From the NCBI GenBank assembly GCA_038063335.1, contig JBBTVF010000033.1, positions 1 to 33,091 on the forward strand: a DNA stretch of 33,091 nt. Reading direction: 5' to 3'. A program made the position numbers and the translations under genes. This document shows, in pieces, positions 1 to 33,091 of this stretch (within the stretch, counting starts at the first letter, position 1; each line of letters opens with the position of its first letter). This stretch comes from Patescibacteria group bacterium (GTDB lineage Bacteria; Patescibacteriota; Minisyncoccia; UBA6257; UBA9933). The notes under the pieces are model-generated. The model ran no database searches. It was not told the origin of the DNA and saw only the letters and a program-made list of their open reading frames with translations.

Positions 1-495
1 AAATCTCAAAAATTACAGCAAATAAATGAAAGCAAGGAAATGCTTAAACAGAGCCGAACTTTGGCCTTTATTGATTTTAGCGGAACGAAAGTTGAGGACA
101 TAAAAAAATTGCGCCGTTTATTAAGCTCCGTTGAAGCGAAATTAAAAGTTTTTAAGAAAAAACTTTTAAGAATCGCTTTGAAAGACAGTGGTTTTGATTT
201 TGACCCAGAGCAATTTGATTTGCAGGTCGGGACTATTTCCGCACAAGGGGATATTTCCGAAATTGCCGGCTTGATTTATAAATTTTCCAAAGAAATAAAA
301 AATAAAAATTTTAAGATTTTAGGCGGCTATGATTTGGCGGAAAAGAATTCATTTGATGGTGTAATGGTAACGCGAATTGGCCAGTTGCCGTCAAGAGAAG
401 TGTTATTGGGGCAATTAGTCGGAATGTTGGCGGCGCCGATGAAAATGTTTTTGTATGTGTTAAGCGAAAAATCTAAAATGGTCGAAAATAAATAA
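1..495 (+). CDS. rplJ: 50S ribosomal protein L10, 5' end outside the window
   Basis: Frame 1 is open from base 1 ([13 protein letters not shown] precedes the tracked Met at 40). L10-like pattern [18 protein letters not shown]...[12 protein letters not shown]. Immediately followed by rplL as in the conserved rplJL unit. Confidence 0.85.
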
Positions 496-506
496 CCGAT
501 AAAAAT

Positions 507-878
507 ATGGAAAAATTCAAAGATATAATTGAAAAAATAGAAAAGTTGACGGTTGTAGAACTTGCCGAATTGGTAAAAGTTTTAGAAGAAAAATTTGGCG
601 TTTCAGCTTCCGCAATGGCTGTTGGTGGAGGAGTGGCGGCCGGAAACGGCGAGGAAGCGGTGGAAAAAACTTCTTTTGACGTTATTCTTAAAGTCGCCGG
701 CGACCAAAAAATTAACGTTATTAAGGCTGTTAAAGAAGCAACCGGACTTGGTTTAAAAGAAGCTAAAGATTTAGTTGAAGGCGCGCCGAAACCAATAAAG
801 ACAGGAATGAAAAAAGAGGAAGCCGAAGAATTAAAAAAGAAATTAGAAGGAGTCGGCGCAGTAGTGGAATTAAAATAA
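507..878 (+). CDS. rplL: 50S ribosomal protein L7/L12
   Basis: 123 aa. N-terminal dimerisation helix, Ala/Gly hinge ([14 protein letters not shown]) and C-terminal domain [31 protein letters not shown]...[16 protein letters not shown] are textbook L7/L12. Confidence 0.95.
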
Positions 879-892
879 TTTGGCCGCAAGAA

Positions 893-921
893 AGACGCTT
901 GATAAGAGCGTCTTTTTGTTT
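893..921 (+). terminator. Rho-independent terminator after rplL
   Basis: AGACGCT (893-899) pairs with AGCGTCT (907-913) around a 7-nt loop, followed by TTTTGTTTT. Confidence 0.6.
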
Positions 922-955
922 TAAATTAAAAATATTGGGCGCATAGCTCAGCTTG

Positions 956-1063
956 CCCCCACACCAAAAATTTTAGGACGATTAGCTCAGCGGCAGAGCA
1001 TTGCATTCACATTGCAAGGGTCAGAGGTTCGAATCCTCTATCGTCCAAATTTTGGTGTGGGGG
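956..1063. repeat. Palindromic element; arms CCCCCACACCAAAA (956-969) and TTTTGGTGTGGGGG (1050-1063) enclose the inner tRNA
   Basis: Perfect 14-bp inverted repeat read directly from the sequence. The same CCCCCACACC/GGTGTGGGGG arms recur at 27566-27597. Confidence 0.85.
976..1047 (+). tRNA. tRNA-Val (anticodon CAC)
   Basis: Canonical cloverleaf: GGACGAT-TA-GCTC/AGCGGCA/GAGC-A-TTGCA/TTCACAT/TGCAA-GGGTC-AGAGG/TTCGAAT/CCTCT-ATCGTCC-A73. No encoded CCA. Confidence 0.9.
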
Positions 1064-1137
1064 GGTGAAGTAGAGCGTTCCGTTCACATCGGAAAGGTCA
1101 GAAGTTCGATCCTTCTTGCGCCCGCACCGTTAAAAAC

Positions 1138-1167
1138 TTGACATATCAACTGTATTGTCTTTATAAT
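1138..1167 (+). promoter_or_regulatory. Sigma-70-type promoter, probably giving a leaderless or near-leaderless mRNA for the 1176 ORF
   Basis: TTGACA (1138-1143), 18-nt spacer, TATAAT (1162-1167). The ATG at 1176 lies only 8 nt after the -10 box and no Shine-Dalgarno sequence is present. Confidence 0.5.
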
Positions 1168-1175
1168 ATATAAAT

Positions 1176-2204
1176 ATGGAAAATATAAATAACATAATTA
1201 AAGATTTAATCTTCGGACTTTCTCCGCGTCAAAAAGACATCATTGAACAAAGATTCGGCTTGAACGGCAAAAGGCGTACCTTAGCGGCAGTTGGCAAGAA
1301 ATACGGTTTGACTCGTGAGAGGGTGAGGCAGATTGAAAGCGCCGGTTTAAAATTAATAAGTGAAAAGCTTAAAAAAAATCAGGCAGCCGGCAGAATGATT
1401 GAAGATGCCATTAGCCACCTTAAAAAAGTCGGCGGCGTGATGAGAGAAAATGTTTTTCTTAATGAATTAAGGGGATTATTTAAAACCAACGCAATTACCG
1501 GCGAACAGTTAAAATTTATTTTTGAAGTTTTTAAAACTCCTCTTCATCAAATTGAAGAAAAGAATTTTTACAGCTTTTGGTATTTAAATAAGGAATCACG
1601 GAAGTTTGCTTTTGATTTTATCAATAAGCTTGAAAAATTTATTGCCGATAAAAAAGAAGAACTCATTACTCATAAAAAATTTGATGAACTTTTTGCGCAA
1701 GTCGTTAAATCCCACGATGTTAAAGACTTCATCGCTTTAAATTACGCTTCAATTTCAAAAAAATTCGGCGTGAGTCCTTTCGGCGATTTTGGTTTGACGC
1801 GCTGGGAAGAAATAACTCCCAAAACCGCCCGGGCGAGAGCTTATTTGATTTTAAAAAAACACAGCGCTCCGTTGCATTTTAAAGAAATCGCGAAAAAAAT
1901 AAACGAGCTTAAACTTAATAAACGTCGCGCTCTTTATCAAACTATTCATAACGAATTGATAAAAGACCCGAGATTCGTGTTGGTGGGACGGGGCATGTAC
2001 GGGCTTTCGGAATTCGGTTTGAAACCGGGCATTGCCAAAGACGTTATTGCGCGAGTTTTGAAAACCAAGGGGCCGCTTTATAAAGAAGAAGTGGTTGATT
2101 TGGTAAAACAGGAAAGATTCCTCAAGGACAATACTATTTTACTTAATCTCCAAAGTAAAAAATATTTCAAAAGACTGGCTGACGGACGATATCATATTAA
2201 ATAG
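1176..2204 (+). CDS. HTH protein with an N-terminal sigma-70 region-4-like domain and a C-terminal HARE-HTH-like domain
   Basis: RQKDIIEQRFGLNGKRRTLAAVGKKYGLTRERVRQIESAGLKLI resembles sigma-70 region 4. PLHFKEIAKKINEL...ELIKDPRFVLVGRGMYGL resembles HARE-HTH (RpoE-delta-like). Confidence 0.55.
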   Translation: MENINNIIKDLIFGLSPRQKDIIEQRFGLNGKRRTLAAVGKKYGLTRERVRQIESAGLKLISEKLKKNQAAGRMIEDAISHLKKVGGVMRENVFLNELRGLFKTNAITGEQLKFIFEVFKTPLHQIEEKNFYSFWYLNKESRKFAFDFINKLEKFIADKKEELITHKKFDELFAQVVKSHDVKDFIALNYASISKKFGVSPFGDFGLTRWEEITPKTARARAYLILKKHSAPLHFKEIAKKINELKLNKRRALYQTIHNELIKDPRFVLVGRGMYGLSEFGLKPGIAKDVIARVLKTKGPLYKEEVVDLVKQERFLKDNTILLNLQSKKYFKRLADGRYHIK

Positions 2205-2212
2205 AATTTAAA

Positions 2213-2233
2213 ATCTAGAATCTAGAATCTAGG
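2213..2233. repeat. Heptamer tandem repeat ATCTAGA x3 (last unit ATCTAGG), intergenic
   Basis: Read directly from the sequence. Belongs to the same ATYCTAR-type heptamer family seen inside tsaD. Confidence 0.8.
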
Positions 2234-2246
2234 TTTAAGTTAGTTT

Positions 2247-3596
2247 ATGCCGGATTTTTTAATTTCTTATCAATCTTTGATTGTTTCCGTTGTCATAACG
2301 GTTGTTCTTTTGGCGCTGGCAATAGCGCTTTTTAAGATATTTGAACAGGTGTGGCTTTTTTATAAGCAGTCACTTTATAAAAAAGCCATTAAATGGACAG
2401 TTTTAGAATTAAGAATTCCTCGCGAGGTTTTGAAAACGCCGAAGGCGATGGAGCAATTTTTTATAAATTTACACAGTTTAAAGAATGAGCCCGGAAATTT
2501 TTTAGAAAAATATACTGATGGCGAAGTGACTTTATGGTGGAGTTTAGAAATAGCGAGCCTTGGCGGTAAAATCCATTTTTATATCAGAACGCCAAAAAAA
2601 CATAGAAAAATGTTTGAAGCAGGGATGCACGCGCAATATCCCAATATTGAAATTATTGAGACCGAAGATTATCTTAATAAATTACCTAGTTCTACAAAAG
2701 AATTTTATGAGAGCAATGAGAATATTTTCGGCAGTGAGTTTAATTTAGGTAAAAAGGATTTTTATCCCATTATTACTTATGACCATTTTTTTAATCAACC
2801 CGCAAAACTTGATGACCAAAAACAAGTAATAGTTGACCCTCTTTCAGCGCTTATTGAAGTTTTGGCCGGAATTCACAAAGAAGAAAACGTTTTTATTCAG
2901 ATTTTAATCGCGCCGCTTAATGATGATTGGAAAAATGAGGGGAGAGATTTTGTAAATAAAAAACTCGGCAAAGAAGAAAAGAAGAAAGGAGGATTCAATC
3001 AAATTATCTACGAATGGACAAAGAATTTTTTATGGGCGCCGACAGAATACCCGGTTTGGTCAGAACCGAAAGAACCGGCAAAAAAAGAGCCGGCGAATAT
3101 CAGCGACTACGAAGCCATGAAAGAGATTGAAAATAAACTTTCTAAACACGGTTTTGAAAGCTTAATTCGTTTTCTTTATATTGCTCCAAATTCCATTTAT
3201 AGTACAAATTTTGCGAGAAAGGGTATTTTGGGCGCTTTTAACCAATATGCTTCTTCTTTAAATTTTTTCAAAAATAATCCCTTGGTTGAAACCAGAACAA
3301 GATGGATATATTCTCCTCATGTTTTTGTTAAGCAAAGAGTTGAAGCGAGAAAACAACGATTATTATATAATTTTAAGAATAGATTATTTCCGGAAAAACT
3401 GTCCTTCGGCAAATTTATGACGTCGCATATTTTTGATTTTAATAATAAATCAAAAACTTCAGTTTTTGTCACTTCTGAACTCGCGACTATTTATCATATC
3501 CCGGCTGAACAGGTTTTGACATCTCCACATATTGAACGGGCGGAAAGCAAAAAAATGGGTCCGCCGGCCGGTTTGCCGATATTTGAAGAGGAATAA
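2247..3596 (+). CDS. Membrane-anchored protein of unknown function, first gene of the long operon
   Basis: 449 aa with an N-terminal TM helix (LIVSVVITVVLLALAIALF). 5-nt gap to the next ORF. No recognisable catalytic motif. Confidence 0.6.
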   Translation: MPDFLISYQSLIVSVVITVVLLALAIALFKIFEQVWLFYKQSLYKKAIKWTVLELRIPREVLKTPKAMEQFFINLHSLKNEPGNFLEKYTDGEVTLWWSLEIASLGGKIHFYIRTPKKHRKMFEAGMHAQYPNIEIIETEDYLNKLPSSTKEFYESNENIFGSEFNLGKKDFYPIITYDHFFNQPAKLDDQKQVIVDPLSALIEVLAGIHKEENVFIQILIAPLNDDWKNEGRDFVNKKLGKEEKKKGGFNQIIYEWTKNFLWAPTEYPVWSEPKEPAKKEPANISDYEAMKEIENKLSKHGFESLIRFLYIAPNSIYSTNFARKGILGAFNQYASSLNFFKNNPLVETRTRWIYSPHVFVKQRVEARKQRLLYNFKNRLFPEKLSFGKFMTSHIFDFNNKSKTSVFVTSELATIYHIPAEQVLTSPHIERAESKKMGPPAGLPIFEEE

Positions 3597-3601
3597 ATTT
3601 T

Positions 3602-4114
3602 ATGATATTGACTTTGCAAATTATTTTAATTGTTTTAATACTAGCGTTAGTTGTCGCCATTATTTGGTTTATGGCAAAATCTTTTCCGTTCAGGCCTAAA
3701 TTAAATCCTTCGGGAACCCTTAATCTTCTCAAGGGCTTAAAAGTGACGGATGGTAAATATAGGCAGATAATCAAGCATAGAGAATTAATTCATAAAAAAT
3801 GGAATAAATTATTGGAAAGAATAAAATCCGGCGACGAGCGCGATTTGCGTTTGGCAATTATTGAAGCTGATAGTTTAGTTGACGAGATTTTTAAAGAGCA
3901 CGGTCATCCGGGCAAAGATATGGGTGAGCGGTTGAAATCAATCCATCCGAGCGAGATAGATAATCTCAATGATTTATGGGAAGCTCATAAAATCAGAAAC
4001 AGACTTGCCCACGAAGCCGATTTTCATTTATCAGTAGAAGAAGCTAAAAAAATAATTGAAATTTACCACAGGACAATAGAAGAATTATTAAATATTGAAT
4101 TGGAATTGATATGA
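3602..4114 (+). CDS. Single-pass membrane protein of unknown function
   Basis: 170 aa with an N-terminal TM helix (ILIVLILALVVAIIWF) and a helical C-terminal domain. Its stop overlaps the next start (ATGA at 4111-4114). Confidence 0.55.
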   Translation: MILTLQIILIVLILALVVAIIWFMAKSFPFRPKLNPSGTLNLLKGLKVTDGKYRQIIKHRELIHKKWNKLLERIKSGDERDLRLAIIEADSLVDEIFKEHGHPGKDMGERLKSIHPSEIDNLNDLWEAHKIRNRLAHEADFHLSVEEAKKIIEIYHRTIEELLNIELELI

Positions 4115-5760
4115 ATCAAGAAACCAAAACCTGCCAAAATTGCAAACAAAACTTCACTATAGAACCTGAAGATTTTGAGTTTTACGAAAAAGTGAAGGCG
4201 AAACCGCCGAAGTATTGTCCTGACTGCCGCCAACAAAAAAGATTGGCTTTTTGGCCTTTTGCGAAATTTAATAAGCGAAAGTGTGATTTAAGCGGAGAAA
4301 GCATAATTTCAATTTATCCTTCAAGCGCGCATTTTCCGGTTTATAAATCCAGCAATTGGAATTCCGATGCATGGGAACCGCCATTTTTGGATTATGACGC
4401 TTCAAGGAATTTTTTTGAACAGCTTTATGAATTGCAAAAAAAATCTCCTAAGCCTCATCAATTTGGGTCCAATAATCAAAATTGCGATTATTGCGACGAT
4501 GTCTGGGATTCAAAAAATTGCTATCTCTGCCGTTCTTTGGGCAGTTGCGAAAATCTTTCATATTCATATAGGGTGCTAAATTCCCGCGATTCTTATGATT
4601 TAACTTATTGCTATGATTCCGAGTTGTCCTACGACTGCACCTATTGTTTTAAGCTTTATAATGTAAAGTACGCTTTTGATTCGCGCGATAGTTTTGATAG
4701 CGCGTTTTTATATGATTGCCGAAATGTGAGAAATTGTTTTATGTGCTGGAATTTGCGCAATAAAGAATATCATATTTTAAACCAACCGTATTCCAAGGAA
4801 GAATATTTCCAGAAATTAAAAGAATATAATTTGAATTCTTGGAATACGGTTCAATTTTTAAAGAAAAATTTTGAAAAAAAGATTAAAGAAGAAGCGGTTC
4901 ATAAAAACAATTTCAACACGAAAACCATAAATTCAAGCGGTAATTATTTAAGCGAGTGTAAAAAATGCAAAAATTCTTATTTTTTGGAAAAATCGGAAAA
5001 TTGTTCTTATTATTTCAGAGGAGCGATGAATAAGGACGTAAACGACTCGACTGGAGTTTATAAAGGAGAATTAGCGTATGACGTGAATCAAATGACAGAA
5101 ATATACAATATGAAGCATTCCAATTATTGTATTAATTGCCGCGACAGCGAATATCTTGATTCGTGCGTCGGGTGCGAGAATTGTTTCGGGTGTGTTGGTC
5201 TTAAACATAAAAGCTATTCCATTTTAAATAAACAATATTCCAAAGAGGATTATTATGATTTGGTTGTCAAAATCAAGAAAGCGATGGAAGACGACGGTTC
5301 TTATGGAGAATTTTTTCCTAATAAGATGGCGCATGGCGGATATAATCTTTCGCTTGCTGGAATATTTTTCCCGAAAACAAAAGAAGAAGTTTCTAAATTA
5401 GAAGGAAATTGGGAAGAGCTGGAAGATACGGATATATCCAATATGAGTTTTAGTCCATTTGTGGACGATATTTCAACCGTAGAAAGCGAGATGGCCGGAA
5501 AAGTCTTTTTGTGCGAAGAAACCGAAAGGCCTTTTAATTTTAAAAAAGAAGAAATTGAATTTTATAAAAAACATTCCATTCCTTTGCCCCATCACTATCC
5601 TGATGTGCGCACCAAAAGCAGGATAAAAAATTTATTCTGCATCAATCCGGTTGAGGCCAAATGCGCGTTTTGTCAAAAAGATATTATTTCTTATTATCCC
5701 AAAGAATGGGAATACAAAAAAATTACTTGTAATGAATGTTATTTAAAGGAAGTAGTGTAA
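4111..5760 (+). CDS. Cysteine-rich zinc-ribbon repeat protein, paralog 1
   Basis: 549 aa. N-terminal CxxC...CPDCR ribbon, two internal modules ending in C.NCF.C..L..K.Y.ILN..YSKE(E/D)Y, and a C-terminal EIEFYKKHSIPLP...CxxC ribbon. Clear paralog of 5771, 9429 and 11441. Confidence 0.8.
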   Translation: MNQETKTCQNCKQNFTIEPEDFEFYEKVKAKPPKYCPDCRQQKRLAFWPFAKFNKRKCDLSGESIISIYPSSAHFPVYKSSNWNSDAWEPPFLDYDASRNFFEQLYELQKKSPKPHQFGSNNQNCDYCDDVWDSKNCYLCRSLGSCENLSYSYRVLNSRDSYDLTYCYDSELSYDCTYCFKLYNVKYAFDSRDSFDSAFLYDCRNVRNCFMCWNLRNKEYHILNQPYSKEEYFQKLKEYNLNSWNTVQFLKKNFEKKIKEEAVHKNNFNTKTINSSGNYLSECKKCKNSYFLEKSENCSYYFRGAMNKDVNDSTGVYKGELAYDVNQMTEIYNMKHSNYCINCRDSEYLDSCVGCENCFGCVGLKHKSYSILNKQYSKEDYYDLVVKIKKAMEDDGSYGEFFPNKMAHGGYNLSLAGIFFPKTKEEVSKLEGNWEELEDTDISNMSFSPFVDDISTVESEMAGKVFLCEETERPFNFKKEEIEFYKKHSIPLPHHYPDVRTKSRIKNLFCINPVEAKCAFCQKDIISYYPKEWEYKKITCNECYLKEVV

Positions 5761-5770
5761 TCTGTGAATT

Positions 5771-7549
5771 ATGAACCAAGAAACAAAAATTTGTCAAAAC
5801 TGCAAACAAAACTTCGTTATTGAGCCCGAAGATTTTGAGTTTTACGCCAAAATCAAAGTCCCGGCGCCGACTTTTTGTCCGGAGTGTAGGATGCAAAGAA
5901 GATTGTCTTTCAGGAACGAGAAAATATTGTATCGTAGAAAATGCGATTCATGCCAGAAAGATATTGTAAGTATTTATCATAAAGACAGCCCTTATACGGT
6001 CTATTGCCAGAAATGTTGGTGGTCGGACGATTGGGATTCTTTGGCGTACGGGAGAAAATATGATTTTGGAAAGCCGTTTTTTTCTCAATTTCAAGATATT
6101 TTAAAATCTGTTCCCAGACTTTGTTTAATAAACGTCAATTCGGTAAATTCGGAATACACCCATTTGGCCGCGGACAGCAAAGATTGCTATTTTCTTTTTG
6201 AAAGCTCTAATAATGAAAGAAGCGATTATAGTTATTGGATGCAACAGAGTAAAGATTGCGTTGATTGTTCTTTTGTAAATAATAGCGAGCTTTGCTATGA
6301 AACTATCATAGCTTGGAATTGCTATAAACTTTTTTACTCAAAAGAATGCCGTGATTGCGCAGACGGTACGTTTCTTTTAGATTGCATCGGTTGTACTGAT
6401 TGTTATGGCTGTGTTGGGTTGAGAAATAAAAAATATCATATTTTTAATCAGCCGCAGAGCAAAGAAGATTATTTAAAAATTGTAGGCGAAAAGAAAAAAG
6501 AGATGCTGGACGGTAACATTGATAAATTAAAAGACGAGTTTATTAAATTTGCGCTTAAATATCCTAATAAATACGCCTATATACAAAAATCAGTGGATAG
6601 CAGCGGAGATTATTTATTAAATACAAAAAAATGTACTTTCTGTTTTCATGGATATGACGCTGAGGATTGTAAATACGGGTATCATGTGTGGCGGAATTCA
6701 AAAGATAATATGGATGTTTGTACAGTGGGGAGAGACGCCGAATTAGTATATGAAACTATAAATACTGGTATGGGCATTTATAATGTAAAATTTGGAATTC
6801 AAAATTGGAATGGAAACAGGGATTTGCAATATTCTGAAGCATGTTCGGGTTCTCAAAATTTGTTCGGATGTACGGCTTTAAGAACTAAAGAATATTGTAT
6901 TTTAAATAAGCAATATACGAAAGAAGAATATGAAGATTTAGTTTCTAAAATAATGAAGCATATGAATGATAATCCGTATACAGATAAGAATGGCCATGTC
7001 TACAAATATGGCGAATTTTTTCCACCTGAAATTTCATTTTTTGCCTACAATGAAACTTCGGCTAATGACCATTTTCCACTTATTAAAGAATCCGCTGAGA
7101 CAAAAGGTTATTATTGGAAAGAAAAAGAAAAAAGAAGTATTTCTCCAACTTTAAAGCATGACGAATTATCAAAATATAATAGTGACATCCCAGATTCGTT
7201 GACTGGTGAAATTATATCGTGTAAAAACGAAGGCAGAGAAACATATTGCACGGAAGCGTTTAAAGTTATTGCTAGAGAATTGGAGTTTTATAGGAAAATG
7301 AATTTGCCACTTCCCGAATTTTGCCCCAACTGCCGTCATTACCAGAGACTCAAACAAAGAAATCCATTAAAACTCTGGCATAGGAAATGTCAATGTAATG
7401 GAAATGAATCGGAAAACGGTATTTATACAAATACTATCGCTCACCAACACGGAACAGAACCCTGTCCCAATGAGTTTGAAACCACCTATTCACCAGACAG
7501 AAAAGAGATAGTATATTGCGAGCGTTGTTATCAACAGGAAGTCGTATAA
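5771..7549 (+). CDS. Cysteine-rich zinc-ribbon repeat protein, paralog 2
   Basis: 592 aa with the same architecture. The first ~80 nt are nearly identical to paralog 1 and the C-terminal third is very similar to paralog 4. Confidence 0.8.
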   Translation: MNQETKICQNCKQNFVIEPEDFEFYAKIKVPAPTFCPECRMQRRLSFRNEKILYRRKCDSCQKDIVSIYHKDSPYTVYCQKCWWSDDWDSLAYGRKYDFGKPFFSQFQDILKSVPRLCLINVNSVNSEYTHLAADSKDCYFLFESSNNERSDYSYWMQQSKDCVDCSFVNNSELCYETIIAWNCYKLFYSKECRDCADGTFLLDCIGCTDCYGCVGLRNKKYHIFNQPQSKEDYLKIVGEKKKEMLDGNIDKLKDEFIKFALKYPNKYAYIQKSVDSSGDYLLNTKKCTFCFHGYDAEDCKYGYHVWRNSKDNMDVCTVGRDAELVYETINTGMGIYNVKFGIQNWNGNRDLQYSEACSGSQNLFGCTALRTKEYCILNKQYTKEEYEDLVSKIMKHMNDNPYTDKNGHVYKYGEFFPPEISFFAYNETSANDHFPLIKESAETKGYYWKEKEKRSISPTLKHDELSKYNSDIPDSLTGEIISCKNEGRETYCTEAFKVIARELEFYRKMNLPLPEFCPNCRHYQRLKQRNPLKLWHRKCQCNGNESENGIYTNTIAHQHGTEPCPNEFETTYSPDRKEIVYCERCYQQEVV

Positions 7550-7597
7550 AAGCAACGCGAAGTCTCGCCGAAGCTTTATGCGAAGGCGGACGAAAAG

Positions 7598-7606
7598 TGT
7601 TATAAT
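7598..7606 (+). promoter_or_regulatory. Extended -10 element (TGtTATAAT) upstream of the ATPase gene
   Basis: TG at 7598-7599 and TATAAT at 7601-7606, inside the only sizeable (90-nt) intergenic gap of the operon. Confidence 0.35.
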
Positions 7607-7639
7607 ATAGAAGTGGCATAATAAAGTGTTTTTAAATAA

Positions 7640-9097
7640 ATGACAGATAAAGTTAAAATTATAAGATACGCGTCGCCGCCTTCGGACTTACCGATTTACG
7701 GACAAGTTGACCCCCAAGAGGTTTGTTTTTTTGGACGCACAAATTATGAATCGGAATTTGAAAGCAAAAGGTATGTTTTTGGCATCAAAAGGAATGATCG
7801 CAGACGTCATTTCTATATTGTTGGGAAATCCGGAGTGGGGAAGTCAAAAATGCTTGAGTTAATGATTAGGCAAGATATTAATTACGGTCATGGATTATGC
7901 TTGATGGACCCGCATGGCGATATTATAGAAGACATTCTTGATTTTATTCCAGAAAACAGAATAAAAGACGTGGTTTTGATTGATCCATCTGACACAAATT
8001 GGCCAGTTTCATTTAATCCTCTGCAAAATGTGGCGCCGGAAATGAAACATCAAGTAACGCAAGGATTGATTGAGGTGATGGAAAAACAATTCGGCGCCAA
8101 TTGGACGCCGCGATTAGAGCACGTTTTTAGATTTACTTGTTTGGCTTTGCTTGATTATCCGGGCGCTACAATGAGGGGAATGATTTTAATACTCACGGAT
8201 AGAAATTATCGTCAGAAAGTTGTGGAACATATTCAAGATGAAATGGTAAAGCGGTTTTGGGCGATTGAATTTGCGGACTGGTCGGAAAAATTTGATACAG
8301 AAGCCATTATTCCTTTAGTTAATAAACTTGGCCAGTTTTTATCCAATCCATTATTGCGTTATATTTTCGGCCAAAAAGAAAATAAAGTTGACCTTGAAAA
8401 AATAATGAATGAGCAGAAAATTCTGCTTATAAATTTATCAAAAGGGAAATTAGGAGAAGAAAATTCCAGTTTTTTCGGCTCAATGTTTGTGACAAAAATT
8501 TATCAGGCCGGTATGGCAAGATCGGCGATTAAAGAAAGAGAAAGAAAAGATTTTTATTTTTATGTTGATGAGTTTTACAATGTGGTAACGGATACTTTTA
8601 TCAATATTCTTACTGAAGCGAGAAAATACGGTTTGGCTTTAATAGTGGCGCATCAGTATCGCGCTCAGCTTCAGCCGCAAATAATGGCGACTTTTTTGGG
8701 TAATGTAGCAACAATGGTAATTTTTCGGCTTGGCGGCGATGACGCGCTTGTTTTTGAAAAAGAAATGACGCCGGTTTTCAAGGCGAAAGATATGATAAAT
8801 CTGGGAATGCAGGAATTTTACATTAAGATGACTATTGACGGCGGCACGGCTGACCCGTTTTCCGCCGAAACTTTGAAAATTTTGCCGCCAACGCATCCGT
8901 CTTATAAAGATAAAATTATTGAATATAATCGTCAGATTTATTGTTCATCAATTGAAGAAGTAAAAAGAAGAATTGCGGAAGAAGAGGGATTGGTTACGAA
9001 GCCGTCTTCCACCGGAAACTCCGATGTTTCAATTTCAAAGGTCGAAAATAAATCTTCCGCGGAAATTTCATTGCCGTCGGAAGAACCAATAGTGTAA
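7640..9097 (+). CDS. TraD/TrwB/VirD4-like P-loop NTPase (coupling-protein-type ATPase) without its own TM segment
   Basis: Walker A GKSGVGKS followed by CLMDPHGD; Walker B FYFYVDEF; ARKYGLALIVAHQY. Layout resembles the T4SS coupling-protein / FtsK-HerA superfamily. Confidence 0.7.
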   Translation: MTDKVKIIRYASPPSDLPIYGQVDPQEVCFFGRTNYESEFESKRYVFGIKRNDRRRHFYIVGKSGVGKSKMLELMIRQDINYGHGLCLMDPHGDIIEDILDFIPENRIKDVVLIDPSDTNWPVSFNPLQNVAPEMKHQVTQGLIEVMEKQFGANWTPRLEHVFRFTCLALLDYPGATMRGMILILTDRNYRQKVVEHIQDEMVKRFWAIEFADWSEKFDTEAIIPLVNKLGQFLSNPLLRYIFGQKENKVDLEKIMNEQKILLINLSKGKLGEENSSFFGSMFVTKIYQAGMARSAIKERERKDFYFYVDEFYNVVTDTFINILTEARKYGLALIVAHQYRAQLQPQIMATFLGNVATMVIFRLGGDDALVFEKEMTPVFKAKDMINLGMQEFYIKMTIDGGTADPFSAETLKILPPTHPSYKDKIIEYNRQIYCSSIEEVKRRIAEEEGLVTKPSSTGNSDVSISKVENKSSAEISLPSEEPIV

Positions 9098-9101
9098 TAA
9101 T

Positions 9102-9410
9102 ATGGTATTTATCCACGTTACATATTCCGATGAAGAAGAAGCAAAAAAAGTAGGCAAGCTTATTCTTGAAAAAGGATTGGCAGGTACGGTTGATTTATTA
9201 AGGGCAAATTCTTTGTATCAGGGAGATGAAGGGTTGGTTAGCCAGCCGGGCATAACTGTTTTAATAAAGACCGTAGAAGCCAAAGTGCAGGAGATTGAAA
9301 ATTTAATTCACGAGCAAAATCATCAAAAAATTCCTCCTTGCATAGCCGTAATTAATATTTTTAGAGTTAATAAGGAATATAAGGAGTGGTTGCAGACGCG
9401 CATTAAATAG
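9102..9410 (+). CDS. cutA: CutA1-like divalent-cation tolerance protein
   Basis: 102 aa. The pattern VTYSDEEEAKKVGKLILEKGLAGTV...SLYQ...VLIKT...V..IE.LI...H matches the CutA fold family as remembered. Confidence 0.6.
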   Translation: MVFIHVTYSDEEEAKKVGKLILEKGLAGTVDLLRANSLYQGDEGLVSQPGITVLIKTVEAKVQEIENLIHEQNHQKIPPCIAVINIFRVNKEYKEWLQTRIK

Positions 9411-9428
9411 AATATCCGAATAATTTTT

Positions 9429-11177
9429 ATGCCCAAAACCCCGCAATTTAATAAGGCACTGGCGGAGATTTTAGATAATATTCAACCCCACAGTAAAACT
9501 TGCAAACAATGCAGCGATAGTTTTGACATCTTTATTGAGGACATTGAGATGTATAAGAAACTGCAAGTGCCTCCGCCGACATTGTGTCCGAATTGCCGGA
9601 TACAGAGAAGATTCGGTTTTTATAATAATATTTTAAAATTTCACAAAAAAGAATGTGCCGCGCATGTTGGTGAAAACGTAATCTCAACCTTTCATCCGGA
9701 AAGCCCGTATAAAATTTTTGATTTAAAGCATTGGTGGTCTGACAAATGGGGAGGGGAAGATTATGGTCGGGATTATGAATTTAATAAACCATTTTTTGAA
9801 CAATTAAAGGAATTGATGCTCAATGTTCCGCAACCGGCAATTACGCATTATTGGAAAAATGTGATAGACAGCCCTTATACGATTTCTATTATTGATTCAA
9901 AAAATTGTTACTATTCTTCGGTTGGCGGATGGTTGGAAAATAGCCATTATATGTATTGGACAGGTCCCGCAAGAGATTCATTGGATTGTTTAAACAGCCA
10001 AGATTTGGAAAATTGTTATGAAAATATTTATAGCGATAAGATGTATAATTGTAAGTTTTGCGAGGATTCAACAGAATGCATTGACAGTATTTTTTTACGT
10101 AGTTGTAAAAATTGCCAGAATTGTTTTGGGTGCGTCAATTTAAGGAATAAGCAACACTGTTTTTTCAACGAACAACTTTCCAAAGAAGATTATTTTCAAA
10201 AAATGGCGGAAATAAATCTATGGAATAGAGACGTTCTAATTGAATATAAAAATAAGTTTAAAGAATTTTTAAAAAATATCATAAGGAGAAATATTCAAAG
10301 CGATAGAAGGAATATAAATTCCATTGGCGATAATTTGGAAAAAGCCAAAAATTGCTTTATGGTTTTTAGAGGAAGCGGGCTTACTAATGGCATTGAAAAT
10401 CTTCGTTATGTTCAAGATGTTTTTGATTGCAAAGATTCGGCGGATATGTATATAGTGGGTCCGAATTTAAGTTTATGTTATGAATTGGTTGAAGCATACG
10501 AAGGCTCTAATATAAAATTTTCTTATTTCATTAAGAATGGTTTAAATGTTGAATATTGTCTTGCTTGCCATAATTGCCAAAATTGTTTCGGCTGTATCGG
10601 TTTGCGCAATAAAAAATTTCATATCTTTAATAAGCCATATTCAGAAGAAGAGTATTGGCAAGTTTTGGATAAAGTTAAAAGTGAAATGTTAAAAGTTGGC
10701 GAATACGGAGAATTTTTTCCATTAACAATGGCTTTGCACGCTTATAACGACACTTACGCTTCTATTGAATTTCCTTTAACAGATGAAGAAATTAAAACGC
10801 GAGAGTGGATATATTTTAATAATGAGGAAGAAGCGGATTTAACTAAAATAGATATAATAAACACTAAGAATGTGCCGATAGATATAAAAGATGTTGATGA
10901 TAGCATTTTACAAAAAGCCATAATTTGCGAAAAAACTGGTAAGCCGTTTAGGATAATCAAAGCCGAACTGGATTTTTACAGAAAGAATAATTTGCCAATT
11001 CCGACTGTTCATCCAAATGAAAGAATCTTGGCGCGTCTTAGGAAAAGAAATCCGTCAAAATTATGGAAAATGAATTGTAAAAAATGCGAAAATGAAATGT
11101 ACACCGCGTATCCGCCGGAAAAACAGAAAGAATACAAAATATTTTGTGAGGATTGTTATTTAAGGGAGGTGGTATAG
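9429..11177 (+). CDS. Cysteine-rich zinc-ribbon repeat protein, paralog 3
   Basis: 582 aa with the same N-terminal and C-terminal ribbons (MYKKLQVPPPTLCPNCRIQRR and LDFYRKNNLPIP) and two C.NC.NCFGC..LRNK..(C/H)(F/I)FN modules. Confidence 0.8.
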   Translation: MPKTPQFNKALAEILDNIQPHSKTCKQCSDSFDIFIEDIEMYKKLQVPPPTLCPNCRIQRRFGFYNNILKFHKKECAAHVGENVISTFHPESPYKIFDLKHWWSDKWGGEDYGRDYEFNKPFFEQLKELMLNVPQPAITHYWKNVIDSPYTISIIDSKNCYYSSVGGWLENSHYMYWTGPARDSLDCLNSQDLENCYENIYSDKMYNCKFCEDSTECIDSIFLRSCKNCQNCFGCVNLRNKQHCFFNEQLSKEDYFQKMAEINLWNRDVLIEYKNKFKEFLKNIIRRNIQSDRRNINSIGDNLEKAKNCFMVFRGSGLTNGIENLRYVQDVFDCKDSADMYIVGPNLSLCYELVEAYEGSNIKFSYFIKNGLNVEYCLACHNCQNCFGCIGLRNKKFHIFNKPYSEEEYWQVLDKVKSEMLKVGEYGEFFPLTMALHAYNDTYASIEFPLTDEEIKTREWIYFNNEEEADLTKIDIINTKNVPIDIKDVDDSILQKAIICEKTGKPFRIIKAELDFYRKNNLPIPTVHPNERILARLRKRNPSKLWKMNCKKCENEMYTAYPPEKQKEYKIFCEDCYLREVV

Positions 11178-11231
11178 AGTAGCCATTAGTGAGTGGAAAA
11201 GGTCGAAATAAAAAAAATAATATAATAAAAT

Positions 11232-11441
11232 ATGAAAAATAAGACGAAAATCAAAACATTTTTTTATATGATTCAAAATCAGGAAAAAAGGGAAAAGGAA
11301 TTGAATGATTTCCTTTCTCAAAATGGAATAGTTGTAGAGCAAATATTGCAGTCTGCCGCAACTGGCTCTGTAAAAATAAAAAACCCCCAATATTTAGATG
11401 CGGGCGTAATTATAACGATAGTGTATCACGAAACTTTATAA
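11232..11441 (+). CDS. Small hypothetical protein
   Basis: 69-aa ORF fills the gap between paralogs 3 and 4, and its stop overlaps the next ATG at 11441. Alternative start at MIQNQ. Only a weak resemblance to small Cse60-like proteins. Confidence 0.4.
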   Translation: MKNKTKIKTFFYMIQNQEKREKELNDFLSQNGIVVEQILQSAATGSVKIKNPQYLDAGVIITIVYHETL

Positions 11442-13225
11442 TGAATTCTGAAACTAAAATTTGTCAAAATTGTAAAAATCAGCTTACTATAGAACCCGAG
11501 GATTTTGAATTTTACGATAAAATTAAAGTTCCGGCGCCGACTTTTTGTCCGGAGTGCAGACTAATACGGCGGATGAATTTTAAAAACGAACGTTCTTTTT
11601 ATAGACGAAAATGTGATTTATGCGCCAAATCAATAATAGCTATTTATCCCCAAAATACTTCTTTTTCAGTTTATTGTCCCGCTTGTTGGTGGTCTGATAA
11701 ATGGGACGCGAAAGATTACGGTTTTATTTATAATTTTTCAAAACCTTTTTTTACTCAATTTAAAGAATTATTAAATAAAGTTCCAAGAATTAGTTTATCA
11801 GTAGATTATTTACGAATGATTAATAGTGAATATTCTAATTATACCGGACCATTAAAAAATTGTTATTTAATAATACAAGCCGAAGGAGATGAAAATTGCC
11901 TTTATTCATCGTCAATATTTAATTCAAAAGATTCTGCTGACTGTTTAAGGGTGGCAGATGTTCAAAATTCTTATGAATTATTTAATTGTGAAAAATGCTA
12001 CAATACATTTTTTTCTAATAATTGTTTTGAATGTATAGATGTTTATTTTTCCAAAGATTTAAAAAATTGTTCAAATTGTTTTGGTTGTTCAAATTTAAGG
12101 CATAAGAATTATCATATTTTTAATAAACAATATTCAAAAGAAGAATATTGTAAATTTATTAAAAATTTTAATTCAGGTTCTTTAAATGAAATTCAAAATT
12201 ATAAAGAAAAATTAAAACAATTTTGGATTCAATTTCCAAATAAATATTTTTCCGGATTGTTTAACAATAATGTTTCTGGAGATTATATAGCCAATAGTAA
12301 AAATGTTTTTTATTCATTTGAAATCGGCGGCGGAGAAAATTTAAAATATTGTTTTCAAGCGCATATGTCTATTAGTAAAGATAGTTATGATTACGGAGAT
12401 TGGGGGAATAACGCGTCTTTAATGTATGAATCAATAAATTGCGGAGAAAATATTAATAATACTAAATTTTCTTTTGGCTCATGGATTGACAGTAATTTAC
12501 AATATTGCGATACGGTTATTTCATCTGATTATATGTTTGGATGTAGTCAAATACGTAAAGGTAAATACTGCATCCTCAACAAACAATACACTAAAGAAGA
12601 ATACGAACAATTAGTCCCCCAAATCATAGAACATATGAATAATATGCCGTATATAGATAAAAAAGGCAGAATATACAAATACGGAGAATTCTTCCCCGCA
12701 GAACTCTCTCCTTTCGCCTATAACGAAACAATCGCCCAAGAATACTTCCCTCTAACCAAAGAACAAGCCATAGAACAAGGATATAGCTGGAAAGAATCGG
12801 AAGAAAGGAATATCCAGATAACCATCAAATCAGAAGATCTTCCCGACTATATCAAAGACGTAGATGATACAATTATAAAAGAAATCATTCAATGCGCTCA
12901 TAAAGGTGAATGTAATGAACAATGCACCACCGCCTTCAAAATCATCCCTCAAGAGCTTGAATTCTACAAAAAGATGAATCTTCCCCTACCCAGACTATGT
13001 CCCAACTGCCGTCATTACCAGAGACTCAAACAAAGAAACCCCTTGAAACTATGGCATAGGAAGTGTATGTGCAATGGAAATAAATCAGAAAACGGCATCT
13101 ATACAAACACTATTGCTCACCAACATGGAGATTCCGCTTGTCCCAATGAGTTTGAAACCACCTATTCCCCAGACAGAAAAGAGATAGTTTATTGCGAGAA
13201 GTGTTATCAGCAGGAGGTTGTGTAA
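11441..13225 (+). CDS. Cysteine-rich zinc-ribbon repeat protein, paralog 4
   Basis: 594 aa, closest to paralog 2. Runs of up to 38 nt are identical with 7327-7549 in the 3' region. Confidence 0.8.
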   Translation: MNSETKICQNCKNQLTIEPEDFEFYDKIKVPAPTFCPECRLIRRMNFKNERSFYRRKCDLCAKSIIAIYPQNTSFSVYCPACWWSDKWDAKDYGFIYNFSKPFFTQFKELLNKVPRISLSVDYLRMINSEYSNYTGPLKNCYLIIQAEGDENCLYSSSIFNSKDSADCLRVADVQNSYELFNCEKCYNTFFSNNCFECIDVYFSKDLKNCSNCFGCSNLRHKNYHIFNKQYSKEEYCKFIKNFNSGSLNEIQNYKEKLKQFWIQFPNKYFSGLFNNNVSGDYIANSKNVFYSFEIGGGENLKYCFQAHMSISKDSYDYGDWGNNASLMYESINCGENINNTKFSFGSWIDSNLQYCDTVISSDYMFGCSQIRKGKYCILNKQYTKEEYEQLVPQIIEHMNNMPYIDKKGRIYKYGEFFPAELSPFAYNETIAQEYFPLTKEQAIEQGYSWKESEERNIQITIKSEDLPDYIKDVDDTIIKEIIQCAHKGECNEQCTTAFKIIPQELEFYKKMNLPLPRLCPNCRHYQRLKQRNPLKLWHRKCMCNGNKSENGIYTNTIAHQHGDSACPNEFETTYSPDRKEIVYCEKCYQQEVV

Positions 13226-13262
13226 GTTTGCAAAAATATTTATGATAAATTATAATAAATAT

Positions 13263-13613
13263 ATGAAAAATTATTATTATATTTCGGCAATAATTAAATA
13301 TCTTACCGGATTGTTGGAAATTGTTTTGGGAGCGAGGGTAATTTTGAAATTTTTGGGCGCCAGTTCAAAGGCGCTGATTGTGGAATTGCTTTATAAAACA
13401 ACCGATTTCATAACGGCTCCGTTTAAATTCATATTCCCGAATGTTTATCTTGATAAGGGAGTAATTGATTTTACAACTCTTTCCGCGATGCTCGGATATT
13501 TGATATTGGTATTGGCGATACTGAAATTTTTAAGGCTTGTTTTAATCAGGCCGTTGGAAGACGACAAACCGAAAATAGATAAAATAAGCAAGCCTCCTTT
13601 TATAAATCGTTAA
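13263..13613 (+). CDS. YggT-family small membrane protein
   Basis: Hydrophobic protein with a YggT-like pattern (LLEIVLGARVILKFLGA...TDFITAPFKFIFP...GVIDFTTLSAMLGYLIL). The tracked ORF starts at 13218, but the ATG at 13263 avoids overlapping paralog 4. Confidence 0.5.
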   Translation: MKNYYYISAIIKYLTGLLEIVLGARVILKFLGASSKALIVELLYKTTDFITAPFKFIFPNVYLDKGVIDFTTLSAMLGYLILVLAILKFLRLVLIRPLEDDKPKIDKISKPPFINR

Positions 13614-15286
13614 GCTCCTTCTATCGCTTTTTTAATGGCTTCTTTTAATTCTTCTATTTGATTTTCGTTTATTGATTTTTTGGCGAATTCTTTTATTGTC
13701 GGTTCTTTTTGTTCCGGCGATTTTTTTATAAAATCAGATTTTTTTAATTCTTCCAGCGAAATTTCTTTTTTTAAAGGCGTTTTAATTTCTTCCGCTTTGA
13801 TTGCCCCTCCGGTTTTTTCAATAAAAGTTTTTCGTCGCGGCGGTTCAAATTCTATGCCGATTTCTCCCAAATGGCCGGCGTGCGTGAATTTTTTAAAACC
13901 TTCTCTTCCAAAAGCCGGCTTAGTTCCTCTAATTTCCCGCCCTTCATTTTTTTCGTCGCTGAATTTTCTTTCTATTATTGGTCTTTCCGTTGCTAATCCG
14001 CTCCATCTGGAAATTTCTTCTTCAACCTCGCGTTTTGGCTTGGAGTACAATTTACGCGACATTTCAATAACCTCTTCATGATTATTGTCGCGCGCCGTTA
14101 CGGCAAGAGGCGGCAGCGTGTTGGCAGAGAATGGTCGGCTGGTAACACCGTCAACCATTAATTTCAAATAAATTTGACGATTGGGCAAATTAACAACATC
14201 TTCAATGGTAAATTCCGGCTCCAGTTCTTTTTCTAAAAAATCAGCGTCCGCGGCGCCGATACGAAAAATTACCATTGTTCCGACGTTGCCGAAAATGGCG
14301 TCTCGCACAACCGTTGAATCTTTAGTCGCCAGCTGGCCGACATATTGGTGCGCGATAATCAAGTTTAACCGGTATTTTCTGGCCTCGGAAAGGATATTGG
14401 CGAACGATTCGGTGACGAAATTCTGAAATTCATCAACATAAAGATAAAAGTCTTTTCTTTCGGATTCCGGAATTCTTACTCTTTCCATCGCCGCCAATTG
14501 GATTTTCGTGATAATCATCGCTCCCAGAAGCGCGGCATTGTCTTCTCCAATTCTTCCTTTTGAAAGATTAACTAAAAAGATTTTTTCGCTGTTCATTATT
14601 TCAGGAATATTGATGGTGCTTTTTGGCTGACCGACTATGTTTCTGACGAGCGAAGTTGAAAGAAATTGTCCGACTTTGTTTTGGATAGGAACGATAGCTT
14701 CATTTCGGAATTGGTCGCGCCATGTTTCGTATTCATTTATCCAGAATGATTTTACCACTGGGTCTTTAATATTGGCGATAATTCGTTGGCGATAATCTTT
14801 ATCAACAAGAATTCTCGGTATGCCTAAAAGCGTGGTGCCGGGCGTATCTATTAAAGCTAGAACACAGTTGCTTAAAATGTACTCCATTCTAGCTGACCAG
14901 ACATTCGCCCAGATTTTGGTGAAAATCGCCATTAAATCCGAAGATACTAAATGTTTGTATTTCAGGTCCGAGACTTCAAGAACATTGAATCCTATCGGGT
15001 GTTCGGCGTCTATCGGATTAAAATAAACAACGTCTTTGAGCCGTTCTTTGGGGATTCTCTTCATAATCGTTTCAACAAACTCGCCGTGCGGGTCTACGAT
15101 ACAAACTCCCCGGCCATTAATAATGTCTTGAAGGGCCACGTTAAAAAGCATGGTGGTTTTACCGGTGCCGGTTTTTCCGATGACGTACATATGCTGGCGG
15201 CGGTCAACGGTTTTGATGCCAAAAGCGCGGTCCTTGTTGCGGAAGTTTGTTTTGGCGAATACGGTGATGTCTTTAATGGTTTCCAT
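13610..15286 (-). CDS. Second TraD/TrwB/VirD4-like P-loop NTPase, paralog of 7640-9097, with a long charged C-terminal tail
   Basis: Walker A GKTGTGKT, CIVDPHGE, Walker B FYLYVDEF, ARKYRLNLIIAHQY. Collinear with the first ATPase over about 430 aa. Confidence 0.7.
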   Translation of the reverse strand: METIKDITVFAKTNFRNKDRAFGIKTVDRRQHMYVIGKTGTGKTTMLFNVALQDIINGRGVCIVDPHGEFVETIMKRIPKERLKDVVYFNPIDAEHPIGFNVLEVSDLKYKHLVSSDLMAIFTKIWANVWSARMEYILSNCVLALIDTPGTTLLGIPRILVDKDYRQRIIANIKDPVVKSFWINEYETWRDQFRNEAIVPIQNKVGQFLSTSLVRNIVGQPKSTINIPEIMNSEKIFLVNLSKGRIGEDNAALLGAMIITKIQLAAMERVRIPESERKDFYLYVDEFQNFVTESFANILSEARKYRLNLIIAHQYVGQLATKDSTVVRDAIFGNVGTMVIFRIGAADADFLEKELEPEFTIEDVVNLPNRQIYLKLMVDGVTSRPFSANTLPPLAVTARDNNHEEVIEMSRKLYSKPKREVEEEISRWSGLATERPIIERKFSDEKNEGREIRGTKPAFGREGFKKFTHAGHLGEIGIEFEPPRRKTFIEKTGGAIKAEEIKTPLKKEISLEELKKSDFIKKSPEQKEPTIKEFAKKSINENQIEELKEAIKKAIEGA

Positions 15287-15304
15287 CCCTCACCCTTCAA
15301 GCAT
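15285..15304. repeat. Left arm of the 20-bp perfect inverted repeat bracketing the GIY-YIG gene
   Basis: ATCCCTCACCCTTCAAGCAT is the exact reverse complement of 15559-15578. Confidence 0.9.
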
Positions 15305-15556
15305 TAAAGAATTGTAGAGGCGGCTCTTCAAAGAAGAGAAGCCTTTGGCAAATTGCTTTAATCTTTTTTCTCTTATTAACGCGTCCTCTTTTGATTTATA
15401 TGATTCAAAATATATTAGTTCCATAGGTCTTATATTTTTTGTAGATTGTACCATGCCTTGATTATGTTTTTCCATTCTTTCTTTAAGATTTTCGGCAAAA
15501 CCGATATAAAAACTATTATCTTTTTTTGACCTTAATAAATAAACATGGAAAAACAT
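15290..15556 (-). CDS. Stand-alone GIY-YIG nuclease-domain protein
   Basis: 88 aa. VYLLRSKKDNSFYIGFAENLKERMEKHN...ALIREKRLK is the GIY-YIG / UPF0213-type motif set. Confidence 0.8.
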   Translation of the reverse strand: MFFHVYLLRSKKDNSFYIGFAENLKERMEKHNQGMVQSTKNIRPMELIYFESYKSKEDALIREKRLKQFAKGFSSLKSRLYNSLMLEG

Positions 15557-15558
15557 AG

Positions 15559-15578
15559 ATGCTTGAAGGGTGAGGGAT
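15559..15578. repeat. Right arm of the 20-bp inverted repeat bracketing the GIY-YIG gene
   Basis: ATGCTTGAAGGGTGAGGGAT is the reverse complement of 15285-15304. Confidence 0.9.
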
Positions 15579-15643
15579 TATTTTAATTGCGTTTATTCTT
15601 AAATATTATATAATAATTTAATTAAAAATGGAAATAATCGCTT

Positions 15644-16795
15644 ATGAATCAAAATAAACAATATATTGAAATTAAATCAAAAGAAGAAGAGGAAATAAGA
15701 AAAAATTTGGGAAAAAAAGACGAGCCGGAAGTTAAAAGAATGCTCCGTTTTCTTAATCTTCCTGATTTGTCGCGCGATGAAAACAGCCCATTGCGCGAAA
15801 TTGTCCGGCGCATTCAAAAAATCAAGCGTTTTGCCGGTTTTGACGAAATCAAAACTCCGGAAATTGTACCCGTTGACGTGAGTTTTGATTTGTTTAATTT
15901 TCCTCCCGAACATCCAGCTCGAAGCCGTTCCGACACTTATTATGCCGATGACGGCCATATTTTAAGAACTCACACCACAGTGATGTGGTATTACTATTTA
16001 AATAATGAAATTATTAAGGAAAGGATTAAAAATAAATTGTCTATGGGGGCGCTTTCTTTTGGCAAAGTTTACCGCAAAGACGAAATAGACAGAAACCATA
16101 TGAATATTTTTCACCAGATAGATGGGTGGTATCTTTCTCCGAAATCAAAAGAAATCATCACCATTGATGATTTGAAAGCGGTTTTGACGGAAATCGCCCA
16201 TGCCATTTTCGGCAAAGAAATAAAATTCAGGTTTAATATAGATAAATTTCCCTATACCGACCCGAGTGTGGAAATGGAAATTGAAGTGGAGGGCAGATGG
16301 CTGGAAGTTTTGGGTTCGGGAGTTGTACAGCCGACCGTTCTCAAAAATCTAGGAGTTAATCCCGATGAATACAACGGCTGGGCGTTCGGTTTCGGCCTTG
16401 AAAGGTTGGGGATAATAAGCATGAGTCTTCCGGACATCAGGTTGTTTTGGTCCGATGACCCGAAAGTGAAAAAACAGCTTCGACTGGGAAATAAATATAT
16501 TCCGGTGAGCAAATATCCGTCCATTATTAGAGACATATCTTTTATGGTTGGCAAGGATTTTATTCCCAATAATTATTTTGATTTAATAAGGGATATCGGC
16601 GGAAATCTTGTGGAGGAAGTGAAATTGATTGATAAATATGAAGATGCGGAAAAATTCGGCAAAGATAAAACCAGCTACGCTTATCGCATAGTTTACCAAA
16701 GTAATGACAGGACATTGCGTTCGGAAGAGGTTGACGAAATTCAGAAAGAAATTTACCATCAAACAGCAGAACAATTTAACGCGATAATTAGGTAA
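15644..16795 (+). CDS. pheS: Phenylalanine-tRNA ligase: alpha-type catalytic core fused to a C-terminal FDX-ACB anticodon-binding domain (mitochondrial-type single-chain architecture)
   Basis: Class II motifs FPPEHPARS, ILRTHTT, FGKVYRKDEID..H...FHQIDG and GWAFGFGLERL. C-terminal VSKYPSIIRDISF...YFDLIRDIGGNLVEEVKLIDKY...YRIVYQSNDRTL is an FDX-ACB (B8-like) domain. Confidence 0.85.
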   Translation: MNQNKQYIEIKSKEEEEIRKNLGKKDEPEVKRMLRFLNLPDLSRDENSPLREIVRRIQKIKRFAGFDEIKTPEIVPVDVSFDLFNFPPEHPARSRSDTYYADDGHILRTHTTVMWYYYLNNEIIKERIKNKLSMGALSFGKVYRKDEIDRNHMNIFHQIDGWYLSPKSKEIITIDDLKAVLTEIAHAIFGKEIKFRFNIDKFPYTDPSVEMEIEVEGRWLEVLGSGVVQPTVLKNLGVNPDEYNGWAFGFGLERLGIISMSLPDIRLFWSDDPKVKKQLRLGNKYIPVSKYPSIIRDISFMVGKDFIPNNYFDLIRDIGGNLVEEVKLIDKYEDAEKFGKDKTSYAYRIVYQSNDRTLRSEEVDEIQKEIYHQTAEQFNAIIR

Positions 16796-16798
16796 TTT

Positions 16799-16873
16799 GG
16801 CGCCATCGTCTAGCCTGGTCTAGGACATCAGGTTTTCATCCTGGAAACACGGGTTCGAATCCCGTTGGCGCTA
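16799..16873 (+). tRNA. tRNA-Glu (anticodon UUC)
   Basis: GGCGCCA-TC-GTCT/AGCCTGGTCT/AGGAC-A-TCAGG/TTTTCAT/CCTGG...ACGGG/TTCGAAT/CCCGT-TGGCGCT-A. The D-arm is typical of tRNA-Glu. Confidence 0.85.
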
Positions 16874-16880
16874 CAAAATT

Positions 16881-16911
16881 AAAATCCCGTCTAATCGGGA
16901 TTTTATTTTTT
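16881..16911 (+). terminator. Rho-independent terminator after tRNA-Glu
   Basis: AAAATCCCG (16881-16889) pairs with CGGGATTTT (16896-16904) around a 6-nt loop, followed by a T-rich run. Confidence 0.7.
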
Positions 16912-16935
16912 ATGCCATTATGTTAAAATATCGGT

Positions 16936-17346
16936 ATGATATTTTTTATTTTACTTTTTGCGCTTTCTATTATTGGCGTTAGTGAAACCGCTTATTTAAT
17001 TCGTAAAAGAATGCTTGCTGAAGCGCCGGTTTGTCCGATTGGAGGCGGTTGTGAAATGGTGCTTACTAGTAAATATAACAAGATATTCTTCGTTCCCAAT
17101 GATATGCTGGGATTTTTATCTTATGTTATTATGGCGTTTCTTATCGCGTTTTTTGCGATTGGAATTCAACCCGTGGCTTTGTTTATTTCGGCTTTTAAGA
17201 TTTTAGTGGCCGTTGCCTCGCTTATGTCGGTTTTTCTCACTTATATCCAGTGGCGTATTATCCGCGCATGGTGTTTTTGGTGTCTGATGTCGGCGTTTAC
17301 CATTTGGCTTATGGGAGTTATAATATTAATAAACGGAACAATATAA
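16936..17346 (+). CDS. VKOR (vitamin K epoxide reductase) family membrane protein
   Basis: 136 aa with multiple TM helices. Loop cysteines CPIGGGCEMVLTSKY and the active-site CFWC in the last helices. Confidence 0.7.
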   Translation: MIFFILLFALSIIGVSETAYLIRKRMLAEAPVCPIGGGCEMVLTSKYNKIFFVPNDMLGFLSYVIMAFLIAFFAIGIQPVALFISAFKILVAVASLMSVFLTYIQWRIIRAWCFWCLMSAFTIWLMGVIILINGTI

Positions 17347-17456
17347 TATTAAAAAATTTTCATTTCATAGAATTAATTTACTTTTATAAAAGTCGGCATT
17401 TGGAAATACCATAATCACTTGAATATCGTTTATACGGGGAGTATTGTGGTGGAATA

Positions 17457-18494
17457 ATGAAAATTCTCGCGATTGAAACAAGTTGTGATGAAACAGCCAT
17501 TGCTCTACTTGAAGCAAGCGGCGGTTTGCGTAATCCTAAATTTAAAATTTTTAAAAATTTGGTGGCGTCACAGATAAAGATCCATCGTCCGTTCGGCGGC
17601 GTGGTGCCGAATCTCGCCAAAAGAGAGCATCTTAAAAATCTGCCGATTTTGTTTAAAAAAATCCTAAATTCTAAATCCTATATTCTAAATTCTATAGACT
17701 TAATCGCCGTCACAGTCGGTCCCGGTTTGGAGCCGGCGCTTTGGACAGGAATAAATTTTGCGAAAAATCTCAAATTTCAAATCTCAAATCTAAGATCTAA
17801 GATAATCGGCGTAAGCCATTTAGAAGGCCATTTATATTCTTTTCTTCTAAATTCTAAATCCTATATTCTAAATTCTAAGCAAATATTTCCGGCAATCGCG
17901 TTGATTGTGAGCGGCGGGCATACGATTTTAATCAAAATGGATTCGTTGGTAAAATATAAAAAGATAGGAGAAACAAGAGACGACGCGATTGGCGAGGCGT
18001 TTGATAAAGTCGCAAGATTATTGAGTTTGCCTTATCCGGGCGGCCCGGAAATTGAAAAACTCGCAAAAAGGGGGAATCCAGGCGCGATAAATTTTCCGCG
18101 ACCGATGCTTAATCAAAAAAATTACGATTTCAGCTTTTCCGGATTAAAAACCGCGGTGCTTTATTGTTTAAGAGATAATAAAAATTTAAAAAAAGAAAAC
18201 GTGGCGGCTAGTTTTCAGCAGGCCGCTTTTGACGTTTTAATTTCTAAAACCCTACGCGCGGCTAAGGAATTTAACGCCAAATCAATTATGATTTCCGGCG
18301 GAGTAGCGGTGAATAAAACCCTGCGCAAAGAATTTAAATTGAAAATTGAAAATTTTAAATTAAAAATTGATTTTTTGGCGCCACCAAAAAATTTCTGTGC
18401 TGACAACGCGGCGATGATTGCCGTTGCCGGATATATAAATCATTTACGAAAGAAAAAAAGGCGATTAACGGCTAATGGGAATTTAAACATATAA
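17457..18494 (+). CDS. tsaD: tRNA N6-adenosine threonylcarbamoyltransferase (Kae1/TsaD family)
   Basis: MKILAIETSCDETAIAL, GPGLEPAL, SHLEGH, VSGGHT, DDAIGEAFDK, YPGGPEIE, SFSGLKT, SGGVAVN, FCADNAAMIA. Confidence 0.92.
   Translation: MKILAIETSCDETAIALLEASGGLRNPKFKIFKNLVASQIKIHRPFGGVVPNLAKREHLKNLPILFKKILNSKSYILNSIDLIAVTVGPGLEPALWTGINFAKNLKFQISNLRSKIIGVSHLEGHLYSFLLNSKSYILNSKQIFPAIALIVSGGHTILIKMDSLVKYKKIGETRDDAIGEAFDKVARLLSLPYPGGPEIEKLAKRGNPGAINFPRPMLNQKNYDFSFSGLKTAVLYCLRDNKNLKKENVAASFQQAAFDVLISKTLRAAKEFNAKSIMISGGVAVNKTLRKEFKLKIENFKLKIDFLAPPKNFCADNAAMIAVAGYINHLRKKKRRLTANGNLNI
17665..17695. repeat. 31-bp repeat copy 1 (CTAAATTCTAAATCCTATATTCTAAATTCTA) inside tsaD
   Basis: Identical to 17847-17877. 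Built from ATYCTAW heptamers and translated in frame as LNSKSYILNS. Confidence 0.9.
17767..17801. repeat. Five tandem heptamers (ATCTCAA ATTTCAA ATCTCAA ATCTAAG ATCTAAG) inside tsaD
   Basis: Read directly from the sequence. Translated as NLKFQISNLRSK. Confidence 0.85.
17847..17877. repeat. 31-bp repeat copy 2 inside tsaD
   Basis: Perfect direct repeat of 17665-17695, again read as LNSKSYILNS. Confidence 0.9.
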
Positions 18495-18495
18495 T

Positions 18496-19563
18496 ATGAA
18501 TATTATTAAACAACAGGATTGGAAATTTAATTTCGCTGTTTTATTTTTAGGGGCGATGGGCTTGTTAAGTTTAGCGAGTACAAAACCGGATTTATTTTAT
18601 AAACAGCTTTTATTTTGGCTCATCGGCATCGCGTTTGTCTTTTTAATAGTCGTTTTTGATTGGCGGTCGTTAATCAATTATCGCGGTATTACTTTAGGAT
18701 TTTATTTCATCATAATAGCGCTTTTAATCATAACTTATTTTTTCGCGCCGGTTGTCCGGGGAGTTAAAGGATGGCTTATGGTCGGTTCTTTTCAGTTTCA
18801 GGCGTCGGAATTTGTCAAACTTGCGCTAATTATCGTTTTTGCCAGATTTTTCAAGAAAAAACATATTTCCATAGCAAGAGTTTCAAATTTATTGGTTTCG
18901 TTCGTTTATTTTTTTATTCCGGCTTTACTCGTAGCGATTCAACCGGATTTTGGAACAGTCATTATTTTATTTTTTATTTGGTTTGGATTTCTTTTGGTTT
19001 CCGGTTTGCGACCGAAACATATAATTGTTTCTTTGTTGATTTTTTCCGTTGTTGCGGCTGTGATGTGGTTTAGCGTTTTGGAAAATTATCAAAAAGAAAG
19101 GATTATTGGCGTATTTTCTCCCGGGAGAGACGCGTTGGGTATAAATTATAATGTGATTCAATCAAAAATTGCCATTGGTTCCGCCGGATTTTTTGGCAAA
19201 GGTTTCGGGCAAGGGACGCAAGTTCAATTGGGTTTTTTACCTGAAGCCCAGACGGATTTCATACTCGCGGCATTGATTGAAGAATTCGGGCTAATCAGCG
19301 GCTTTTTGGCGATAACAGCTTTTATTGTTTTAATATTCAGAATAATTAGGATTGGGATTGATTCGGAAATCAATTTTAACCGGTTTATTTGCTTGGGCGC
19401 GGCTATTCTTTTTATTGTTCAGTTTATTTTAAATATAGGCTCCAATTTGGGTTTTATGCCTGTTATCGGAGTCACTTTCCCGTTTTTGAGCTACGGCGGC
19501 TCAAGTTTATTGACAAATTTGATTATTTTGGGCATTATTCAATCCATTGTTGTCCGCAAATAA
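18496..19563 (+). CDS. SEDS-family peptidoglycan glycosyltransferase (FtsW/RodA/SpoVE)
   Basis: 355 aa polytopic membrane protein. FQASEFVKLALII, QPDFGT, LPEAQTDFILA, GVTFPFLSYGGSS. Confidence 0.85.
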   Translation: MNIIKQQDWKFNFAVLFLGAMGLLSLASTKPDLFYKQLLFWLIGIAFVFLIVVFDWRSLINYRGITLGFYFIIIALLIITYFFAPVVRGVKGWLMVGSFQFQASEFVKLALIIVFARFFKKKHISIARVSNLLVSFVYFFIPALLVAIQPDFGTVIILFFIWFGFLLVSGLRPKHIIVSLLIFSVVAAVMWFSVLENYQKERIIGVFSPGRDALGINYNVIQSKIAIGSAGFFGKGFGQGTQVQLGFLPEAQTDFILAALIEEFGLISGFLAITAFIVLIFRIIRIGIDSEINFNRFICLGAAILFIVQFILNIGSNLGFMPVIGVTFPFLSYGGSSLLTNLIILGIIQSIVVRK

Positions 19564-19572
19564 ACCATTATT

Positions 19573-20667
19573 ATGAAAACTTTTTTAATAAGTATTTTTG
19601 TTGTTGGCGTGATTTTTATCGGCATTAGCATTAATTTTTTTATAATTGAATTACAGCCAGCGTTAAAATCGGATAAAAATCCGATTATTATTAATATTGC
19701 CAAAGGAGCCGGTTTTAGCGAAATAACAGATGAACTTTACGCGGCCGGACTTATTAGGTCAAAAATCGTTTTTAAGATTTATACGCTTTTAAATGCCAGC
19801 GCGCATCGATTGCAGAACGGCAGATATAAATTTAATTCTCCAGTTTCCATCCCAGAATTGGTTAATATTTTAAAAATCGGCCCAAGGGACGTTTCAGTGT
19901 TAATTTTTCCGGGAATGACTTTTAAGGAAATTGACGATAAATTGTTGCAGGAAAATATCATTAAGGCGGGTGATTTGATAAATTACGGAAATTTTGAAGA
20001 ATTGAAAAACCATTATGATTTTTTGTCCGAAGCGATTTCATTGGAGGGATTTTTATTGCCGGATACTTATAATTTTCGCCAGGATTCGGATATTGATTCA
20101 GTGATTGGAAAATTTTTGGATAATTTTAAAAATAAGGCAATGGCGATTATAAATGGAGATTTGGCGGAATCAGACGGCTTTAGAAATATTTGGCAAATTG
20201 GGTTTGTTTTAGCCAAGTCGCAATCATTAAATGGGGGGGTTGACAAAAAAAACAGCGGTGTGTTAAGATTTATAACTATTGCGTCTTATTTGGAAAAAGA
20301 AGTTCCCAATAATGATGACCGCAGGATAGTGGCTGGGATTATTGAGAAAAGATTAAAGATAGGAATGCCTATTCAAATTGACGCCACTATTTTATATAAT
20401 AAATGTTTCGGAAGATTTTCTGGATGTCCGTTGCTTGTAAAAAGTGATTTTAAAAAAGATTCGCCGTACAACACTTATACCCGATTAGGATTGACTCCGA
20501 CGCCGATTGCCAATCCGAGTTTAGATGCCATAAAAGCGGCGATTGAAAAAAAAGATTCAGGATACTGGTTTTATCTTTCTGACCCAAAAACTAAGAAAAC
20601 TATTTTTTCGGAAAATTTGGAAAAACATAATATAAATCGTGCTAAATATTTGTTAAACAACGAATAA
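19573..20667 (+). CDS. mltG: Endolytic murein transglycosylase MltG (YceG-like)
   Basis: N-terminal TM helix. ITIASYLEKE...RIVAGIIEKRLKIGMPIQIDATILY...SPYNTYTRLGLTPTPIANPSLDAIKAA are YceG family motifs. Confidence 0.85.
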   Translation: MKTFLISIFVVGVIFIGISINFFIIELQPALKSDKNPIIINIAKGAGFSEITDELYAAGLIRSKIVFKIYTLLNASAHRLQNGRYKFNSPVSIPELVNILKIGPRDVSVLIFPGMTFKEIDDKLLQENIIKAGDLINYGNFEELKNHYDFLSEAISLEGFLLPDTYNFRQDSDIDSVIGKFLDNFKNKAMAIINGDLAESDGFRNIWQIGFVLAKSQSLNGGVDKKNSGVLRFITIASYLEKEVPNNDDRRIVAGIIEKRLKIGMPIQIDATILYNKCFGRFSGCPLLVKSDFKKDSPYNTYTRLGLTPTPIANPSLDAIKAAIEKKDSGYWFYLSDPKTKKTIFSENLEKHNINRAKYLLNNE

Positions 20668-20714
20668 TCTAAACATATTCCTGCGACACCAGAAGGGGGG
20701 GATTTTTATATTTT

Positions 20715-23700
20715 ATGGCTAAGTTGCAAACTAAAATTTTTTCGTCTCATTCGGGCGCTTTAATTAAACAACCGTTTTTGGCGGAAATTCAGCATTCTTC
20801 ATGGGATTGGTTTGTCAAAAAAGGAATCAAGGAACTTTTTAATGAAATTTCTCCGATTAAAGATTCGAGCGGTAAAGAATTGGAACTTTATTTTACGGAT
20901 TATTATTTTGATGAGCCGAAATATGACGAAGAAACTGCTTGGTCCAAGGATTTAACGTTTGAAGCGCCATTAAGAGCTAAAGTTAAATTAGTCAATAATT
21001 ATACTAAAGAAACCAAAGAACAAGAGATTTATGTCGGAGACTTTCCAATAATAACTTCCCGCGGGACATTTATAATCAATGGAGTTGAAAGAGTGGTTGT
21101 TTCTCAGCTTATTCGTTCGCCGGGAGTTTATTTTACCGCCAAAAATTATCGCGGTCGCAAACTTTTCGGCGCCAAAGTCATTCCTGACCGCGGAAGCTGG
21201 CTTGAATTTGAAACCGACCCCGACGGTTTTATCGGAGTAAAAATAGATCGCCATCGTAAAGCCGCGGCTTCAGATTTATTAAAAGTATTCGCTTCAATTA
21301 ATAAACAGAAAAAATTTGAAAATAACGAAGAGGTTGTTAAATTTTTTTCTGATATTGATAGTGGTCAGATTAAATTTATTGAGACTACCGTTAAAAAAAG
21401 CGGCAGTAAGACAATTCAGGATTCTTACGCCGAGGTTTATAAAAGATTAAGACCCGGCGATTTGGCGACTTTTGAAAATGCCAAAAATTTAATAGACGCG
21501 ATGTTTGAAAGAAAGGATAGATATAATTTATCAGAGCCCGGACGCCATAAATTCAATCAGCGGCTTAACATTAAAGAAAAGAAAGAGCCCGTTCTTGACC
21601 TTAATGACGTAATTTTAATCATTAAGGAAATAATTCAGCTGAATAATAATCCCGCGGCTGAGCAGGATGATATTGACCATTTGGGGAATCGCCGCGTTAA
21701 GTCTGTTGGGGAACTTCTTCAAAGCAGATTGCGCATCGGTTTTGCGCGATTGCGCAGAATTGCCACCGATAGAATGTCAACGCTGGATATTAATACTTTA
21801 ACTCCGGTTCAAATAGTAAATACTAGGCCATTAGTGGCAATCGTCAGAGAATTTTTCACCACTTCTCAATTATCACAATTTATGGACCAGATAAATCCTT
21901 TGGCTGAACTTGAACATAAGCGTTTGCTTTCTTCAATGGGACCGGGTGGGCTCACAAGAGAGCGCGCCGGTTTTGAAGTGCGCGACGTTCACATTTCTCA
22001 TTACGGCAGAATTTGTCCGATTCAGACCCCAGAAGGACAAAACATCGGCTTAATAAACCGGCTGTCAAATTTTGCTAAAATCAATAATCTTGGTTTTTTG
22101 GAAACGCCTTACGCTAGGGTTAAAAACGGAAAAATTCAAGATGAAATTGTTTGGTTTGACGCCATTGAAGAAGAAAAATATAAAATAGCGCAAGGGAGCA
22201 CTAAAACGGAGAATAATAAAATAAAAGATGATATTGTGGAAGTGCGCCACAAGGGAAAGCCGACGGTTTGCCAAAAAGAAGAAGTTGATTTTATTGATGT
22301 GGCGCCCAACCAAATGACTAGCATGGCCACCGCCCTAATTCCGTTTTTGGAGCATGATGACGCCAACAGGGCACTTATGGGTTCAAACATGCAACGTCAA
22401 GCGGTTCCTTCCATAAAACCGTCCGTTCCTTTGGTTTCAACCGGCATGGAAGAAAAGGCCGCTGTTGATTCGGGAAGAGCAGTGATCGGCCAGACAGATG
22501 GAGTAGTTGTTGAAGTTGACGCCAATAAAATTGTTGTTGAAGACTCTTCGGGAAAGAAAAAAATTTATAACCTTTATAAATTTAAGAGGTCAAATTATTT
22601 CACTTGTATTTCACAGCGACCATTGGTTGAAAAGGGGCAGAAAGTGAAAAAAGGAGACGTACTGGCGGATGGCGCTTCTATTGATAACGGTTCGTTGGCT
22701 TTGGGTCAAAATCTTCTTGTCTCTTTTATTTCATGGGAAGGAGCTAATTTTGAGGATGCAATAATTCTTTCCGAAAGAGTTGTGAGGGATGATTTATTCA
22801 CTTCCATTCATATAGAAGATTTTTATTGTGATGTTCGTGAAACAAAACTCGGCGCGGAAATGACCAGTTCGGACATCCCCAATGTTTCTGAGGAAAAATT
22901 GAAAAATCTTGACGAAGAGGGAATTATTAGGGTTGGCGCTGAAGTAAAAGCGAATGATATTTTAGTGGGAAAAATTTCTCCCAAGGGAGAAGCGGAAGTA
23001 TCTTCGGAGGAAAAATTATTAAGGGCGATTTTTGGAGAAAAGGCCCGCGATATTAAAGACACTTCATTAGTTATGCCGCACGGAAAATCCGGCCGCGTTG
23101 TCGGAGTAAAAATATTTTCTCGCGACCATGGAGACAAACTTGAACCGGGAATCATCAAGAGAATTCAAGTTGAAGTGGCACAATTGAGAAAGGTGAGAGC
23201 TGGCGATAAATTGGCCGGCCGGCATGGCAATAAAGGCGTTATTTCGCAAATCAGGCCGGTGGAAGATATGCCTTATCTTGAAGACGGCACGCCGGTTGAT
23301 ATTATTTTAAATCCGCTCGGAGTCGCTTCTAGAATGAACTTGGGGCAGATTTTGGAAACGCATTTGGGTTTGGCGGCCGGTAAATTGGGCTATCGAGCAG
23401 TGTCGCCGATTTTTTGCGGCGCCACTGAAGATGAAATTAGGGATGAACTTAAGAAAGCCGGTTTTCCGACTGACGGGAAATTAAAAGTTATTGACGGAAG
23501 AACAGGTGACGCTTTCCCCGCTCCGGTAACAGTTGGCTACATTTATATGTTAAAGCTTAATCATTTAGTTGAAGATAAAATTCATATGAGGTCAATCGGA
23601 CCCTATTCTTTAATTACTCAACAGCCGCTTGGAGGAAAAGCCCAATTTGGAGGGCAGAGATTCGGAGAAATGGAAGTCTGGGCACTGGAAGGATATGGAG

Positions 23701-23879
23701 CGGCTTATACTCTTCAGGAAATTTTAACGATTAAATCAGACGACGTATTGGGTAGAACAGCCACTTTTGAAGCGATAATCAGAAATGAAAAAATTAAAAA
23801 TCCGAATATCCCCTCGGCCTTTAACGTTTTATTAAATGAAATTAAAGCGTTGGGGTTGGATATAGAACTAAAGGAATAA
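20715..23879 (+). CDS. rpoB: DNA-directed RNA polymerase beta subunit (compact, 1054 aa)
   Basis: SQLSQFMDQINPLAELEHKRLLS, GPGGLTRERAGFEVRDVH.SHYGRICPIQTPEG.NIGL, NMQRQAVP, AGRHGNKGV, MRSIGPYSLITQQPLGGKAQFGGQRFGEMEVWALE. Confidence 0.97.
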   Translation: MAKLQTKIFSSHSGALIKQPFLAEIQHSSWDWFVKKGIKELFNEISPIKDSSGKELELYFTDYYFDEPKYDEETAWSKDLTFEAPLRAKVKLVNNYTKETKEQEIYVGDFPIITSRGTFIINGVERVVVSQLIRSPGVYFTAKNYRGRKLFGAKVIPDRGSWLEFETDPDGFIGVKIDRHRKAAASDLLKVFASINKQKKFENNEEVVKFFSDIDSGQIKFIETTVKKSGSKTIQDSYAEVYKRLRPGDLATFENAKNLIDAMFERKDRYNLSEPGRHKFNQRLNIKEKKEPVLDLNDVILIIKEIIQLNNNPAAEQDDIDHLGNRRVKSVGELLQSRLRIGFARLRRIATDRMSTLDINTLTPVQIVNTRPLVAIVREFFTTSQLSQFMDQINPLAELEHKRLLSSMGPGGLTRERAGFEVRDVHISHYGRICPIQTPEGQNIGLINRLSNFAKINNLGFLETPYARVKNGKIQDEIVWFDAIEEEKYKIAQGSTKTENNKIKDDIVEVRHKGKPTVCQKEEVDFIDVAPNQMTSMATALIPFLEHDDANRALMGSNMQRQAVPSIKPSVPLVSTGMEEKAAVDSGRAVIGQTDGVVVEVDANKIVVEDSSGKKKIYNLYKFKRSNYFTCISQRPLVEKGQKVKKGDVLADGASIDNGSLALGQNLLVSFISWEGANFEDAIILSERVVRDDLFTSIHIEDFYCDVRETKLGAEMTSSDIPNVSEEKLKNLDEEGIIRVGAEVKANDILVGKISPKGEAEVSSEEKLLRAIFGEKARDIKDTSLVMPHGKSGRVVGVKIFSRDHGDKLEPGIIKRIQVEVAQLRKVRAGDKLAGRHGNKGVISQIRPVEDMPYLEDGTPVDIILNPLGVASRMNLGQILETHLGLAAGKLGYRAVSPIFCGATEDEIRDELKKAGFPTDGKLKVIDGRTGDAFPAPVTVGYIYMLKLNHLVEDKIHMRSIGPYSLITQQPLGGKAQFGGQRFGEMEVWALEGYGAAYTLQEILTIKSDDVLGRTATFEAIIRNEKIKNPNIPSAFNVLLNEIKALGLDIELKE

Positions 23880-23906
23880 ATAAAAGTTTCAAAGTTTAAA
23901 TAAATT

Positions 23907-26900
23907 ATGGATTTTAAATCATTAAAAATACAAATAGCGTCTCCGGAAAAAATTTTATCATGGTCGCATGGCGAAGTGATAAAGCCGGAAACCATTAATT
24001 ACAGAACTCAGCGTCCGGAACGCGACGGGCTTTTTTCAGAGCGCATTTTTGGTCCAACCAAAGATTACGAATGTTATTGCGGCAAATATAAGAAAATCCG
24101 TTATAAGGGAATAAAATGCGATAAATGTGGCGTTGATGTCATCAAGTCGTCCGTGCGGCGCGAAAGAATGGGGCATATTGTTTTAGCGGCTCCGGTGTCT
24201 CATATTTGGTTTTTAAAAAGCGTGCCGTCAAGAATCGGTTTATTTATTGACGCTCCTATTCAAAAATTGGCAAGAGTCATTTATTACGCCGCTTACATCG
24301 TGATGTCGGTTAATGAAGACAATAAAAAAAGAATTCTTGAAGAAATAGATAAGGAGTTTAAGGCGAGAAAAAAGACGATTGCCAAAGAAAAAAGCAAAGA
24401 ATTTGAAGAAGAAGCGAAAAAAACCAAAGATCTGCTTGCTTCAATTTCAGTGGGAAAAATTTTAAACGAAGCGGAGTATTTCAGTTTATCAAAAAAATTC
24501 TCCACTGTTTTTGAAGCCGGAAGCGGCGCGGAAGCAATCAGAAAAATTTTGGAAAAAATAAATTTGGAAAAAGAAGGGGCAAAAATAGAGAAAGAAATAA
24601 AAAGCGGCAAAGATTCAATCCGCCAAAAAAAGCTTCTTTATAAATCAAAGATAATCAATTCGTTTATAAAAAATAAAATGCGGCCGGAATGGCTGATATT
24701 CACGGTTTTGCCTATTTTGCCTCCCGACCTTCGGCCGATGGTGGCGCTTGATGGCGGCCGATACGCCACATCTGACCTCAATGACCTTTATAGAAGGGTG
24801 ATAAATCGCAATAACCGTTTGAAAAAACTTTTAGAAATTAAGGCGCCGGAAATTATCGTTACCAATGAAAAAAGAATGTTGCAGGAAGCAGTTGATTCTT
24901 TAATTGACAATTCCGCTCGTTTCGGCAGTCAACAGCAAATGTCATCTCAGCGCCGGCCTCTTAAATCTTTAGCTGATATTCTCAAGGGAAAAGAAGGTCG
25001 TTTCCGCCAGAATTTGCTTGGTAAGCGCGTTGATTATTCCGGACGTTCGGTTATCGTTGTCGGACCGGAATTGCCGCTTGATACCTGCGGTTTGCCGAAA
25101 AAAATGGCTTTGGAACTTTTTAAGCCGTTTGTTATCAGTGAGATAATTAAAAGAGGCATGGCTTATAATATTAGAAACGCCAATCGTTTAATAGATACCG
25201 CAACTCCGGAAATTTGGGGGATTTTAGAAGAAGTCATAAAAGACAAAAAAGTTTTGCTTAATAGAGCGCCTACTTTGCACCGTTTGGGTATTCAGGCCTT
25301 TAAGCCGGTGCTTATTGAAGATTTGGCAATTAGAATTCCGCCGATGGTTTGCGCGGCGTTTAACGCCGATTTTGACGGCGACCAAATGGCCGTGCATTTG
25401 CCGCTTTCCGAAGAAGCTCAAAAAGAAGCTTCTGAATTAATGCTTGCTTCCCGTAATATTTTAAAGCCGGCGAATGGCGATCCGGTTGCTCAGCCGACTC
25501 AAGATATTGTTTTGGGCTGTTATTTTCTGACAAAAATAAAAGATGAAAATGAAAAAGAAACCAAAAAAATGAAAACTTTTTTTGGCCCGGGAGAAGCAAT
25601 TATGGCTTGTGAATTCAACAGTGTTAAAATTAATGAATTGATTAAAGTAAGGTTGCCGGAAACGGAAGGTTTAGTGGTCACCAGCGTCGGCAGATTGATT
25701 TTCAATGAAATCGTTCCGGAAGATTTTGGATTTGTTAATAAGACGATGAATAAAAAAGAACTCGGGAAATTTCTCTCTGGACTTATAGACAAATACGGAT
25801 TGAAAGATATTTGGAAAATTTTAGATGAAATTAAAAAATTAGGGTTTAAATATTCGGCTTATTCCGGCGTCAGTTGGGGAATGAATGATTTAATTGTTCC
25901 TTTGGGGAAAAATAAAATTGTGAGCGCGGCCGAAAAAGAAGTGAATAATATTAAGGGACAGTTTGAAGAGGGACTTTTAACCGACTTTGAACGCCACGCG
26001 AGAATTATCAGCGTTTGGGATAAAGCCAAAGAAGAAATTGCTAAAGTGGTTCCAAAAACCCTTGACCCAAATGGTTCGGTTTATTCAATTATTGATTCTG
26101 AAAGCCGTGGTTCATGGTCTCAACCTATTCAAATGATGGGCATGAAGGGGTTAGTGGCGAATCCGCAGGGAGAAACGATTGAATTGCCGATTAAGTCGTC
26201 TTATAAAGAGGGATTAAGCGTTTTGGAATTCTTTATTAACACGCATGGCGCCAGAAAAGGATTGACTGACACTGCTCTTAAAACCGCTCAGGCCGGATAT
26301 TTAACCAGGCGTTTAGTTGATGTTTCTCAGGATTTAATAATAAGAGAAGAAGATTGTAAAACAACAAAGGGTAGGACTATTGTTCGTAAGGATGGCGATG
26401 ATTACGGCGTTTCTTTCAGTCAGAGAGTTTTTGGAAGAACTGCGCTTGAAGATATTAAAGTTGGAAATAAAGTTTTAGTTAAGGCCGGAGAAATTATAAG
26501 TCGGCAGGCCGCTCAAACGGTTGAAAATTCTCAAATTGACCAAGTGGAAGTAAGATCGCCCATGGAATGCAAAGCGGCTTCGGGAATTTGTTCAAAATGT
26601 TACGGATACGATTTATCAAAAACTCGGTTAATTGAAATTGGCGAAGCGGTCGGCGTGGTGGCCGCCCAGTCAATCGGAGAACCGGGAACTCAACTTACTT
26701 TAAGGACATTCCATACGGGTGGCGTTGCAGGAGTTGACATTACTCATGGCCTACAGAGGGTTCAAGAATTATTTGAAGTCCGTGTTCCTAAGGGAAAAGC
26801 GTATTTGGCTGAAGCGGATGGAGTAATTGAAGATATTGAACAGCGCAAGAATCTTAAGGTGATTCTGTTGAAAATCGTTGATAAAAAGAAAAAATCAAAA

Positions 26901-27452
26901 ATTATAGAATATCCGGTGGCGTCGGCAGCCATAATTTTCGTTAAACCGAAAGACCGTGTTTCAATCGGCGACCAGCTCTGCGAAGGAAGTATTGATTTAC
27001 AGGAACTTTTTAAATTCAAAGGCAAAGAAACGGCTGAGCGTTATATTATTAATGAAGTGCAAAGAATCTATGCTTCCGAGGGAAGCGCCATCAACGATAA
27101 GCATCTTGAAATAATTGTCAAGCAAATGTTTTCGCGCGTAATGATTAAAGAAGCCGGCGACACGAATTTTGTTCCCGGCGAAATAGTGGAAAAAAGCCTT
27201 CTAATGGAAGCCAACAGAGAGATAAAAAAGAAAAGTAAAAATCCTTCTTTGGCAAAACAGCTTTTAATGGGAATCACGAAAGTTTCTCTTACTACATCCA
27301 GCTTCTTATCAGCCGCTTCATTCCAAGAAACGGCGCGCGTGCTTGTTGCGGCTGCCTGCGAAAGCAAAGAAGACAAACTAAAAGGATTAAAAGAAAACGT
27401 TATTATTGGCAGATTAATTCCGGCTGGTACGGGGATTAAAAAAAGCGAATAG
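23907..27452 (+). CDS. rpoC: DNA-directed RNA polymerase beta-prime subunit
   Basis: Zn-binding CYCGKYKKIRYKGIKCDKCGV, LPPDLRP, RFRQNLLGKRVDYSGRSVIVVGPEL, catalytic NADFDGDQMAVH, GARKGLTDTALKTAQAGYLTRRLVDV. Confidence 0.97.
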   Translation: MDFKSLKIQIASPEKILSWSHGEVIKPETINYRTQRPERDGLFSERIFGPTKDYECYCGKYKKIRYKGIKCDKCGVDVIKSSVRRERMGHIVLAAPVSHIWFLKSVPSRIGLFIDAPIQKLARVIYYAAYIVMSVNEDNKKRILEEIDKEFKARKKTIAKEKSKEFEEEAKKTKDLLASISVGKILNEAEYFSLSKKFSTVFEAGSGAEAIRKILEKINLEKEGAKIEKEIKSGKDSIRQKKLLYKSKIINSFIKNKMRPEWLIFTVLPILPPDLRPMVALDGGRYATSDLNDLYRRVINRNNRLKKLLEIKAPEIIVTNEKRMLQEAVDSLIDNSARFGSQQQMSSQRRPLKSLADILKGKEGRFRQNLLGKRVDYSGRSVIVVGPELPLDTCGLPKKMALELFKPFVISEIIKRGMAYNIRNANRLIDTATPEIWGILEEVIKDKKVLLNRAPTLHRLGIQAFKPVLIEDLAIRIPPMVCAAFNADFDGDQMAVHLPLSEEAQKEASELMLASRNILKPANGDPVAQPTQDIVLGCYFLTKIKDENEKETKKMKTFFGPGEAIMACEFNSVKINELIKVRLPETEGLVVTSVGRLIFNEIVPEDFGFVNKTMNKKELGKFLSGLIDKYGLKDIWKILDEIKKLGFKYSAYSGVSWGMNDLIVPLGKNKIVSAAEKEVNNIKGQFEEGLLTDFERHARIISVWDKAKEEIAKVVPKTLDPNGSVYSIIDSESRGSWSQPIQMMGMKGLVANPQGETIELPIKSSYKEGLSVLEFFINTHGARKGLTDTALKTAQAGYLTRRLVDVSQDLIIREEDCKTTKGRTIVRKDGDDYGVSFSQRVFGRTALEDIKVGNKVLVKAGEIISRQAAQTVENSQIDQVEVRSPMECKAASGICSKCYGYDLSKTRLIEIGEAVGVVAAQSIGEPGTQLTLRTFHTGGVAGVDITHGLQRVQELFEVRVPKGKAYLAEADGVIEDIEQRKNLKVILLKIVDKKKKSKIIEYPVASAAIIFVKPKDRVSIGDQLCEGSIDLQELFKFKGKETAERYIINEVQRIYASEGSAINDKHLEIIVKQMFSRVMIKEAGDTNFVPGEIVEKSLLMEANREIKKKSKNPSLAKQLLMGITKVSLTTSSFLSAASFQETARVLVAAACESKEDKLKGLKENVIIGRLIPAGTGIKKSE

Positions 27453-27455
27453 CCA

Positions 27456-28361
27456 CTATCCACTAGTCACTAGTGTCGGCTTTTTTCCTTCAACTTGGAT
27501 TTTTGTTAATTTTAATTTATTATCAGAAATTTGCGCTTCTAATAATTTTATCCTTTTTCCGTTTACCCCCACACCAAACAAAGTTGTGGTGTGGGGGTTT
27601 ATTATAGTCCAAACACCGGGTTCTGGATTCAGGGCTCGAATTTTTCGTTCTATTTCAAAAGCGACTTGTGGCGAGCTTGCTGAATTATCTTGGGCGATTT
27701 TTAAATCTTCCGGTTTTATAAAAGCATCTTCGGTTTTAAATTTTTTAGTGTAAGTGGCTTGCAATTCGTCTTGTGGCGTCGCGTTTTTTATTTTTTCTTC
27801 AATATCCGGCAAGGTTTTAATCAATAAATCCGCGCTTAATTCCGCCAGTTTTTTCAATAAACTTTCATAAGTTTCACTAGTGGCTAGTGGCAAGTGGCTA
27901 GTGGTTAAAATTGGCCCGTTATCAATCTGCTCGTCCATTAAATAAAGCGTTGTTCCTGTTATTTCATCGCCGTTTAAAATTGCGGTTTGGATAGGAGAAG
28001 CGCCGCGATATTTCGGTAAAAGAGAGGGATGGATGCCGATTGCGCCGAGCTGCGGGATTTTTAAAATTTCTTTGGGGATAATTTGAGAATAAGCGGCAAC
28101 AATAAACAAATCGAATGATGAATTGGGAATTATGAATAATGAAGGGTCTAATTTTTCCGGTTGGAAAATTTGTATTTTATTCCTTATTCCTAATTCATAA
28201 TTCATAATTCTCTGTTTTACCGGCGGCGGGGTGATAATTTTTTTTCTGCCAACCGGTTTATCGGGATTGCAAACAACCGCCTCGGGTATAAAGTCGGCGT
28301 TAATTAATTTTTCCAAAATTATGGCGGCAAATTCGGGAGTGCCGAAGAATATGAATTTCAT
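27456..28361 (-). CDS. fmt: Methionyl-tRNA formyltransferase
   Basis: MKFIFFGTPEFAA, IVAAYSQIIPKEIL, GAIGIHPSLLPKYRGASPIQTAILNGD..TG.T, plus the C-terminal domain. Contains several repeat-derived in-frame segments. Confidence 0.9.
   Translation of the reverse strand: MKFIFFGTPEFAAIILEKLINADFIPEAVVCNPDKPVGRKKIITPPPVKQRIMNYELGIRNKIQIFQPEKLDPSLFIIPNSSFDLFIVAAYSQIIPKEILKIPQLGAIGIHPSLLPKYRGASPIQTAILNGDEITGTTLYLMDEQIDNGPILTTSHLPLATSETYESLLKKLAELSADLLIKTLPDIEEKIKNATPQDELQATYTKKFKTEDAFIKPEDLKIAQDNSASSPQVAFEIERKIRALNPEPGVWTIINPHTTTLFGVGVNGKRIKLLEAQISDNKLKLTKIQVEGKKPTLVTSG
27566..27597. repeat. Second copy of the CCCCCACACC / GGTGTGGGGG palindromic element, inside the fmt coding sequence
   Basis: Arms at 27566-27575 and 27588-27597 with a 12-nt loop. 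Translated on the minus strand as PHTTTLFGVG. Confidence 0.85.
27875..27904. repeat. Heptamer tandem repeat (CTAGTGG x4, one variant unit) inside fmt
   Basis: CA-CTAGTGG-CTAGTGG-CAAGTGG-CTAGTGG. Related units (CCACTAT CCACTAG TCACTAG TG) lie at 27453-27475, spanning the gap between the rpoC stop codon and the fmt stop. Confidence 0.85.
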
Positions 28362-28870
28362 TTTTTTATTTTATCTATAAACAAAATTCCGTTGAGGTGG
28401 TCTGTTTCGTGTTGAAAAACTCTGGCGGTCAGTCCTTCTGCTTTGATTTTAATTTTCTGGTCGTTTTTGTTAAAACCGGTTAGGGCGATTTTTTTCGGCC
28501 GTTCCACTTCGCCGAGAACTCCGGGAACGCTTAAACAGCCCTCTTCAATTATTTCCGTTTGTTTGGAAAATTTTATGATTTCCGGATTGAAAATCGCGTA
28601 AAATTTTGCTTCATCGGGAGATGGCATAATAATTTTATTTTTTTCGTCCCGTTTTAGCGGTTTGTCCGGAATTAAAGCGACAAACATTTTTAAATTCAAG
28701 CCGATTTGATTGGCGGAAAGCCCGATGCCGTTGGCATTCAACATTATTCCCCGCATTTTTTTAATCAATTCGTTGATTTCTTTTTTAGAGAATTTTACGA
28801 AGTCAAAATTTGCGGTTTTTGTCCGCAAAAATTTCTCCTCTTTTTTATTGTTAATGGTAAGAATTTTCAT
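28358..28870 (-). CDS. def: Peptide deformylase
   Basis: GIGLSANQIG, EGCLSVPG, QHETDHLNG (HExxH). Start overlaps the integrase stop and stop overlaps the fmt start, 4 nt each. Confidence 0.93.
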   Translation of the reverse strand: MKILTINNKKEEKFLRTKTANFDFVKFSKKEINELIKKMRGIMLNANGIGLSANQIGLNLKMFVALIPDKPLKRDEKNKIIMPSPDEAKFYAIFNPEIIKFSKQTEIIEEGCLSVPGVLGEVERPKKIALTGFNKNDQKIKIKAEGLTARVFQHETDHLNGILFIDKIKK

Positions 28871-29694
28871 AAATTATCCAATGGGCTTTTAATATTTCTA
28901 ATGGCTGGATTGGTAACTTTTGTATAGAGTTGGGTTGTTCTGATATTCTGATGCCCCAATAATTCTTGTACATATCTTACATCAACTCCATTTTCCAGCA
29001 AATGTGTCGCAAAGCTGTGGCGGAGTGAATGGAAAGTCGCCTCTTTTTGGACACCTGATTTTTTGAGTGCGTTTTCAAAAACTTTTTGCGCCGTTCGTTC
29101 TGTTAATTTTTCACTGCGTTCACTGGCAAATAAATAATCATTAATGTTTTTATTTGAAATCGATTTTTCAATATTTTTAACTAATTTTTCAGGTAAAATA
29201 GTAATACGATCTTTATTTCCTTTTGCTCCTTTAAGATGAATTGTCAATTCCGCTAAATTAATATCTTTCACTTTCAAATTTATAACTTCGCTGACACGGA
29301 ATCCGGCTCCGTAAGACAAGGCAACGATTAATTTATGTTTTTGATTTGAAATGGAATTTATAATTTTTTCTATTTCCAGCCGCGAAAGCACTATTGGCAA
29401 CTTTTTTGATGTCTTGGCAAACTTTAAGTCAATCACAATCAGCGATTTCATTATATCGCGATAGAAATATTTTATCGCGTTAAGATAAAGATTGATGGTT
29501 TGCGACGATTGTTTCCTTTCTTGTTTCTCTAATAGATATTTTTTGATTACATCAATATTCGGGTCTTTCTCAATGGTTCCAATAAAACGAAAGAAATTGG
29601 ATAAGCACAGAATATAGCTTTTTATCGTTTTGCGACTGTAGTTGCGCAATCTTAGCTCGTTTTCAATTTTTTGCAACAACTCTTGTGTTTGCAT
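28867..29694 (-). CDS. intI: Tyrosine recombinase; candidate integron integrase, short form without the IntI-specific extra domain
   Basis: R-H-R-Y set: GAGFRVSE, HSLRHSFATHLL, LLGHQNIRTTQLYTKV. The N-terminal YSRKTIKSYILCLSNFFRF and C-terminal IKSPLDNL resemble IntI as remembered. Divergent from an attI-like site and a cassette array. Confidence 0.8.
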   Translation of the reverse strand: MQTQELLQKIENELRLRNYSRKTIKSYILCLSNFFRFIGTIEKDPNIDVIKKYLLEKQERKQSSQTINLYLNAIKYFYRDIMKSLIVIDLKFAKTSKKLPIVLSRLEIEKIINSISNQKHKLIVALSYGAGFRVSEVINLKVKDINLAELTIHLKGAKGNKDRITILPEKLVKNIEKSISNKNINDYLFASERSEKLTERTAQKVFENALKKSGVQKEATFHSLRHSFATHLLENGVDVRYVQELLGHQNIRTTQLYTKVTNPAIRNIKSPLDNL

Positions 29695-29808
29695 TAAAAT
29701 TATGCTATTTTAACTATGGAGTCGATAAAATAATCTTACTAAAACTTCGCATAATACGCAAGTTTTAGTATATAAACAGAAATTTATTCGCATAATAACG
29801 AGTTATGT
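29695..29808 (+). other. attI-like region
   Basis: Direct repeats TCGCATAATA (29747-29756 and 29788-29797). 11-bp palindrome TACTAAAACTT / AAGTTTTAGTA (29737-29770). Terminal core GTTATGT at 29802-29808, after which sequence complementary to the end of cassette 1 begins. Confidence 0.6.
29746..29774 (+). promoter_or_regulatory. Candidate cassette promoter (Pc-like) within attI
   Basis: TTCGCA, 17-nt spacer, TATATA, oriented into the array. Overlaps the attI palindrome. Sequence-only guess. Confidence 0.3.
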
Positions 29809-29916
29809 GAAATAGCCAGAAATTTCTTTTTTCTATTTTAAAGTTTTTTTTGGCAATTTATTTTCACGGTCGACATAACTTGATATTTAATAATTTAATA
29901 AATTAACAACAAAATT

Positions 29917-30477
29917 ATGAATATCGAAAAAATTGGAAATAATCCCCCTGCAAAAGAAAATTTAAAAAATTTTCACGAAGGTGGGGCTGAAGAAGTTTTT
30001 GGGAAAGAATTTAATAAAAAAACTGCTGAGCACGGTGTAGTTTTTGATGAAAATGGAATTGCAAATGTGCCTGGCAAAAAAGTAGTGGAATTAATAGAGA
30101 AGGGCATTGTTTCGAAAGTAATTTTCTTTGATCCAGGGTACACACTTGGTGTTTTTGAAGATTCTGAAGGCAATGATACTACAGAACAAGTATTAAATTC
30201 TATTAAATTGGATACAAAATTTTTAGAATTAATGCCACGCGTAGAATTGCACGCAGGGTGGAGTGGTTTTTCCTTTGATTTGCCAACGTCTCCAGATGAG
30301 GCCCCTGAAGACCTGGCTAGAATTATAGGAGATGAGTCATCATGGTTAGCATTTTTGAAGCTTACTAAAGAAGAGGAAAATAATATTTGGTATGAAACAA
30401 GATTGAGATTGGGATTTACAAAGGAAGAAATAGATGAAGCAAAAAGAAAAGGAGAATTCCCGTCTAACCCAAAATAA
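29917..30477 (+). CDS. Cassette 1 ORF, hypothetical protein
   Basis: 186-aa ORF that fills cassette 1. No recognisable motifs. Confidence 0.6.
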   Translation: MNIEKIGNNPPAKENLKNFHEGGAEEVFGKEFNKKTAEHGVVFDENGIANVPGKKVVELIEKGIVSKVIFFDPGYTLGVFEDSEGNDTTEQVLNSIKLDTKFLELMPRVELHAGWSGFSFDLPTSPDEAPEDLARIIGDESSWLAFLKLTKEEENNIWYETRLRLGFTKEEIDEAKRKGEFPSNPK

Positions 30478-30524
30478 ATTGCCAAAAAAATTTTTATAAG
30501 GAGAAAGAAATTTCTGGCTACATC

Positions 30525-30723
30525 ACATAACAACGCATATCTGGCTACAGGAAATTGACATTTATAAAATCCTTAAGAAGTGCCAATTTCCCTCCGCCCA
30601 AATTTTCATCCCTTAGTCTGATGAAGGTTTAGGCGGAGATAATTAAACAAAACATTGTCTGAAATCAAAAGTTTATCCTACTAAGTCGGGATGAAAACTT
30701 CAGATGATGCGTAAACATTAGGC
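30525..30723 (+). repeat. attC-like site of cassette 1 (~199 bp)
   Basis: R'' ACATAAC (30525-30531). L''/L' pairing ACGCATATCTG with CAGATGATGCGT, one extrahelical base. Inner hairpin CTCCGCC...GGCGGAG. R' ATTAGGC (30717-30723; A in place of the canonical G). Confidence 0.7.
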
Positions 30724-30775
30724 GAAATTTAAATTTAGGCCTTTAAAATTTATAATAAGGAAGCTTTTTTAAAAA

Positions 30776-30813
30776 ATTTTTAAAATAAAGAGGCGACCAG
30801 TTTCAGTCGCCCC
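30776..30813 (-). terminator. Rho-independent terminator of the reverse-oriented cassette 2 gene
   Basis: GGCGAC (30792-30797) pairs with GTCGCC (30806-30811). On the minus strand it is followed by CTTTATTTTAAAAA. Confidence 0.6.
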
Positions 30814-30833
30814 GATTTTGTGAATGCCAGCGC

Positions 30834-31208
30834 TTAGGCCGCCATCAACCTTTTCGCTTCCACGGTCATTTGTGGCATATACTCAAAGAACTTGTGCCTT
30901 TCCGGATTGTCCGTGCTGGCGATTTTCTTTGGCCAATTGATTGCCCACAGCTCAGCATTCTCAATGACCTTGTGGACATCGAGAAAAAAAGCTGCTGTCG
31001 CGGAATTGCAAATGATGACCACCTTGTCATGTTTCGCCCAGTCGGACAAACATGACGGCATTTTCCCGATACCCACCAAGTCGACGAGCCTTACTTTCTG
31101 CACTTCTATCTCGTCGTGCTGGAAGTGATGCAATAACGAATCGTCAAAATCCGTAACCAGTTTGTCGCCTGAAATGTTGTTGCAGATTACCACAAACTTA
31201 GTCTTCAT
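30834..31208 (-). CDS. Cassette 2 ORF, hypothetical protein, opposite orientation and visibly higher G+C
   Basis: 124-aa ORF with a strong SD (GGAGGAGGG, minus strand) 7-8 nt upstream of the ATG, plus its own promoter and terminator. Confidence 0.65.
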   Translation of the reverse strand: MKTKFVVICNNISGDKLVTDFDDSLLHHFQHDEIEVQKVRLVDLVGIGKMPSCLSDWAKHDKVVIICNSATAAFFLDVHKVIENAELWAINWPKKIASTDNPERHKFFEYMPQMTVEAKRLMAA

Positions 31209-31263
31209 TTTTCCCTCCTCCTTAGATTGTAAGAACGATTTCGAAGCTAAAATAGCTCAGTTT

Positions 31264-31291
31264 AGTATAGCAAGAATTTACTTTATGTCAA
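31264..31291 (-). promoter_or_regulatory. Cassette-internal promoter for the 30834-31208 gene
   Basis: On the minus strand: TTGACA (31291-31286), 16-nt spacer, TATACT (31269-31264). Confidence 0.5.
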
Positions 31292-31376
31292 TATGGAGGA
31301 GTTAAAAATGAATTTTAAAAATTTTTTAAAAAAGCTTTTTTCACTTTAATATTTTAAAGGCCTAAATTTAAACATC

Positions 31377-31551
31377 GCCCAACACGGCACATGCGGTTCA
31401 TCCCGCCTTCATTGTATATATCAAGGAATGGCGGGACTCACCTAAATTGCGCTGACGAAATGGCAAGTTTAGTGATATAATCGAGTAAGCGATATTAACA
31501 AAATAATCAATTAAACCACGGCGCAACTTCGCATGTGCCGATACGTTAGGC
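31377..31551 (+). repeat. attC-like site of cassette 2 (175 bp)
   Basis: R'' GCCCAAC (31377-31383). L'' CGGCACATGCG (31385-31395) pairs perfectly with L' CGCATGTGCCG (31530-31540). R' GTTAGGC (31545-31551). Confidence 0.8.
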
Positions 31552-31603
31552 GAAATTTTAAAAAACAAACTTATATATATATTTAGCCCCTTTTAATTTT
31601 TTT

Positions 31604-32458
31604 ATGACAGATAAATTCTTAATAGAAAATGGTTATATTCCGTTAGATAAATCATGGATGATAAGAATTGGGATACTTGATTTAATTAATGGTTATGACG
31701 ATACTATAAATTATTTAGAGCAACACAAAAACGAATTAAGTGATGACCTAAAAGCTCTTTACCAAGCGTCAATTCAATGGAAAAACAACCAAGATGATAT
31801 TGACGTTGGCGAATCCGGAACATTATATAGATTTCTAAAATTCGCCTCTTGGAAACTCAATAAAAATAAAAAATTTATCCTTCACGGCACACTCAAAAAT
31901 AGAAAAATTTGTGATAATTCCGAGATTATTGACTGGCCGTTAGATAAATTATTAACGCTTAATAACGGAACTTCACAATGGGCCAGCGTTTCAATTTTAA
32001 TGGGTAGCCAGGAAAAAATTTTCAATCCGCCCCATAAACTACAAATAACCTATGACGCGGTAGAGCATTGGGATAAAGCAAGAAAAGAATCAAAATTATG
32101 GAAACCGCGATACGACAAAACAATTCTTGCGCAAGCGCTTGCTTATATAGATTGGCGTAAAAATGGGAAGATGAAATTTACCTCCCATCAAGCGGAAGAT
32201 TACTGTTTCGCACGCGCTTTTGATTTAATGACCGCGGAGGAAGGAGAAAAATTATGGCCCAGTTTAAGGGGTCACGAAAGCGATAGAATAAGCGAGATGG
32301 AGAAAGCGCTTAATGAAGAAGAAATCACTTCTACTGATCACAGGGTTGTTCAGGCAGTTTCTATATTAAAAGGCAATAAGGTTAAAATAAAATATCCGAA
32401 TGCCGTAAATAAAAGCTGGCCACAATTTTGGAAATTTTTAGAAAATTTTAAAAATTAA
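31604..32458 (+). CDS. Cassette 3 ORF: truncated EPSP-synthase / enolpyruvyl-transferase-fold protein
   Basis: 284 aa. LDKSWMIRIGIL, VGESGTLYRFL (compare LGNAGTAMRPL), GTSQWASVSILM (compare SSQFLTALLM), LRGHESDRISEM (compare RVKETDRL.AM), TDHRVVQAVS (compare NDHRMAM), NKSWPQFWKFL (compare AKTFPDYFEQL). About 150 aa shorter than AroA as remembered. Confidence 0.55.
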   Translation: MTDKFLIENGYIPLDKSWMIRIGILDLINGYDDTINYLEQHKNELSDDLKALYQASIQWKNNQDDIDVGESGTLYRFLKFASWKLNKNKKFILHGTLKNRKICDNSEIIDWPLDKLLTLNNGTSQWASVSILMGSQEKIFNPPHKLQITYDAVEHWDKARKESKLWKPRYDKTILAQALAYIDWRKNGKMKFTSHQAEDYCFARAFDLMTAEEGEKLWPSLRGHESDRISEMEKALNEEEITSTDHRVVQAVSILKGNKVKIKYPNAVNKSWPQFWKFLENFKN

Positions 32459-32564
32459 AAGGAGCTATTTAATTAGGAATGTTTATTTTTTAAAACTCAA
32501 GGGAACGCTAGCGCTTTTGACTTCTCTTTTTACTTAATTTCATAAGGAAAAAAGTCAAACCCTC

Positions 32565-32725
32565 GCCTAACAAAGAATAAAAGGAAAATACCTCGGCTCG
32601 GCATTTTCCCAAATCCCACGCTGTGGTAAAATTAAGCCAGTAGCAACTTAAGAAGTTTTGAGAATAAAATAAGTTTTACGCCATTAAATACGGCACGGGA
32701 CTTCTTTTATTCTTAAACGTTGTGC
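32565..32725 (+). repeat. attC-like site of cassette 3 (161 bp)
   Basis: R'' GCCTAAC (32565-32571). L'' AAAGAATAAAAGGA pairs with L' TTCTTTTATTCTT. R' GTTGTGC (32719-32725). Confidence 0.7.
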
Positions 32726-32762
32726 GAAATAAAATTTTTTATTACTTAACGTAAAAATCATT

Positions 32763-33020
32763 ATGGACATTGAAATCGTAGGTTTTGCTGGTTCGGCAAT
32801 CATCGCATCAGCCCTTATACCTCAGGTGATTAAATCATGGACAACTAAATCAACGGAAGATATTTCCTTGCTGTGGAATTCTTTACTTTTAACAGGGCTG
32901 ATACTCTTTGTAATATATGGTATTGGTATAAAAAGTCGTCCCATAATGATTTTTACTACGATTGAAGCGTCTCTTACACTGTCTTTGTTAATATTAAAGT
33001 TGACGCATAAAAAACGATAA
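32763..33020 (+). CDS. Cassette 4 ORF: SemiSWEET / PQ-loop family small transporter
   Basis: 85 aa with three TM helices. The PQ motif in helix 1 (ALIPQVIKSWTTKSTEDIS) matches bacterial SemiSWEETs as remembered. Confidence 0.8.
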   Translation: MDIEIVGFAGSAIIASALIPQVIKSWTTKSTEDISLLWNSLLLTGLILFVIYGIGIKSRPIMIFTTIEASLTLSLLILKLTHKKR

Positions 33021-33033
33021 AAAATTTTACATC

Positions 33034-33091
33034 GCCCAACACGGCACATGCGGTTCATCCCGCCTTCATTGTATATATCAAGGAATGGCGG
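33034..33091 (+). repeat. attC-like site of cassette 4, truncated by the window end
   Basis: 33029-33091 is identical over 63 nt to 31372-31434, the R''/L'' half of the cassette 2 attC. Confidence 0.85.

Follow-up and report, generated by a model that had tools for sequence, protein, structure and literature searches.

A tRNA-Val(CAC) gene nested in the D-loop of another in groundwater Patescibacteria points to replacement of a tRNA gene from inside by palindrome-flanked cassettes

The window, i.e., the whole 33,091-nt stretch of DNA analysed here, originates from a groundwater Wolfebacteria-like member of the Patescibacteria. Behind rplL it harbours a tRNA-Val(CAC) gene that is enclosed by 14-bp inverted repeats and, together with these, lies within the D-loop of a second tRNA-Val(CAC) gene; all elements of this locus are on the plus strand. 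The 5′ fragment of the outer gene (937..951) corresponds to positions 1–15 of the uninterrupted tRNA of L101 and L096 and was recognized by ARAGORN after deletion of the insert. It consists of the acceptor strand GGGCGCA (937–943), TA (944–945), the D-stem strand GCTC (946–949) and AG (950–951). The inserted cassette of 119 nt (952..1070), delimited by by-eye alignment with intact orthologs, a repeat finder and strain polymorphism, begins with CTTG (952–955), the left arm CCCCCACACCAAAA (956..969) and a 6-nt leader, ATTTTA (970–975). These are followed by the inner tRNA-Val(CAC) (976..1047; anticodon at 1008–1010, A73 at 1047, CCA not encoded), an AA trailer (1048–1049), the right arm TTTTGGTGTGGGGG (1050..1063), a polymorphic GG (1064–1065) and TGAAG (1066–1070). 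The 3′ fragment of the outer gene (1071..1124) resumes with TA and comprises the second D-stem strand GAGC (1073–1076), the anticodon arm (1078–1094, with CAC at 1085–1087), the variable loop, the T arm (1100–1116), the acceptor strand (1117–1123) and a G as discriminator (1124). The tRNA accounts for 72 of the insert's 119 nt, and no open reading frame was found in the insert. The G run at 1059–1065 differs in length among strains (7 or 5 G), and the cassette measures 117 nt where the run has 5. An earlier reading of the locus, made from the sequence only, had set the bounds of the insert at 953–1065; alignment with the uninterrupted ortholog moves them to 952–1070, with the 119 nt standing in place of TGG in the resident D-loop AGTGGTA.

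The inner gene is as canonical as first proposed. ARAGORN called tRNA-Val(CAC) at 976–1047, and the Rfam tRNA model scored it with 69.7 bits (threshold 29) and zero non-standard pairs. The full cloverleaf, the conserved nucleotides and the valine identity elements A35, C36 and A73 are all present, the last being an established major identity element for ValRS in E. coli. Judged by these features, we presume that this is a working gene. The perfect helix claimed around it holds as well, the two arms pairing at 14 of 14 positions. With up to two mismatches the arm 14-mer occurs four times in the window vs 0.32 expected, and none of 100 shuffled sequences contained as many. The outer cloverleaf was not recovered as a whole in the native sequence: ARAGORN in intron mode reported the inner gene only, and the Rfam tRNA model gave the outer gene a partial match of 28.3 bits (1061–1124). 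Once the insert was deleted, ARAGORN found a tRNA-Val(CAC) across the junction at all eight deletion boundaries tried, and in a systematic deletion scan 238 of the 291 junction-spanning calls were tRNA-Val(CAC), which substantiates the interrupted cloverleaf seen by the sequence-only reading. As standard tRNA finders give the inner gene only, nests and relics of this kind are missed in annotation. The 189-nt RNA is predicted to fold into a cloverleaf within a helix within a cloverleaf (−80.3 kcal/mol; z = −6.5), in which the helix runs continuously for 14 bp and then for another 3 bp past a small asymmetric internal loop. Independent assemblies of several samples in ENA, NCBI and Logan (L082, L086, L087, L089, L111, L129) contain the nested arrangement as well, which confirms that the observation is real and not an assembly artefact. 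The source metagenomes are from the Hainich groundwater wells H41, H51 and H52 (among them ERR3654040, ERR3858112, ERR3858121, ERR3858128 and ERR3858129, and the long reads underlying ERZ1286166).

The locus is preceded by the intrinsic terminator of rplL, a hairpin followed by a T run (889..917, plus strand), which was located by a terminator scan and by comparison of the window with L089 and L111. Its loop, CTTGATAAG, contains the −35-like hexamer of the tRNA promoter and equals the empty site of a small palindrome found in strain L089. The promoter-like site itself (899..927, plus strand; TTGATA, 17 nt, TAAATT) is weak, with a 9/12 match, and is the only one before the nested genes; the stretch from the outer 5′ fragment to the inner tRNA contained none. 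Our own inspection of L104 and L091, which have the other intergenic haplotype, identified the equivalent TTGAAA, 17 nt, TAAGAT.

Comparison of the region downstream of rplL across relatives, as proposed in the sequence-only reading, uncovered the ancestral, uninterrupted gene in two sister species. At the same site between rplL and the HTH gene, L096 and L101/L102 (RplL identity to the window 92% and 89%, respectively, in our own alignment) carry the intact sequence GGGCGCATAGCTCAGTGGTAGAGCG...TGCGCCCA with D-loop AGTGGTA and A73. The outer halves of the window are 99% identical to the intact ortholog of L101, with A73G as the sole difference; this near-identity of the outer body speaks only to the recency of the event. 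A single intact tRNA-Val(CAC) is found at the locus in other relatives, too (L091, L094, L104–L128, L207, L004–L006), as well as in all four additional RplL lineages (P0006, P0010, P0012 and P0013), and the nested state of the window is confined to its own species (RplL 99–100%). The RplL scan of the genome collection returned mostly distant bacteria, from which only L001–L006 were useful, and scanning metagenomes with the conserved downstream promoter as anchor yielded six loci with zero new nested cases. By these comparisons the outer gene is the resident, original tRNA-Val(CAC) gene after rplL in this lineage. The earlier reading had taken an intact outer tRNA in relatives as the mark of a simple pseudogene; such intact genes do exist (L096, L101, L102), but the event is recurrent and nested and hence more than a simple pseudogene.

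The sequence-only reading had also regarded the G73 discriminator and the odd D-loop remnant as favouring either a disabled outer gene or a diverged function; the intact orthologs have A73 and AGTGGTA. The discriminator is G in the outer gene of the window and A in all intact relatives, and the D-loop remnant shows a 2-nt indel between strains. We infer that the outer gene is a pseudogene that has lost its function, and not a split tRNA.

The arms belong to a family of repeats. A cargo-less copy of the palindrome, CCCCCACACCAAAC aaag TTGTGGTGTGGGGG, lies in fmt (27562..27601, the palindrome itself at 27566–27597), flanked by the 4-bp direct repeat TTTA (27562–27565 and 27598–27601). Each of its arms is identical to the cassette arms at 13 of 14 positions, so that the arm pair is present in two copies in 33 kb. 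In fmt, which is encoded on the minus strand, the copy forms a 36-nt in-frame insertion encoding NPHTTTLFGVGV; these 12 residues are missing in seven of ten aligned Fmt homologs, identical in two and replaced by a different 12-residue insert in one. A related small palindrome (CCCCCACATAAA...) occupies the terminator loop in strain L089 and is absent from the window. Small palindromes in the relatives have a duplicated TTGA on both sides, and the TTGA in the promoter of the Sigma70_r4/HARE-HTH gene (1138..1167, plus strand; consensus TTGACA, 18 nt, TATAAT, with the gene downstream) serves in these relatives as their insertion site, which is empty in the window. Members of the family form a single hairpin with a spacer of 0 to 10 nt and occur in many copies per genome. 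Judging from the cargo-less copy and from the presence/absence polymorphism, the arms belong to a repeat family capable of moving within these genomes. Integron attC sites, Xer/dif sites and IS200/IS605-type palindromes were considered by reasoning and rejected because of the misfit to the R box and the spacer of 0 to 10 nt; the many copies per genome and the single hairpin speak further against them.

The arrangement has arisen more than once. In the sister species represented by L097–L100 and L113, a third tRNA-Val(CAC) lies between the perfect 13-bp arms CCCCGTTAGATTT/AAATCTAACGGGG, in this case within the anticodon loop of a tRNA-Val that matches the inner gene of the window in type (87% identity between the window's inner tRNA and the outer tRNA of L097). 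In this outer gene the D-loop lacks its GG, the anticodon loop is destroyed, and ARAGORN finds no consistent anticodon after excision; in L098 and L099 a G-to-A change additionally breaks a pair of the anticodon stem. The case is independent of that in the window, and its outer gene is visibly decayed. A third level of nesting is probable in L081, a strain of the window species (RplL 100%), where 56 additional nt lie within the inner tRNA and match the L097 cassette, placed after GCATT, with zero mismatches and deletions only. This triple nest is based on one low-quality consensus region and on contig break points, the short-read contigs L083, L084 and L088 stopping exactly at GCATT; a look-up via the HTH protein found no clean contig of the triple-nested allele. 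With such a third level, the junction after GCATT within the inner tRNA would exist in two forms, GCATT followed by CACATTGC and GCATT followed by TTCACCCCG. In the distant relative L001 (RplL 70%), tRNA fragments flank an intact tRNA-Val(CAC) on either side, the 3′ fragment matching a relative's tRNA at 22 of 24 positions, which suggests the decayed relic of a nest. Between species, the tRNA-Val(CAC) at this locus shares 63–87% identity vs 82–94% for the flanking genes (nucleotide level), and the inner tRNAs resemble the resident tRNAs of sister species in the same aquifer.

Both loaded cassettes, in the window and in L097, have CTTG and TGAA just outside their arms, lack a clean target duplication (CTTG / (GG)TGAA) and replace 3–4 nt of the target; simple cut-and-paste transposition therefore does not explain them. 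An origin of the CT and AA dinucleotides as P nucleotides from hairpin opening was discarded because the junctions do not fit. No transposase was found in the 33-kb window, where the only recombinase is an Xer-like tyrosine recombinase (28867–29694), and we know of no cognate transposase for the cassette arms. The viral collection contained zero matches for the inner tRNA, the small palindrome and the L097 arms, and no phage donor of the cassette was found there. Searching the same collection for CCCCCACACC..GGTGTGGGGG with a short gap returned 66 unrelated phage hairpins, many of them terminator-like, and with a long gap seven chance matches, none visibly a tRNA; thus, the 10-bp core alone is not diagnostic. 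No copy of either cassette was found outside tRNA-Val genes, so that mobility of the cassette as one unit, which we consider plausible, rests on two or three insertions in one gene family.

These observations are probably explained by a palindrome-flanked, promoter-less tRNA cassette that broke the resident gene and took over its function by use of the resident promoter. Such a replacement by a palindromic element carrying a tRNA-Val copy was one of two hypotheses of the sequence-only reading, and it is supported by the uninterrupted genes of L096, L101 and L102, the cargo-less palindrome in fmt and the L097 case. The cassette would consist of an entire tRNA-Val(CAC) gene without a promoter, derived from a related lineage and flanked by the arms of a mobile short palindrome. 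Its 119-bp insertion into the D-loop, replacing the conserved TGG, would have inactivated the resident gene. Transcription would start from the resident promoter, with its −35 hexamer within the rplL terminator loop, and produce a precursor in which the outer 5′ fragment and the left arm serve as 5′ leader, the right arm and the outer 3′ fragment as 3′ trailer, and a helix of 14–17 bp encloses the inner cloverleaf. The mature inner tRNA could then be released by the combined action of RNase P, a 3′ nuclease and the CCA-adding enzyme, while the outer pieces would be thrown away and left to decay, and the inner gene would now be the source of tRNA-Val(CAC). We read the nest as a single stage of a process that recurs in Wolfebacteria-like Patescibacteria, with incoming tRNA-Val(CAC) cassettes displacing the gene in place, each nesting in its predecessor.

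An explanation that dispenses with a dedicated element seems improbable, although part of the evidence suits it. DNA of related strains would have been captured by illegitimate or homology-facilitated recombination, the nested alleles would have spread by homologous recombination and the arms would be accidental. The inner and outer genes offer tRNA-wide microhomology for such a capture (they share TAGCTCAGC and 75% identity across 52 nt), and donors would be at hand, given the likeness of the inner tRNAs to residents of sister species from the same aquifer. Arm-like sequence is native beside tRNA-Val genes, since L091 has a half-palindrome 5 nt past its resident tRNA that matches the right arm of the L097 cassette at 12 of 13 positions; the missing clean target duplication in both cassettes and the mosaic look of both intergenic haplotypes would fit as well. 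Accidental arms are, however, hard to reconcile with two different cassettes that both have perfect arms of 13–14 bp within 2–6 nt of the tRNA and identical CTTG and TGAA outside them, or with the match between the arms of the window and the cargo-less fmt palindrome with its target duplication. Moreover, two genomic backgrounds share the L097-type cassette at one and the same position of the anticodon loop, and the flanks were not co-converted.

The other hypothesis of the sequence-only reading, a functional outer tRNA whose halves are paired via the 14-bp helix or ligated after removal of the inner tRNA, is very unlikely. What speaks for it is that the outer halves yield a cloverleaf when the insert is deleted, that nested cloverleaves are predicted for the entire RNA (z = −6.5), and that the outer body has no substitutions except at position 73. 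Against this stand the lost TGG of the D-loop with a remnant differing by 2 nt among strains, the G73 where every intact relative has A73, and the split state, which is not kept in relatives; the parallel case of L097 shows a destroyed anticodon loop in a decaying outer gene. Traces of splicing were sought as well. A bulge-helix-bulge motif (two 3-nt bulges, 4 bp apart) is absent at the junctions in the predicted folds of the window, in agreement with the earlier reading, and of L097, and Rfam searches with gathering and permissive thresholds (region 860–1180, the whole window, L001 and L097) detected no intron, ribozyme or other family. A group I core was likewise absent in the permissive scans of 860–1180 and of the whole window, in which only tRNA was found, and no splicing endonuclease or ligase was seen among the scanned ORFs of the 33-kb window. 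Weak non-tRNA matches in Rfam were regarded as noise.

A chimeric assembly or the collapse of two tRNA-Val genes duplicated in tandem, for which the breaking of several short-read contigs within the region could be cited, can be dismissed, as the identical nest was recovered in at least six independent assemblies differing in samples and assemblers, some with contigs spanning the region, and as the break points coincide with real polymorphisms, namely the G-run length and the probable third-level insertion.

Going beyond replacement by a palindrome-flanked cassette, one may speculate, with more doubt than confidence, that palindrome-bracketed minimal tRNA genes are selfish elements homing into the gene of their own isoacceptor and turning indispensable. 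A newcomer that destroys the resident copy and borrows its promoter would become indispensable, repeated invasions would generate nests in which A contains B and B contains C, and tRNA turnover at a fixed locus would be very fast. Such turnover may be favoured in an arms race against tRNA-targeting toxins or phage nucleases recognizing stems. Should the cassettes indeed be mobile and aim at the gene of their own isoacceptor, no smaller gene-carrying mobile elements would be known. They would also exemplify an element that becomes essential by replacing what it destroys, and the faster divergence of single-copy tRNA genes relative to neighbouring genes in these reduced genomes would be explained.

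Bacterial tRNA genes are held to be structurally uniform, with self-splicing introns as the sole notable exception (PMC4033280). The locus described here suggests a bacterial tRNA gene caught while being replaced from inside by another tRNA gene, in a process that appears repeated and layered in natural populations of one aquifer. Our literature search returned no account of a bacterial tRNA nested in a tRNA, and the process looks like an undescribed mode of bacterial tRNA gene turnover.

Several known systems share features with it. Group I introns, regarded as the one significant departure from the usual structure of bacterial tRNA genes, reside in the anticodon loop, usually at 37/38 (PMC4033280). 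As with these, a bacterial tRNA gene is interrupted here, and the L097 insertion lies in the anticodon loop; in contrast, the insert of the window lies in the D-loop (outer positions 15 to about 20), the inserts have only 115–119 nt, and their excision would not restore a normal loop. Disrupted tRNA genes of archaea and algae include non-canonical introns with bulge-helix-bulge motifs, transposition of introns in Thermoproteales, and split or permuted tRNAs (PMC4033280). They resemble our case in having a helix-closed insertion in the D-loop or the anticodon loop and in similar inserts at different tRNA positions. Here, however, a bulge-helix-bulge motif and signs of splicing are lacking, the inserted piece is a tRNA in its own right in a bacterial host, and the interrupted gene is decaying, whereas theirs are conserved.

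MITEs and mobile insertion cassettes come close in architecture. These non-autonomous elements have terminal inverted repeats with or without a passenger and are moved in trans. Short perfect terminal inverted repeats (14/14 bp in the window, 13/13 in L097), an insert without transposase coding, a sibling in the same genome that has no cargo but a 4-bp target duplication, and related small palindromes present or absent among strains are common ground. The passenger here, unlike theirs, is a complete tRNA gene and the target the gene of the same isoacceptor; the loaded cassettes lack a clean target duplication, and the arms have only 13–14 bp. Rickettsia palindromic elements are selfish palindromes that occur in frame in protein genes and also in RNA genes, and are not, to our knowledge, known as gene carriers. 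They share with our palindrome the tolerance in essential genes (12 in-frame residues in fmt) and in a structural RNA gene, and differ in length, which is about 32 bp here vs about 100–150 bp; kinship in sequence would not be expected. Islands and prophages that integrate into tRNA genes, for which the anticodon loop is a classic sublocation, also target a tRNA gene and compensate for the damage they cause. They span kilobases, encode a tyrosine integrase and restore the gene by a duplicated 3′ segment, whereas the 119-bp element described here imports a whole independent tRNA and leaves the old gene dead. In xenologous gene displacement in situ, finally, a resident gene is swapped at its locus for a horizontally acquired equivalent. 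Function and locus stay the same here as well, the donor is from a related lineage and the tRNA has diverged far more than the flanking sequence; what sets our case apart is that the gene is a tRNA gene, that the intermediate, the new gene within the old one, is visible, and that the step repeats and thereby builds nests.

The nested tRNA region (937-1124) is preceded by rplJ (40-495), rplL (507-878) and an intrinsic terminator (889-917); a consensus promoter (1138-1167) follows it, with a Sigma70_r4/HARE-HTH gene next (1176-2204). The nearest RplL proteins are named as Candidatus Wolfebacteria or Patescibacteria group; the source of the window is a Wolfebacteria-like member of the Patescibacteria, and near-identical contigs originated from Hainich groundwater samples. 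The sequence-only reading of a tRNA-Val(CAC) gene nested within a second, tRNA-Val(CAC)-like gene was borne out. ARAGORN and Rfam (69.7 bits) identified a single canonical tRNA-Val(CAC) at 976-1047, flanked on both sides by a perfect 14-bp inverted repeat (956-969/1050-1063), and once the insert was removed, ARAGORN found a second tRNA-Val(CAC) across the junction, with little difference made by the choice of boundary. The 14-mer of the arms matches four times in the window against 0.32 expected, far above chance. The 189-nt RNA is predicted to fold into a cloverleaf within a helix within a cloverleaf (z = -6.5). This fold lacks a bulge-helix-bulge motif, as had been noted by eye, and permissive Rfam scans of the nested region and the whole window detected no intron or ribozyme families. 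An assembly artefact was ruled out, because the identical arrangement exists in at least six independent assemblies.

The comparison with related loci identified the outer gene (937-951 plus 1071-1124) as the resident one, disrupted by insertion. One tRNA-Val(CAC) directly 3' of rplL is conserved over Patescibacteria (loci L001, L004, L005 and L006) and in the genus-level relatives of the window. Two sister species (L096 and L101/L102) possess GGGCGCATAGCTCAGTGGTAGAGCGTTCCG...TGCGCCCA without interruption and with the same flanks, i.e., the intact outer tRNA in relatives that had been proposed as the mark of a pseudogene, and the outer halves of the window are 99% identical to this gene. Relative to the intact ortholog, the TGG of the D-loop AGTGGTA is replaced by 119 nt (952-1070) and the discriminator A73 is changed to G; the D-loop remnant also shows a two-G difference among strains of the window species. 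This nest is confined to genomes with 99-100% RplL identity, and the insertion is therefore recent and derived. In E. coli, ValRS identity requires A73. The outer gene should thus be non-functional, as it lacks the conserved GG region and carries G73, and on the same grounds we reject the earlier suggestion that its halves act as a split or two-piece tRNA.

The nesting event recurs, judging from the other rplL-downstream loci. In five loci with 91% RplL identity from the same aquifer (L097-L100, L113), a different nest was found (L097, 1944-2133), in which the anticodon loop of an outer tRNA-Val holds a pair of perfect 13-bp arms (CCCCGTTAGATTT/AAATCTAACGGGG) and, between them, an intact tRNA-Val(CAC) whose sequence represents a third type. 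This outer gene shares its acceptor stem with the inner gene of the window (87% identity overall), and it is visibly dead or decaying by sequence: its anticodon loop is destroyed, the D-loop GG is lost, a change in L098 and L099 breaks a pair of the anticodon stem, and after excision ARAGORN recovers no consistent anticodon. A third level, A containing B containing C, is probably present in part of the window species' population. On L081, a 109.8-kb contig of this species (contig_6253 of ERZ1286166; nest at ~2460-2705), the inner tRNA contains 56 extra nt, which align to the L097 cassette placed after the anticodon-loop GCATT with no mismatches and many deletions. In well H51, three short-read contigs (L083, L084, L088) end exactly at this predicted insertion point, as would be expected if filled and empty alleles coexisted in the population. 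In the distant Patescibacterium L001 (70% RplL identity), tRNA fragments flank an intact tRNA-Val(CAC) 3' of rplL: a 5' acceptor plus D arm (3377-3405) and a 3' piece from anticodon stem to T-loop (3490-3512), which agrees with a relative's tRNA over positions 36-59 in 22 of 24 nt. This looks like an old, decayed nest without surviving arms; Rfam does not recognize it. When deletions were scanned across 59 different tRNA contexts, junction-spanning outer tRNAs emerged only at window-type and L097-type loci, with two tandem-gene artefacts set aside.

Turnover at the locus extends beyond the nests. In the window, L091, L094, L096, L097, L101, L104 and L207, the tRNA-Val(CAC) genes located between rplL and the HTH gene fall into seven sequence types. 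The types are 63-87% identical to each other, versus 82-94% at the nucleotide level for flanking genes of the same species group. The HTH genes of L091, L097 and L101 are 91-94% identical, yet these loci harbor three unrelated-looking tRNA bodies; the immediate flanks of L097 and L101 are near-identical. Two intergenic haplotypes (terminator AAGACGCTTGATAAGAGCGTC vs AACGCCTTGAAAGAGGCGTT) have a distribution that does not follow gene similarity. Since the tRNA is more divergent than the neighboring protein genes, the comparison points to replacement instead of in-place drift, and the nests appear to show one route to it.

The arms themselves are members of a repeat family with insertions in genes. 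Within fmt (27456-28361, minus strand) lies another arm pair, cargo-less (27566-27597; 27562-27601 with the flanking 4-bp direct repeat TTTA); together with this direct repeat it constitutes a 36-nt in-frame insertion encoding NPHTTTLFGVGV in the Fmt C-terminal domain. Of ten aligned Fmt homologs, two (P0121, P0122) share these 12 residues, P0123 has 12 other residues inserted at the same point, and the remaining seven have no insert there. Related small perfect palindromes of 24-36 bp, with the core CCCCCACATAAA/TTTATGTGGGGG and variants, were found in relatives (L089, 1754-1785; L097, 741-776 and 2151-2174; L101 and L104-L128, between rplL and the HTH gene). They directly precede a -35-like TTGAxA. 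The rplL terminator loop holds one in L089 (99% RplL identity; the window has an empty site there) and in L104-type genomes, and others adjoin the rplJ and HTH-gene promoters at their -35 TTGACA. At several sites TTGA flanks the palindrome on each side, against a single TTGA at empty sites. The small palindromes are therefore insertions that are polymorphic and bear target duplications, resembling MITEs and Rickettsia palindromic elements. Their position reflects either targeting of TTGA or an additional, promoter-linked role.

In the same gene, the Fmt alignment (A1) is mosaic for the close homologs (93% and 79% identical) over columns ~50-95 (window 28090-28220): the N-terminal segment reads LIAQKY..GNWKLEIGKIKNP in P0121 and P0122 vs QRIMNYELGIRNK..SLFIIPNSS in the window, a pattern that suggests intragenic recombination. 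Directly downstream of fmt and def (minus strand), 1.3 kb from the fmt palindrome, a gene encodes an Xer-like tyrosine recombinase (28867-29694, minus strand; Phage_integrase plus N-terminal SAM-like domain). Other parts of the window include two neighboring genes (4111-5760 and 5771-7549, plus strand) for paralogous cysteine-rich proteins (549 and 592 aa), with near-identical N-termini (MNQETKxCQNCKQNFxIEPEDFEFY) and no Pfam family above threshold for either. There are also two TrwB/TraG-like type IV coupling-protein ATPases (7640-9097, plus strand; 13610-15286, minus strand), between which CutA1, two unannotated ~590-aa proteins and a YGGT protein are encoded.

Both loaded cassettes, i.e., arms with a tRNA, have the identical four nt outside their perfect arms (CTTG|arm...arm|TGAA in the window; the same on the opposite strand in L097). 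They replaced 3-4 target nt instead of duplicating them and differ in this from the cargo-less palindromes. No transposase was found in the 33-kb window and no cassette donor in the viral contigs searched. Unrelated phage contigs do contain hairpins with a similar 10-bp core, many of them apparently terminators, and the core by itself is therefore no proof. An origin by recombination only, with no dedicated mobile element, would agree with this replacement of target nt and with the arm-like sequence beside a native tRNA-Val in L091, where the half-palindrome AAATTTAACGGGG (~2455-2467) lies 5 nt 3' of the resident gene, adjoining a -35 TTGACA. We consider such an origin improbable. The intact outer gene in the sister species and the arms' membership in a repeat family support the earlier proposal that a palindrome-borne tRNA-Val inserted into, killed and replaced the resident gene. 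The L091 half-palindrome agrees with the L097 cassette's right arm at 12 of 13 positions, a hint that native tRNA-Val trailers are the source of cassette arms or retain traces of them.

A promoter scan of the locus found none of the inner gene's own. The sole promoter-like site before the nested genes is the resident one, with its -35 hexamer (899-904) in the rplL terminator loop, so that terminator and putative tRNA promoter overlap; by inspection, the layout is equivalent in the other intergenic haplotype. A single transcript would have the outer 5' fragment and left arm as its leader and the right arm and outer 3' fragment as its trailer. From this transcript the inner tRNA would be freed by RNase P, a 3' nuclease and the CCA-adding enzyme; neither it nor the window's tRNA-Glu has an encoded CCA.

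Bacterial tRNA genes have been reviewed as uniform except for group I/II introns at positions 37/38 (PMC4033280), and the literature searched contained no description of a bacterial tRNA lying inside another tRNA. The element belongs to none of the group I introns, BHB introns, split tRNAs or integrase-borne islands; each was tested on a defining feature, which the element lacks. The interest of the finding lies in its recurrence, layering and population polymorphism, and the nests could possibly represent self-targeting tRNA cassettes. In its workings the element resembles three known phenomena: MITEs or mobile insertion cassettes that carry a passenger, palindromic elements residing in essential genes, and xenologous displacement in place.

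Follow-up and report, generated by a model that had tools for sequence, protein, structure and literature searches.

VirD4-type homologues of type IV coupling proteins (T4CPs) are present in 2,918 of 3,035 Patescibacteria genomes (96%), and of the 5,713 homologues counted, just 148 are located near virB4, according to excerpts of PMC12102498 (Microb Genom 2025). The same excerpts describe type IV secretion systems (T4SS) as widespread in Patescibacteria with T4CP genes encoded elsewhere, and cite one cultivated Saccharimonadia strain in which the T4SS is essential and the T4CP homologue is non-essential. Its authors suggested that these orphan homologues may have been exapted for other functions; the excerpts make no mention of partner genes. 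Here, we analyze a 33,091-nucleotide stretch of a Patescibacteria group genome (the window) encoding two ATPases that are almost certainly the same genes as these orphan homologues. The present analysis yields a conserved sigHARE-DUF8128-HEPN-like-ATPase module and a link between this module and a family of cysteine-rich (Cys-rich) proteins.

Locus layout and gene content

An earlier note on this DNA described ten co-directional genes between 2247 and 13613, and its coordinates, lengths, gaps and overlaps agree exactly with our recomputed open reading frames. The paralogy, Walker motifs, Cys content and soluble nature of the ATPases reported there were also reproduced. The layout described is confirmed, with the correction that the transcription unit most likely begins one gene earlier, at 1176. 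The note overlooked this gene, sigHARE, so that its coordinates did not enclose the whole conserved core. The features are as follows.

1138..1167, + strand: predicted sigma-70-type promoter, TTGACA-18 nt-TATAAT, 12/12 consensus match
1176..2204, + strand: sigHARE, 342 aa, basic (pI 10), first gene of the conserved module
2247-3596, + strand: 449-aa DUF8128 protein
3602-4114, + strand: 170-aa single-pass membrane protein, putatively HEPN-like
4111-5760, + strand: Cys-rich paralog 1, 549 aa, 31 Cys; start overlaps the preceding stop by 4 nt
5771-7549, + strand: Cys-rich paralog 2, 592 aa, 36 Cys
7640-9097, + strand: ATPase1, 485 aa
9102-9410, + strand: CutA1-family protein, 102 aa (Pfam CutA1, 57.9 bits)
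9429-11177, + strand: Cys-rich paralog 3, 582 aa, 29 Cys
11232-11441, + strand: 69-aa open reading frame
11441-13225, + strand: Cys-rich paralog 4, 594 aa, 34 Cys
13218-13613, + strand: YGGT-family two-helix membrane protein, 131 aa (Pfam YGGT, 30.8 bits)
13610-15286, - strand: ATPase2, 558 aa, convergent on the operon
15290-15556, - strand: GIY-YIG domain protein, 88 aa (Pfam GIY-YIG, 58.4 bits)

From 2247 to 13613 successive genes are separated by 5, -4, 10, 90, 4, 18, 54, -1 and -8 nt. The promoter, predicted from its consensus match only, ends 8 nt ahead of the ATG at 1176, indicating a leaderless or near-leaderless operon start, and a terminator with a 12-bp stem at 889-917 closes the rplJL unit upstream. 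SigHARE combines an N-terminal sigma-70 region 4 HTH with a C-terminal HARE-HTH domain, both above the Pfam cut-offs (Sigma70_r4, 51.4 bits; HARE-HTH, 38.9 bits), and its profile matches RpoD/SigA region 4 in the PDB (E 7e-19). It lies immediately 5' of DUF8128 in 51/52 loci.

The window and the recurrent neighbours of related loci contain no virB4, VirB6, relaxase or pilin gene, as the note had already observed for this DNA. The locus has no T4SS channel genes and no phage context, and no relatives on viral contigs or adjacent mobile-element genes were found. The suggestion of a self-contained translocation machine is not supported because the operon encodes no polytopic, channel-forming membrane protein.

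The minor and flanking genes differ in how widely they are kept. CutA1 frequently follows ATPase1, adjoining it or Cys-rich genes in 21 related loci. The 69-aa frame is the one member of its 90% cluster, and tblastn against 162 related loci gave it no match with an E value below 0.2; it probably lies outside the system and is possibly no gene at all. Homologs of the YGGT-like gene are confined to the nearest relatives (L007, L086, L087, L093); neither this gene nor the 69-aa frame belongs to the widely conserved system. The GIY-YIG gene precedes ATPase2 by 3 nt on the same strand and is kept beside it in L087; in L003, L010 and L057 it lies close to Cys-rich genes. Whether its product belongs to the system is uncertain. 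A VKOR gene is found nearby, ComEC is present in 5 related loci, and DnaJ and DnaK recur next to Cys-rich arrays.

The membrane proteins and the ATPases

ATPase1 is a soluble VirD4/TraD/TrwB-like P-loop ATPase and the motor half of a split protein. Both ATPases exceed the Pfam thresholds for TrwB_AAD_bind, TraG-D_C, DUF87 and T4SS-DNA_transf, carry Walker A (GKSGVGKS, GKTGTGKT), Walker B (YVDEF) and AHQY motifs, and contain no hydrophobic or TM segments. TrwB is the best PDB sequence match of ATPase1 (E 0.0016), and its orthologs, 70-80% identical across candidate phyla, are publicly annotated as 'type IV secretion system DNA-binding domain-containing protein' or VirD4. ATPase2 shares 43% identity with ATPase1 and possesses a Lys/Glu-rich C-terminal tail; its orthologs (60-73% identity) are 600-800 aa long. 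While ATPase2 is convergent here, it is module-adjacent and co-directional in most other lineages.

The 449-aa protein is assigned to DUF8128 (PF26449, precomputed assignment) and consists of a TM helix at residues 2-39 followed by a soluble domain of ~400 aa. The 14 best Foldseek matches of its AF2 model (pLDDT 86, pTM 0.81) in the PDB all come from TrwK/VirB4, the top one with E 9e-5, prob 1.0 and TMq 0.33, and the predicted structure appears to resemble the N-terminal domain or half of VirB4 (TrwK). No sequence-level similarity to VirB4 N-domain models was found. The 824-position profile PHROG 5156 matches the 449-aa protein at positions 53-309 and both ATPases at positions 393-808 (ATPase1, E 9e-57). 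DUF8128-ATPase fusions are found in related loci L002, L046 and L067, and a PPxxLPI[FY] motif is conserved at the C-terminus of DUF8128 and the N-terminus of ATPase1. The fusions in paralogs indicate that the pair represents a split VirB4/coupling-protein-like motor with its anchor in trans. The earlier idea of an upstream membrane protein as ATPase anchor thereby gains support from the shared profile, the fusions and the VirB4/TrwK-like model.

The membrane nature of the two TM proteins also stands; each is single-pass with one N-terminal hydrophobic helix, not polytopic. Basic residues follow the TM helix in both, and by the positive-inside rule their soluble domains would be cytoplasmic, like the motor. 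The 170-aa protein (TM helix at 1-31) is encoded 3' of DUF8128 in 13/16 loci. Its cytoplasmic helical domain is putatively HEPN-like, with matches to six HEPN-clan Pfam families below threshold and an RNxxxH motif (R132, N133, H137) retained in 38/40, 37/40 and 35/40 orthologs, respectively.

The locus might alternatively be read as a CPR-specific anti-phage system, in which the Cys-rich paralogs would be sensors, the FtsK/HerA-class ATPases an NTP-dependent switch, the membrane-anchored HEPN-like protein an effector with RNase activity and the HTH protein a regulator. The RNxxxH motif would fit this reading, both ATPases weakly match the mad8 and HerA models of PADLOC (E 1e-14 to 1e-16), the sigma4 domain has its closest match in MzaA from the MZA anti-phage system (region 4 only), and the paralogs vary in copy number and diverge. 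Defence systems of known type are rare in CPR (PMC6509639), which we count in favour. However, PADLOC recognised no complete system, the RNase effector role is putative, the viral-contig relatives and mobile-element neighbours are lacking, and the core module is vertically inherited in a housekeeping context with a 70-80% conserved ATPase, unlike defence islands. We consider a defence function improbable.

A Patescibacteria-specific family of cysteine-rich proteins

The four Cys-rich proteins are paralogs with 36-54% identity. Each contains 29-36 cysteines (5.0-6.1%) and 10-13 CxxC motifs, compared with 0-1% Cys in the neighbours' proteins. They are mildly acidic (pI ~6.2) and have no hydrophobic segments and no signal peptide or T4SS signal of known type. 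Paralog 2 possesses an A-B-B'-M-A' architecture: double zinc ribbons at either end, A (8-85) and A' (~492-590), enclose a central module present in two homologous copies, B (~123-240) and B' (~273-395), and a conserved aromatic-rich M domain (~400-470). Using hhalign, its N-terminal domain aligns with the C-terminal one (prob 99%) and B with B' (prob 99.9%); the AF2 model has a pLDDT of 77.5 and a pTM of 0.79. Paralog 3 lacks some zinc-ribbon cysteines, and the 3' 300 nt of paralog 4 are 78-90% identical to paralog 2. The four are probably cytoplasmic multi-zinc-ribbon proteins and would bind metal.

Searches of Pfam, NCBIfam, PDB sequences and PDB folds returned no full-length family or fold match, and the characterised family with an unrelated role that the note had allowed for was not among the matches. 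The N-terminal CxxC...CPxCR unit matches zf_Tbcl (PF13451) in 19/65 members (best E 3.5e-6), and ~66 residues of this unit can be aligned with small 'zinc-ribbon domain' proteins from phages. The family comprises 5,248 clusters at 50% identity and is Patescibacteria-specific; among the matches listed, all named close homologs are from Paceibacteria-type (Parcubacteria) lineages. Up to 9 full-length diverged paralogs are arranged in tandem in one 21.8-kb locus, and the extreme C-terminus CY-x-x-E-V-[VA]-COOH is found in 21/21 distinct six-residue endings listed, covering 41/65 aligned members.

Tandem arrays of diverged paralogs are the usual pattern of effector families. Together with the conserved C-terminus they could suggest protein export, with the ATPases as coupling proteins delivering unfolded Cys-rich paralogs to a channel encoded elsewhere (a Patescibacteria T4SS or another translocon) and the paralogs as diversified effectors in or on a host cell. 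TraG-D_C, the Pfam model passed by the ATPases, covers a substrate/adaptor recognition region, ATPase2 orthologs have long variable tails, the chaperone genes beside arrays, secDF upstream and VKOR nearby are compatible with export, and T4SS with T4CP genes elsewhere are common in the phylum, as cited above. We nevertheless regard export as unlikely. No channel or T4SS gene is found in the window or among recurrent neighbours, the proteins lack the signals mentioned above, and multi-zinc-ribbon proteins are typically cytoplasmic and poor unfolding substrates. Moreover, export leaves the sigma4/HARE-HTH and HEPN-like partners unaccounted for, and the T4CP homologue is dispensable in the strain whose T4SS is essential.

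Cys-rich genes are frequent, optional operon partners

In the 160 related loci compared, the core consists of sigHARE, DUF8128, the HEPN-like anchor and the VirD4/TraD-like ATPase; CutA and a second ATPase often come next. An ATPase is present within 8 kb of the module in 15/16 loci and a Cys-rich gene in 9/16. Conversely, among loci of at least 18 kb, 17/38 have an ATPase within 10 kb of Cys-rich genes; chance expectation is ~5-8%, assuming ~2 T4CP homologues per <1 Mb genome (rate from the excerpts of PMC12102498). In these loci, every Cys-rich gene (233/233) is co-directional with the anchor gene. The loci compared are not phylogenetically independent. The linkage of Cys-rich genes to ATPase and membrane genes that the note wished to see examined is present in about half of loci, always on the same strand. 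The Cys-rich genes are optional partners, with about half of arrays far from any ATPase.

An adjacency of this kind could also arise from two unrelated things side by side: a core machine (one that takes up DNA, for example, or handles the chromosome at the division site as FtsK does) and an independent cytoplasmic Cys-rich family (metal, redox, RNA or protein binding), brought together by inherited synteny in streamlined genomes. Cys-rich genes are missing from 7/16 modules and an ATPase from 21/38 Cys-rich loci. At 90% identity in the same database, the Cys-rich family (> 7,093 clusters) outnumbers DUF8128 (824 clusters) at least 8-fold, and VirD4-type ATPases occur in nearly all of the surveyed Patescibacteria genomes compared with the Paceibacteria-type lineages of the close Cys-rich homologs listed. 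Synteny of the module extends to secDF, ftsW/rodA and yceG, and that of Cys-rich arrays to mreBCD-PBP2; since secDF and ftsW are unrelated housekeeping genes, adjacency alone is weak evidence. The 5' context of the module varies (secF 31, ftsW 13, rplL, others). On the other hand, Cys-rich genes are inserted at several positions inside the module at translational-coupling distances (after DUF8128, the anchor, ATPase1 or CutA), and also between ATPase paralogs without DUF8128, which they flank in L023, L039, L066, L070 and L078. Strand agreement is complete, and what else lies 3' of the module varies greatly. We view independent neighbours as a serious but rather doubtful explanation.

A proposed membrane-tethered motor with Cys-rich clients

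The reading we favour, tentatively and at somewhat short of an even chance, is that this chromosomal operon of a Paceibacteria-type Patescibacteria bacterium has been inherited vertically and encodes a membrane-tethered VirB4/VirD4-class ATPase assembled from separate polypeptides with Cys-rich clients. DUF8128 would contribute one TM helix to the complex, along with a cytoplasmic domain resembling the VirB4 N-domain, and the 170-aa protein a second single-pass anchor carrying the HEPN-like domain. ATPase1 would be the soluble P-loop motor, presumably hexameric, and ATPase2 a paralogous second motor. SigHARE may be a nucleic-acid-recognition subunit or else a regulator of the operon. The Cys-rich proteins would be co-transcribed with the motor and serve as substrate-presenting adaptors or as cargo. 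Within this reading we lean, with considerable doubt, towards nucleic acid or nucleoprotein being handled at the inner membrane face, whichever way any transport may run, with the zinc-ribbon paralogs as binding or adaptor proteins. A nucleic-acid theme runs through sigma4 and HARE-HTH, the HEPN-like motif, GIY-YIG, zinc ribbons, the TrwB-like ATPase and ComEC.

Several observations speak against the motor reading. About half of modules have no nearby Cys-rich gene and about half of arrays no ATPase within 10 kb, which implies that the ATPase is independent of the Cys-rich proteins and that the majority of the family works at a distance from it or in trans. The likeness of DUF8128 to VirB4 is one of predicted structure with a low TM-score (0.33), no channel is encoded, the HEPN matches are sub-threshold, and the T4CP homologue was reported non-essential in the one Saccharimonadia strain cited above. 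The pI of ~6.2 is atypical for DNA-binding proteins and counts against the nucleic-acid version.

Comparison with known systems

The likeness of the Cys-rich proteins to the treble-clef/zinc-ribbon family zf_Tbcl (PF13451) spans only ~40 of ~590 residues. Their duplicated CFGCxGLRNKxYxIxNKxYSKEEY module, the YGEFFP...YNET domain and the A-B-B'-M-A' layout are without parallel among the families of Pfam and NCBIfam and the sequences and folds of the PDB. With HEPN proteins (Swt1-like, Ymh, RiboL-PSP and HepT families), the 170-aa protein shares Rx4H with Asn after Arg (35/40 orthologs) and a helical domain of ~110 aa. In contrast to these, it is membrane-anchored and encoded in a core operon outside any toxin-antitoxin or defence context, and its assignment to the clan is tentative given sub-threshold profile matches.

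Type IV coupling proteins (VirD4/TraD/TrwB) and the ATPases described here share the FtsK-HerA superfamily P-loop domain, Walker A/B motifs, the conserved Gln block and four Pfam models. The ATPases differ in having no TM segment on the same chain and in scoring 53.8 against an NCBIfam equivalog cut-off of 250. No relaxase or mating-pair-formation genes are nearby, and the gene is a highly conserved core gene of the chromosome. To our knowledge, DUF8128, HEPN-like anchor and sigma4/HARE-HTH partners have been described for no T4CP. Compared with VirB4/TrwK, in which an N-terminal domain and a C-terminal motor form one protein, at times fused to VirB3, the halves are separate genes with others in between, the motor half is nearer to T4CPs than to VirB4, and VirB3, VirB6 and VirB8 partners are absent. 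The parallel with VirB4 lies in the TrwK matches of the DUF8128 model, in the paralogs where DUF8128 precedes the motor in one chain and in the N-terminal TM helix, as in VirB3-VirB4 fusions.

Gene order and boundaries of the operon

Every ORF of the gene list drawn up in the earlier note was re-found to the exact base, and the tight packing described there was borne out. Ten co-directional ORFs span 2247-13613 with intervals of 5, -4, 10, 90, 4, 18, 54, -1 and -8 nt, and a convergent ORF overlaps the last of them by 4 nt. The region is organized as follows:

889-917, terminator with a 12-bp stem, downstream of rplL
1138-1167, promoter with perfect sigma-70 consensus (TTGACA-18 nt-TATAAT)
1176-2204, plus strand, 342-aa protein with sigma region 4 and HARE-HTH domains (sigHARE)
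2247-3596, plus strand, 449-aa DUF8128 membrane protein
3602-4114, plus strand, 170-aa HEPN-like membrane anchor
4111-5760, plus strand, Cys-rich paralog 1
5771-7549, plus strand, Cys-rich paralog 2
7640-9097, plus strand, ATPase1 (485 aa)
9102-9410, plus strand, CutA1 protein
9429-11177, plus strand, Cys-rich paralog 3
11232-11441, plus strand, small ORF (69 aa)
11441-13225, plus strand, Cys-rich paralog 4
13218-13613, plus strand, YggT-like protein
13610-15286, minus strand, ATPase2 (558 aa)
15290-15556, minus strand, stand-alone GIY-YIG nuclease-domain ORF (88 aa)

The genes and their order had been given correctly, but the true unit is longer at its 5' end and shorter at its 3' end than proposed. 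The consensus promoter ends 8 nt short of the sigHARE ATG, and because of this short distance its transcript would be leaderless or near-leaderless. At the other end, two genes previously counted as components are rejected as parts of the system: the small ORF has no homolog across 162 loci (best E 0.2), and the YggT-like gene, whose YGGT assignment is confirmed by Pfam, was found in the four nearest relatives only. The CutA assignment holds at the level of Pfam (CutA1, 57.9 bits, cut-off 22.4), while the protein stays under the NCBIfam equivalog cut-off (59 vs 120). An Rfam scan returned two tRNAs and nothing else.

The genomic setting shows several further features. The rplJ-rplL (40-878) and rpoB-rpoC (20715-27452) pairs, normally contiguous, lie ca. 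19.8 kb apart in the window, separated by two tRNAs, the Cys-rich/ATPase cluster, pheS, VKOR, tsaD, ftsW/rodA and yceG. The GIY-YIG ORF lies 3 nt upstream of ATPase2, and GIY-YIG homologs also adjoin Cys-rich genes in three related loci from other genomes or metagenomes (L003, L010, L057). Vitamin K epoxide reductase (VKOR) is a DsbB-like extracytoplasmic disulfide-forming enzyme. Its homolog at 16936-17346 lies 3.3 kb downstream of the Cys-rich cluster, whose proteins have no export signal, and this proximity is probably a coincidence.

The first gene encodes a putative DNA-binding protein with sigma region 4

The sigHARE protein carries a Sigma70_r4 domain (51.4 bits in Pfam), with a HARE-HTH domain (38.9 bits) making up the rest of the protein. 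A profile of its orthologs matches region 4 of RpoD/SigA in the PDB (E 7e-19). Neither sigma region 2 nor region 3 was matched in Pfam or NCBIfam, and all matches to NCBIfam sigma models are confined to the C-terminal ca. 60 positions. Because region 2 is absent and the remainder is HARE-HTH, sigHARE is, as judged from its domain content, not a sigma factor, though region 4 is present. Among 80 metagenome loci anchored on relatives of the DUF8128 protein, the sigHARE gene is located immediately upstream of DUF8128 in 51 of the 52 with enough sequence. The gene preceding sigHARE varies, being secF in 31/57 cases (all secD-secF), ftsW in 13/57, and rplL or others in the remainder.

DUF8128 and ATPase1 as a proposed split VirB4-like motor

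The 449-aa protein and its relatives belong to PF26449 (DUF8128) according to the database's precomputed Pfam assignment. A connection to the ATPases is provided by PHROG 5156, a profile of 824 positions, in which the DUF8128 protein matches positions 53-309 and both ATPases match 393-808 (E 9e-57 and 2e-60). DUF8128 and ATPase1 are separate genes in the window, while fused paralogs exist elsewhere: L002 carries a 786-aa gene combining DUF8128 with T4SS-DNA_transf, DUF87 and TraG-D_C, and L046 and L067 contain ORFs of 790 and 921 aa that likewise join DUF8128 to the ATPase domain. The DUF8128 protein was modeled with AlphaFold2 (pLDDT 86, pTM 0.81) and compared with the PDB using Foldseek, and the 14 best matches are all TrwK/VirB4 (best E 9e-5, probability 1.0, with a query TM-score of only ca. 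0.33). PDB and Pfam VirB4 models detect no similarity to VirB4 at the sequence level. TrwK is the VirB4 homolog of plasmid R388. VirB4 combines a membrane-proximal domain at its N-terminus with a coupling-protein-related motor at its C-terminus, and DUF8128 together with ATPase1 would accordingly have the layout of a split VirB4/type IV coupling protein (T4CP)-like ATPase.

The earlier note had guessed that a membrane protein anchors the ATPase in trans. The split layout supports this, and the anchor is probably supplied by DUF8128. The DUF8128 protein and the 170-aa anchor each contain exactly one hydrophobic helix, at the N-terminus, followed by basic residues. Following the positive-inside rule, we infer that their soluble domains should be cytoplasmic, on the same side as the motor. 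A PPxxLPI[FY] peptide, at least 90% conserved, occurs at the C-terminal end of DUF8128 (3555-3590) and again at the N-terminal end of ATPase1 (7673-7700). These repeats coincide exactly with the break between the two halves of the split protein, and ATPase2 lacks the peptide.

In orthologs of the 170-aa anchor, the TM helix is kept and precedes a helical domain containing RNxxxH (R132 in 38/40, N133 in 37/40, H137 in 35/40), a form of the Rx4-6H motif of the HEPN superfamily. Pfam yields sub-threshold matches only, to HEPN_Swt1, Hypoth_Ymh, HEPN_RiboL-PSP, DUF4145, Ribonuc_2-5A and HepT-like_2 (best E 0.001-0.003). We treat the protein as HEPN-like and not as an established HEPN protein.

The ATPases form three paralogous classes

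Both ATPases display the Walker A, Walker B and AHQY motifs reported previously (GK[ST]GxGK[ST], YVDEF and AHQY), and the previously noted lack of a TM segment stands, as neither contains a hydrophobic window. They exceed the Pfam thresholds for TrwB_AAD_bind (41.7 and 54.2 bits, cut-off 20.5), TraG-D_C (28.0 and 28.9, cut-off 22), T4SS-DNA_transf (22.9 and 28.7, cut-off 20.1) and DUF87. Both thus show the signature regions of a T4CP on a P-loop NTPase domain of the FtsK-HerA type. Three paralogous classes are present in the lineage, namely ATPase1, ATPase2 and the fused DUF8128 form. ATPase1, with ca. 485 aa, is always found downstream of the anchor. ATPase2 shares 43% identity with ATPase1, and the orthologs of ATPase2 (60-73% identical, 600-800 aa) have variable Lys/Glu-rich tails. 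ATPase2 is co-directional in most lineages, where it comes immediately behind ATPase1 or behind CutA and Cys-rich genes; only the window and its close relatives show it in convergent orientation. ATPase1 orthologs from Wolfe-, Azam-, Giovannoni- and Brennerbacteria share 70-80% identity, and public annotation names them 'type IV secretion system DNA-binding domain-containing protein' or VirD4.

The Cys-rich proteins represent an undescribed family of predicted multi-zinc-ribbon proteins

The four paralogs (549-594 aa) align end to end at 36-54% identity, as expected from the relationship proposed earlier. Their cysteine richness is equally clear, with 29-36 Cys each (5.0-6.1%) and 10-13 CxxC motifs compared to 0-1% Cys in the other proteins of the region. 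No hydrophobic segment, signal peptide or TM helix was found in them, and they are mildly acidic. Profile-profile comparison of sub-alignments indicates an A-B-B'-M-A' architecture. The terminal double zinc-ribbon domains A and A' are mutually homologous (probability 99%), as are the central ca. 120-residue modules B and B' (99.9%), each of which terminates in CFGCxGLRNKxYxIxNKxY[ST]KEEY. Between B' and A' lies a highly conserved aromatic-rich domain (YGEFFP...FAYNET...FPL), and the tabulated C-termini, which cover 41 of the 65 aligned members, read CY-x-x-E-V-[VA]. Several ribbon cysteines have been lost from paralogs 1 and 3. Paralogs 2 and 4 share 78-90% DNA identity over their last 300 nt (7247-7549 vs 12923-13225), while the whole proteins are only 54% identical, a pattern suggestive of gene conversion or of a C-terminal zinc-ribbon domain under very strong constraint.

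A first search returned at least 7,093 relatives at 90% clustering; among the matches listed, almost all are named 'hypothetical protein' and come from Patescibacteria lineages. An exhaustive profile search yielded 5,248 clusters at 50% identity, 2,321 of them at E<=1e-30, and the best 150 of the 5,248 are almost always 545-600 aa long. Pfam contributes only zf_Tbcl (PF13451) over the first ca. 40 residues, below threshold in the window proteins, and NCBIfam and PADLOC assign no family. The proteins match PHROG 15341, listed with unknown function (E 1e-5). A profile search of the PDB gave nothing at E<=1. An AlphaFold2 model (pLDDT 77.5, pTM 0.79, with low confidence in the central Cys-rich parts) has no fold match in the PDB by Foldseek, where nothing scores below E 5, and matches only zinc ribbons of ca. 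66 residues in BFVD. The family is new at the fold and sequence level. The sole fusion partner found is a GNAT acetyltransferase domain N-terminal to the Cys-rich protein in one 731-aa family member (P0385), which may be a gene-call artefact.

Two identities suggested by the composition are unlikely. Secreted disulfide-rich surface proteins would conflict with the missing signal peptide and TM helix and with CxxC pairs in a zinc-ribbon or treble-clef arrangement. A metallothionein-like metal sink would not account for a conserved ca. 590-aa architecture with many invariant non-Cys residues.

Cys-rich genes recur next to the motor genes

The linkage was investigated in 80 genome loci anchored on the Cys-rich family and 80 anchored on DUF8128, using tblastn maps. 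Among the 16 modules with 8 kb of downstream sequence, an ATPase is present in 15, the anchor in 13, a Cys-rich gene in 9 and CutA in 4. Conversely, 17 of 38 Cys-rich loci of at least 18 kb contain an ATPase within 10 kb and 8 contain DUF8128, counts drawn from loci that are not phylogenetically independent. Assuming genomes below 1 Mb and about two such ATPases per genome, as given in a 2025 survey (PMC12102498), we estimate a chance expectation for Cys-rich/ATPase proximity of roughly 5-8%. Strand agrees with that of the gene on which the locus was anchored for 233/233 Cys-rich genes and 93/96 ATPase genes.

The position of the Cys-rich genes differs between lineages: after DUF8128 (L092, L133, L128), after the 170-aa anchor (the window, L007, L090), after ATPase1 (L105, L154), after CutA (L145, L132), or between ATPase paralogs with no DUF8128 nearby (L023, L039, L066, L070, L078). 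Arrays reach 9 full-length copies with a median spacing of 24 nt. Other genes accompany them at some loci. In 11 loci, ATPase1 and a Cys-rich gene are separated by a short DnaJ (287 aa, CxxCxGxG zinc domain), and DnaK (6 loci), cysteinyl-tRNA synthetase (9) and ComEC (5) occur near Cys-rich arrays. Loci with such neighbors include L023, L029, L039, L040, L066 and L070 (e.g. L070:9082-9945; L044:3760-5667). In a Liptonbacteria genome (L002:1-9908), a three-gene Cys-rich array directly follows mreB-mreC-mreD-PBP2, with the fused DUF8128-ATPase 8 kb beyond.

Simple co-location of the module and the Cys-rich genes is a less likely alternative. A partner is missing from about half of the modules and half of the Cys-rich loci, the Cys-rich family exceeds the DUF8128 family in size at least 8-fold, and synteny with unrelated housekeeping genes (secDF, ftsW, mreBCD) is likewise kept in these genomes. 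Weighing these points against the recurrent proximity, we lean moderately towards a functional link between the Cys-rich family and the motor.

The locus is not a conjugation system, mobile element or described defence system

The view that this is not a canonical conjugation or T4SS locus was upheld. Relaxase, VirB4, VirB6, VirB8 and pilin are absent from the window ORFs and from the recurrent neighbor families of the 160 loci. A phage or mobile element is likewise rejected: IMG/VR viral contigs contain no relatives of the Cys-rich or DUF8128 families, and housekeeping genes (rplJL, tRNAs, pheS, tsaD, ftsW, rpoBC) make up the flanks. The sole integrase-family gene (28867-29694, minus strand) is of the XerC/XerD type, lies in the same minus-strand run as def and fmt, and looks like a housekeeping gene and not a marker of a mobile element.

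PADLOC identified no complete described system; the ATPases match mad8/HerA models and the sigma4 domain MzaA partially, while DUF8128, the anchor and the Cys-rich proteins have no match. We regard a conflict system as an unlikely reading. To our knowledge, most known defence systems are lacking in Patescibacteria/CPR (candidate phyla radiation) organisms.

Proposed function of the module

We have good confidence that the core, consisting of sigHARE, DUF8128, the HEPN-like anchor and the ATPase, represents a split motor of the VirB4/VirD4 class that is tethered to the membrane and paired with a DNA-binding protein, and that it resides on the chromosome, is inherited vertically and occurs in nearly all members of the group. 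With the same confidence we reject a conjugation system, a phage or a defence island. T4SS channel, relaxase and mobile-element genes were not found, and the flanks consist of housekeeping genes. The core encodes no polytopic channel; the motor would dock on something encoded elsewhere or act at the inner face of the membrane. The most plausible role for the Cys-rich proteins is that of clients of the motor, serving as adaptors or cargo. We lean towards a nucleic acid or nucleoprotein as substrate because of the sigma4/HARE-HTH partner, the HEPN-like motif, the GIY-YIG gene beside ATPase2, the zinc ribbons, the TrwB-like ATPase chemistry and the occasional ComEC neighbors. Export of the Cys-rich paralogs themselves as protein effectors is a less likely alternative.

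Taken together, we tentatively propose, as a possibility we consider doubtful in its full form, that Paceibacteria-type CPR possess an unrecognized lineage-specific translocation or nucleic-acid-handling apparatus. In it, a sigma4/HARE-HTH-guided split motor would be tethered by DUF8128 and the HEPN-like anchor, and a fold-novel multi-zinc-ribbon family of more than 5,000 clusters at 50% identity would provide its dedicated clients. If true, this would explain the purpose of the near-universal orphan coupling proteins of Patescibacteria and reveal either a novel class of proteins that are secreted or escort nucleic acids, or a novel defence logic. With several copies in tandem at each locus, the Cys-rich family occupies appreciable coding space in genomes that are reported to be reduced, and it has a physical tie to the motor in about half of the loci. 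If that tie is functional, it offers a testable route to DNA or protein movement or defence in ultra-small symbionts; if not, the module and the Cys-rich family are two separate, well-defined unknowns of CPR biology.

Comparison with known systems

The ATPase superfamily is already known, and published work has remarked on the orphan status of these ATPases in Patescibacteria. The survey reports 5,713 VirD4-type homologues in 2,918 of 3,035 genomes, about two per genome in nearly every genome and far from T4SS genes, with only 148 near virB4, and the authors suggest that they may have been exapted (PMC12102498). The window's ATPases very likely belong to these orphans, for which the passages searched name no partner genes. 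The window and its 160 relatives indicate that one orphan ATPase would be half of a split VirB4-like protein with three fixed partners, the sigma4/HARE-HTH protein, DUF8128 and the HEPN-like membrane anchor, giving a concrete testable complex. The searched libraries contain no description of the module of four fixed genes, of DUF8128 as part of a split VirB4, of the HEPN-like anchor, or of the Cys-rich family as a whole and its recurrent operonic tie to the motor, and literature searches for the Cys-rich family, DUF8128 and PF13451 returned no describing paper.

The nearest solved sequence relative of the ATPases is the coupling protein TrwB, weakly (E 0.0016), and the curated NCBIfam equivalogs conju_CD1115, SXT_TraD and TraD_Ftype are not reached (best score 53.8 bits vs a cut-off of 250). 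T4CPs such as VirD4, TraD and TrwB carry an N-terminal TM domain on the same polypeptide, whereas the window ATPases do not. In VirB4, the N-terminal domain and the motor form one chain, whereas in the window the two halves are encoded by separate genes.

What the first reader, a model, noticed from the sequence alone, without database searches (positions are those of the whole stretch)
15644..16795. Single-chain, mitochondrial-type phenylalanyl-tRNA synthetase in a bacterium
The 383-aa protein joins a PheS-type class II catalytic core to a C-terminal FDX-ACB domain. The core motifs are FPPEHPARS, ILRTHTT, FGKVYRKDEID, FHQIDGW and GWAFGFGLERL. The FDX-ACB segment (from about 16500) reads VSKYPSIIRDISFMV...NYFDLIRDIGGNLVEEVKLIDKY...YAYRIVYQSNDRTLRSEEV. 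It closely resembles the C-terminal domain of human mitochondrial PheRS (FARS2) as I remember it. Bacterial PheRS is normally an (alpha-beta)2 heterotetramer with the FDX-ACB domain at the end of PheT. Here no pheT follows, because tRNA-Glu is next, and the N-terminal coiled coil is short. This suggests a minimal monomeric PheRS lacking the editing beta subunit.
Basis: partly seen in the sequence, partly recalled or inferred. Interest (0 to 1): 0.6.

Follow-up and report, generated by a model that had tools for sequence, protein, structure and literature searches.

The report
Single-chain PheRS replaces PheS/PheT in bacterium
A tiny groundwater bacterium makes its only phenylalanine-tRNA charging enzyme as one short protein, like mitochondria do, instead of the usual two-subunit bacterial enzyme that also proofreads.

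Summary
ORF 15644-16795 (+) encodes 383 aa: a PheS-type class II core (residues 45-278, 1.3e-60) plus a PheT-type FDX-ACB domain (289-383, 1.5e-23). Its best solved relatives are human mitochondrial PheRS (3.6e-59).

The 593-kb, 93%-complete Patescibacteria-type genome has no second PheS core and no pheT. It does carry a standard tRNA-Phe(GAA).

Across 341 related genomes, all 34 with this fused gene lack the pheT B5 domain. In 5 of 5 near-complete fused-type genomes the full pheT model hits only the fused gene's tail, so the gene substitutes for pheS/pheT.

Phe-pocket and ATP residues are conserved. A247 aligns with E. coli PheS A294.

Trees of both domains separate all fused forms from canonical PheS and PheT. 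The window's protein lies in a bacterial clade (97/98). That clade is sister to a group holding eukaryotic organellar PheRS, giant-virus PheRS and the SrmL "mystery ligase".

The protein scores below the curated cut-offs of pheS_mito, SrmL and pheS. NCBI names its homologues "hypothetical protein".

At least 497 species genomes carry relatives. I found no paper describing a bacterial single-chain PheRS.

Activity, monomeric state and loss of editing are inferred.

The parts
15644..16795 (+). Single-chain phenylalanyl-tRNA synthetase gene (383 aa plus TAA stop)
   Evidence: ORF. Domains. It is the only PheS-type core in the genome. The N-terminus is conserved from residue 1-8 in homologues of 77-84% identity.
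15644..15775 (+). Short N-terminal region (residues 1-44). It stands in place of the ~100-residue coiled-coil arm of canonical PheS.
   Evidence: Query residue 44 aligns with E. coli PheS residue 100. Nothing in the query aligns to E. coli residues 1-99.
15776..16477 (+). Class II catalytic module (PheS type), residues 45-278
   Evidence: PF01409, E 1.3e-60. The same span was found in the genome search. It is 35% identical to E. coli PheS residues 100-327.
16061..16126 (+). Motif 2 region (residues 140-161, GKVYRKDEIDRNHMNIFHQIDG), including R144, Q158 and D160
   Evidence: R144, D146, D149, H152 and Q158 are invariant in a 50-sequence alignment of bacterial, viral and eukaryotic fused forms.
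16247..16258 (+). FPYT element of the phenylalanine pocket (residues 202-205)
   Evidence: It aligns with FPFT of E. coli PheS and of human mitochondrial PheRS. Y at position 204 is also found in canonical PheS: 9 of 19 canonical rows have Y.
16376..16408 (+). Motif 3 (residues 245-255, GWAFGFGLERL). A247 aligns with E. coli PheS A294, and R254 is the motif 3 arginine.
   Evidence: Pairwise alignment. A247, G249 and R254 are conserved in 19 of 19 Patescibacteria-type fused rows.
16478..16507 (+). Inter-domain linker (residues 279-288, LRLGNKYIPV), the presumed hinge
   Evidence: It lies between the two Pfam envelopes. Independent contigs bridge it. The hinge role is inferred from human mitochondrial PheRS (passages of PMC3275996).
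16508..16792 (+). FDX-ACB anticodon-binding domain (residues 289-383), homologous to domain B8 at the C-terminus of PheT
   Evidence: PF03147, E 1.5e-23. It aligns to TIGR00472 positions 697-798 and to E. coli PheT 689-794.
16799..16874 (+). tRNA-Glu(UUC), 3 nt downstream of the stop codon and probably co-transcribed
   Evidence: ARAGORN and Rfam RF00005 at 60.5 bits. No terminator-like site lies between the gene and the tRNA.
16880..16913 (+). Terminator-like hairpin (10 pairs) followed by a T-run, closing the PheRS-tRNA-Glu unit
   Evidence: Consensus scan and the sequence. This is a pattern match only.

Best explanation
The gene encodes the organism's only phenylalanyl-tRNA synthetase, built as a single 383-aa chain.

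The chain has three parts. A PheS-type class II catalytic module (residues 45-278) is joined by a roughly 10-residue linker to a PheT-type FDX-ACB anticodon-binding domain (residues 289-383). The N-terminal coiled coil of PheS and the whole rest of the beta subunit are missing. That includes domains B1-B7 and the B3/B4 editing site.

Proposed mechanism:
- The catalytic module binds Phe and ATP and forms Phe-AMP. The residues involved are the motif 2 and 3 arginines R144 and R254 and the pocket residues F202, Y204, A247 and G249.
- The C-terminal domain reads the GAA anticodon of an ordinary bacterial tRNA-Phe. As in human mitochondrial PheRS, it probably has to swing on the linker to let the acceptor end reach the active site.
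- Phe is then transferred to A76.
- There is no cis-editing of Tyr- or m-Tyr-tRNA-Phe, so accuracy rests on the synthetic site alone.

The protein belongs to a bacterial clade of fused PheRS. This clade has displaced pheS/pheT in many Paceibacteria-type Patescibacteria. It is sister to the clade holding organellar and giant-virus monomeric PheRS.

Shown here: the architecture, the absence of pheS/pheT, the mutually exclusive distribution, conserved catalytic residues, an unchanged tRNA-Phe, and the phylogenetic position.

Inferred: enzymatic activity, the monomeric state, the hinge motion and the loss of proofreading.
For: Architecture.

Closest solved relatives: human mitochondrial PheRS at 3.6e-59, against 9.5e-43 or weaker for bacterial PheS chains.

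Own genome (593,348 bp, 93.23% complete):
- There is one PheS-type core. The two weak PF01409 hits are HisRS and LysRS.
- TIGR00472 hits only this gene's tail.
- B5 and B3_4 give nothing at E<=1.
- tRNA-Phe(GAA) is present, and Phe codons are used, with 20 in this gene.

Relatives: 15 of 41 genomes have the full-length fused gene (49-84% identity) and 0 of those 15 have B5. The other 26 of 41 all have B5, and 24 of them also show a canonical-type PheS match.

Phylum sample: 20 of 301 genomes are fused-type (17 full-length, 2 partial at contig edges, plus the window's genome). None of the 20 is among the 257 B5-positive genomes.

In 5 of 5 fused-type genomes that are 98-100% complete, the full pheT model hits only the fused gene's C-terminus. 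In one of them it also hits a 118-aa OB-like ORF.

Catalytic and pocket residues are as conserved as in bona fide PheS and mitochondrial PheRS. A247 aligns with E. coli A294.

tRNA-Phe is the same canonical type in 8 fused-type and 21 split-type genomes. All 29 have GAA, A73 and G1-C72.

Synteny of T4CP-like gene, PheRS and TsaD is kept in close relatives, which indicates vertical, housekeeping inheritance.

The junction is bridged by contigs of three independent studies.

Precedents: monomeric mitochondrial PheRS is fully active without a beta subunit (passages of PMC3275996). The monomer type has repeatedly replaced pheS/syfB in diatom plastids (passages of PMC4494062).
Against: No biochemical data exist.

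The protein is below the curated cut-offs of all three relevant NCBIfam equivalogs: 242 < 258.35, 234.1 < 300 and 176 < 237.45.

The genome is a 92-contig MAG at 93% completeness, so absence of pheS/pheT in this one genome is not absolute.

Relatives of the same bacterial clade coexist with a canonical pheS-pheT pair in two larger genomes, G341 and G342. There the fused protein is a paralogue and need not be the housekeeping PheRS.

D160 replaces the usual E of FHQxE, and Y204 replaces F. Both variants also occur in canonical PheS.
Confidence: 0.82

Rival explanations
1. It does act as PheRS, but not as a monomer. It would work as a class II-style homodimer, or together with an unrecognised partner protein that replaces part of the beta subunit.
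For: Almost all class II synthetases are dimers. Isolated alpha subunits or alpha2 dimers of the canonical enzyme are inactive (passage of PMC3275996). One fused-type genome (G324) carries a free 118-aa ORF matching pheT positions 36-123, an OB-type tRNA-binding region.
Against: The nearest characterised relatives, the mitochondrial PheRS, are active monomers. No B5, B3_4 or catalytic-like beta remnant is detectable in the genome. The free OB-like ORF was seen in 1 of 5 genomes examined.
Confidence: 0.15
2. It is a paralogous 'mystery ligase' with a non-translational substrate, like SrmL (NF051887) or the fused paralogues of G341 and G342. The true PheRS would then lie in the unassembled 7% of the genome.
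For: The protein scores 234.1 bits on the SrmL model. Members of its own clade coexist with canonical pheS-pheT in two 2.6-3.4 Mb genomes.
Against: All 34 fused-type genomes among the 341 examined lack B5, and many are 98-100% complete. Chance loss in all of them is not credible.

The score is below the SrmL cut-off of 300, whereas a true SrmL (P0250) scores 415.3.

The SrmL trio forms a separate long branch. It carries substitutions at pocket positions, including F202 to H, S208 to G and H90 to N or S, that the window's protein does not have.
Confidence: 0.03
3. It is 'mitochondrial-type' in the strict sense: a recent capture of a eukaryotic organellar or giant-virus PheRS gene by a Patescibacterium.
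For: The best PDB hits are human mitochondrial PheRS. TIGR00469 is the best-scoring NCBIfam model. Giant viruses carry short forms of the same family (passages of PMC11304981).
Against: In the careful core tree the bacterial fused forms are one clade (97/98). They lie outside the eukaryote plus virus clade (99/98), not nested within it.

The eukaryote clade contains named sequences from fungi, a choanoflagellate, amphioxus, a fern, Euglena and Vitrella. The split is therefore at least as old as the eukaryotic radiation.

The roughly 31-residue insertion of the human enzyme is absent.
Confidence: 0.06
4. It arose locally, by fusion of the Patescibacteria's own pheS with the 3' end of their own pheT. 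On this reading it is convergent with the mitochondrial enzyme.
For: Both source domains exist in neighbouring genes (pheS-pheT) in related genomes.
Against: Canonical PheS of Patescibacteria groups with other canonical PheS and away from all fused forms (100/99). Forcing the bacterial fused forms and Patescibacteria PheS into one clade costs 185.8 log-likelihood units, p-AU 6e-12 (the group was named after the tree was seen). The FDX-ACB domains of fused forms also separate from 20 PheT FDX-ACB domains (SH-aLRT 98).
Confidence: 0.02

Closest known systems
Mitochondrial (organellar) monomeric PheRS: human FARS2 (PDB 3CMQ and others), yeast and S. pombe Msf1; NCBIfam TIGR00469 pheS_mito; 'PheRS-M' of AARS Online
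   Same: The two-module architecture is the same: a PheS catalytic module plus the B8/FDX-ACB domain of PheT. There is no coiled coil, no beta subunit and no editing domain. This is the best sequence match in the PDB (3.6e-59) and the best NCBIfam model. Both domains group together in trees.
   Different: The window's protein is bacterial and cytoplasmic, and it is the sole housekeeping PheRS. It scores below the TIGR00469 cut-off (242 < 258.35). It belongs to a separate sister clade (97/98). It lacks the roughly 31-residue insertion seen in the human enzyme and any targeting peptide. It has D instead of E in FHQxE/D and Y in FPYT.
Canonical bacterial (alpha-beta)2 PheRS, PheS/PheT (TIGR00468/TIGR00472; for example E. 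coli b1714/b1713)
   Same: The catalytic module is 35% identical to E. coli PheS residues 100-327, including the C-terminal tail. The C-terminal domain is homologous to PheT residues 689-794. The tRNA-Phe substrate is of the same type.
   Different: It is one chain of 383 aa instead of about 327 plus 795 aa. It has no N-terminal coiled coil, no B1-B7 and no B3/B4 editing site. It scores below the TIGR00468 cut-off (176 < 237.45). The review passages read state that heterotetrameric organisation is conserved in all known prokaryotic species.
SrmL, 'PheS-related mystery ligase' (NCBIfam NF051887)
   Same: It has the same fused PheS-core plus FDX-ACB layout. The profile aligns over residues 52-375 at 234.1 bits.
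   Different: The score is below the cut-off of 300, while a true member (P0250) scores 415.3. SrmL-type sequences form a separate long branch with altered pocket residues. I found no paper on SrmL: 0 occurrences in the 10 papers listed of the 2,060 that one search returned. The name and description come from the NCBIfam library only.
Giant-virus (Nucleocytoviricota) PheRS
   Same: These are short single-chain forms (337-367 aa) with both domains. One such cluster (P0135) lies on IMG/VR contigs of up to 204 kb.
   Different: The viral forms group with the eukaryotic organellar clade (99/98), not with the bacterial clade. They pass the TIGR00469 cut-off at 260-308 bits.
Replacement of plastid pheS/syfB by the monomer-type PheRS in diatoms and other algae (PMC4494062)
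   Same: The evolutionary event is the same. A two-gene heterotetrameric bacterial-type PheRS is lost after a monomer-type enzyme takes over the same tRNA-Phe.
   Different: That event happened in organelles by retargeting of a nuclear gene. Here it happens in free-standing bacterial genomes.

Membership tests
Pfam PF01409 tRNA-synt_2d (PheRS class II core) | Profile match above the gathering score | tested here: met
   205.4 bits against a cut-off of 19.8, residues 45-278.
Pfam PF03147 FDX-ACB | Profile match above the gathering score | tested here: met
   83.5 bits against a cut-off of 31.1, residues 289-383, covering profile positions 1-94 of 94.
NCBIfam TIGR00469 pheS_mito (organellar monomeric PheRS) | Whole-protein score at or above the curated cut-off (258.35 bits) | tested here: not met
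   242 bits. Named eukaryotic members score 395-446 bits and viral-type short forms 260-308 bits.
NCBIfam TIGR00469 pheS_mito (organellar monomeric PheRS) | Architecture: catalytic module plus C-terminal FDX-ACB in one chain, with no beta subunit in the compartment | tested here: met
NCBIfam TIGR00469 pheS_mito (organellar monomeric PheRS) | Placement inside the organellar clade in a phylogeny | tested here: not met
   The protein lies in a bacterial clade (97/98) that is sister to SrmL plus the eukaryote and virus clade (99/98).
NCBIfam TIGR00469 pheS_mito (organellar monomeric PheRS) | Active as a monomer | not testable with these tools
This needs SEC-MALS plus an activity assay.
NCBIfam NF051887 SrmL (PheS-related mystery ligase) | Whole-protein score at or above the curated cut-off (300 bits) | tested here: not met
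   234.1 bits. A true member, P0250, scores 415.3.
NCBIfam NF051887 SrmL (PheS-related mystery ligase) | Clade membership and the family's altered pocket residues | tested here: not met
   The SrmL trio is a separate long branch. The H202, G208 and N/S90 substitutions of the trio are not shared by the window's protein.
NCBIfam TIGR00468 pheS (alpha subunit of the heterotetramer) | Score at or above the cut-off (237.45 bits), and a PheT partner encoded in the genome | tested here: not met
   176 bits. No pheT was found.
Phenylalanyl-tRNA synthetase (function, EC 6.1.1.20) | Conserved class II motif 2 and 3 arginines and Phe-pocket residues | tested here: met
   R144, Q158, F202-P203-Y204-T205, A247 (aligned with E. 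coli A294), G249 and R254.
Phenylalanyl-tRNA synthetase (function, EC 6.1.1.20) | It is the only candidate PheRS in a genome that has tRNA-Phe and uses Phe codons | tested here: met
   Complementary distribution is shown.
Phenylalanyl-tRNA synthetase (function, EC 6.1.1.20) | Charges tRNA-Phe with Phe | not testable with these tools
   This requires a recombinant enzyme assay or genetic complementation.

The most novel reading that the evidence does not exclude
The single-chain PheRS is an old bacterial invention, and the mitochondrial enzyme descends from it. Rooted with canonical PheS, the fused family splits into three lineages: the bacterial PheRS clade found here, the SrmL ligases (taken as bacterial because NCBIfam models annotate prokaryotic genomes) and the eukaryote plus giant-virus clade. 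The presumed prokaryotic lineages branch first.

On this reading eukaryotes did not build their monomeric mitochondrial PheRS themselves by cutting down the endosymbiont's pheS/pheT. They inherited or captured a ready-made bacterial single-chain enzyme before the last eukaryotic common ancestor. Paceibacteria-type Patescibacteria would then be living bacteria that still translate with this non-editing, minimal PheRS.
Probability: 0.4. Interest if true: 0.8.

Novelty: new variant of a known kind. Interest (0 to 1): 0.66.

Why it matters
PheRS is the textbook example of an obligate heterotetrameric synthetase. The monomeric form has been treated as a mitochondrial and organellar peculiarity. The review passages read call it the only known monomeric class II catalytic module and say heterotetrameric organisation is conserved in all known prokaryotes. 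AARS Online lists PheRS-M with FARS2 only.

Three consequences follow if a large bacterial radiation uses a single-chain, editing-free PheRS as its sole enzyme.
- Annotation pipelines currently leave an essential translation gene labelled 'hypothetical protein' in hundreds of genomes. This also distorts completeness and metabolic inferences for these bacteria.
- It gives a natural bacterial system in which to ask how cells tolerate loss of Tyr and m-Tyr proofreading.
- It makes the origin of the mitochondrial PheRS directly testable, because a bacterial sister clade now exists.

It also offers a 383-aa PheRS without organellar targeting peptide or insertions for structural and engineering work.

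Tried and rejected

Expression: no RNA holder was listed for the stretch. Only DNA contigs could be laid.

Rfam found no leader or T-box upstream, only the two tRNAs. The promoter scan gave only consensus-level hits.

A 14-sequence alignment (A1) was too diverse for the collection scan. A 5-sequence alignment (A2) was used instead.

P0156-type short forms were not found in IMG/VR. Only the P0135 cluster was. 'Giant-virus type' is therefore shown for one subgroup of the 16 short rows.

Broader canonical outgroups could not be sampled.
- E. coli K-12 could not serve as a centre for sampling Pseudomonadota.
- The canonical outgroup is therefore limited to Patescibacteria (8 rows), G341, G342 and G342's phylum (9 rows), and two unnamed representatives.
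- E. coli was used only for pairwise residue mapping.
- No alphaproteobacterial PheS or PheT is in the trees. This limits the claim about mitochondrial origin.

Neighbours of the fused paralogues in G341 and G342 gave no functional hint. They are a periplasmic binding protein, a GNAT, a TIM-barrel protein, a carbamoyltransferase and a beta-lactamase-family protein.

A search for co-variation between PheRS type and tRNA-Phe found none.

The B5-only test for pheT gives false negatives. Family f37 lacks a B5 hit in 0 of 15 genomes, as does G218, yet the 4 f37 genomes and G218 that were examined have a divergent pheT when searched with the full model. I therefore re-tested 5 fused-type genomes with the full model.

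The whole-word literature search for 'SrmL' returned only unrelated 'PHES' papers.

Literature searches for a bacterial monomeric PheRS found none. This covers only the open-access library.

The preliminary FastTree was superseded by the IQ-TREE runs.

Rows chosen for the trees:
- Of the 150 listed representatives, 76 covered both domains by my BLAST criteria.
- I hand-picked 41 of those 76 to span the FastTree clades. One of them, P0124, went in as its locus L020, so 40 rows carry representative ids. The other 35 were left out.

The tallies include one unpublished genome (G194, split type, B5-positive).
Full report
**1. What is there**

The ORF at 15644-16795 (+) starts with ATG, ends with TAA and encodes 383 aa.

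Pfam places a PheRS class II core (PF01409) at residues 45-278 (E 1.3e-60). It places an FDX-ACB domain (PF03147) at residues 289-383 (E 1.5e-23).

Pairwise BLASTP against E. coli K-12 gives two alignments.
- Residues 44-280 align with PheS 100-327, the whole catalytic module to its C-terminus, at 35% identity.
- Residues 281-383 align with the last domain of PheT, residues 689-794.

The roughly 100-residue coiled-coil arm of PheS has no counterpart.

tRNA-Glu(UUC) follows 3 nt after the stop codon. After it comes a terminator-like hairpin at 16880-16905, so the gene and the tRNA probably form one transcription unit.

The upstream neighbours are a GIY-YIG protein and a T4SS coupling-protein-like ATPase on the other strand. 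Downstream lie VKOR, TsaD and FtsW/RodA.

**2. Is it real?**

Contigs from groundwater metagenomes of three studies other than the possible source bridge the core/FDX-ACB junction without indels. One 1,583-nt contig covers 15560-16865 with a single difference.

The best 120 homologues in the 5.8-billion-protein collection all carry both Pfam domains and are 66-100% identical.

**3. Is it the organism's PheRS?**

The window's genome (G000) has 593,348 bp in 92 contigs. It is 93.23% complete with 1.29% contamination.

- The PheRS core profile finds this gene (204.3 bits) and two weak hits (about 21 bits). Those two are HisRS and LysRS.
- The full pheT model hits only this gene's own tail.
- The B5 and B3_4 (editing) domain profiles find nothing at E<=1, although both ring in all 14 control genomes.
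- The genome has 40 tRNA genes, including tRNA-Phe(GAA).
- The PheRS gene itself uses 20 Phe codons.

One MAG cannot prove absence, so I looked at relatives.

*Relatives of genus, family and order.* Among 41 genomes, 15 have a full-length fused homologue (49-84% identity) and none of these 15 has a B5 hit. The other 26 all have B5. Of those 26, 24 also show a canonical-type PheS match (mostly 30-38% identity to the core), and most show a separate FDX-ACB match in a 640-710-aa frame.

*Even sample of the phylum.* Among 301 genomes, 20 are fused-type: 17 full-length at 51-63% identity, 2 partial at contig edges, plus G000. None of the 20 is among the 257 B5-positive genomes.

*A caveat on B5.* B5 alone gives false negatives. 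Family f37 has no B5 hit in any of its 15 genomes, nor does G218, yet the four f37 genomes and G218 that I re-examined with the full model do have a divergent pheT. I therefore re-tested five fused-type genomes of 98-100% completeness with the full model. In 5 of 5 it hits only the C-terminus of the fused gene. In one of them it also hits a free 118-aa OB-like ORF.

Pooled, all 34 fused-type genomes among the 341 examined lack a detectable pheT. The fused gene and pheS/pheT are mutually exclusive in this phylum. That is what is expected if one replaces the other.

Close relatives keep the order T4CP-like gene, PheRS, TsaD. This fits a vertically inherited housekeeping gene.

**4. Can it do the chemistry?**

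In a 50-sequence alignment of bacterial, viral and named eukaryotic fused forms, the invariant columns include R108, R144, D146, D149, H152, F156, Q158, P203, E221, G224, G226, G249 and R254.

Group-wise counts show that the Patescibacteria-type fused rows (19) conserve several residues as strictly as canonical PheS and eukaryotic enzymes do. These are the motif 2 and 3 arginines, Q158, F202-P203-(Y/F)204-T205 and A247-F248-G249.

A247 aligns with E. coli PheS A294. From recall, that residue gates the size of the Phe pocket.

Two deviations, D160 for E and Y204 for F, also occur in canonical PheS rows.

By contrast, the SrmL-type sequences carry changes at pocket positions: H at 202, G at 208 and N or S at 90.

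The tRNA substrate has not changed. tRNA-Phe genes were recovered from 29 of the 30 loci fetched (8 fused-type and 21 split-type genomes). All 29 begin GCC, end GGCA(73)C and have the GAA anticodon.

**5. Mechanism**

The closest characterised enzymes are the mitochondrial PheRS. The review passages I read (PMC3275996) describe the human enzyme as follows.
- It is a chimera of the alpha catalytic module and the B8 anticodon-binding domain of the bacterial beta subunit.
- It is fully active as a monomer.
- Its anticodon-binding domain must rearrange considerably to bind tRNA.
- It has lost the domains used in quality control.

By homology I propose four steps: Phe-AMP formation in the class II site, anticodon reading by residues 289-383, a hinge motion at linker residues 279-288, and transfer to A76.

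There is no cis-editing, because the B3/B4 site is absent. No free B3_4 protein is encoded either.

Activity, monomeric state and hinge motion are inferences. The structure and complex predictors were closed.

**6. Where it belongs**

NCBIfam scores are 242 bits for pheS_mito (cut-off 258.35), 234.1 for the 'PheS-related mystery ligase SrmL' (cut-off 300) and 176 for pheS (cut-off 237.45). The protein is therefore a member of none of the curated equivalogs.

A whole-library HMMER search gave 302 cluster representatives at E<=1e-30. Of the 150 listed, 76 cover both domains. Look-ups named ten of the long forms as eukaryotic: Branchiostoma, Allomyces and S. osmophilus mitochondrial PheRS, plus chytrid, Neoconidiobolus, Dacryopinax, Salpingoeca, Pteridium, Euglena and Vitrella sequences. 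One short-form cluster lies on IMG/VR contigs of up to 204 kb. This matches the giant-virus PheRS reported to group with organellar PheRS (passages of PMC11304981). P0250 is a true SrmL at 415.3 bits.

*Core tree.* A careful IQ-TREE (LG+C20+F+G4 PMSF) was built on 80 rows and 237 core columns. Supports are ultrafast bootstrap / SH-aLRT.

| Split | Rows | Support |
|---|---|---|
| Canonical PheS against all fused forms | 19 against 61 | 100/99 |
| Bacterial fused clade | 23 | 97/98 |
| Eukaryote plus virus clade | 35 | 99/98 |
| SrmL trio joined to the eukaryote plus virus clade, on a long branch | 38 | 84/80 |

The 19 canonical rows are 8 from Patescibacteria, 9 from G341, G342 and G342's phylum, and 2 unnamed (the quick version is).

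Forcing the bacterial fused forms together with Patescibacteria's own PheS is rejected (delta lnL 185.8, p-AU 6e-12). The caveat is that the group was named after the tree was seen.

*FDX-ACB tree.* A separate quick tree of the FDX-ACB domain used 81 rows and 95 columns. It splits 20 PheT domains from all 61 fused-form domains (SH-aLRT 98), but it resolves little inside.

Both modules therefore point to one origin of the fused architecture, shared by bacteria, viruses and organelles. They do not point to a local fusion.

*Limits.* The canonical outgroups come from two phyla plus two unnamed sequences. No Alphaproteobacteria are included. Shared loss of beta-subunit contacts could also pull fused forms together artefactually.

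**7. Distribution and dynamics**

The best 80 are almost all Paceibacteria/Parcubacteria-type MAGs: Wolfe-, Staskawicz-, Nealson-, Harrison-, Taylor-, Wildermuth- and Moranbacteria, with some mislabelled as Gammaproteobacteria or Saccharibacteria at 0.6-0.8 Mb.

NCBI names the homologues 'hypothetical protein'. JGI names them 'PheRS alpha chain'.

The bacterial clade has two subclades (A 97/85, B 61/95), and both occur within the window's family.
- Within its genus, G003 carries subclade A, while G000 and G001 carry subclade B. G002, at 80% identity to the window's protein, was not in the tree but is presumably B as well.
- In genus g51, one genome is fused-type (G324) and the other has pheS plus B5 (G296).

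Replacement therefore looks recurrent and recent.

Two larger MAGs carry a subclade-A-related copy in addition to an adjacent canonical pheS-pheT pair. They are labelled Oligoflexia (3.4 Mb) and Pseudomonadota (2.6 Mb). The copy sits in loci whose GC (0.49-0.50) matches their own pheS loci. Only 1 of 41 genomes of that phylum has it. In those genomes it is a paralogue of unknown role.

**8. Novelty**

These searches found no paper describing a bacterial single-chain PheRS.
- Monomeric or mitochondrial-type PheRS in bacteria.
- PheRS with Candidate Phyla Radiation, Parcubacteria or Patescibacteria.
- Origin of mitochondrial PheRS and FDX-ACB.
- Editing and monomer.

The one CPR paper found mentions only PheRS-beta variants lacking B2 (passages of PMC5370408). 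AARS Online and its companion paper list PheRS-M with the human mitochondrial structure only (passages).

This is absence from an open-access library, not proof of absence from the literature. Supplements were closed.

I rate the finding a new variant of a known kind. It is a known enzyme design (monomeric PheRS) found as the sole cytoplasmic PheRS of a large bacterial group. It lies in its own clade, outside all curated families.

**9. Verdict**

Confidence that this is the functional, sole, single-chain PheRS is about 0.8. Confidence that it acts as a monomer is lower.

The most novel reading still open is that mitochondria inherited an already-fused bacterial enzyme (probability about 0.4).

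Noticed in passing
window 11441-13225 (+): A 594-aa cysteine-rich ORF with many CxxC pairs has no Pfam family at E<=0.001.
   Followed up: no
window 13610-15286 (-) and 15290-15556 (-): A type IV secretion coupling-protein-like ATPase (TrwB_AAD_bind, T4SS-DNA_transf, TraG-D_C) and a small GIY-YIG protein lie just upstream of the PheRS gene. The T4CP-like gene stays next to PheRS in close relatives.
   Followed up: partly
G004:C1:324460-324766 and G028:C16:16626-16935; 5'-half-only matches in G014, G038 and G039: The tRNA-Phe query matches as two halves about 230 nt apart, breaking at the anticodon loop. This suggests intron-interrupted tRNA-Phe genes in some relatives.
   Followed up: no
phylum sample, family f37 (15 genomes) and G218: No B5 (PF03484) hit at 1e-5, yet the 4 f37 genomes examined and G218 have a pheT detectable with the full TIGR00472 model (171-300 bits). 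These lineages have a strongly divergent B5 region.
   Followed up: partly
G324:C4:77006-77254 (-): A free-standing 118-aa ORF matches pheT positions 36-123 (the OB-type tRNA-binding B2 region) in a genome that has the fused PheRS and no pheT.
   Followed up: no
for example G215:C1:160377-161057, G257:C9, G098:C15, G122:C1, G309:C1, G280:C1: Several Patescibacteria show the canonical PheS match inside open frames of 1,090-1,200 aa. G215 has no internal stop in the match. This hints at full-length PheS-PheT fusions, a different single-chain solution.
   Followed up: no
L020 (G341, Oligoflexia-labelled MAG) and L021 (G342, Pseudomonadota-labelled MAG): Fused PheS-FDX-ACB paralogues (414-431 aa, with longer N-termini) coexist with an adjacent canonical pheS-pheT pair. 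They retain all Phe-pocket residues, and their role is unknown.
   Followed up: partly
genus g51 (G296 against G324) and genus g1 (G003 against G000, G001 and G002): Members of one genus differ in PheRS type, or carry fused genes of different subclades (51% against 78-80% identity to the window's protein). This implies recent replacement or transfer.
   Followed up: partly

Follow-up and report, generated by a model that had tools for sequence, protein, structure and literature searches.

Since integron integrases are distinguished from other tyrosine recombinases by an additional domain, a recombinase that resembles IntI at both ends but is only 275 aa long raises an obvious question: is it an integron integrase, a Xer protein, or something in between? 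We address this question for such a gene in a window of 33,091 nucleotides, the whole stretch of DNA analysed here, which derives from a CPR (Patescibacteria) bacterium. An earlier note, made from the sequence alone, had claimed that this recombinase lacks the integron-integrase extra domain while retaining IntI-like ends, and that it is translationally coupled to def and fmt. We first ask whether these observations hold, and then what the surroundings of the gene imply about its role.

The three open reading frames lie where the note placed them, all on the minus strand: the recombinase at 28867..29694 (275 aa), def (peptide deformylase) at 28358..28870 (170 aa), and fmt (methionyl-tRNA formyltransferase) at 27456..28361 (301 aa). 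Both junctions are 4-nt ATGA overlaps, the recombinase stop overlapping the def start at 28870-28867 and the def stop overlapping the fmt start at 28361-28358. Pfam and NCBIfam profile searches confirm Phage_integrase plus a SAM-like N domain, Pep_deformylase and Fmt. The observation made in the note is confirmed.

In order to determine whether the extra domain is absent or merely diverged, we measured the distance from the beta-hairpin K.R motif to HxLRH. This distance is 58 aa in our protein and in nearly all CPR homologues measured (61 aa in two of them), as compared with 62 aa in E. coli XerC, 66 aa in E. coli XerD, and 100 aa in IntI1 and in two insertion-bearing IntI homologues (loci L073 and L080). 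VchIntIA (structure 2a3v) aligns in two blocks, query residues 7-180 to 6-182 and 195-274 to 240-319, so that about 43 IntI residues have no counterpart; the alignment to the integron-integrase model TIGR02249 splits in the same manner. The AlphaFold2 model (mean pLDDT 80) has no helix between residues 180 and 198. A canonical integron integrase with an unrecognisably diverged extra domain might be suspected from the adjacent cassette array, from a partial TIGR02249 match of 212.3 bits, from the C-terminal KSPLD tail, which IntI1 shares and E. coli XerC and XerD do not, and from the fact that VchIntIA is the top Foldseek hit. But the segment, which includes the I2 alpha-helix near patch III, is physically missing, and we consider this reading refuted by the length measurements. 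The protein also scores below both integron-integrase cutoffs (212.3 bits against 265 for TIGR02249, and 143.9 against 435 for NF011946).

The catalytic residues, by contrast, are in place: R133, H222, R225, H248 and Y257 are invariant in 26 homologues, and K161 aligns with XerD K172. By curated profile the protein belongs to the XerA family (NF040815 recomb_XerA_Arch, 232.1 bits against an equivalog cutoff of 220), but it fails the XerC and XerD models (177 bits against 335 for TIGR02224, and 178 against 330 for TIGR02225). Its best sequence matches among solved structures are the XerA proteins 4a8e and 5hxy, aligned end to end, and overall VchIntIA and XerA are about equally close. In a neighbour-joining tree XerC and XerD, used as the outgroup, group together apart from all other sequences, including this one. 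As deep nodes of this tree have bootstrap values below 50%, we use it only to state that the protein is not inside XerC/D and that the IntI clade is nested among insertion-less forms. The protein is very probably of the same family as the ‘Cand’ subgroup of simple tyrosine recombinases, Xer-related proteins from candidate phyla (Smyshlyaev et al. 2021, PMC8138268); the taxonomy of the homologues fits. That work assigned the subgroup a presumed Xer-substitute role and reported no cassette arrays or attC-like sites.

We next examined the sequence upstream of the recombinase, from which the gene diverges. There we find a palindromic, dif-like site (TTCGCATAA-N7-TTATGTGAAAT) followed by at least four gene cassettes, each ending in an attC-like hairpin site. 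The attI-like core lies at 29785..29813 and consists of the L arm ATTCGCATAA, the spacer TAACGAG and the R arm TTATGTGAAAT, with an inferred crossover G|TT at 29802/29803. An accessory site at 29739..29768, about 45-75 nt upstream of the recombinase ATG, is formed by the palindrome CTAAAACTTCGCATAATACGCAAGTTTTAG; it carries a second direct copy of the L-arm sequence, TTCGCATAAT, and is conserved across CPR loci as TTGTATATTATRCGAAT. The core site is aligned and conserved upstream of the gene in 24 CPR loci, in which AACT and TA are invariant.

Cassette 1 (29803..30717, plus strand) contains an ORF at 29917-30477 (186 aa, no family) and ends in attC-like site A at 30520-30728, with R'' ACATCACATAAC, L'' ACGCATATCTG, L' CAGATGATGCGT and R' ATTAGGCGAAAT; its 5' leader pairs with the stretch before the cassette's own R''. 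Cassette 2 (30718..31545, plus strand) contains an ORF on the minus strand at 30834-31208 (124 aa, no family) and ends in attC-like site B at 31372-31556, with R'' ACATCGCCCAAC, L'' CGGCACATGCG, L' CGCATGTGCCG and R' GTTAGGCGAAAT. Cassette 3 (31546..32719, plus strand) contains an ORF at 31604-32458 (284 aa, with a weak match to the EPSP-synthase C-terminus) and ends in attC-like site C at 32560-32730, with R'' CCCTCGCCTAAC, L'' AAGAATAAAAG, L' CTTTTATTCTT and R' GTTGTGCGAAAT. Cassette 4 (32720..33091, plus strand) is cut by the window end; its ORF at 32763-33020 encodes 85 aa (PQ-loop/SemiSWEET), and its attC-like site D starts at 33029 and is 96% identical to attC B over the 71-nt repeat (31364-31434 / 33021-33091). 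Each of the four cassettes is flanked by complementary ends. Inside attC B, at 31453..31482 on the plus strand, lies a promoter-like element facing the next cassette: CTGACG, an 18-nt spacer, and the extended -10 TGATATAAT. This element was found by eye, but it is conserved in the same attC type in metagenome contigs. No phage or conjugation genes are nearby, the recombinase has no arm-binding domain, and the gene and its site are conserved across CPR classes next to different housekeeping genes. Therefore, although the protein matches the Phage_integrase domain, it is very unlikely to be the integrase of a prophage or other integrated element that happens to lie beside def-fmt.

The motif RTTRKGYGA occurs 11 times in the 33 kb of the window, and 10 of these occurrences lie in 29755-33040. 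To assess whether this clustering is general, we repeated the search in relatives. The motif occurs at 0.51 per kb within 5 kb upstream of the homologous recombinases and at 0.07 per kb elsewhere (Poisson P = 3e-22). Hairpin-type sites, identified by a duplex-energy search, number 16 upstream and 1 elsewhere; a stricter search that required ungapped L pairing missed attC A and most relatives. Polarity is absolute: across 15 loci, R'-type motifs are 27 to 0 and R''-type motifs 0 to 16 by strand. Moreover, in 20 of 33 CPR-type loci the contig ends less than 600 nt upstream of the gene, whereas only 1 ends that close downstream, and several end exactly at ..ATAAC. Not every relative shows the pattern, however. 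Several loci with 5 kb of upstream sequence had no hit to the strict motif there (L004, L009, L011 and L014; L081 also had none, although blast indicates that it carries one cassette).

The attC B site folds with z = -5.1 and -5.9, and attC A with z = -3.9. All 13 L-helix pairs show double changes, with a covariation score of 0.484 against 0.186 +/- 0.024 for shuffles and 0.05-0.21 for slid controls, although the hairpin sites used in this comparison had been pre-selected by duplex energy. Leader and trailer pair at -19.4 kcal/mol, against -8.9 for non-cognate pairs, over 47 cassettes (P = 2e-13). An Rfam scan of 27000-33091 returned only a chance-level match; the conserved attC cores are not a described RNA family. 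The sites are 160-210 nt long here and 72-126 nt in some relatives, whereas canonical attC sites span roughly 57-141 nt.

We also wish to know whether the cassettes behave as modules. The variable R' bases match the next cassette's R'' better than the adjacent one in 14 of 14 informative cases (P = 6e-5). The attC B type occurs in 29 metagenome contigs, with many different sequences after GTT; in the three of these contigs with a full-length recombinase (47, 51 and 74% identity), it lies leftward and divergent. The attC DNA is about 80% identical in loci whose recombinases are only 48-63% identical, while the cassette ORFs differ. Logan contigs break at the site borders and show alternative cassettes after attC B, but no circular-cassette junction was seen among these assembled contigs.

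These patterns also bear on whether the repeats might instead be double-stranded Xer-site modules, like the pdif modules of Acinetobacter, or invertible segments (invertons or shufflons), recombining between inverted duplex sites. In pdif modules, too, genes are bracketed by Xer-type sites with one conserved and one variable arm, and the modules are shuffled among replicons; those sites, however, are 28-bp duplex sites on plasmids that use the host XerC/D, whereas here the sites are tied to a dedicated adjacent recombinase. In favour of this view, R''-L'' and L'-R' half-sites alternate in orientation and flank both the ORFs and the central regions, one cassette ORF is on the opposite strand, and the conserved arm resembles a XerD arm. 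But the two half-sites differ systematically (GATGT versus GAAAT, 7-nt versus 10-nt spacers, and a 2-nt bulge), so they cannot be interchangeable duplex partners. L arms are only 43% alike between sites yet complementary within a site, complementarity extends 40 nt or more beyond the arms, and no site is ever found in the inverted polarity. We regard this alternative as very doubtful.

A more serious alternative, though one we still consider unlikely, is that the protein is simply the housekeeping, single-recombinase Xer (XerA-type) of CPR bacteria, with the palindrome as chromosomal dif site, as in the xerS-difSL and xerH-difH modules, where the site likewise lies immediately beside the gene. 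In this view its main job would be chromosome dimer resolution, and the cassettes would be IMEX-like hitchhikers or incidental. The XerA profile score, the same length and fold without insertion, an apparently single recombinase on a near-perfect palindrome, and an R arm TTATGTGAAAT that differs by one base from the E. coli dif XerD arm TTATGTTAAAT are all in keeping with this, as are the very high conservation (70-80% identity across CPR), the wide distribution in CPR, the packing with housekeeping genes, the loci without detected cassettes, and the treatment of the ‘Cand’ group as a Xer substitute (PMC8138268). On the other hand, GC skew shows no consistent sign change at the site: both 10-kb flanks have the same sign in L002, L005, L011, L022 and L081, although these windows are short and the evidence is weak. 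In the closed Wolfebacteria genome the locus lies at about 12% of the record. The spacer appears to be 7 nt, not 6, and the protein has the IntI-like SPLD tail. Nor does this reading explain the strict polarity of the arrays, which use the same arm sequence, the covarying hairpin sites, or the cassette-specific R' bases. It is not mutually exclusive with the interpretation we prefer.

We conclude, with reasonable but not full confidence, that the recombinase is the integrase of an integron-like gene-cassette platform of a Paceibacteria-type groundwater bacterium, run without the I2 helix. What the sequences themselves demonstrate is a gene divergent from a conserved palindromic dif-like site, the attI equivalent; an array of single-ORF cassettes following it in fixed polarity; long imperfect-palindrome sites built as R''-L''...L'-R', whose R boxes carry the arm sequence of the attI site (TTRKGYGAAAT) and whose L boxes differ between sites but stay complementary within each; and a sequence beyond GTT that belongs to the following cassette. 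The mechanism, by contrast, is our inference, made without functional or read-level evidence of excision or integration: the enzyme would bind the R and L arms as a homodimer and recombine the double-stranded attI with a cassette site folded from one DNA strand into a rod that mimics a duplex Xer site, exchanging one strand at G|TT, with replication resolving the product, as in attI x attC integron recombination and CTXphi integration at dif. Covariation of the L helix and the cassette-specific R' bases fit such a mechanism, but the I2 helix is reported as necessary for attC recombination by IntI (PMC7790495). Because it is absent here, strand choice and the block to the second exchange would depend on conserved asymmetries of the site, namely a 1-versus-4 nt central loop, a TT bulge in the L box, a CA x AA mismatch in the R box, and the extended stem between leader and trailer.

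The system shares with integrons, such as the Vibrio cholerae chromosomal integron, a tyrosine recombinase next to a primary site and an array of mostly single-ORF, mostly co-oriented cassettes; imperfect palindromes with a GTTRRRY-like core, conserved in structure and not in sequence; a TTRRRY part of R' that travels with the downstream cassette; attC sites that can be near-identical within an array; diverse cargo, largely of unknown function; and the SPLD tail. It differs in lacking the I2 helix and additional domain that defines IntI, in its longer sites, in a stem that continues 25-70 nt beyond the R box, in an 11-nt Xer-like R arm and a dif-like attI, in at least one attC type that seems to carry its own outward-facing promoter, and in its hosts, whose genomes of about 1 Mb belong to a size class reported to lack integrons (PMC4889954). 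As with CTXphi and other IMEX elements that exploit Xer, a folded single-stranded hairpin would recombine with a dif-like chromosomal site by one strand exchange; but here the elements are small promoter-plus-ORF cassettes stacked in ordered arrays, not phages, there is one recombinase and not XerC plus XerD, and no replication or morphogenesis genes are present. Escudero et al. 2020 (PMC7790495) proposed exactly such ss-IMEX capture by a Xer-like ancestor as the origin of integrons, and noted that no intermediates are known. We found no published description of a system of this kind in CPR bacteria, in a search that did not cover most subscription-journal papers.

A natural, widespread recombinase without I2 that is tied to attC-like cassette arrays would make the transition from Xer to integron testable, including whether hairpin recombination is possible without I2, which is held to be what allows recombination of folded single-stranded attC sites, and what replaces the recognition of extrahelical bases. 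It would extend cassette-based gene capture to bacteria with genomes of about 1 Mb, reveal a pool of mobile cassettes shared among CPR lineages, explain a recurrent assembly break in CPR MAGs, and show that detection rules requiring the IntI-specific domain miss a whole class of platforms. Cargo seen here includes NUDIX and HAD hydrolases, a methyltransferase, a radical-SAM enzyme, a reverse transcriptase and a SemiSWEET. More tentatively, it is possible that CPR bacteria, and apparently some Spirochaetes and Bacteroidota, carry an old and distinct class of integron whose integrase never acquired the I2 helix, and that the same enzyme-and-site pair also serves as the cell's Xer/dif dimer-resolution system, which would make it a living example of the missing intermediate.

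It remains to consider the coupling to def and fmt, from which the note had inferred co-transcription of the recombinase with two essential translation genes. The note's interpretation is only partly supported. ‘IntI-like without the extra domain’ describes the role of the protein fairly, given the cassette array beside it, and none of the outcomes the note had set out as refuting it was observed: the domain is absent rather than diverged, the protein is not inside XerC/D, and relatives mostly lack def-fmt while many carry arrays. The def-fmt linkage, however, is not conserved. It is shared only by L084, a 99%-identical relative; an 81%-identical relative has miaA downstream, others have prmC, trmD, dus, miaB-like, glycosyltransferase or MFS genes, and only L013 has fmt. 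What does generalise is that the recombinase is followed by a co-directional gene at a gap of -7 to +29 nt in 15 of the 26 CPR-type loci where a downstream ORF could be called. In this genome the recombinase heads a tightly packed recombinase-def-fmt unit, and it is therefore probably expressed together with housekeeping genes, an inference from gene order alone, since no RNA run was found to contain the stretch; the arrangement itself is specific to this lineage. A sigma-70 promoter scan, uninformative for CPR, found no site on the recombinase strand upstream of the gene, and fewer sites overall than in shuffles. A weak terminator-like hairpin lies 40 nt into def, and further terminator-like hairpins at 27444..27475, between the convergent ends of fmt and rpoC, likely mark the end of the unit.

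We first asked whether the arrangement described in the earlier note is present in the sequence. The three minus-strand ORFs lie where the note placed them, with the recombinase at 28867-29694 (275 aa), def at 28358-28870 and fmt at 27456-28361, and both junctions are ATGA overlaps. Pfam and NCBIfam profiles confirm a tyrosine recombinase with a SAM-like N domain, a peptide deformylase and Fmt. The gene rpoC converges on fmt, and terminator-like hairpins sit between the two genes. The note had also claimed that the recombinase lacks the extra segment of integron integrases, and this segment is indeed missing: VchIntIA (2a3v) aligns in two blocks, leaving about 43 of its residues unmatched, and the integron-integrase profile TIGR02249 likewise matches in two stretches. 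The distance from the beta-hairpin K.R motif to HxLRH is 58 aa here and in nearly all CPR homologues measured (61 aa in two), compared to 100 aa in IntI1 and in two insertion-bearing homologues (loci L073 and L080), and 62 and 66 aa in E. coli XerC and XerD. The AlphaFold2 model (pLDDT 80) has no helix in residues 180-198, whereas the catalytic residues are intact. The observation in the note is thus confirmed, and a diverged I2 is disfavoured as an explanation.

We next considered what the protein is by sequence and by fold. It passes the XerA equivalog model NF040815 (232 bits, cutoff 220), but it fails TIGR02249 (212 bits against a cutoff of 265), NF011946, and the XerC and XerD models. Its best sequence matches among solved structures are XerA of Pyrococcus and Thermoplasma, followed by VchIntIA, while by fold VchIntIA and XerA tie. 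The protein shares the C-terminal KSPLD tail with IntI1, a tail that E. coli XerC and XerD lack. A rough neighbour-joining tree, rooted on XerC/D as the outgroup, puts the XerA proteins basal and the insertion-bearing IntI clade (100% bootstrap) nested among insertion-less forms from DPANN archaea, Bacteroidota, Spirochaetes and CPR, although the deep nodes of this tree are unsupported. Thousands of homologues of 272-275 aa, at 70-80% identity, come from Patescibacteria, and their sources name them XerD, 'tyrosine-type recombinase' or 'site-specific tyrosine recombinase/integron integrase'. The family very probably corresponds to the 'Cand' group of Smyshlyaev et al. 2021, which was presumed to substitute for Xer. 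For the Gracilibacteria/Peribacteria-type loci (L022, L023, L025 and L026), translation under table 11 gives truncated recombinase ORFs, as is expected if UGA is read as a sense codon (code 25) in these lineages.

The note's interpretation, in which the recombinase would be co-transcribed with two essential translation genes, is only partly supported. The coupling to def and fmt is shared only by L084, a contig that is 99% identical. At 81% identity the downstream gene is miaA, and elsewhere it is prmC, trmD (twice), dus, a miaB-like gene, a GT4 glycosyltransferase (three times), an MFS transporter or fmt. In 15 of the 26 CPR-type loci where a downstream ORF could be called, the downstream gene is co-directional, at a gap of -7 to +29 nt. 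The integrase commonly heads a tight housekeeping unit by gene layout, but the partner is not conserved. In addition, a weak terminator-like hairpin (a 7-bp stem followed by a T run) lies at 28809-28829, 40 nt inside def on the coding strand, which could attenuate read-through from the recombinase gene or could be a chance match.

Upstream of the recombinase gene, on the other strand, the region 29695-33091 is not ordinary intergenic DNA. The motif RTTRKGYGA occurs 11 times in the 33-kb window, and 10 of these occurrences fall in 29755-33040. Next to the gene is ATTCGCATAA-TAACGAG-TTATGTGAAAT (29786-29813), a near-palindrome whose right arm differs by one base from the XerD arm of E. coli dif. 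A further direct copy of the left-arm sequence lies at 29746-29755, inside a 30-nt palindrome. From the G|TT at 29802/29803 onward there are four units, each with one ORF, encoding 186 aa, 124 aa (reversed), 284 aa, and an 85-aa PQ-loop/SemiSWEET protein. The last of these, in cassette 4 (32763-33020), is a membrane protein of PQ-loop/SemiSWEET type (PF04193, E = 1.8e-10). The 284-aa protein of cassette 3 (31604-32458) matches only the last ~50 residues of EPSP synthase (AroA; TIGR01356 E = 7e-9, far below cutoff), and is a fragment-like or divergent fold.

Each of the four units ends in a long imperfect palindrome, which consists of R'' (ACATCRCMYAAC), 1-2 nt and then L'', followed by a central region, and then L', AWAC and R' (GTTRKGYGAAAT). 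We refer to these attC-like sites, in order, as A to D. Sites B and D are 96% identical, and D runs off the window end. Site B folds as predicted on either strand (z = -5.1 and -5.9), and site A gives z = -3.9. The AT-rich site C is not better than shuffles overall, although its R and L stems are present in the minimum-energy fold. The 5' end of each cassette is complementary to the stretch just before its own R'', and not to that of the neighbouring site. One Logan contig, from run X2, joins 29850 to 30473, which would remove ORF1 and leave the leader-trailer stem; this could be an ORF-less cassette variant, or a fold-back assembly artefact at the inverted repeat. Another contig from this run joins 29508 to 29741.

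In order to determine whether the association with the recombinase is general, we fetched eighty loci encoding relatives. In 24 CPR loci the upstream region aligns on ATTTCG-NATAACTCGTTNTTATNCGAA, with AACT and TA invariant. This is the same dif-like site, and a second L-arm copy follows about 28 nt nearer the gene. In 20 of 33 CPR-type loci the contig ends less than 600 nt upstream of the gene, whereas only one ends that close downstream. These 20 ends (L001, L003, L008, L012, L016 and 15 further loci) lie 80-600 nt upstream of the gene, and several fall exactly at the ..ATAAC crossover. This recurrent assembly break in CPR MAGs marks the variable array, and is what a population-variable array does to short-read assembly. 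Where upstream sequence exists, the motif density is 0.51 per kb within 5 kb and 0.07 per kb elsewhere (P = 3e-22), and hairpin-type R''...R' pairs number 16 upstream and 1 elsewhere. Polarity relative to the gene is absolute, at 27 to 0 for R'-type motifs and 0 to 16 for R''-type motifs. However, some loci had no hit to the strict motif within 5 kb upstream (L004, L009, L011 and L014). L081 also had none to that motif, but its gene layout and a blast match to attC B indicate a single cassette. A closed Wolfebacteria genome (L005, CP011209) has at least three short sites, of 72-85 nt, and at 7700-9900 of that locus there are three identical 25-nt R''-L'' stretches. The first follows attI after about 100 nt with no ORF, which looks like an empty cassette.

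We then asked whether the sites are structured. We aligned 13 sites without gaps, using the 5' and 3' halves only. All 13 pairs of the L helix show compensatory double changes, and 80% of cells are paired. The covariation score is 0.484, compared to 0.186 +/- 0.024 in shuffles and 0.05-0.21 when partners are slid, although it should be noted that the sites had been pre-selected by duplex energy. Two R-box positions never pair, giving a conserved CA x AA mismatch. L'' sequences are only 43% alike between sites, and yet cognate L''/L' duplexes average -17.1 kcal/mol, as against -7.9 kcal/mol for non-cognate ones.

We also wished to assess whether the cassettes are discrete mobile units. The variable bases of R' (TTRKRYG) match the next R'' downstream better than the physically adjacent R'' in 14 of 14 informative cases (P = 6e-5), which is the classical integron signature of a crossover at G|TT. 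Over 47 cassettes, the 40 nt after R' pair with the 40 nt before the cassette's own R'' at -19.4 kcal/mol, compared to -8.9 kcal/mol for non-cognate pairs (P = 2e-13). The predicted folded site is therefore a long rod, not a short hairpin. The L'-R' sequence of attC B occurs in 29 metagenome contigs; in most of them much of the ~150 nt before GTT is conserved, and the sequence after it differs among many of them. In the three of these contigs that hold a full-length recombinase gene (47, 51 and 74% identity), the gene lies leftward and divergent, while a fourth (L107) holds only a 73-aa fragment on the array strand. The attC DNA is about 80% identical in loci whose recombinases are 48-63% identical, while the cargo ORFs differ. 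Furthermore, Logan contigs of the source samples break at the site borders and show two alternative cassettes after attC B.

The attC B type (31453-31482 in the window, and the same type in the metagenome contigs L088-L116) carries CTGACG, an 18-nt spacer and the extended -10 TGATATAAT, facing the next cassette about 120 nt before ORF3. This stretch is conserved in most of the 29 metagenome copies. Cassette sites may carry their own promoters, unlike classical promoterless cassettes. Cargo elsewhere includes NUDIX, HAD, methyltransferase, B12-radical-SAM, reverse transcriptase, PNPOx-like and AlaRS-like proteins, and nineteen of 23 longest ORFs point away from the recombinase. For example, one 2.4-kb cassette (L098:849-3295) carries a reverse transcriptase (RVT_1, E = 7e-26) on the reverse strand, which may be a retroelement or defence-type RT travelling as, or inserted into, a cassette.

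The anatomy of the locus, its conservation, its polarity, the covariation of the sites and the modularity of the cassettes are thus demonstrated by these analyses, whereas the mechanism that follows, including binding and strand exchange, is inferred. We propose that a homodimer or tetramer of the I2-less recombinase would bind the attI palindrome, together with the R and L arms that form when one strand of a cassette site folds. One strand would be exchanged at G|TT, and replication would resolve the product; the precedents are integron attI x attC recombination and CTXphi integration at dif (PMC7790495). A full double exchange between duplex forms is unlikely, since the spacers differ in length and sequence (7 nt in attI and on the R''-L'' side, about 10 nt on the L'-R' side). 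The conserved asymmetries, namely the 1x4 loop, the TT bulge, the CA x AA mismatch and the extended stem, are the candidates for strand choice in place of I2 docking of extrahelical bases.

The main alternative is that the enzyme is first of all the CPR Xer, and that the site is dif. The profile assignment to XerA, the palindrome, the high conservation and the loci without detected cassettes all fit this reading. Against it, GC skew shows no switch at the site in five loci with 10-kb flanks, nor does this reading explain the arrays. The two roles could coexist. A prophage integrase, and the pdif or inverton models, are disfavoured.

It is useful to compare these results with published work. 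Cury et al. 2016 required the IntI-specific profile, found very small genomes to lack integrons, and mention only four attC-linked recombinases 'intermediate between IntI and Xer'. Ghaly et al. 2022 report that archaeal IntIs carry the extra domain, and do not mention CPR. Escudero et al. 2020 state that intermediates are lacking, and propose a Xer-like ancestor hijacked by single-stranded IMEX elements. Full-text literature searches found no description of CPR cassette arrays. The system described here is inferred to work like an integron, but it fails the defining protein feature of IntI, and so it should not be filed as a canonical integron.

Insertion-less relatives outside CPR, from a Spirochaetia MAG and several Bacteroidota, in which the K.R-to-HxLRH distance is 58-59 aa, also have attC-like hairpin sites with the same R-box motif (L051:5735-10085; L056:17199-18017; L079:11406-12416; L046:11697-11830; L078:13721-16128). 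In these cases the sites lie downstream of the gene, on the same strand. L051 has five sites of 164-174 nt, spaced about 1 kb apart, whereas in Saccharibacillus (L035:11908-12600) only R-box motif hits were seen downstream, and not hairpin sites. The I2-less platform may therefore reach well beyond CPR, in the 'inverted' layout.

Follow-up and report, generated by a model that had tools for sequence, protein, structure and literature searches.

The two-arm dif site of E. coli reads GGTGCGCATAA-TGTATA-TTATGTTAAAT, and in single-recombinase systems such as XerS the dif site adjoins the recombinase gene. For the candidate phyla, the 'Cand' subgroup of recombinases was regarded as a likely Xer substitute (Smyshlyaev et al.). 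Searching the literature, we found no paper that describes a CPR cassette platform such as the one reported here, in which an ultra-small groundwater bacterium of the CPR (Patescibacteria) carries swappable gene cassettes beside an Xer-type enzyme. The window, that is the whole stretch of DNA analysed, comprises 33,091 nucleotides. We consider it probable that its array is a sedentary chromosomal gene-cassette platform, which applies the integron principle with an Xer-family recombinase.

The recombinase and attI

As the preliminary description had claimed, a divergent tyrosine recombinase gene on the minus strand faces an attI-like region, and the latter contains a dif-like site:

28867-29694, minus strand: tyrosine recombinase of XerA/'Cand' type, 275 aa, divergent from the cassette array
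29745-29755, plus strand: additional left-arm motif (CTTCGCATAAT), 41 nt upstream of the left arm proper of attI
29786-29813, plus strand: attI, dif-like core site facing the recombinase gene, crossover between 29802 and 29803
29786-29796, plus strand: attI left arm, ATTCGCATAAT
29797-29802, plus strand: attI spacer, AACGAG
29803-29813, plus strand: attI right arm, TTATGTGAAAT, crossover G|TT

The recombinase comprises the Pfam domains Phage_integrase and Phage_int_SAM_4, and its catalytic set (R133, H222, R225, H248 and Y257) is intact. It passes the NCBIfam XerA model with 232 bits (cut-off 220) and fails the IntI model TIGR02249 with 212 bits (cut-off 265), which it matches in two stretches with the IntI-specific segment skipped. 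The IntI-specific insertion (I2 helix, about 43 residues) was found neither by the profile nor in the alignment with PDB 2A3V, where the 14 residues 181-194 stand opposite residues 183-239 of VchIntIA, and the structure model has no helix at residues 179-199. Foldseek ranks 2A3V (the IntI protein VchIntIA) first and also returns XerA (5HXY), and phmmer gives 143 bits to VchIntIA versus 150-162 bits to archaeal XerA; the recombinase is about equally close to these two, with E. coli XerD far behind. It is a plain Xer-type recombinase without the domain that defines integron integrases.

In many loci across CPR classes attI is kept 107-139 nt from the start codon, and its conserved parts are the left arm TTCG(C/T)ATA and the spacer AACGAG; the right arm differs between loci according to the first cassette. 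In general form, attI consists of a conserved left arm TTCGCATAA, a spacer of 6-7 nt whose last base is G, and the right arm TTRNNYGAAAT. Of the 59 loci with enough flank, 37 have an attI-like motif 90-330 nt upstream. The extra motif copy at 29745-29755 is possibly an accessory binding site, and in many other CPR loci a third arm, TATACGAAAA, directly precedes the attI left arm on its 5′ side.

Cassette anatomy and folded sites

At least four cassettes had been proposed, and the window indeed holds three complete cassettes and one cut by its end, while longer contigs add about three more, with the array reaching rpsB:

29803-30717, plus strand: cassette 1, 915 nt, bounded by the junctions 29802 and 30717
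29917-30477, plus strand: cassette 1 ORF, 186 aa, no family match
30718-31545, plus strand: cassette 2, 828 nt
30834-31208, minus strand: cassette 2 ORF, 124 aa, no family match
31546-32719, plus strand: cassette 3, 1174 nt
31604-32458, plus strand: cassette 3 ORF, 284 aa, sub-threshold match only, to the EPSP synthase C-terminus
32720-33091, plus strand: cassette 4, cut by the window end; its full end is at about window-equivalent 33202
32763-33020, plus strand: cassette 4 ORF, 85 aa, SemiSWEET/PQ-loop transporter

No phage or plasmid genes were found among the cassettes, and no recognisable folded site was found at the far end of the array, after a 216 aa cassette. Classic integron cassettes are promoterless, whereas at least one cassette here has its own predicted promoter and terminator: cassette 2 contains a promoter-like site running from 31291 to 31264 (11/12 matches) and a terminator-like site at 30813-30790.

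Every cassette ends in an imperfect palindrome of 170-210 nt, in the order CATCRNNYAAC, 2-4 nt, L'', loop, L', 5-7 nt and GTTRNNYGAAAT. The four junctions (29802, 30717, 31545 and 32719) lie where they had been placed, and the left cores described with them are the R'' arms below:

30521-30728, plus strand: folded site 1; R'' CATCACATAAC 30521-30531, L'' 30535-30543, L' 30701-30710, spacer GTAAAC, A|TT at 30717/30718, R' arm 30718-30728; junction 1-2 reads A|TTAGGCGAAAT, A at 30717
31373-31556, plus strand: folded site 2; R'' CATCGCCCAAC 31373-31383, L'' 31386-31395, L' 31530-31539, spacer GATAC, G|TT at 31545/31546, R' arm 31546-31556; junction 2-3 reads G|TTAGGCGAAAT, G at 31545
32561-32730, plus strand: folded site 3; R'' CCTCGCCTAAC 32561-32571, L'' 32574-32583, L' 32704-32713, spacer TAAAC, G|TT at 32719/32720, R' arm 32720-32730; junction 3-4 reads G|TTGTGCGAAAT, G at 32719
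33030-33040, plus strand: R'' CATCGCCCAAC of folded site 4, of which the window end leaves the 5′ half, with L'' from 33043

The R cores have the consensus CATC-RNNY-AAC ... GTT-RNNY-GAAAT; the RYYYAAC/GTTRRRY pattern assigned to them before fits only loosely, with exceptions such as ACATAAC and GTTGTGC. In the R box, CATCRNNYAAC pairs with GTTRNNYGAAAT except for a fixed A.A/C.A mismatch, and the site centre is unpaired and asymmetric, 2-4 nt opposite 5-7 nt. The 3′ strand of the L box, AAC(T/A)TC-RNNY-AT, resembles the attI left arm, and the L arm has a two-base (TT) bulge. The inner L''/L' pairing noted earlier is real in attC1 (GCATATCTG with CAGAT-G-ATGC), attC2 (GGCACATGCG with CGCATGTGCC) and attC3 (AGAATAAAAG with CTTTTATTCT), and the extrahelical base reported for cassette 1 is the single bulged G of attC1. 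The half said to be identical between the sites of cassettes 2 and 4 extends over 71 nt at 96% (31364-31434 versus 33021-33091); in a longer contig the two are similar along the entire length of about 180 nt, and they belong to one site family. Site 4 is complete in L007 (1537-1720). Across loci, folded sites have a median length of 119 nt and reach 203 nt.

Folding of the bottom strands, which had been suggested as a check, showed that the sites fold well: on both strands the DNA folds gave z between -3.7 and -5.8, and none of the shuffles folded equally well (site 1, -31 kcal/mol on the bottom strand, z = -4.0; site 2, z = -5.8 on the bottom and -5.65 on the top strand; site 3, z = -3.7).

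It had also been noted that each GTT is followed by sequence that can pair with the end of its own cassette. This complementarity goes well beyond what was described: inverted repeats of 24-70 nt flank every cassette body as outer stems, and the palindromes reach 25-70 bp past the crossover:

29802-29866 and 30471-30531, plus strand: paired left and right arms of the cassette 1 outer stem, the right arm ending in R'' (30521-30531); repeats I1 (48 nt, 81%) and I6 (29 nt, 90%)
30718-30786 and 31312-31382, plus strand: paired arms of cassette 2, the right arm running into R''; repeats I3 (32 nt, 91%) and I5 (26 nt, 100%)
31556-31601 and 32450-32495, plus strand: paired arms of cassette 3, with an insertion of about 65 nt between the right arm and R''; repeat I2 (46 nt, 78%)
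32719-32742 and 33017-33040, plus strand: paired arms of cassette 4, the right arm starting at 33017 and followed by the 5′ half of site 4, to 33091; repeat I7 (24 nt, 88%)

Among 29 cassettes from many lineages, the outer stem is complementary to the start of its own cassette and not of the next (mean local score 19.4 versus 9.2, with shuffles at about 9). The variable tetranucleotide of R'' covaries likewise: over 47 sites it shows on average 1.47 mismatches to its own cassette start versus 2.09 to the next (pooled background, 2.16), the own start fitting more closely in 27 sites and less closely in 12, and the match is perfect in only 15/47 sites for the own start and in 3/47 for the next cassette. 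In the L box, examined in a set picked by the R motifs only, double changes occurred in 9 of 10 pairs, and 70% of the cells were paired versus 23-40% when slid; none of 500 shuffles reached the observed values.

Cassette exchange and spread across CPR

Cassette polymorphism, which was to be looked for in metagenome reads and related genomes, is present in the population in the form of replacement. At positions 2 and 4, different cassettes occur among sister contigs of this aquifer (Hainich wells H41, H51 and H52): at position 4 the SemiSWEET cassette alternates with a 217 aa ORF plus an N6/N4 DNA methyltransferase (L005, L008), and at position 2 the 124 aa ORF alternates with a C45 acyltransferase (244 aa) plus a 65 aa ORF (L008). 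Identity breaks off and resumes at ...AAACG|TT and ...GATACG|TT; at site 3, sister strains are identical through ...AAACGTT and divergent beyond. The entire palindrome moves with its ORF, loop included (180 nt versus 105 nt at position 4). Independent assemblies also break at the junctions: contig L011 spans window 30718 to 32721, from junction to junction, L013 and L014 comprise cassette 3 alone and end at window 32721, the junction GTT, and L002 ends 162 nt from the recombinase gene. One cassette is common to different species: the Bro-N cassette also occurs in L050 with the same G|TT boundaries and the same outer stem (81% DNA and 87% protein identity), in genomes whose recombinases are only about 67% identical.

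The arrangement recurs throughout the CPR radiation. At least 335 GTDB species genomes encode recombinases of 57-81% identity, and nearly all of the best 80 loci are titled Patescibacteria or CPR candidate phylum, in line with the genome assignment first made from the sequence; the few labelled otherwise probably owe this to automatic labelling. The sites exceed chance expectation: a strict composite scan of both strands of the 33 kb window returned attC2 and attC3 only. In the 80 related loci it gave 52 sites in array orientation, none reversed and two on the other flank, with at least one strict site in only 29 of the 47 loci whose flank measures 1.5 kb or more; the scanners were designed from the sites of this window, a choice on which the strand and side asymmetry does not depend. 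Folded site 2 was also the top window match of a model trained on other lineages only. Motif density is 0.91 per kb beside the recombinase gene and drops under 0.1 per kb more than 7 kb away from it, and within the arrays 69 ORFs are co-oriented versus 11 that are not.

Proposed mechanism and competing readings

Each cassette starts with the TT of a right arm and ends with the long imperfect palindrome; folded on one strand or extruded as a cruciform, this palindrome would rebuild a two-arm site like attI. We propose that cassettes leave as circles through recombination of two folded sites and enter at attI. Exchange would fall where the right arm meets the spacer, at G|TT in the top strand and AA|C in the bottom strand, the point at which an Xer monomer bound to that arm would cleave. 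We infer that the recombinase catalyses this exchange and that its substrate is folded single-stranded DNA; probably one strand only is exchanged and the junction is resolved by replication, as in integrons and CTX phage. Since in the circle the palindrome would continue 25-70 bp outside the R box, integration would split the outer stem to both cassette ends. As the recombinase has no I2 insertion, the single-strand pathway would need another safeguard, which the asymmetric unpaired features may provide.

The main competing explanation, which we judge unlikely though worth serious weight, is that IMEX-like elements are piled at the chromosomal dif and the recombinase is the housekeeping CPR Xer that resolves dimers, so that there is no dedicated integron platform and the cassettes are gene-poor hitch-hikers mimicking dif as hairpins in the style of CTX phage. 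It agrees with the XerA match without I2, with the two arms and 28-29 bp length of attI, which is similar to E. coli dif, with its place beside the gene as in XerS-like systems, and with the Xer-substitute role ascribed to the 'Cand' subgroup. The family also exceeds 7000 clusters of uniform length that are 60-80% identical across CPR classes, as expected of a housekeeping Xer, and cassette capture may therefore parasitise a housekeeping enzyme. However, the locus lies at no switch of skew or gene orientation: over 28 kb upstream and 5 kb downstream in this strain the genes all run in the same direction, with positive GC skew on both sides, and in most of the 26 other loci the skew keeps its sign from one side to the other, L035 being the one clear reversal. 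Moreover, the gene neighbourhood is not conserved (def-fmt follows the recombinase gene in only 3 of 80 loci), and the cassettes contain no genes of phages or plasmids. There is some overlap between the two readings, as the array still behaves as a cassette platform even if the enzyme is also a dimer resolvase.

Modules like the pdif modules of Acinetobacter plasmids, with ORFs between inversely oriented double-stranded Xer sites and no folding, would also explain an Xer-type recombinase, dif-like arms and the inverted arms around each ORF. This is very improbable, as the R''-L'' gap of 2-4 nt is too short for an Xer central region (5-7 nt on the other side), the L arms covary in keeping pairing rather than sequence, and the loop, which the pdif model would leave behind as a 'module', travels with the exchanged unit. 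A canonical integron, with a true IntI and ordinary attC sites, which IntegronFinder would score as complete, is slightly more improbable still. The R cores near RYYYAAC/GTTRRRY, the exchange at G|TT, the Phage_int_SAM_4 domain as in IntI, the high TIGR02249 score and the structural match to VchIntIA speak for it, but it is refuted on the defining IntI domain: the score is under the cut-off and in two pieces, the VchIntIA segment faces only 14 residues without a modelled helix, and the homologues among the 120 matches listed all have 272-294 aa (272-280 in nearly every case), which leaves no room for the insertion; the outer stems, site lengths and unpaired features differ as well. Invertible segments (shufflon/Rci-like), or inert palindromes (REP-like or terminators) near the recombinase by chance, are hardly credible despite the long inverted repeats around each ORF and the opposite orientation of cassette 2, as none of 20 contigs with cassette 3 and its neighbours shows an inverted variant, the sites flanking an ORF differ in spacer length and their L arms are unrelated, and inert repeats leave unexplained the replacement at G|TT, the covariation of R'' with its own start, the strand and side bias and an attI conserved across the superphylum.

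In comparison with known systems, the term chromosomal integron, used in the preliminary description, holds for the mobile array, the divergent recombinase, attI, the units of ORF and folded site, and exchange at G|TT, but not for the enzyme, which is no integron integrase, nor for the sites, which unlike canonical attC carry a conserved A.A/C.A mismatch and a TT-bulged L arm, and whose stem reaches 25-70 bp past the crossover. The system is thus integron-like in its working, yet outside the IntI-defined family, and is best read as a variant of the integron principle that does without I2 and whose mechanism lies between integrons and the CTX-type hijacking of Xer.

The recombinase and its adjacent site

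The recombinase gene and the array, listed here, occupy the final 4.2 kb of the window, after rpoC (plus strand), fmt and def (both minus strand).

Features of the recombinase locus in the window
28867-29694, minus strand: tyrosine recombinase, 275 aa, transcribed away from the cassettes
29786-29813: attI, ATTCGCATAAT-AACGAG-TTATGTGAAAT, two inverted 11-nt arms with a 6-nt spacer, 92-119 nt from the start codon at 29694
Cassette 1: ORF of 186 aa, without family match
Cassette 2, minus strand: ORF of 124 aa, without family match
Cassette 3: ORF of 284 aa, with a sub-threshold match to the AroA C-terminus only
Cassette 4: ORF of 85 aa, SemiSWEET transporter

The recombinase passes the NCBIfam model of XerA (NF040815; 232 bits, cut-off 220) and fails the integron integrase model TIGR02249 (212 bits, cut-off 265), and its matches to the latter and to NF011946 are each split into two stretches. 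In the alignment to VchIntIA (2A3V), residues 7-180 and 195-274 correspond to residues 6-182 and 240-319 of the integrase, with 14 recombinase residues standing opposite 57 IntI residues; therefore, the IntI-specific insertion is missing. In the AlphaFold model (mean pLDDT 78.5) no helix is found between residues 179 and 199, only coil between the helices 169-179 and 199-213. Additionally, the protein family comprises more than 7000 clusters, and among the 120 matches listed the lengths are 272-294 aa, nearly all of them 272-280 aa. Profile, alignment, model and homologue lengths all indicate that the I2 domain that defines IntI is absent, and a canonical IntI integron is rejected on this defining domain.

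The enzyme carries the catalytic R-K-H-R-H-Y set of Xer recombinases without an accessory domain, and 28 homologues all retain R133, H222, R225, H248 and Y257. It is about equally near to IntI and to archaeal XerA, and both are much nearer to it than E. coli XerD, as seen from the phmmer scores (143, 150-162 and 93 bits, respectively) and from the Foldseek ranking, in which 2A3V comes first (9e-17), followed by XerA (5HXY, 5e-16), with XerD (1A0P) at 2e-8. The database names of the homologues are only XerD, tyrosine recombinase or 'site-specific tyrosine recombinase/integron integrase'; the last is also the annotation of the closest plasmid-borne relatives (NZ_CP077608 etc.), XerA-type proteins of 35-40% identity on Clostridium and Bacteroidota plasmids.

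The attI has the build of a dif-type site (28-30 bp, inverted 11-bp arms and a centre of 6-8 bp), and, as in integrons, it adjoins a recombinase gene that points away from the cassettes. An attI-like motif occurs 90-330 nt upstream of the gene in 37 of the 59 loci with enough flank, and in many CPR loci attI lies 107-139 nt from the start codon. The left arm and the spacer are conserved across loci and the right arm is variable, which is expected if the right arm belongs to the first cassette. Extra arm-like elements accompany attI, namely a direct repeat of (C/A)TTCGCATAAT 41 nt upstream in the window strain (29745-29755 versus 29786-29796) and, in many other lineages, a TATACGAAAA arm that is palindromic with the attI left arm; these recall the accessory DR1/DR2 sites of attI1. 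A search for a Pc-type promoter returned a weak consensus match at 29671-29700 (9/12), and promoter-like sites were not enriched.

Cassettes, folded sites and their exchange

From the G|TT at 29802/29803 onward, the array consists of repeated units with one ORF and one long palindrome each. Junctions had been proposed at this point and at 30717/30718, 31545/31546 and 32719/32720 in the preliminary description, and all of them match the sequence exactly. No Pfam or NCBIfam family was found for most of the cassette ORFs. The reverse-oriented cassette 2 contains a near-consensus promoter (TTGACA-16-TATACT with an upstream TG; window 31264-31291, minus strand) and a terminator-like hairpin (window 30790-30813, minus strand), and would, unlike a promoterless cassette, form an expression unit of its own.

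The folded sites that end the cassettes follow the consensus CATC-RNNY-AAC, 2-4 nt, L'' (9-10 nt), a branched loop of 50-130 nt, L', 5-7 nt, G|TT-RNNY-GAAAT, with a site length of 77-203 nt and a left spacer of exactly 2 nt in 39 of 58 sites. Three unpaired features recur: (i) CATC stands opposite GAAAT, giving A.A and C.A mismatches, (ii) the centre is asymmetric, and (iii) AAC(T/A)TC before L' and GGTT after L'' leave a two-base bulge. The R''-L''...L'-R' imperfect palindrome with its unpaired centre, extrahelical bases and G|TT crossover is that of an attC-type site, and the outer stem described below, the TT bulge in L' and the CATC/GAAAT mismatch are unlike canonical attC. Nine of the ten L-box pairs show compensatory changes among sites picked by their R motifs alone. 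Since the L arms covary without a fixed sequence and the R''-L'' spacer is too short for a duplex site, we infer a folded site. Read 5'->3', the L' strand (ACTTC-RNNY-AT) is similar to the conserved attI left arm (ACTTCGTATAT or ATTCGCATAAT), and therefore the folded site appears to imitate attI.

Folding of palindromes 1-3 as DNA, advised in the preliminary description, gave z of -3.7 to -5.8, and no shuffle was as good. The likeness claimed for sites 2 and 4 extends further than an identical half: they form one family, nearly identical over ~180 nt (31373-31556 and 33030-33091, with the full copy at 1537-1720 of L007, the longer sister contig from Hainich groundwater that reaches rpsB). Contig L001 breaks at the repeat common to these two sites.

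It had also been claimed that each cassette start is complementary to its own end and not to that of the neighbour, and inverted repeats of 24-70 nt, the outer stem, do flank every cassette body in the window. Among 29 cassettes of many lineages, the mean local complementarity score was 19.4 with the own start versus 9.2 with the next start (shuffles, ~9), and the outer stem is common to the cassettes of one site family. The outer stem is therefore best regarded as belonging to a long attC-like palindrome, which integration divides in two.

The expected polymorphism of the cassettes was found among contigs from Hainich wells, which share the recombinase and flanks and differ in their cassettes. 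At position 4, the window and L007 carry SemiSWEET, versus a 217-aa ORF and an N6/N4 DNA methyltransferase in the sister contigs L005 and L008; at position 2, the 124-aa ORF is replaced in L008 by a C45-family acyltransferase with a 65-aa ORF. The shared blocks around the position-4 swap are ~99.3-99.8% identical (97.6% for cassette 1 versus L008), identity in the sister-contig alignments breaks at ...TTAAACG|TT and ...GATACG|TT, and the palindrome (180 nt versus 105 nt) is swapped as a whole along with its ORF.

Every junction joins the L arm and spacer of the upstream element to the R' arm of the downstream cassette, which is the product expected of circle insertion at attI. With exchange at G|TT, the first bases of a cassette should therefore complement its own R''; over 47 sites from 23 loci, the variable tetranucleotide of R'' had 1.47 mean mismatches to the own cassette start versus 2.09 to the next, and matched perfectly in 15 versus 3 cases. 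The cassettes thus display both replacement between close genomes and a circular-permutation signature. Independent assemblies fragment at the junctions as well (L011 equals window 30718-32721; L013 and L014 end at 32721). When considered as circular cassettes, L004, L013 and L014 were rejected, as they are without terminal overlap and represent graph fragments ending at junctions.

The array runs past the window through cassettes 5 and 6, and then a region without recognisable sites precedes rpsB-tsf. The boundary after the 216-aa cassette (L007 4232-4269) is a reduced 'simple site' of an R''-like ACGCGTATAGG, TTTTTA and TTGGGTGAAAT, with neither L boxes nor loop. The stretch from there to rpsB, with ORFs of 79, 114 and 243 aa, shows no recognisable folded site and may be a decayed, fixed array end. 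Just before rpsB (L007 5795-5825) lies a palindrome, GTTATTATA-GCGA-TATAATAAC, whose arm order is the reverse of that of attI.

The Bro-N cassette at position 5 is also present in the locus L050, where its boundaries and outer stem are the same and its DNA is 81% identical; the two recombinases are only ~67% identical. The product of this cassette, a Bro-N domain protein of 281 aa, is found in the arrays of four CPR species at 74-87% identity, above the identity of their recombinases. It may represent either cargo that is traded widely or an accessory factor serving the platform.

Copies of Bro-N in four arrays
L007: 1710-3434
L050: locus 2500-3291
L028: 4272-5039
L055: 4914-5672

DNA methyltransferase genes also recur in arrays (L005 11212-12716, L073, L019, L039 and L066), and the one in L005 probably forms a restriction-modification cassette with the 217-aa ORF. 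The recurrence of methyltransferases hints that defence genes are common as cargo.

Distribution, alternative readings and a proposed mechanism

A pattern scan over one genome per GTDB species confirmed at least 335 relatives. The best 80 of these share 57-81% identity, and nearly all have record titles naming Patescibacteria or one of the CPR candidate phyla, the groups named being Paceibacterota and Moran-, Falkow-, Uhr-, Wolfe-, Gottesman-, Peregrini- and Kerfeldbacteria; a small number bear different labels that were probably assigned automatically. Of the 80 contigs, 21 stop no more than 330 nt from the recombinase gene, and the array may explain these frequent CPR assembly breaks.

A covariance model trained on loop-trimmed sites from other lineages ranked the junction 31505-31556 and attI top in the window. 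Since it is unable to span loops of 130 nt, a rule-based scanner was used instead, in which a strict composite site requires both R motifs and at least 8 of 9 L pairs in register. Strict sites numbered 52 on the array side in array orientation and 0 reversed, compared with 2 in 685 kb of opposite flank; within the window, only sites 2 and 3 were retrieved. The in-array ORFs are co-oriented in 69 cases versus 11. Rfam returned no attC family and nothing meaningful in the array region, and the two tRNA genes of the window (976-1047 and 16799-16874) both lie far from the array.

The main rival explanation holds that the enzyme is the housekeeping Xer of the CPR, attI its dif and the cassettes hitch-hikers. 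It accords with how conserved and abundant the family is and with the view of Smyshlyaev et al. However, the locus shows neither a skew nor an orientation switch: in the window strain, GC skew keeps its sign and the genes keep their orientation from one side to the other (~10 kb per side), and the skew sign is unchanged across the locus in most of 26 other loci (~10 kb per side), so that the signature of a terminus is missing. Over window 1-27452, GC skew is positive and the plus strand encodes nearly all large ORFs; at ~11-15 kb, both skew and GC content fall where a minus-strand ORF of 558 aa lies. The gene neighbourhood is not conserved either, since only 3 of 80 loci have def-fmt downstream of the recombinase gene, and therefore vertical synteny gives no help.

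Viral origin is rejected, as 2.9 million viral contigs of IMG/VR yielded one isolated site and no close recombinase. This sole match (L095 7287-7380; IMGVR_UViG_3300038954_000279) lies between two small ORFs of a 39-kb predicted viral contig, which may represent a phage of CPR or a CPR fragment wrongly classified as viral, and is short but complete, GCGTACAAC-AG-CCGATAAAC...GTTTATCGG-CAAAC-GTTGTATGAAAT. Duplex modules of the pdif type (XerC/D sites with 6-nt spacers in alternating orientation), inversion systems such as shufflons, and inert repeats are contradicted by the unequal spacers, the exchange unit, which comprises both ORF and stem-loop, the lack of inverted variants among the contigs compared, and the site specificity.

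We tentatively propose, as a reading on which our confidence stays just short of even, that a CPR-wide I2-less Xer-type recombinase, perhaps also serving as dimer resolvase, runs true integron-like capture on folded hairpins. It would represent either the long-postulated pre-I2 ancestral state of integrons, in which Xer was hijacked by single-stranded cassettes, or an independent invention, with the outer stem as a new solution for folding and strand choice, and would constitute a major unrecognised route of gene exchange for these ultra-small bacteria. A Xer monomer on the right arm would cleave at the border of arm and spacer, the same point as the integron crossover. The exchange point G|TT is this border, and in the proposed mechanism the bottom strand would be cut there (5'-...YAA|C). 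The substrate would be folded as a single strand or cruciform, with one strand exchanged and the product resolved by replication, as for integrons and CTX phage. The strand could be chosen by the fixed mismatch, the bulge and the asymmetric centre, in place of the extrahelical bases docked by I2, and the outer stem is suspected to promote the folding of the excised circle. One example of a predicted circular junction would be attC3-L'...TTAAACG joined to TTAGGCGAAATTTTAAAAAAC.

Relation to known systems

Integron integrases are thought to derive from Xer recombinases by gain of I2, which is held to allow recombination of folded single-stranded attC and to prevent a lethal second strand exchange (PMC4792948; PMC7790495); the Mazel/Escudero work regards I2 as the key innovation and speculates on a Xer ancestor hijacked by single-stranded elements. 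Full-text literature searches combining integron, attC, cassette or Xer terms with Patescibacteria or CPR names returned no account of integrons or arrays like them in these bacteria, the nearest being archaeal integrons, IntegronFinder 2.0 and the 'Cand' Xer-like subgroup of Smyshlyaev et al. Judged from sequence, the arrays appear to be a natural, widespread system with integron-type cassettes and folded sites but an I2-less enzyme of Xer size. If it is active, the evolutionary question would be directly testable with cloned protein and defined sites, and CPR bacteria, with their tiny genomes and host dependence, would have a dedicated means of acquiring accessory genes; the cargo includes restriction-modification-like, transporter and Bro-N cassettes. 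This suggests that integron surveys demanding the IntI domain miss this class of platform.

With sedentary chromosomal integrons, e.g. the Vibrio superintegron, the CPR arrays have in common (i) a divergent tyrosine recombinase gene beside attI, (ii) mostly co-oriented ORFs, mostly of unknown function, each followed by an imperfect palindrome with R/L boxes and an unpaired centre, and (iii) exchange at G|TT, near-identical repeated sites (sites 2 and 4 resembling the VCR attC repeats) and cassettes that differ between close strains. However, sedentary integrons, archaeal ones with their true IntI included (Ghaly et al. 2022), possess I2, which the CPR recombinase lacks. Also unlike integrons, the CPR palindrome extends 25-70 bp past the crossover, the site consensus, CATC..AAC/GTT..GAAAT, includes a fixed pair of mismatches, the L arm has a TT bulge, and at least one cassette has a predicted promoter of its own.

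In IMEX of the CTX-phage type, the host Xer recombines a folded single-stranded attP with dif by exchange of one strand, and replication resolves the product. These elements share the I2-less Xer enzyme, the dif-like two-arm target, the hairpin partner imitating a duplex site and the tandem build-up. They differ in that the CPR elements are cassettes of 0.5-1.8 kb that carry 1-2 ORFs and neither replication nor phage genes, the site adjoins the recombinase gene, apparently away from the terminus, and the cassettes look re-mobilisable from their replacement and sharing across species; CTX-type integration is irreversible. Archaeal XerA/dif, XerS/difSL and XerH/difH resemble the CPR system in the best NCBIfam model (XerA), the size and domain pair, and a comparable 11-6/7-11 site, and the xerS gene and its site are adjacent, as at the CPR locus. 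In those systems, however, each chromosome has a single site, located at the terminus, and cassettes are absent, whereas the CPR locus has dozens of folded copies and no skew switch. The pdif modules of Acinetobacter plasmids likewise bound small reshuffling gene modules with Xer-type sites, but these are duplex sites with 6-nt spacers in alternating orientation, while in CPR one spacer is only 2-4 nt, the arms covary as a stem, and the stem-loop itself is exchanged. The CPR arrays look like the postulated I2-less Xer ancestor state occurring in nature, or a convergent copy of it.
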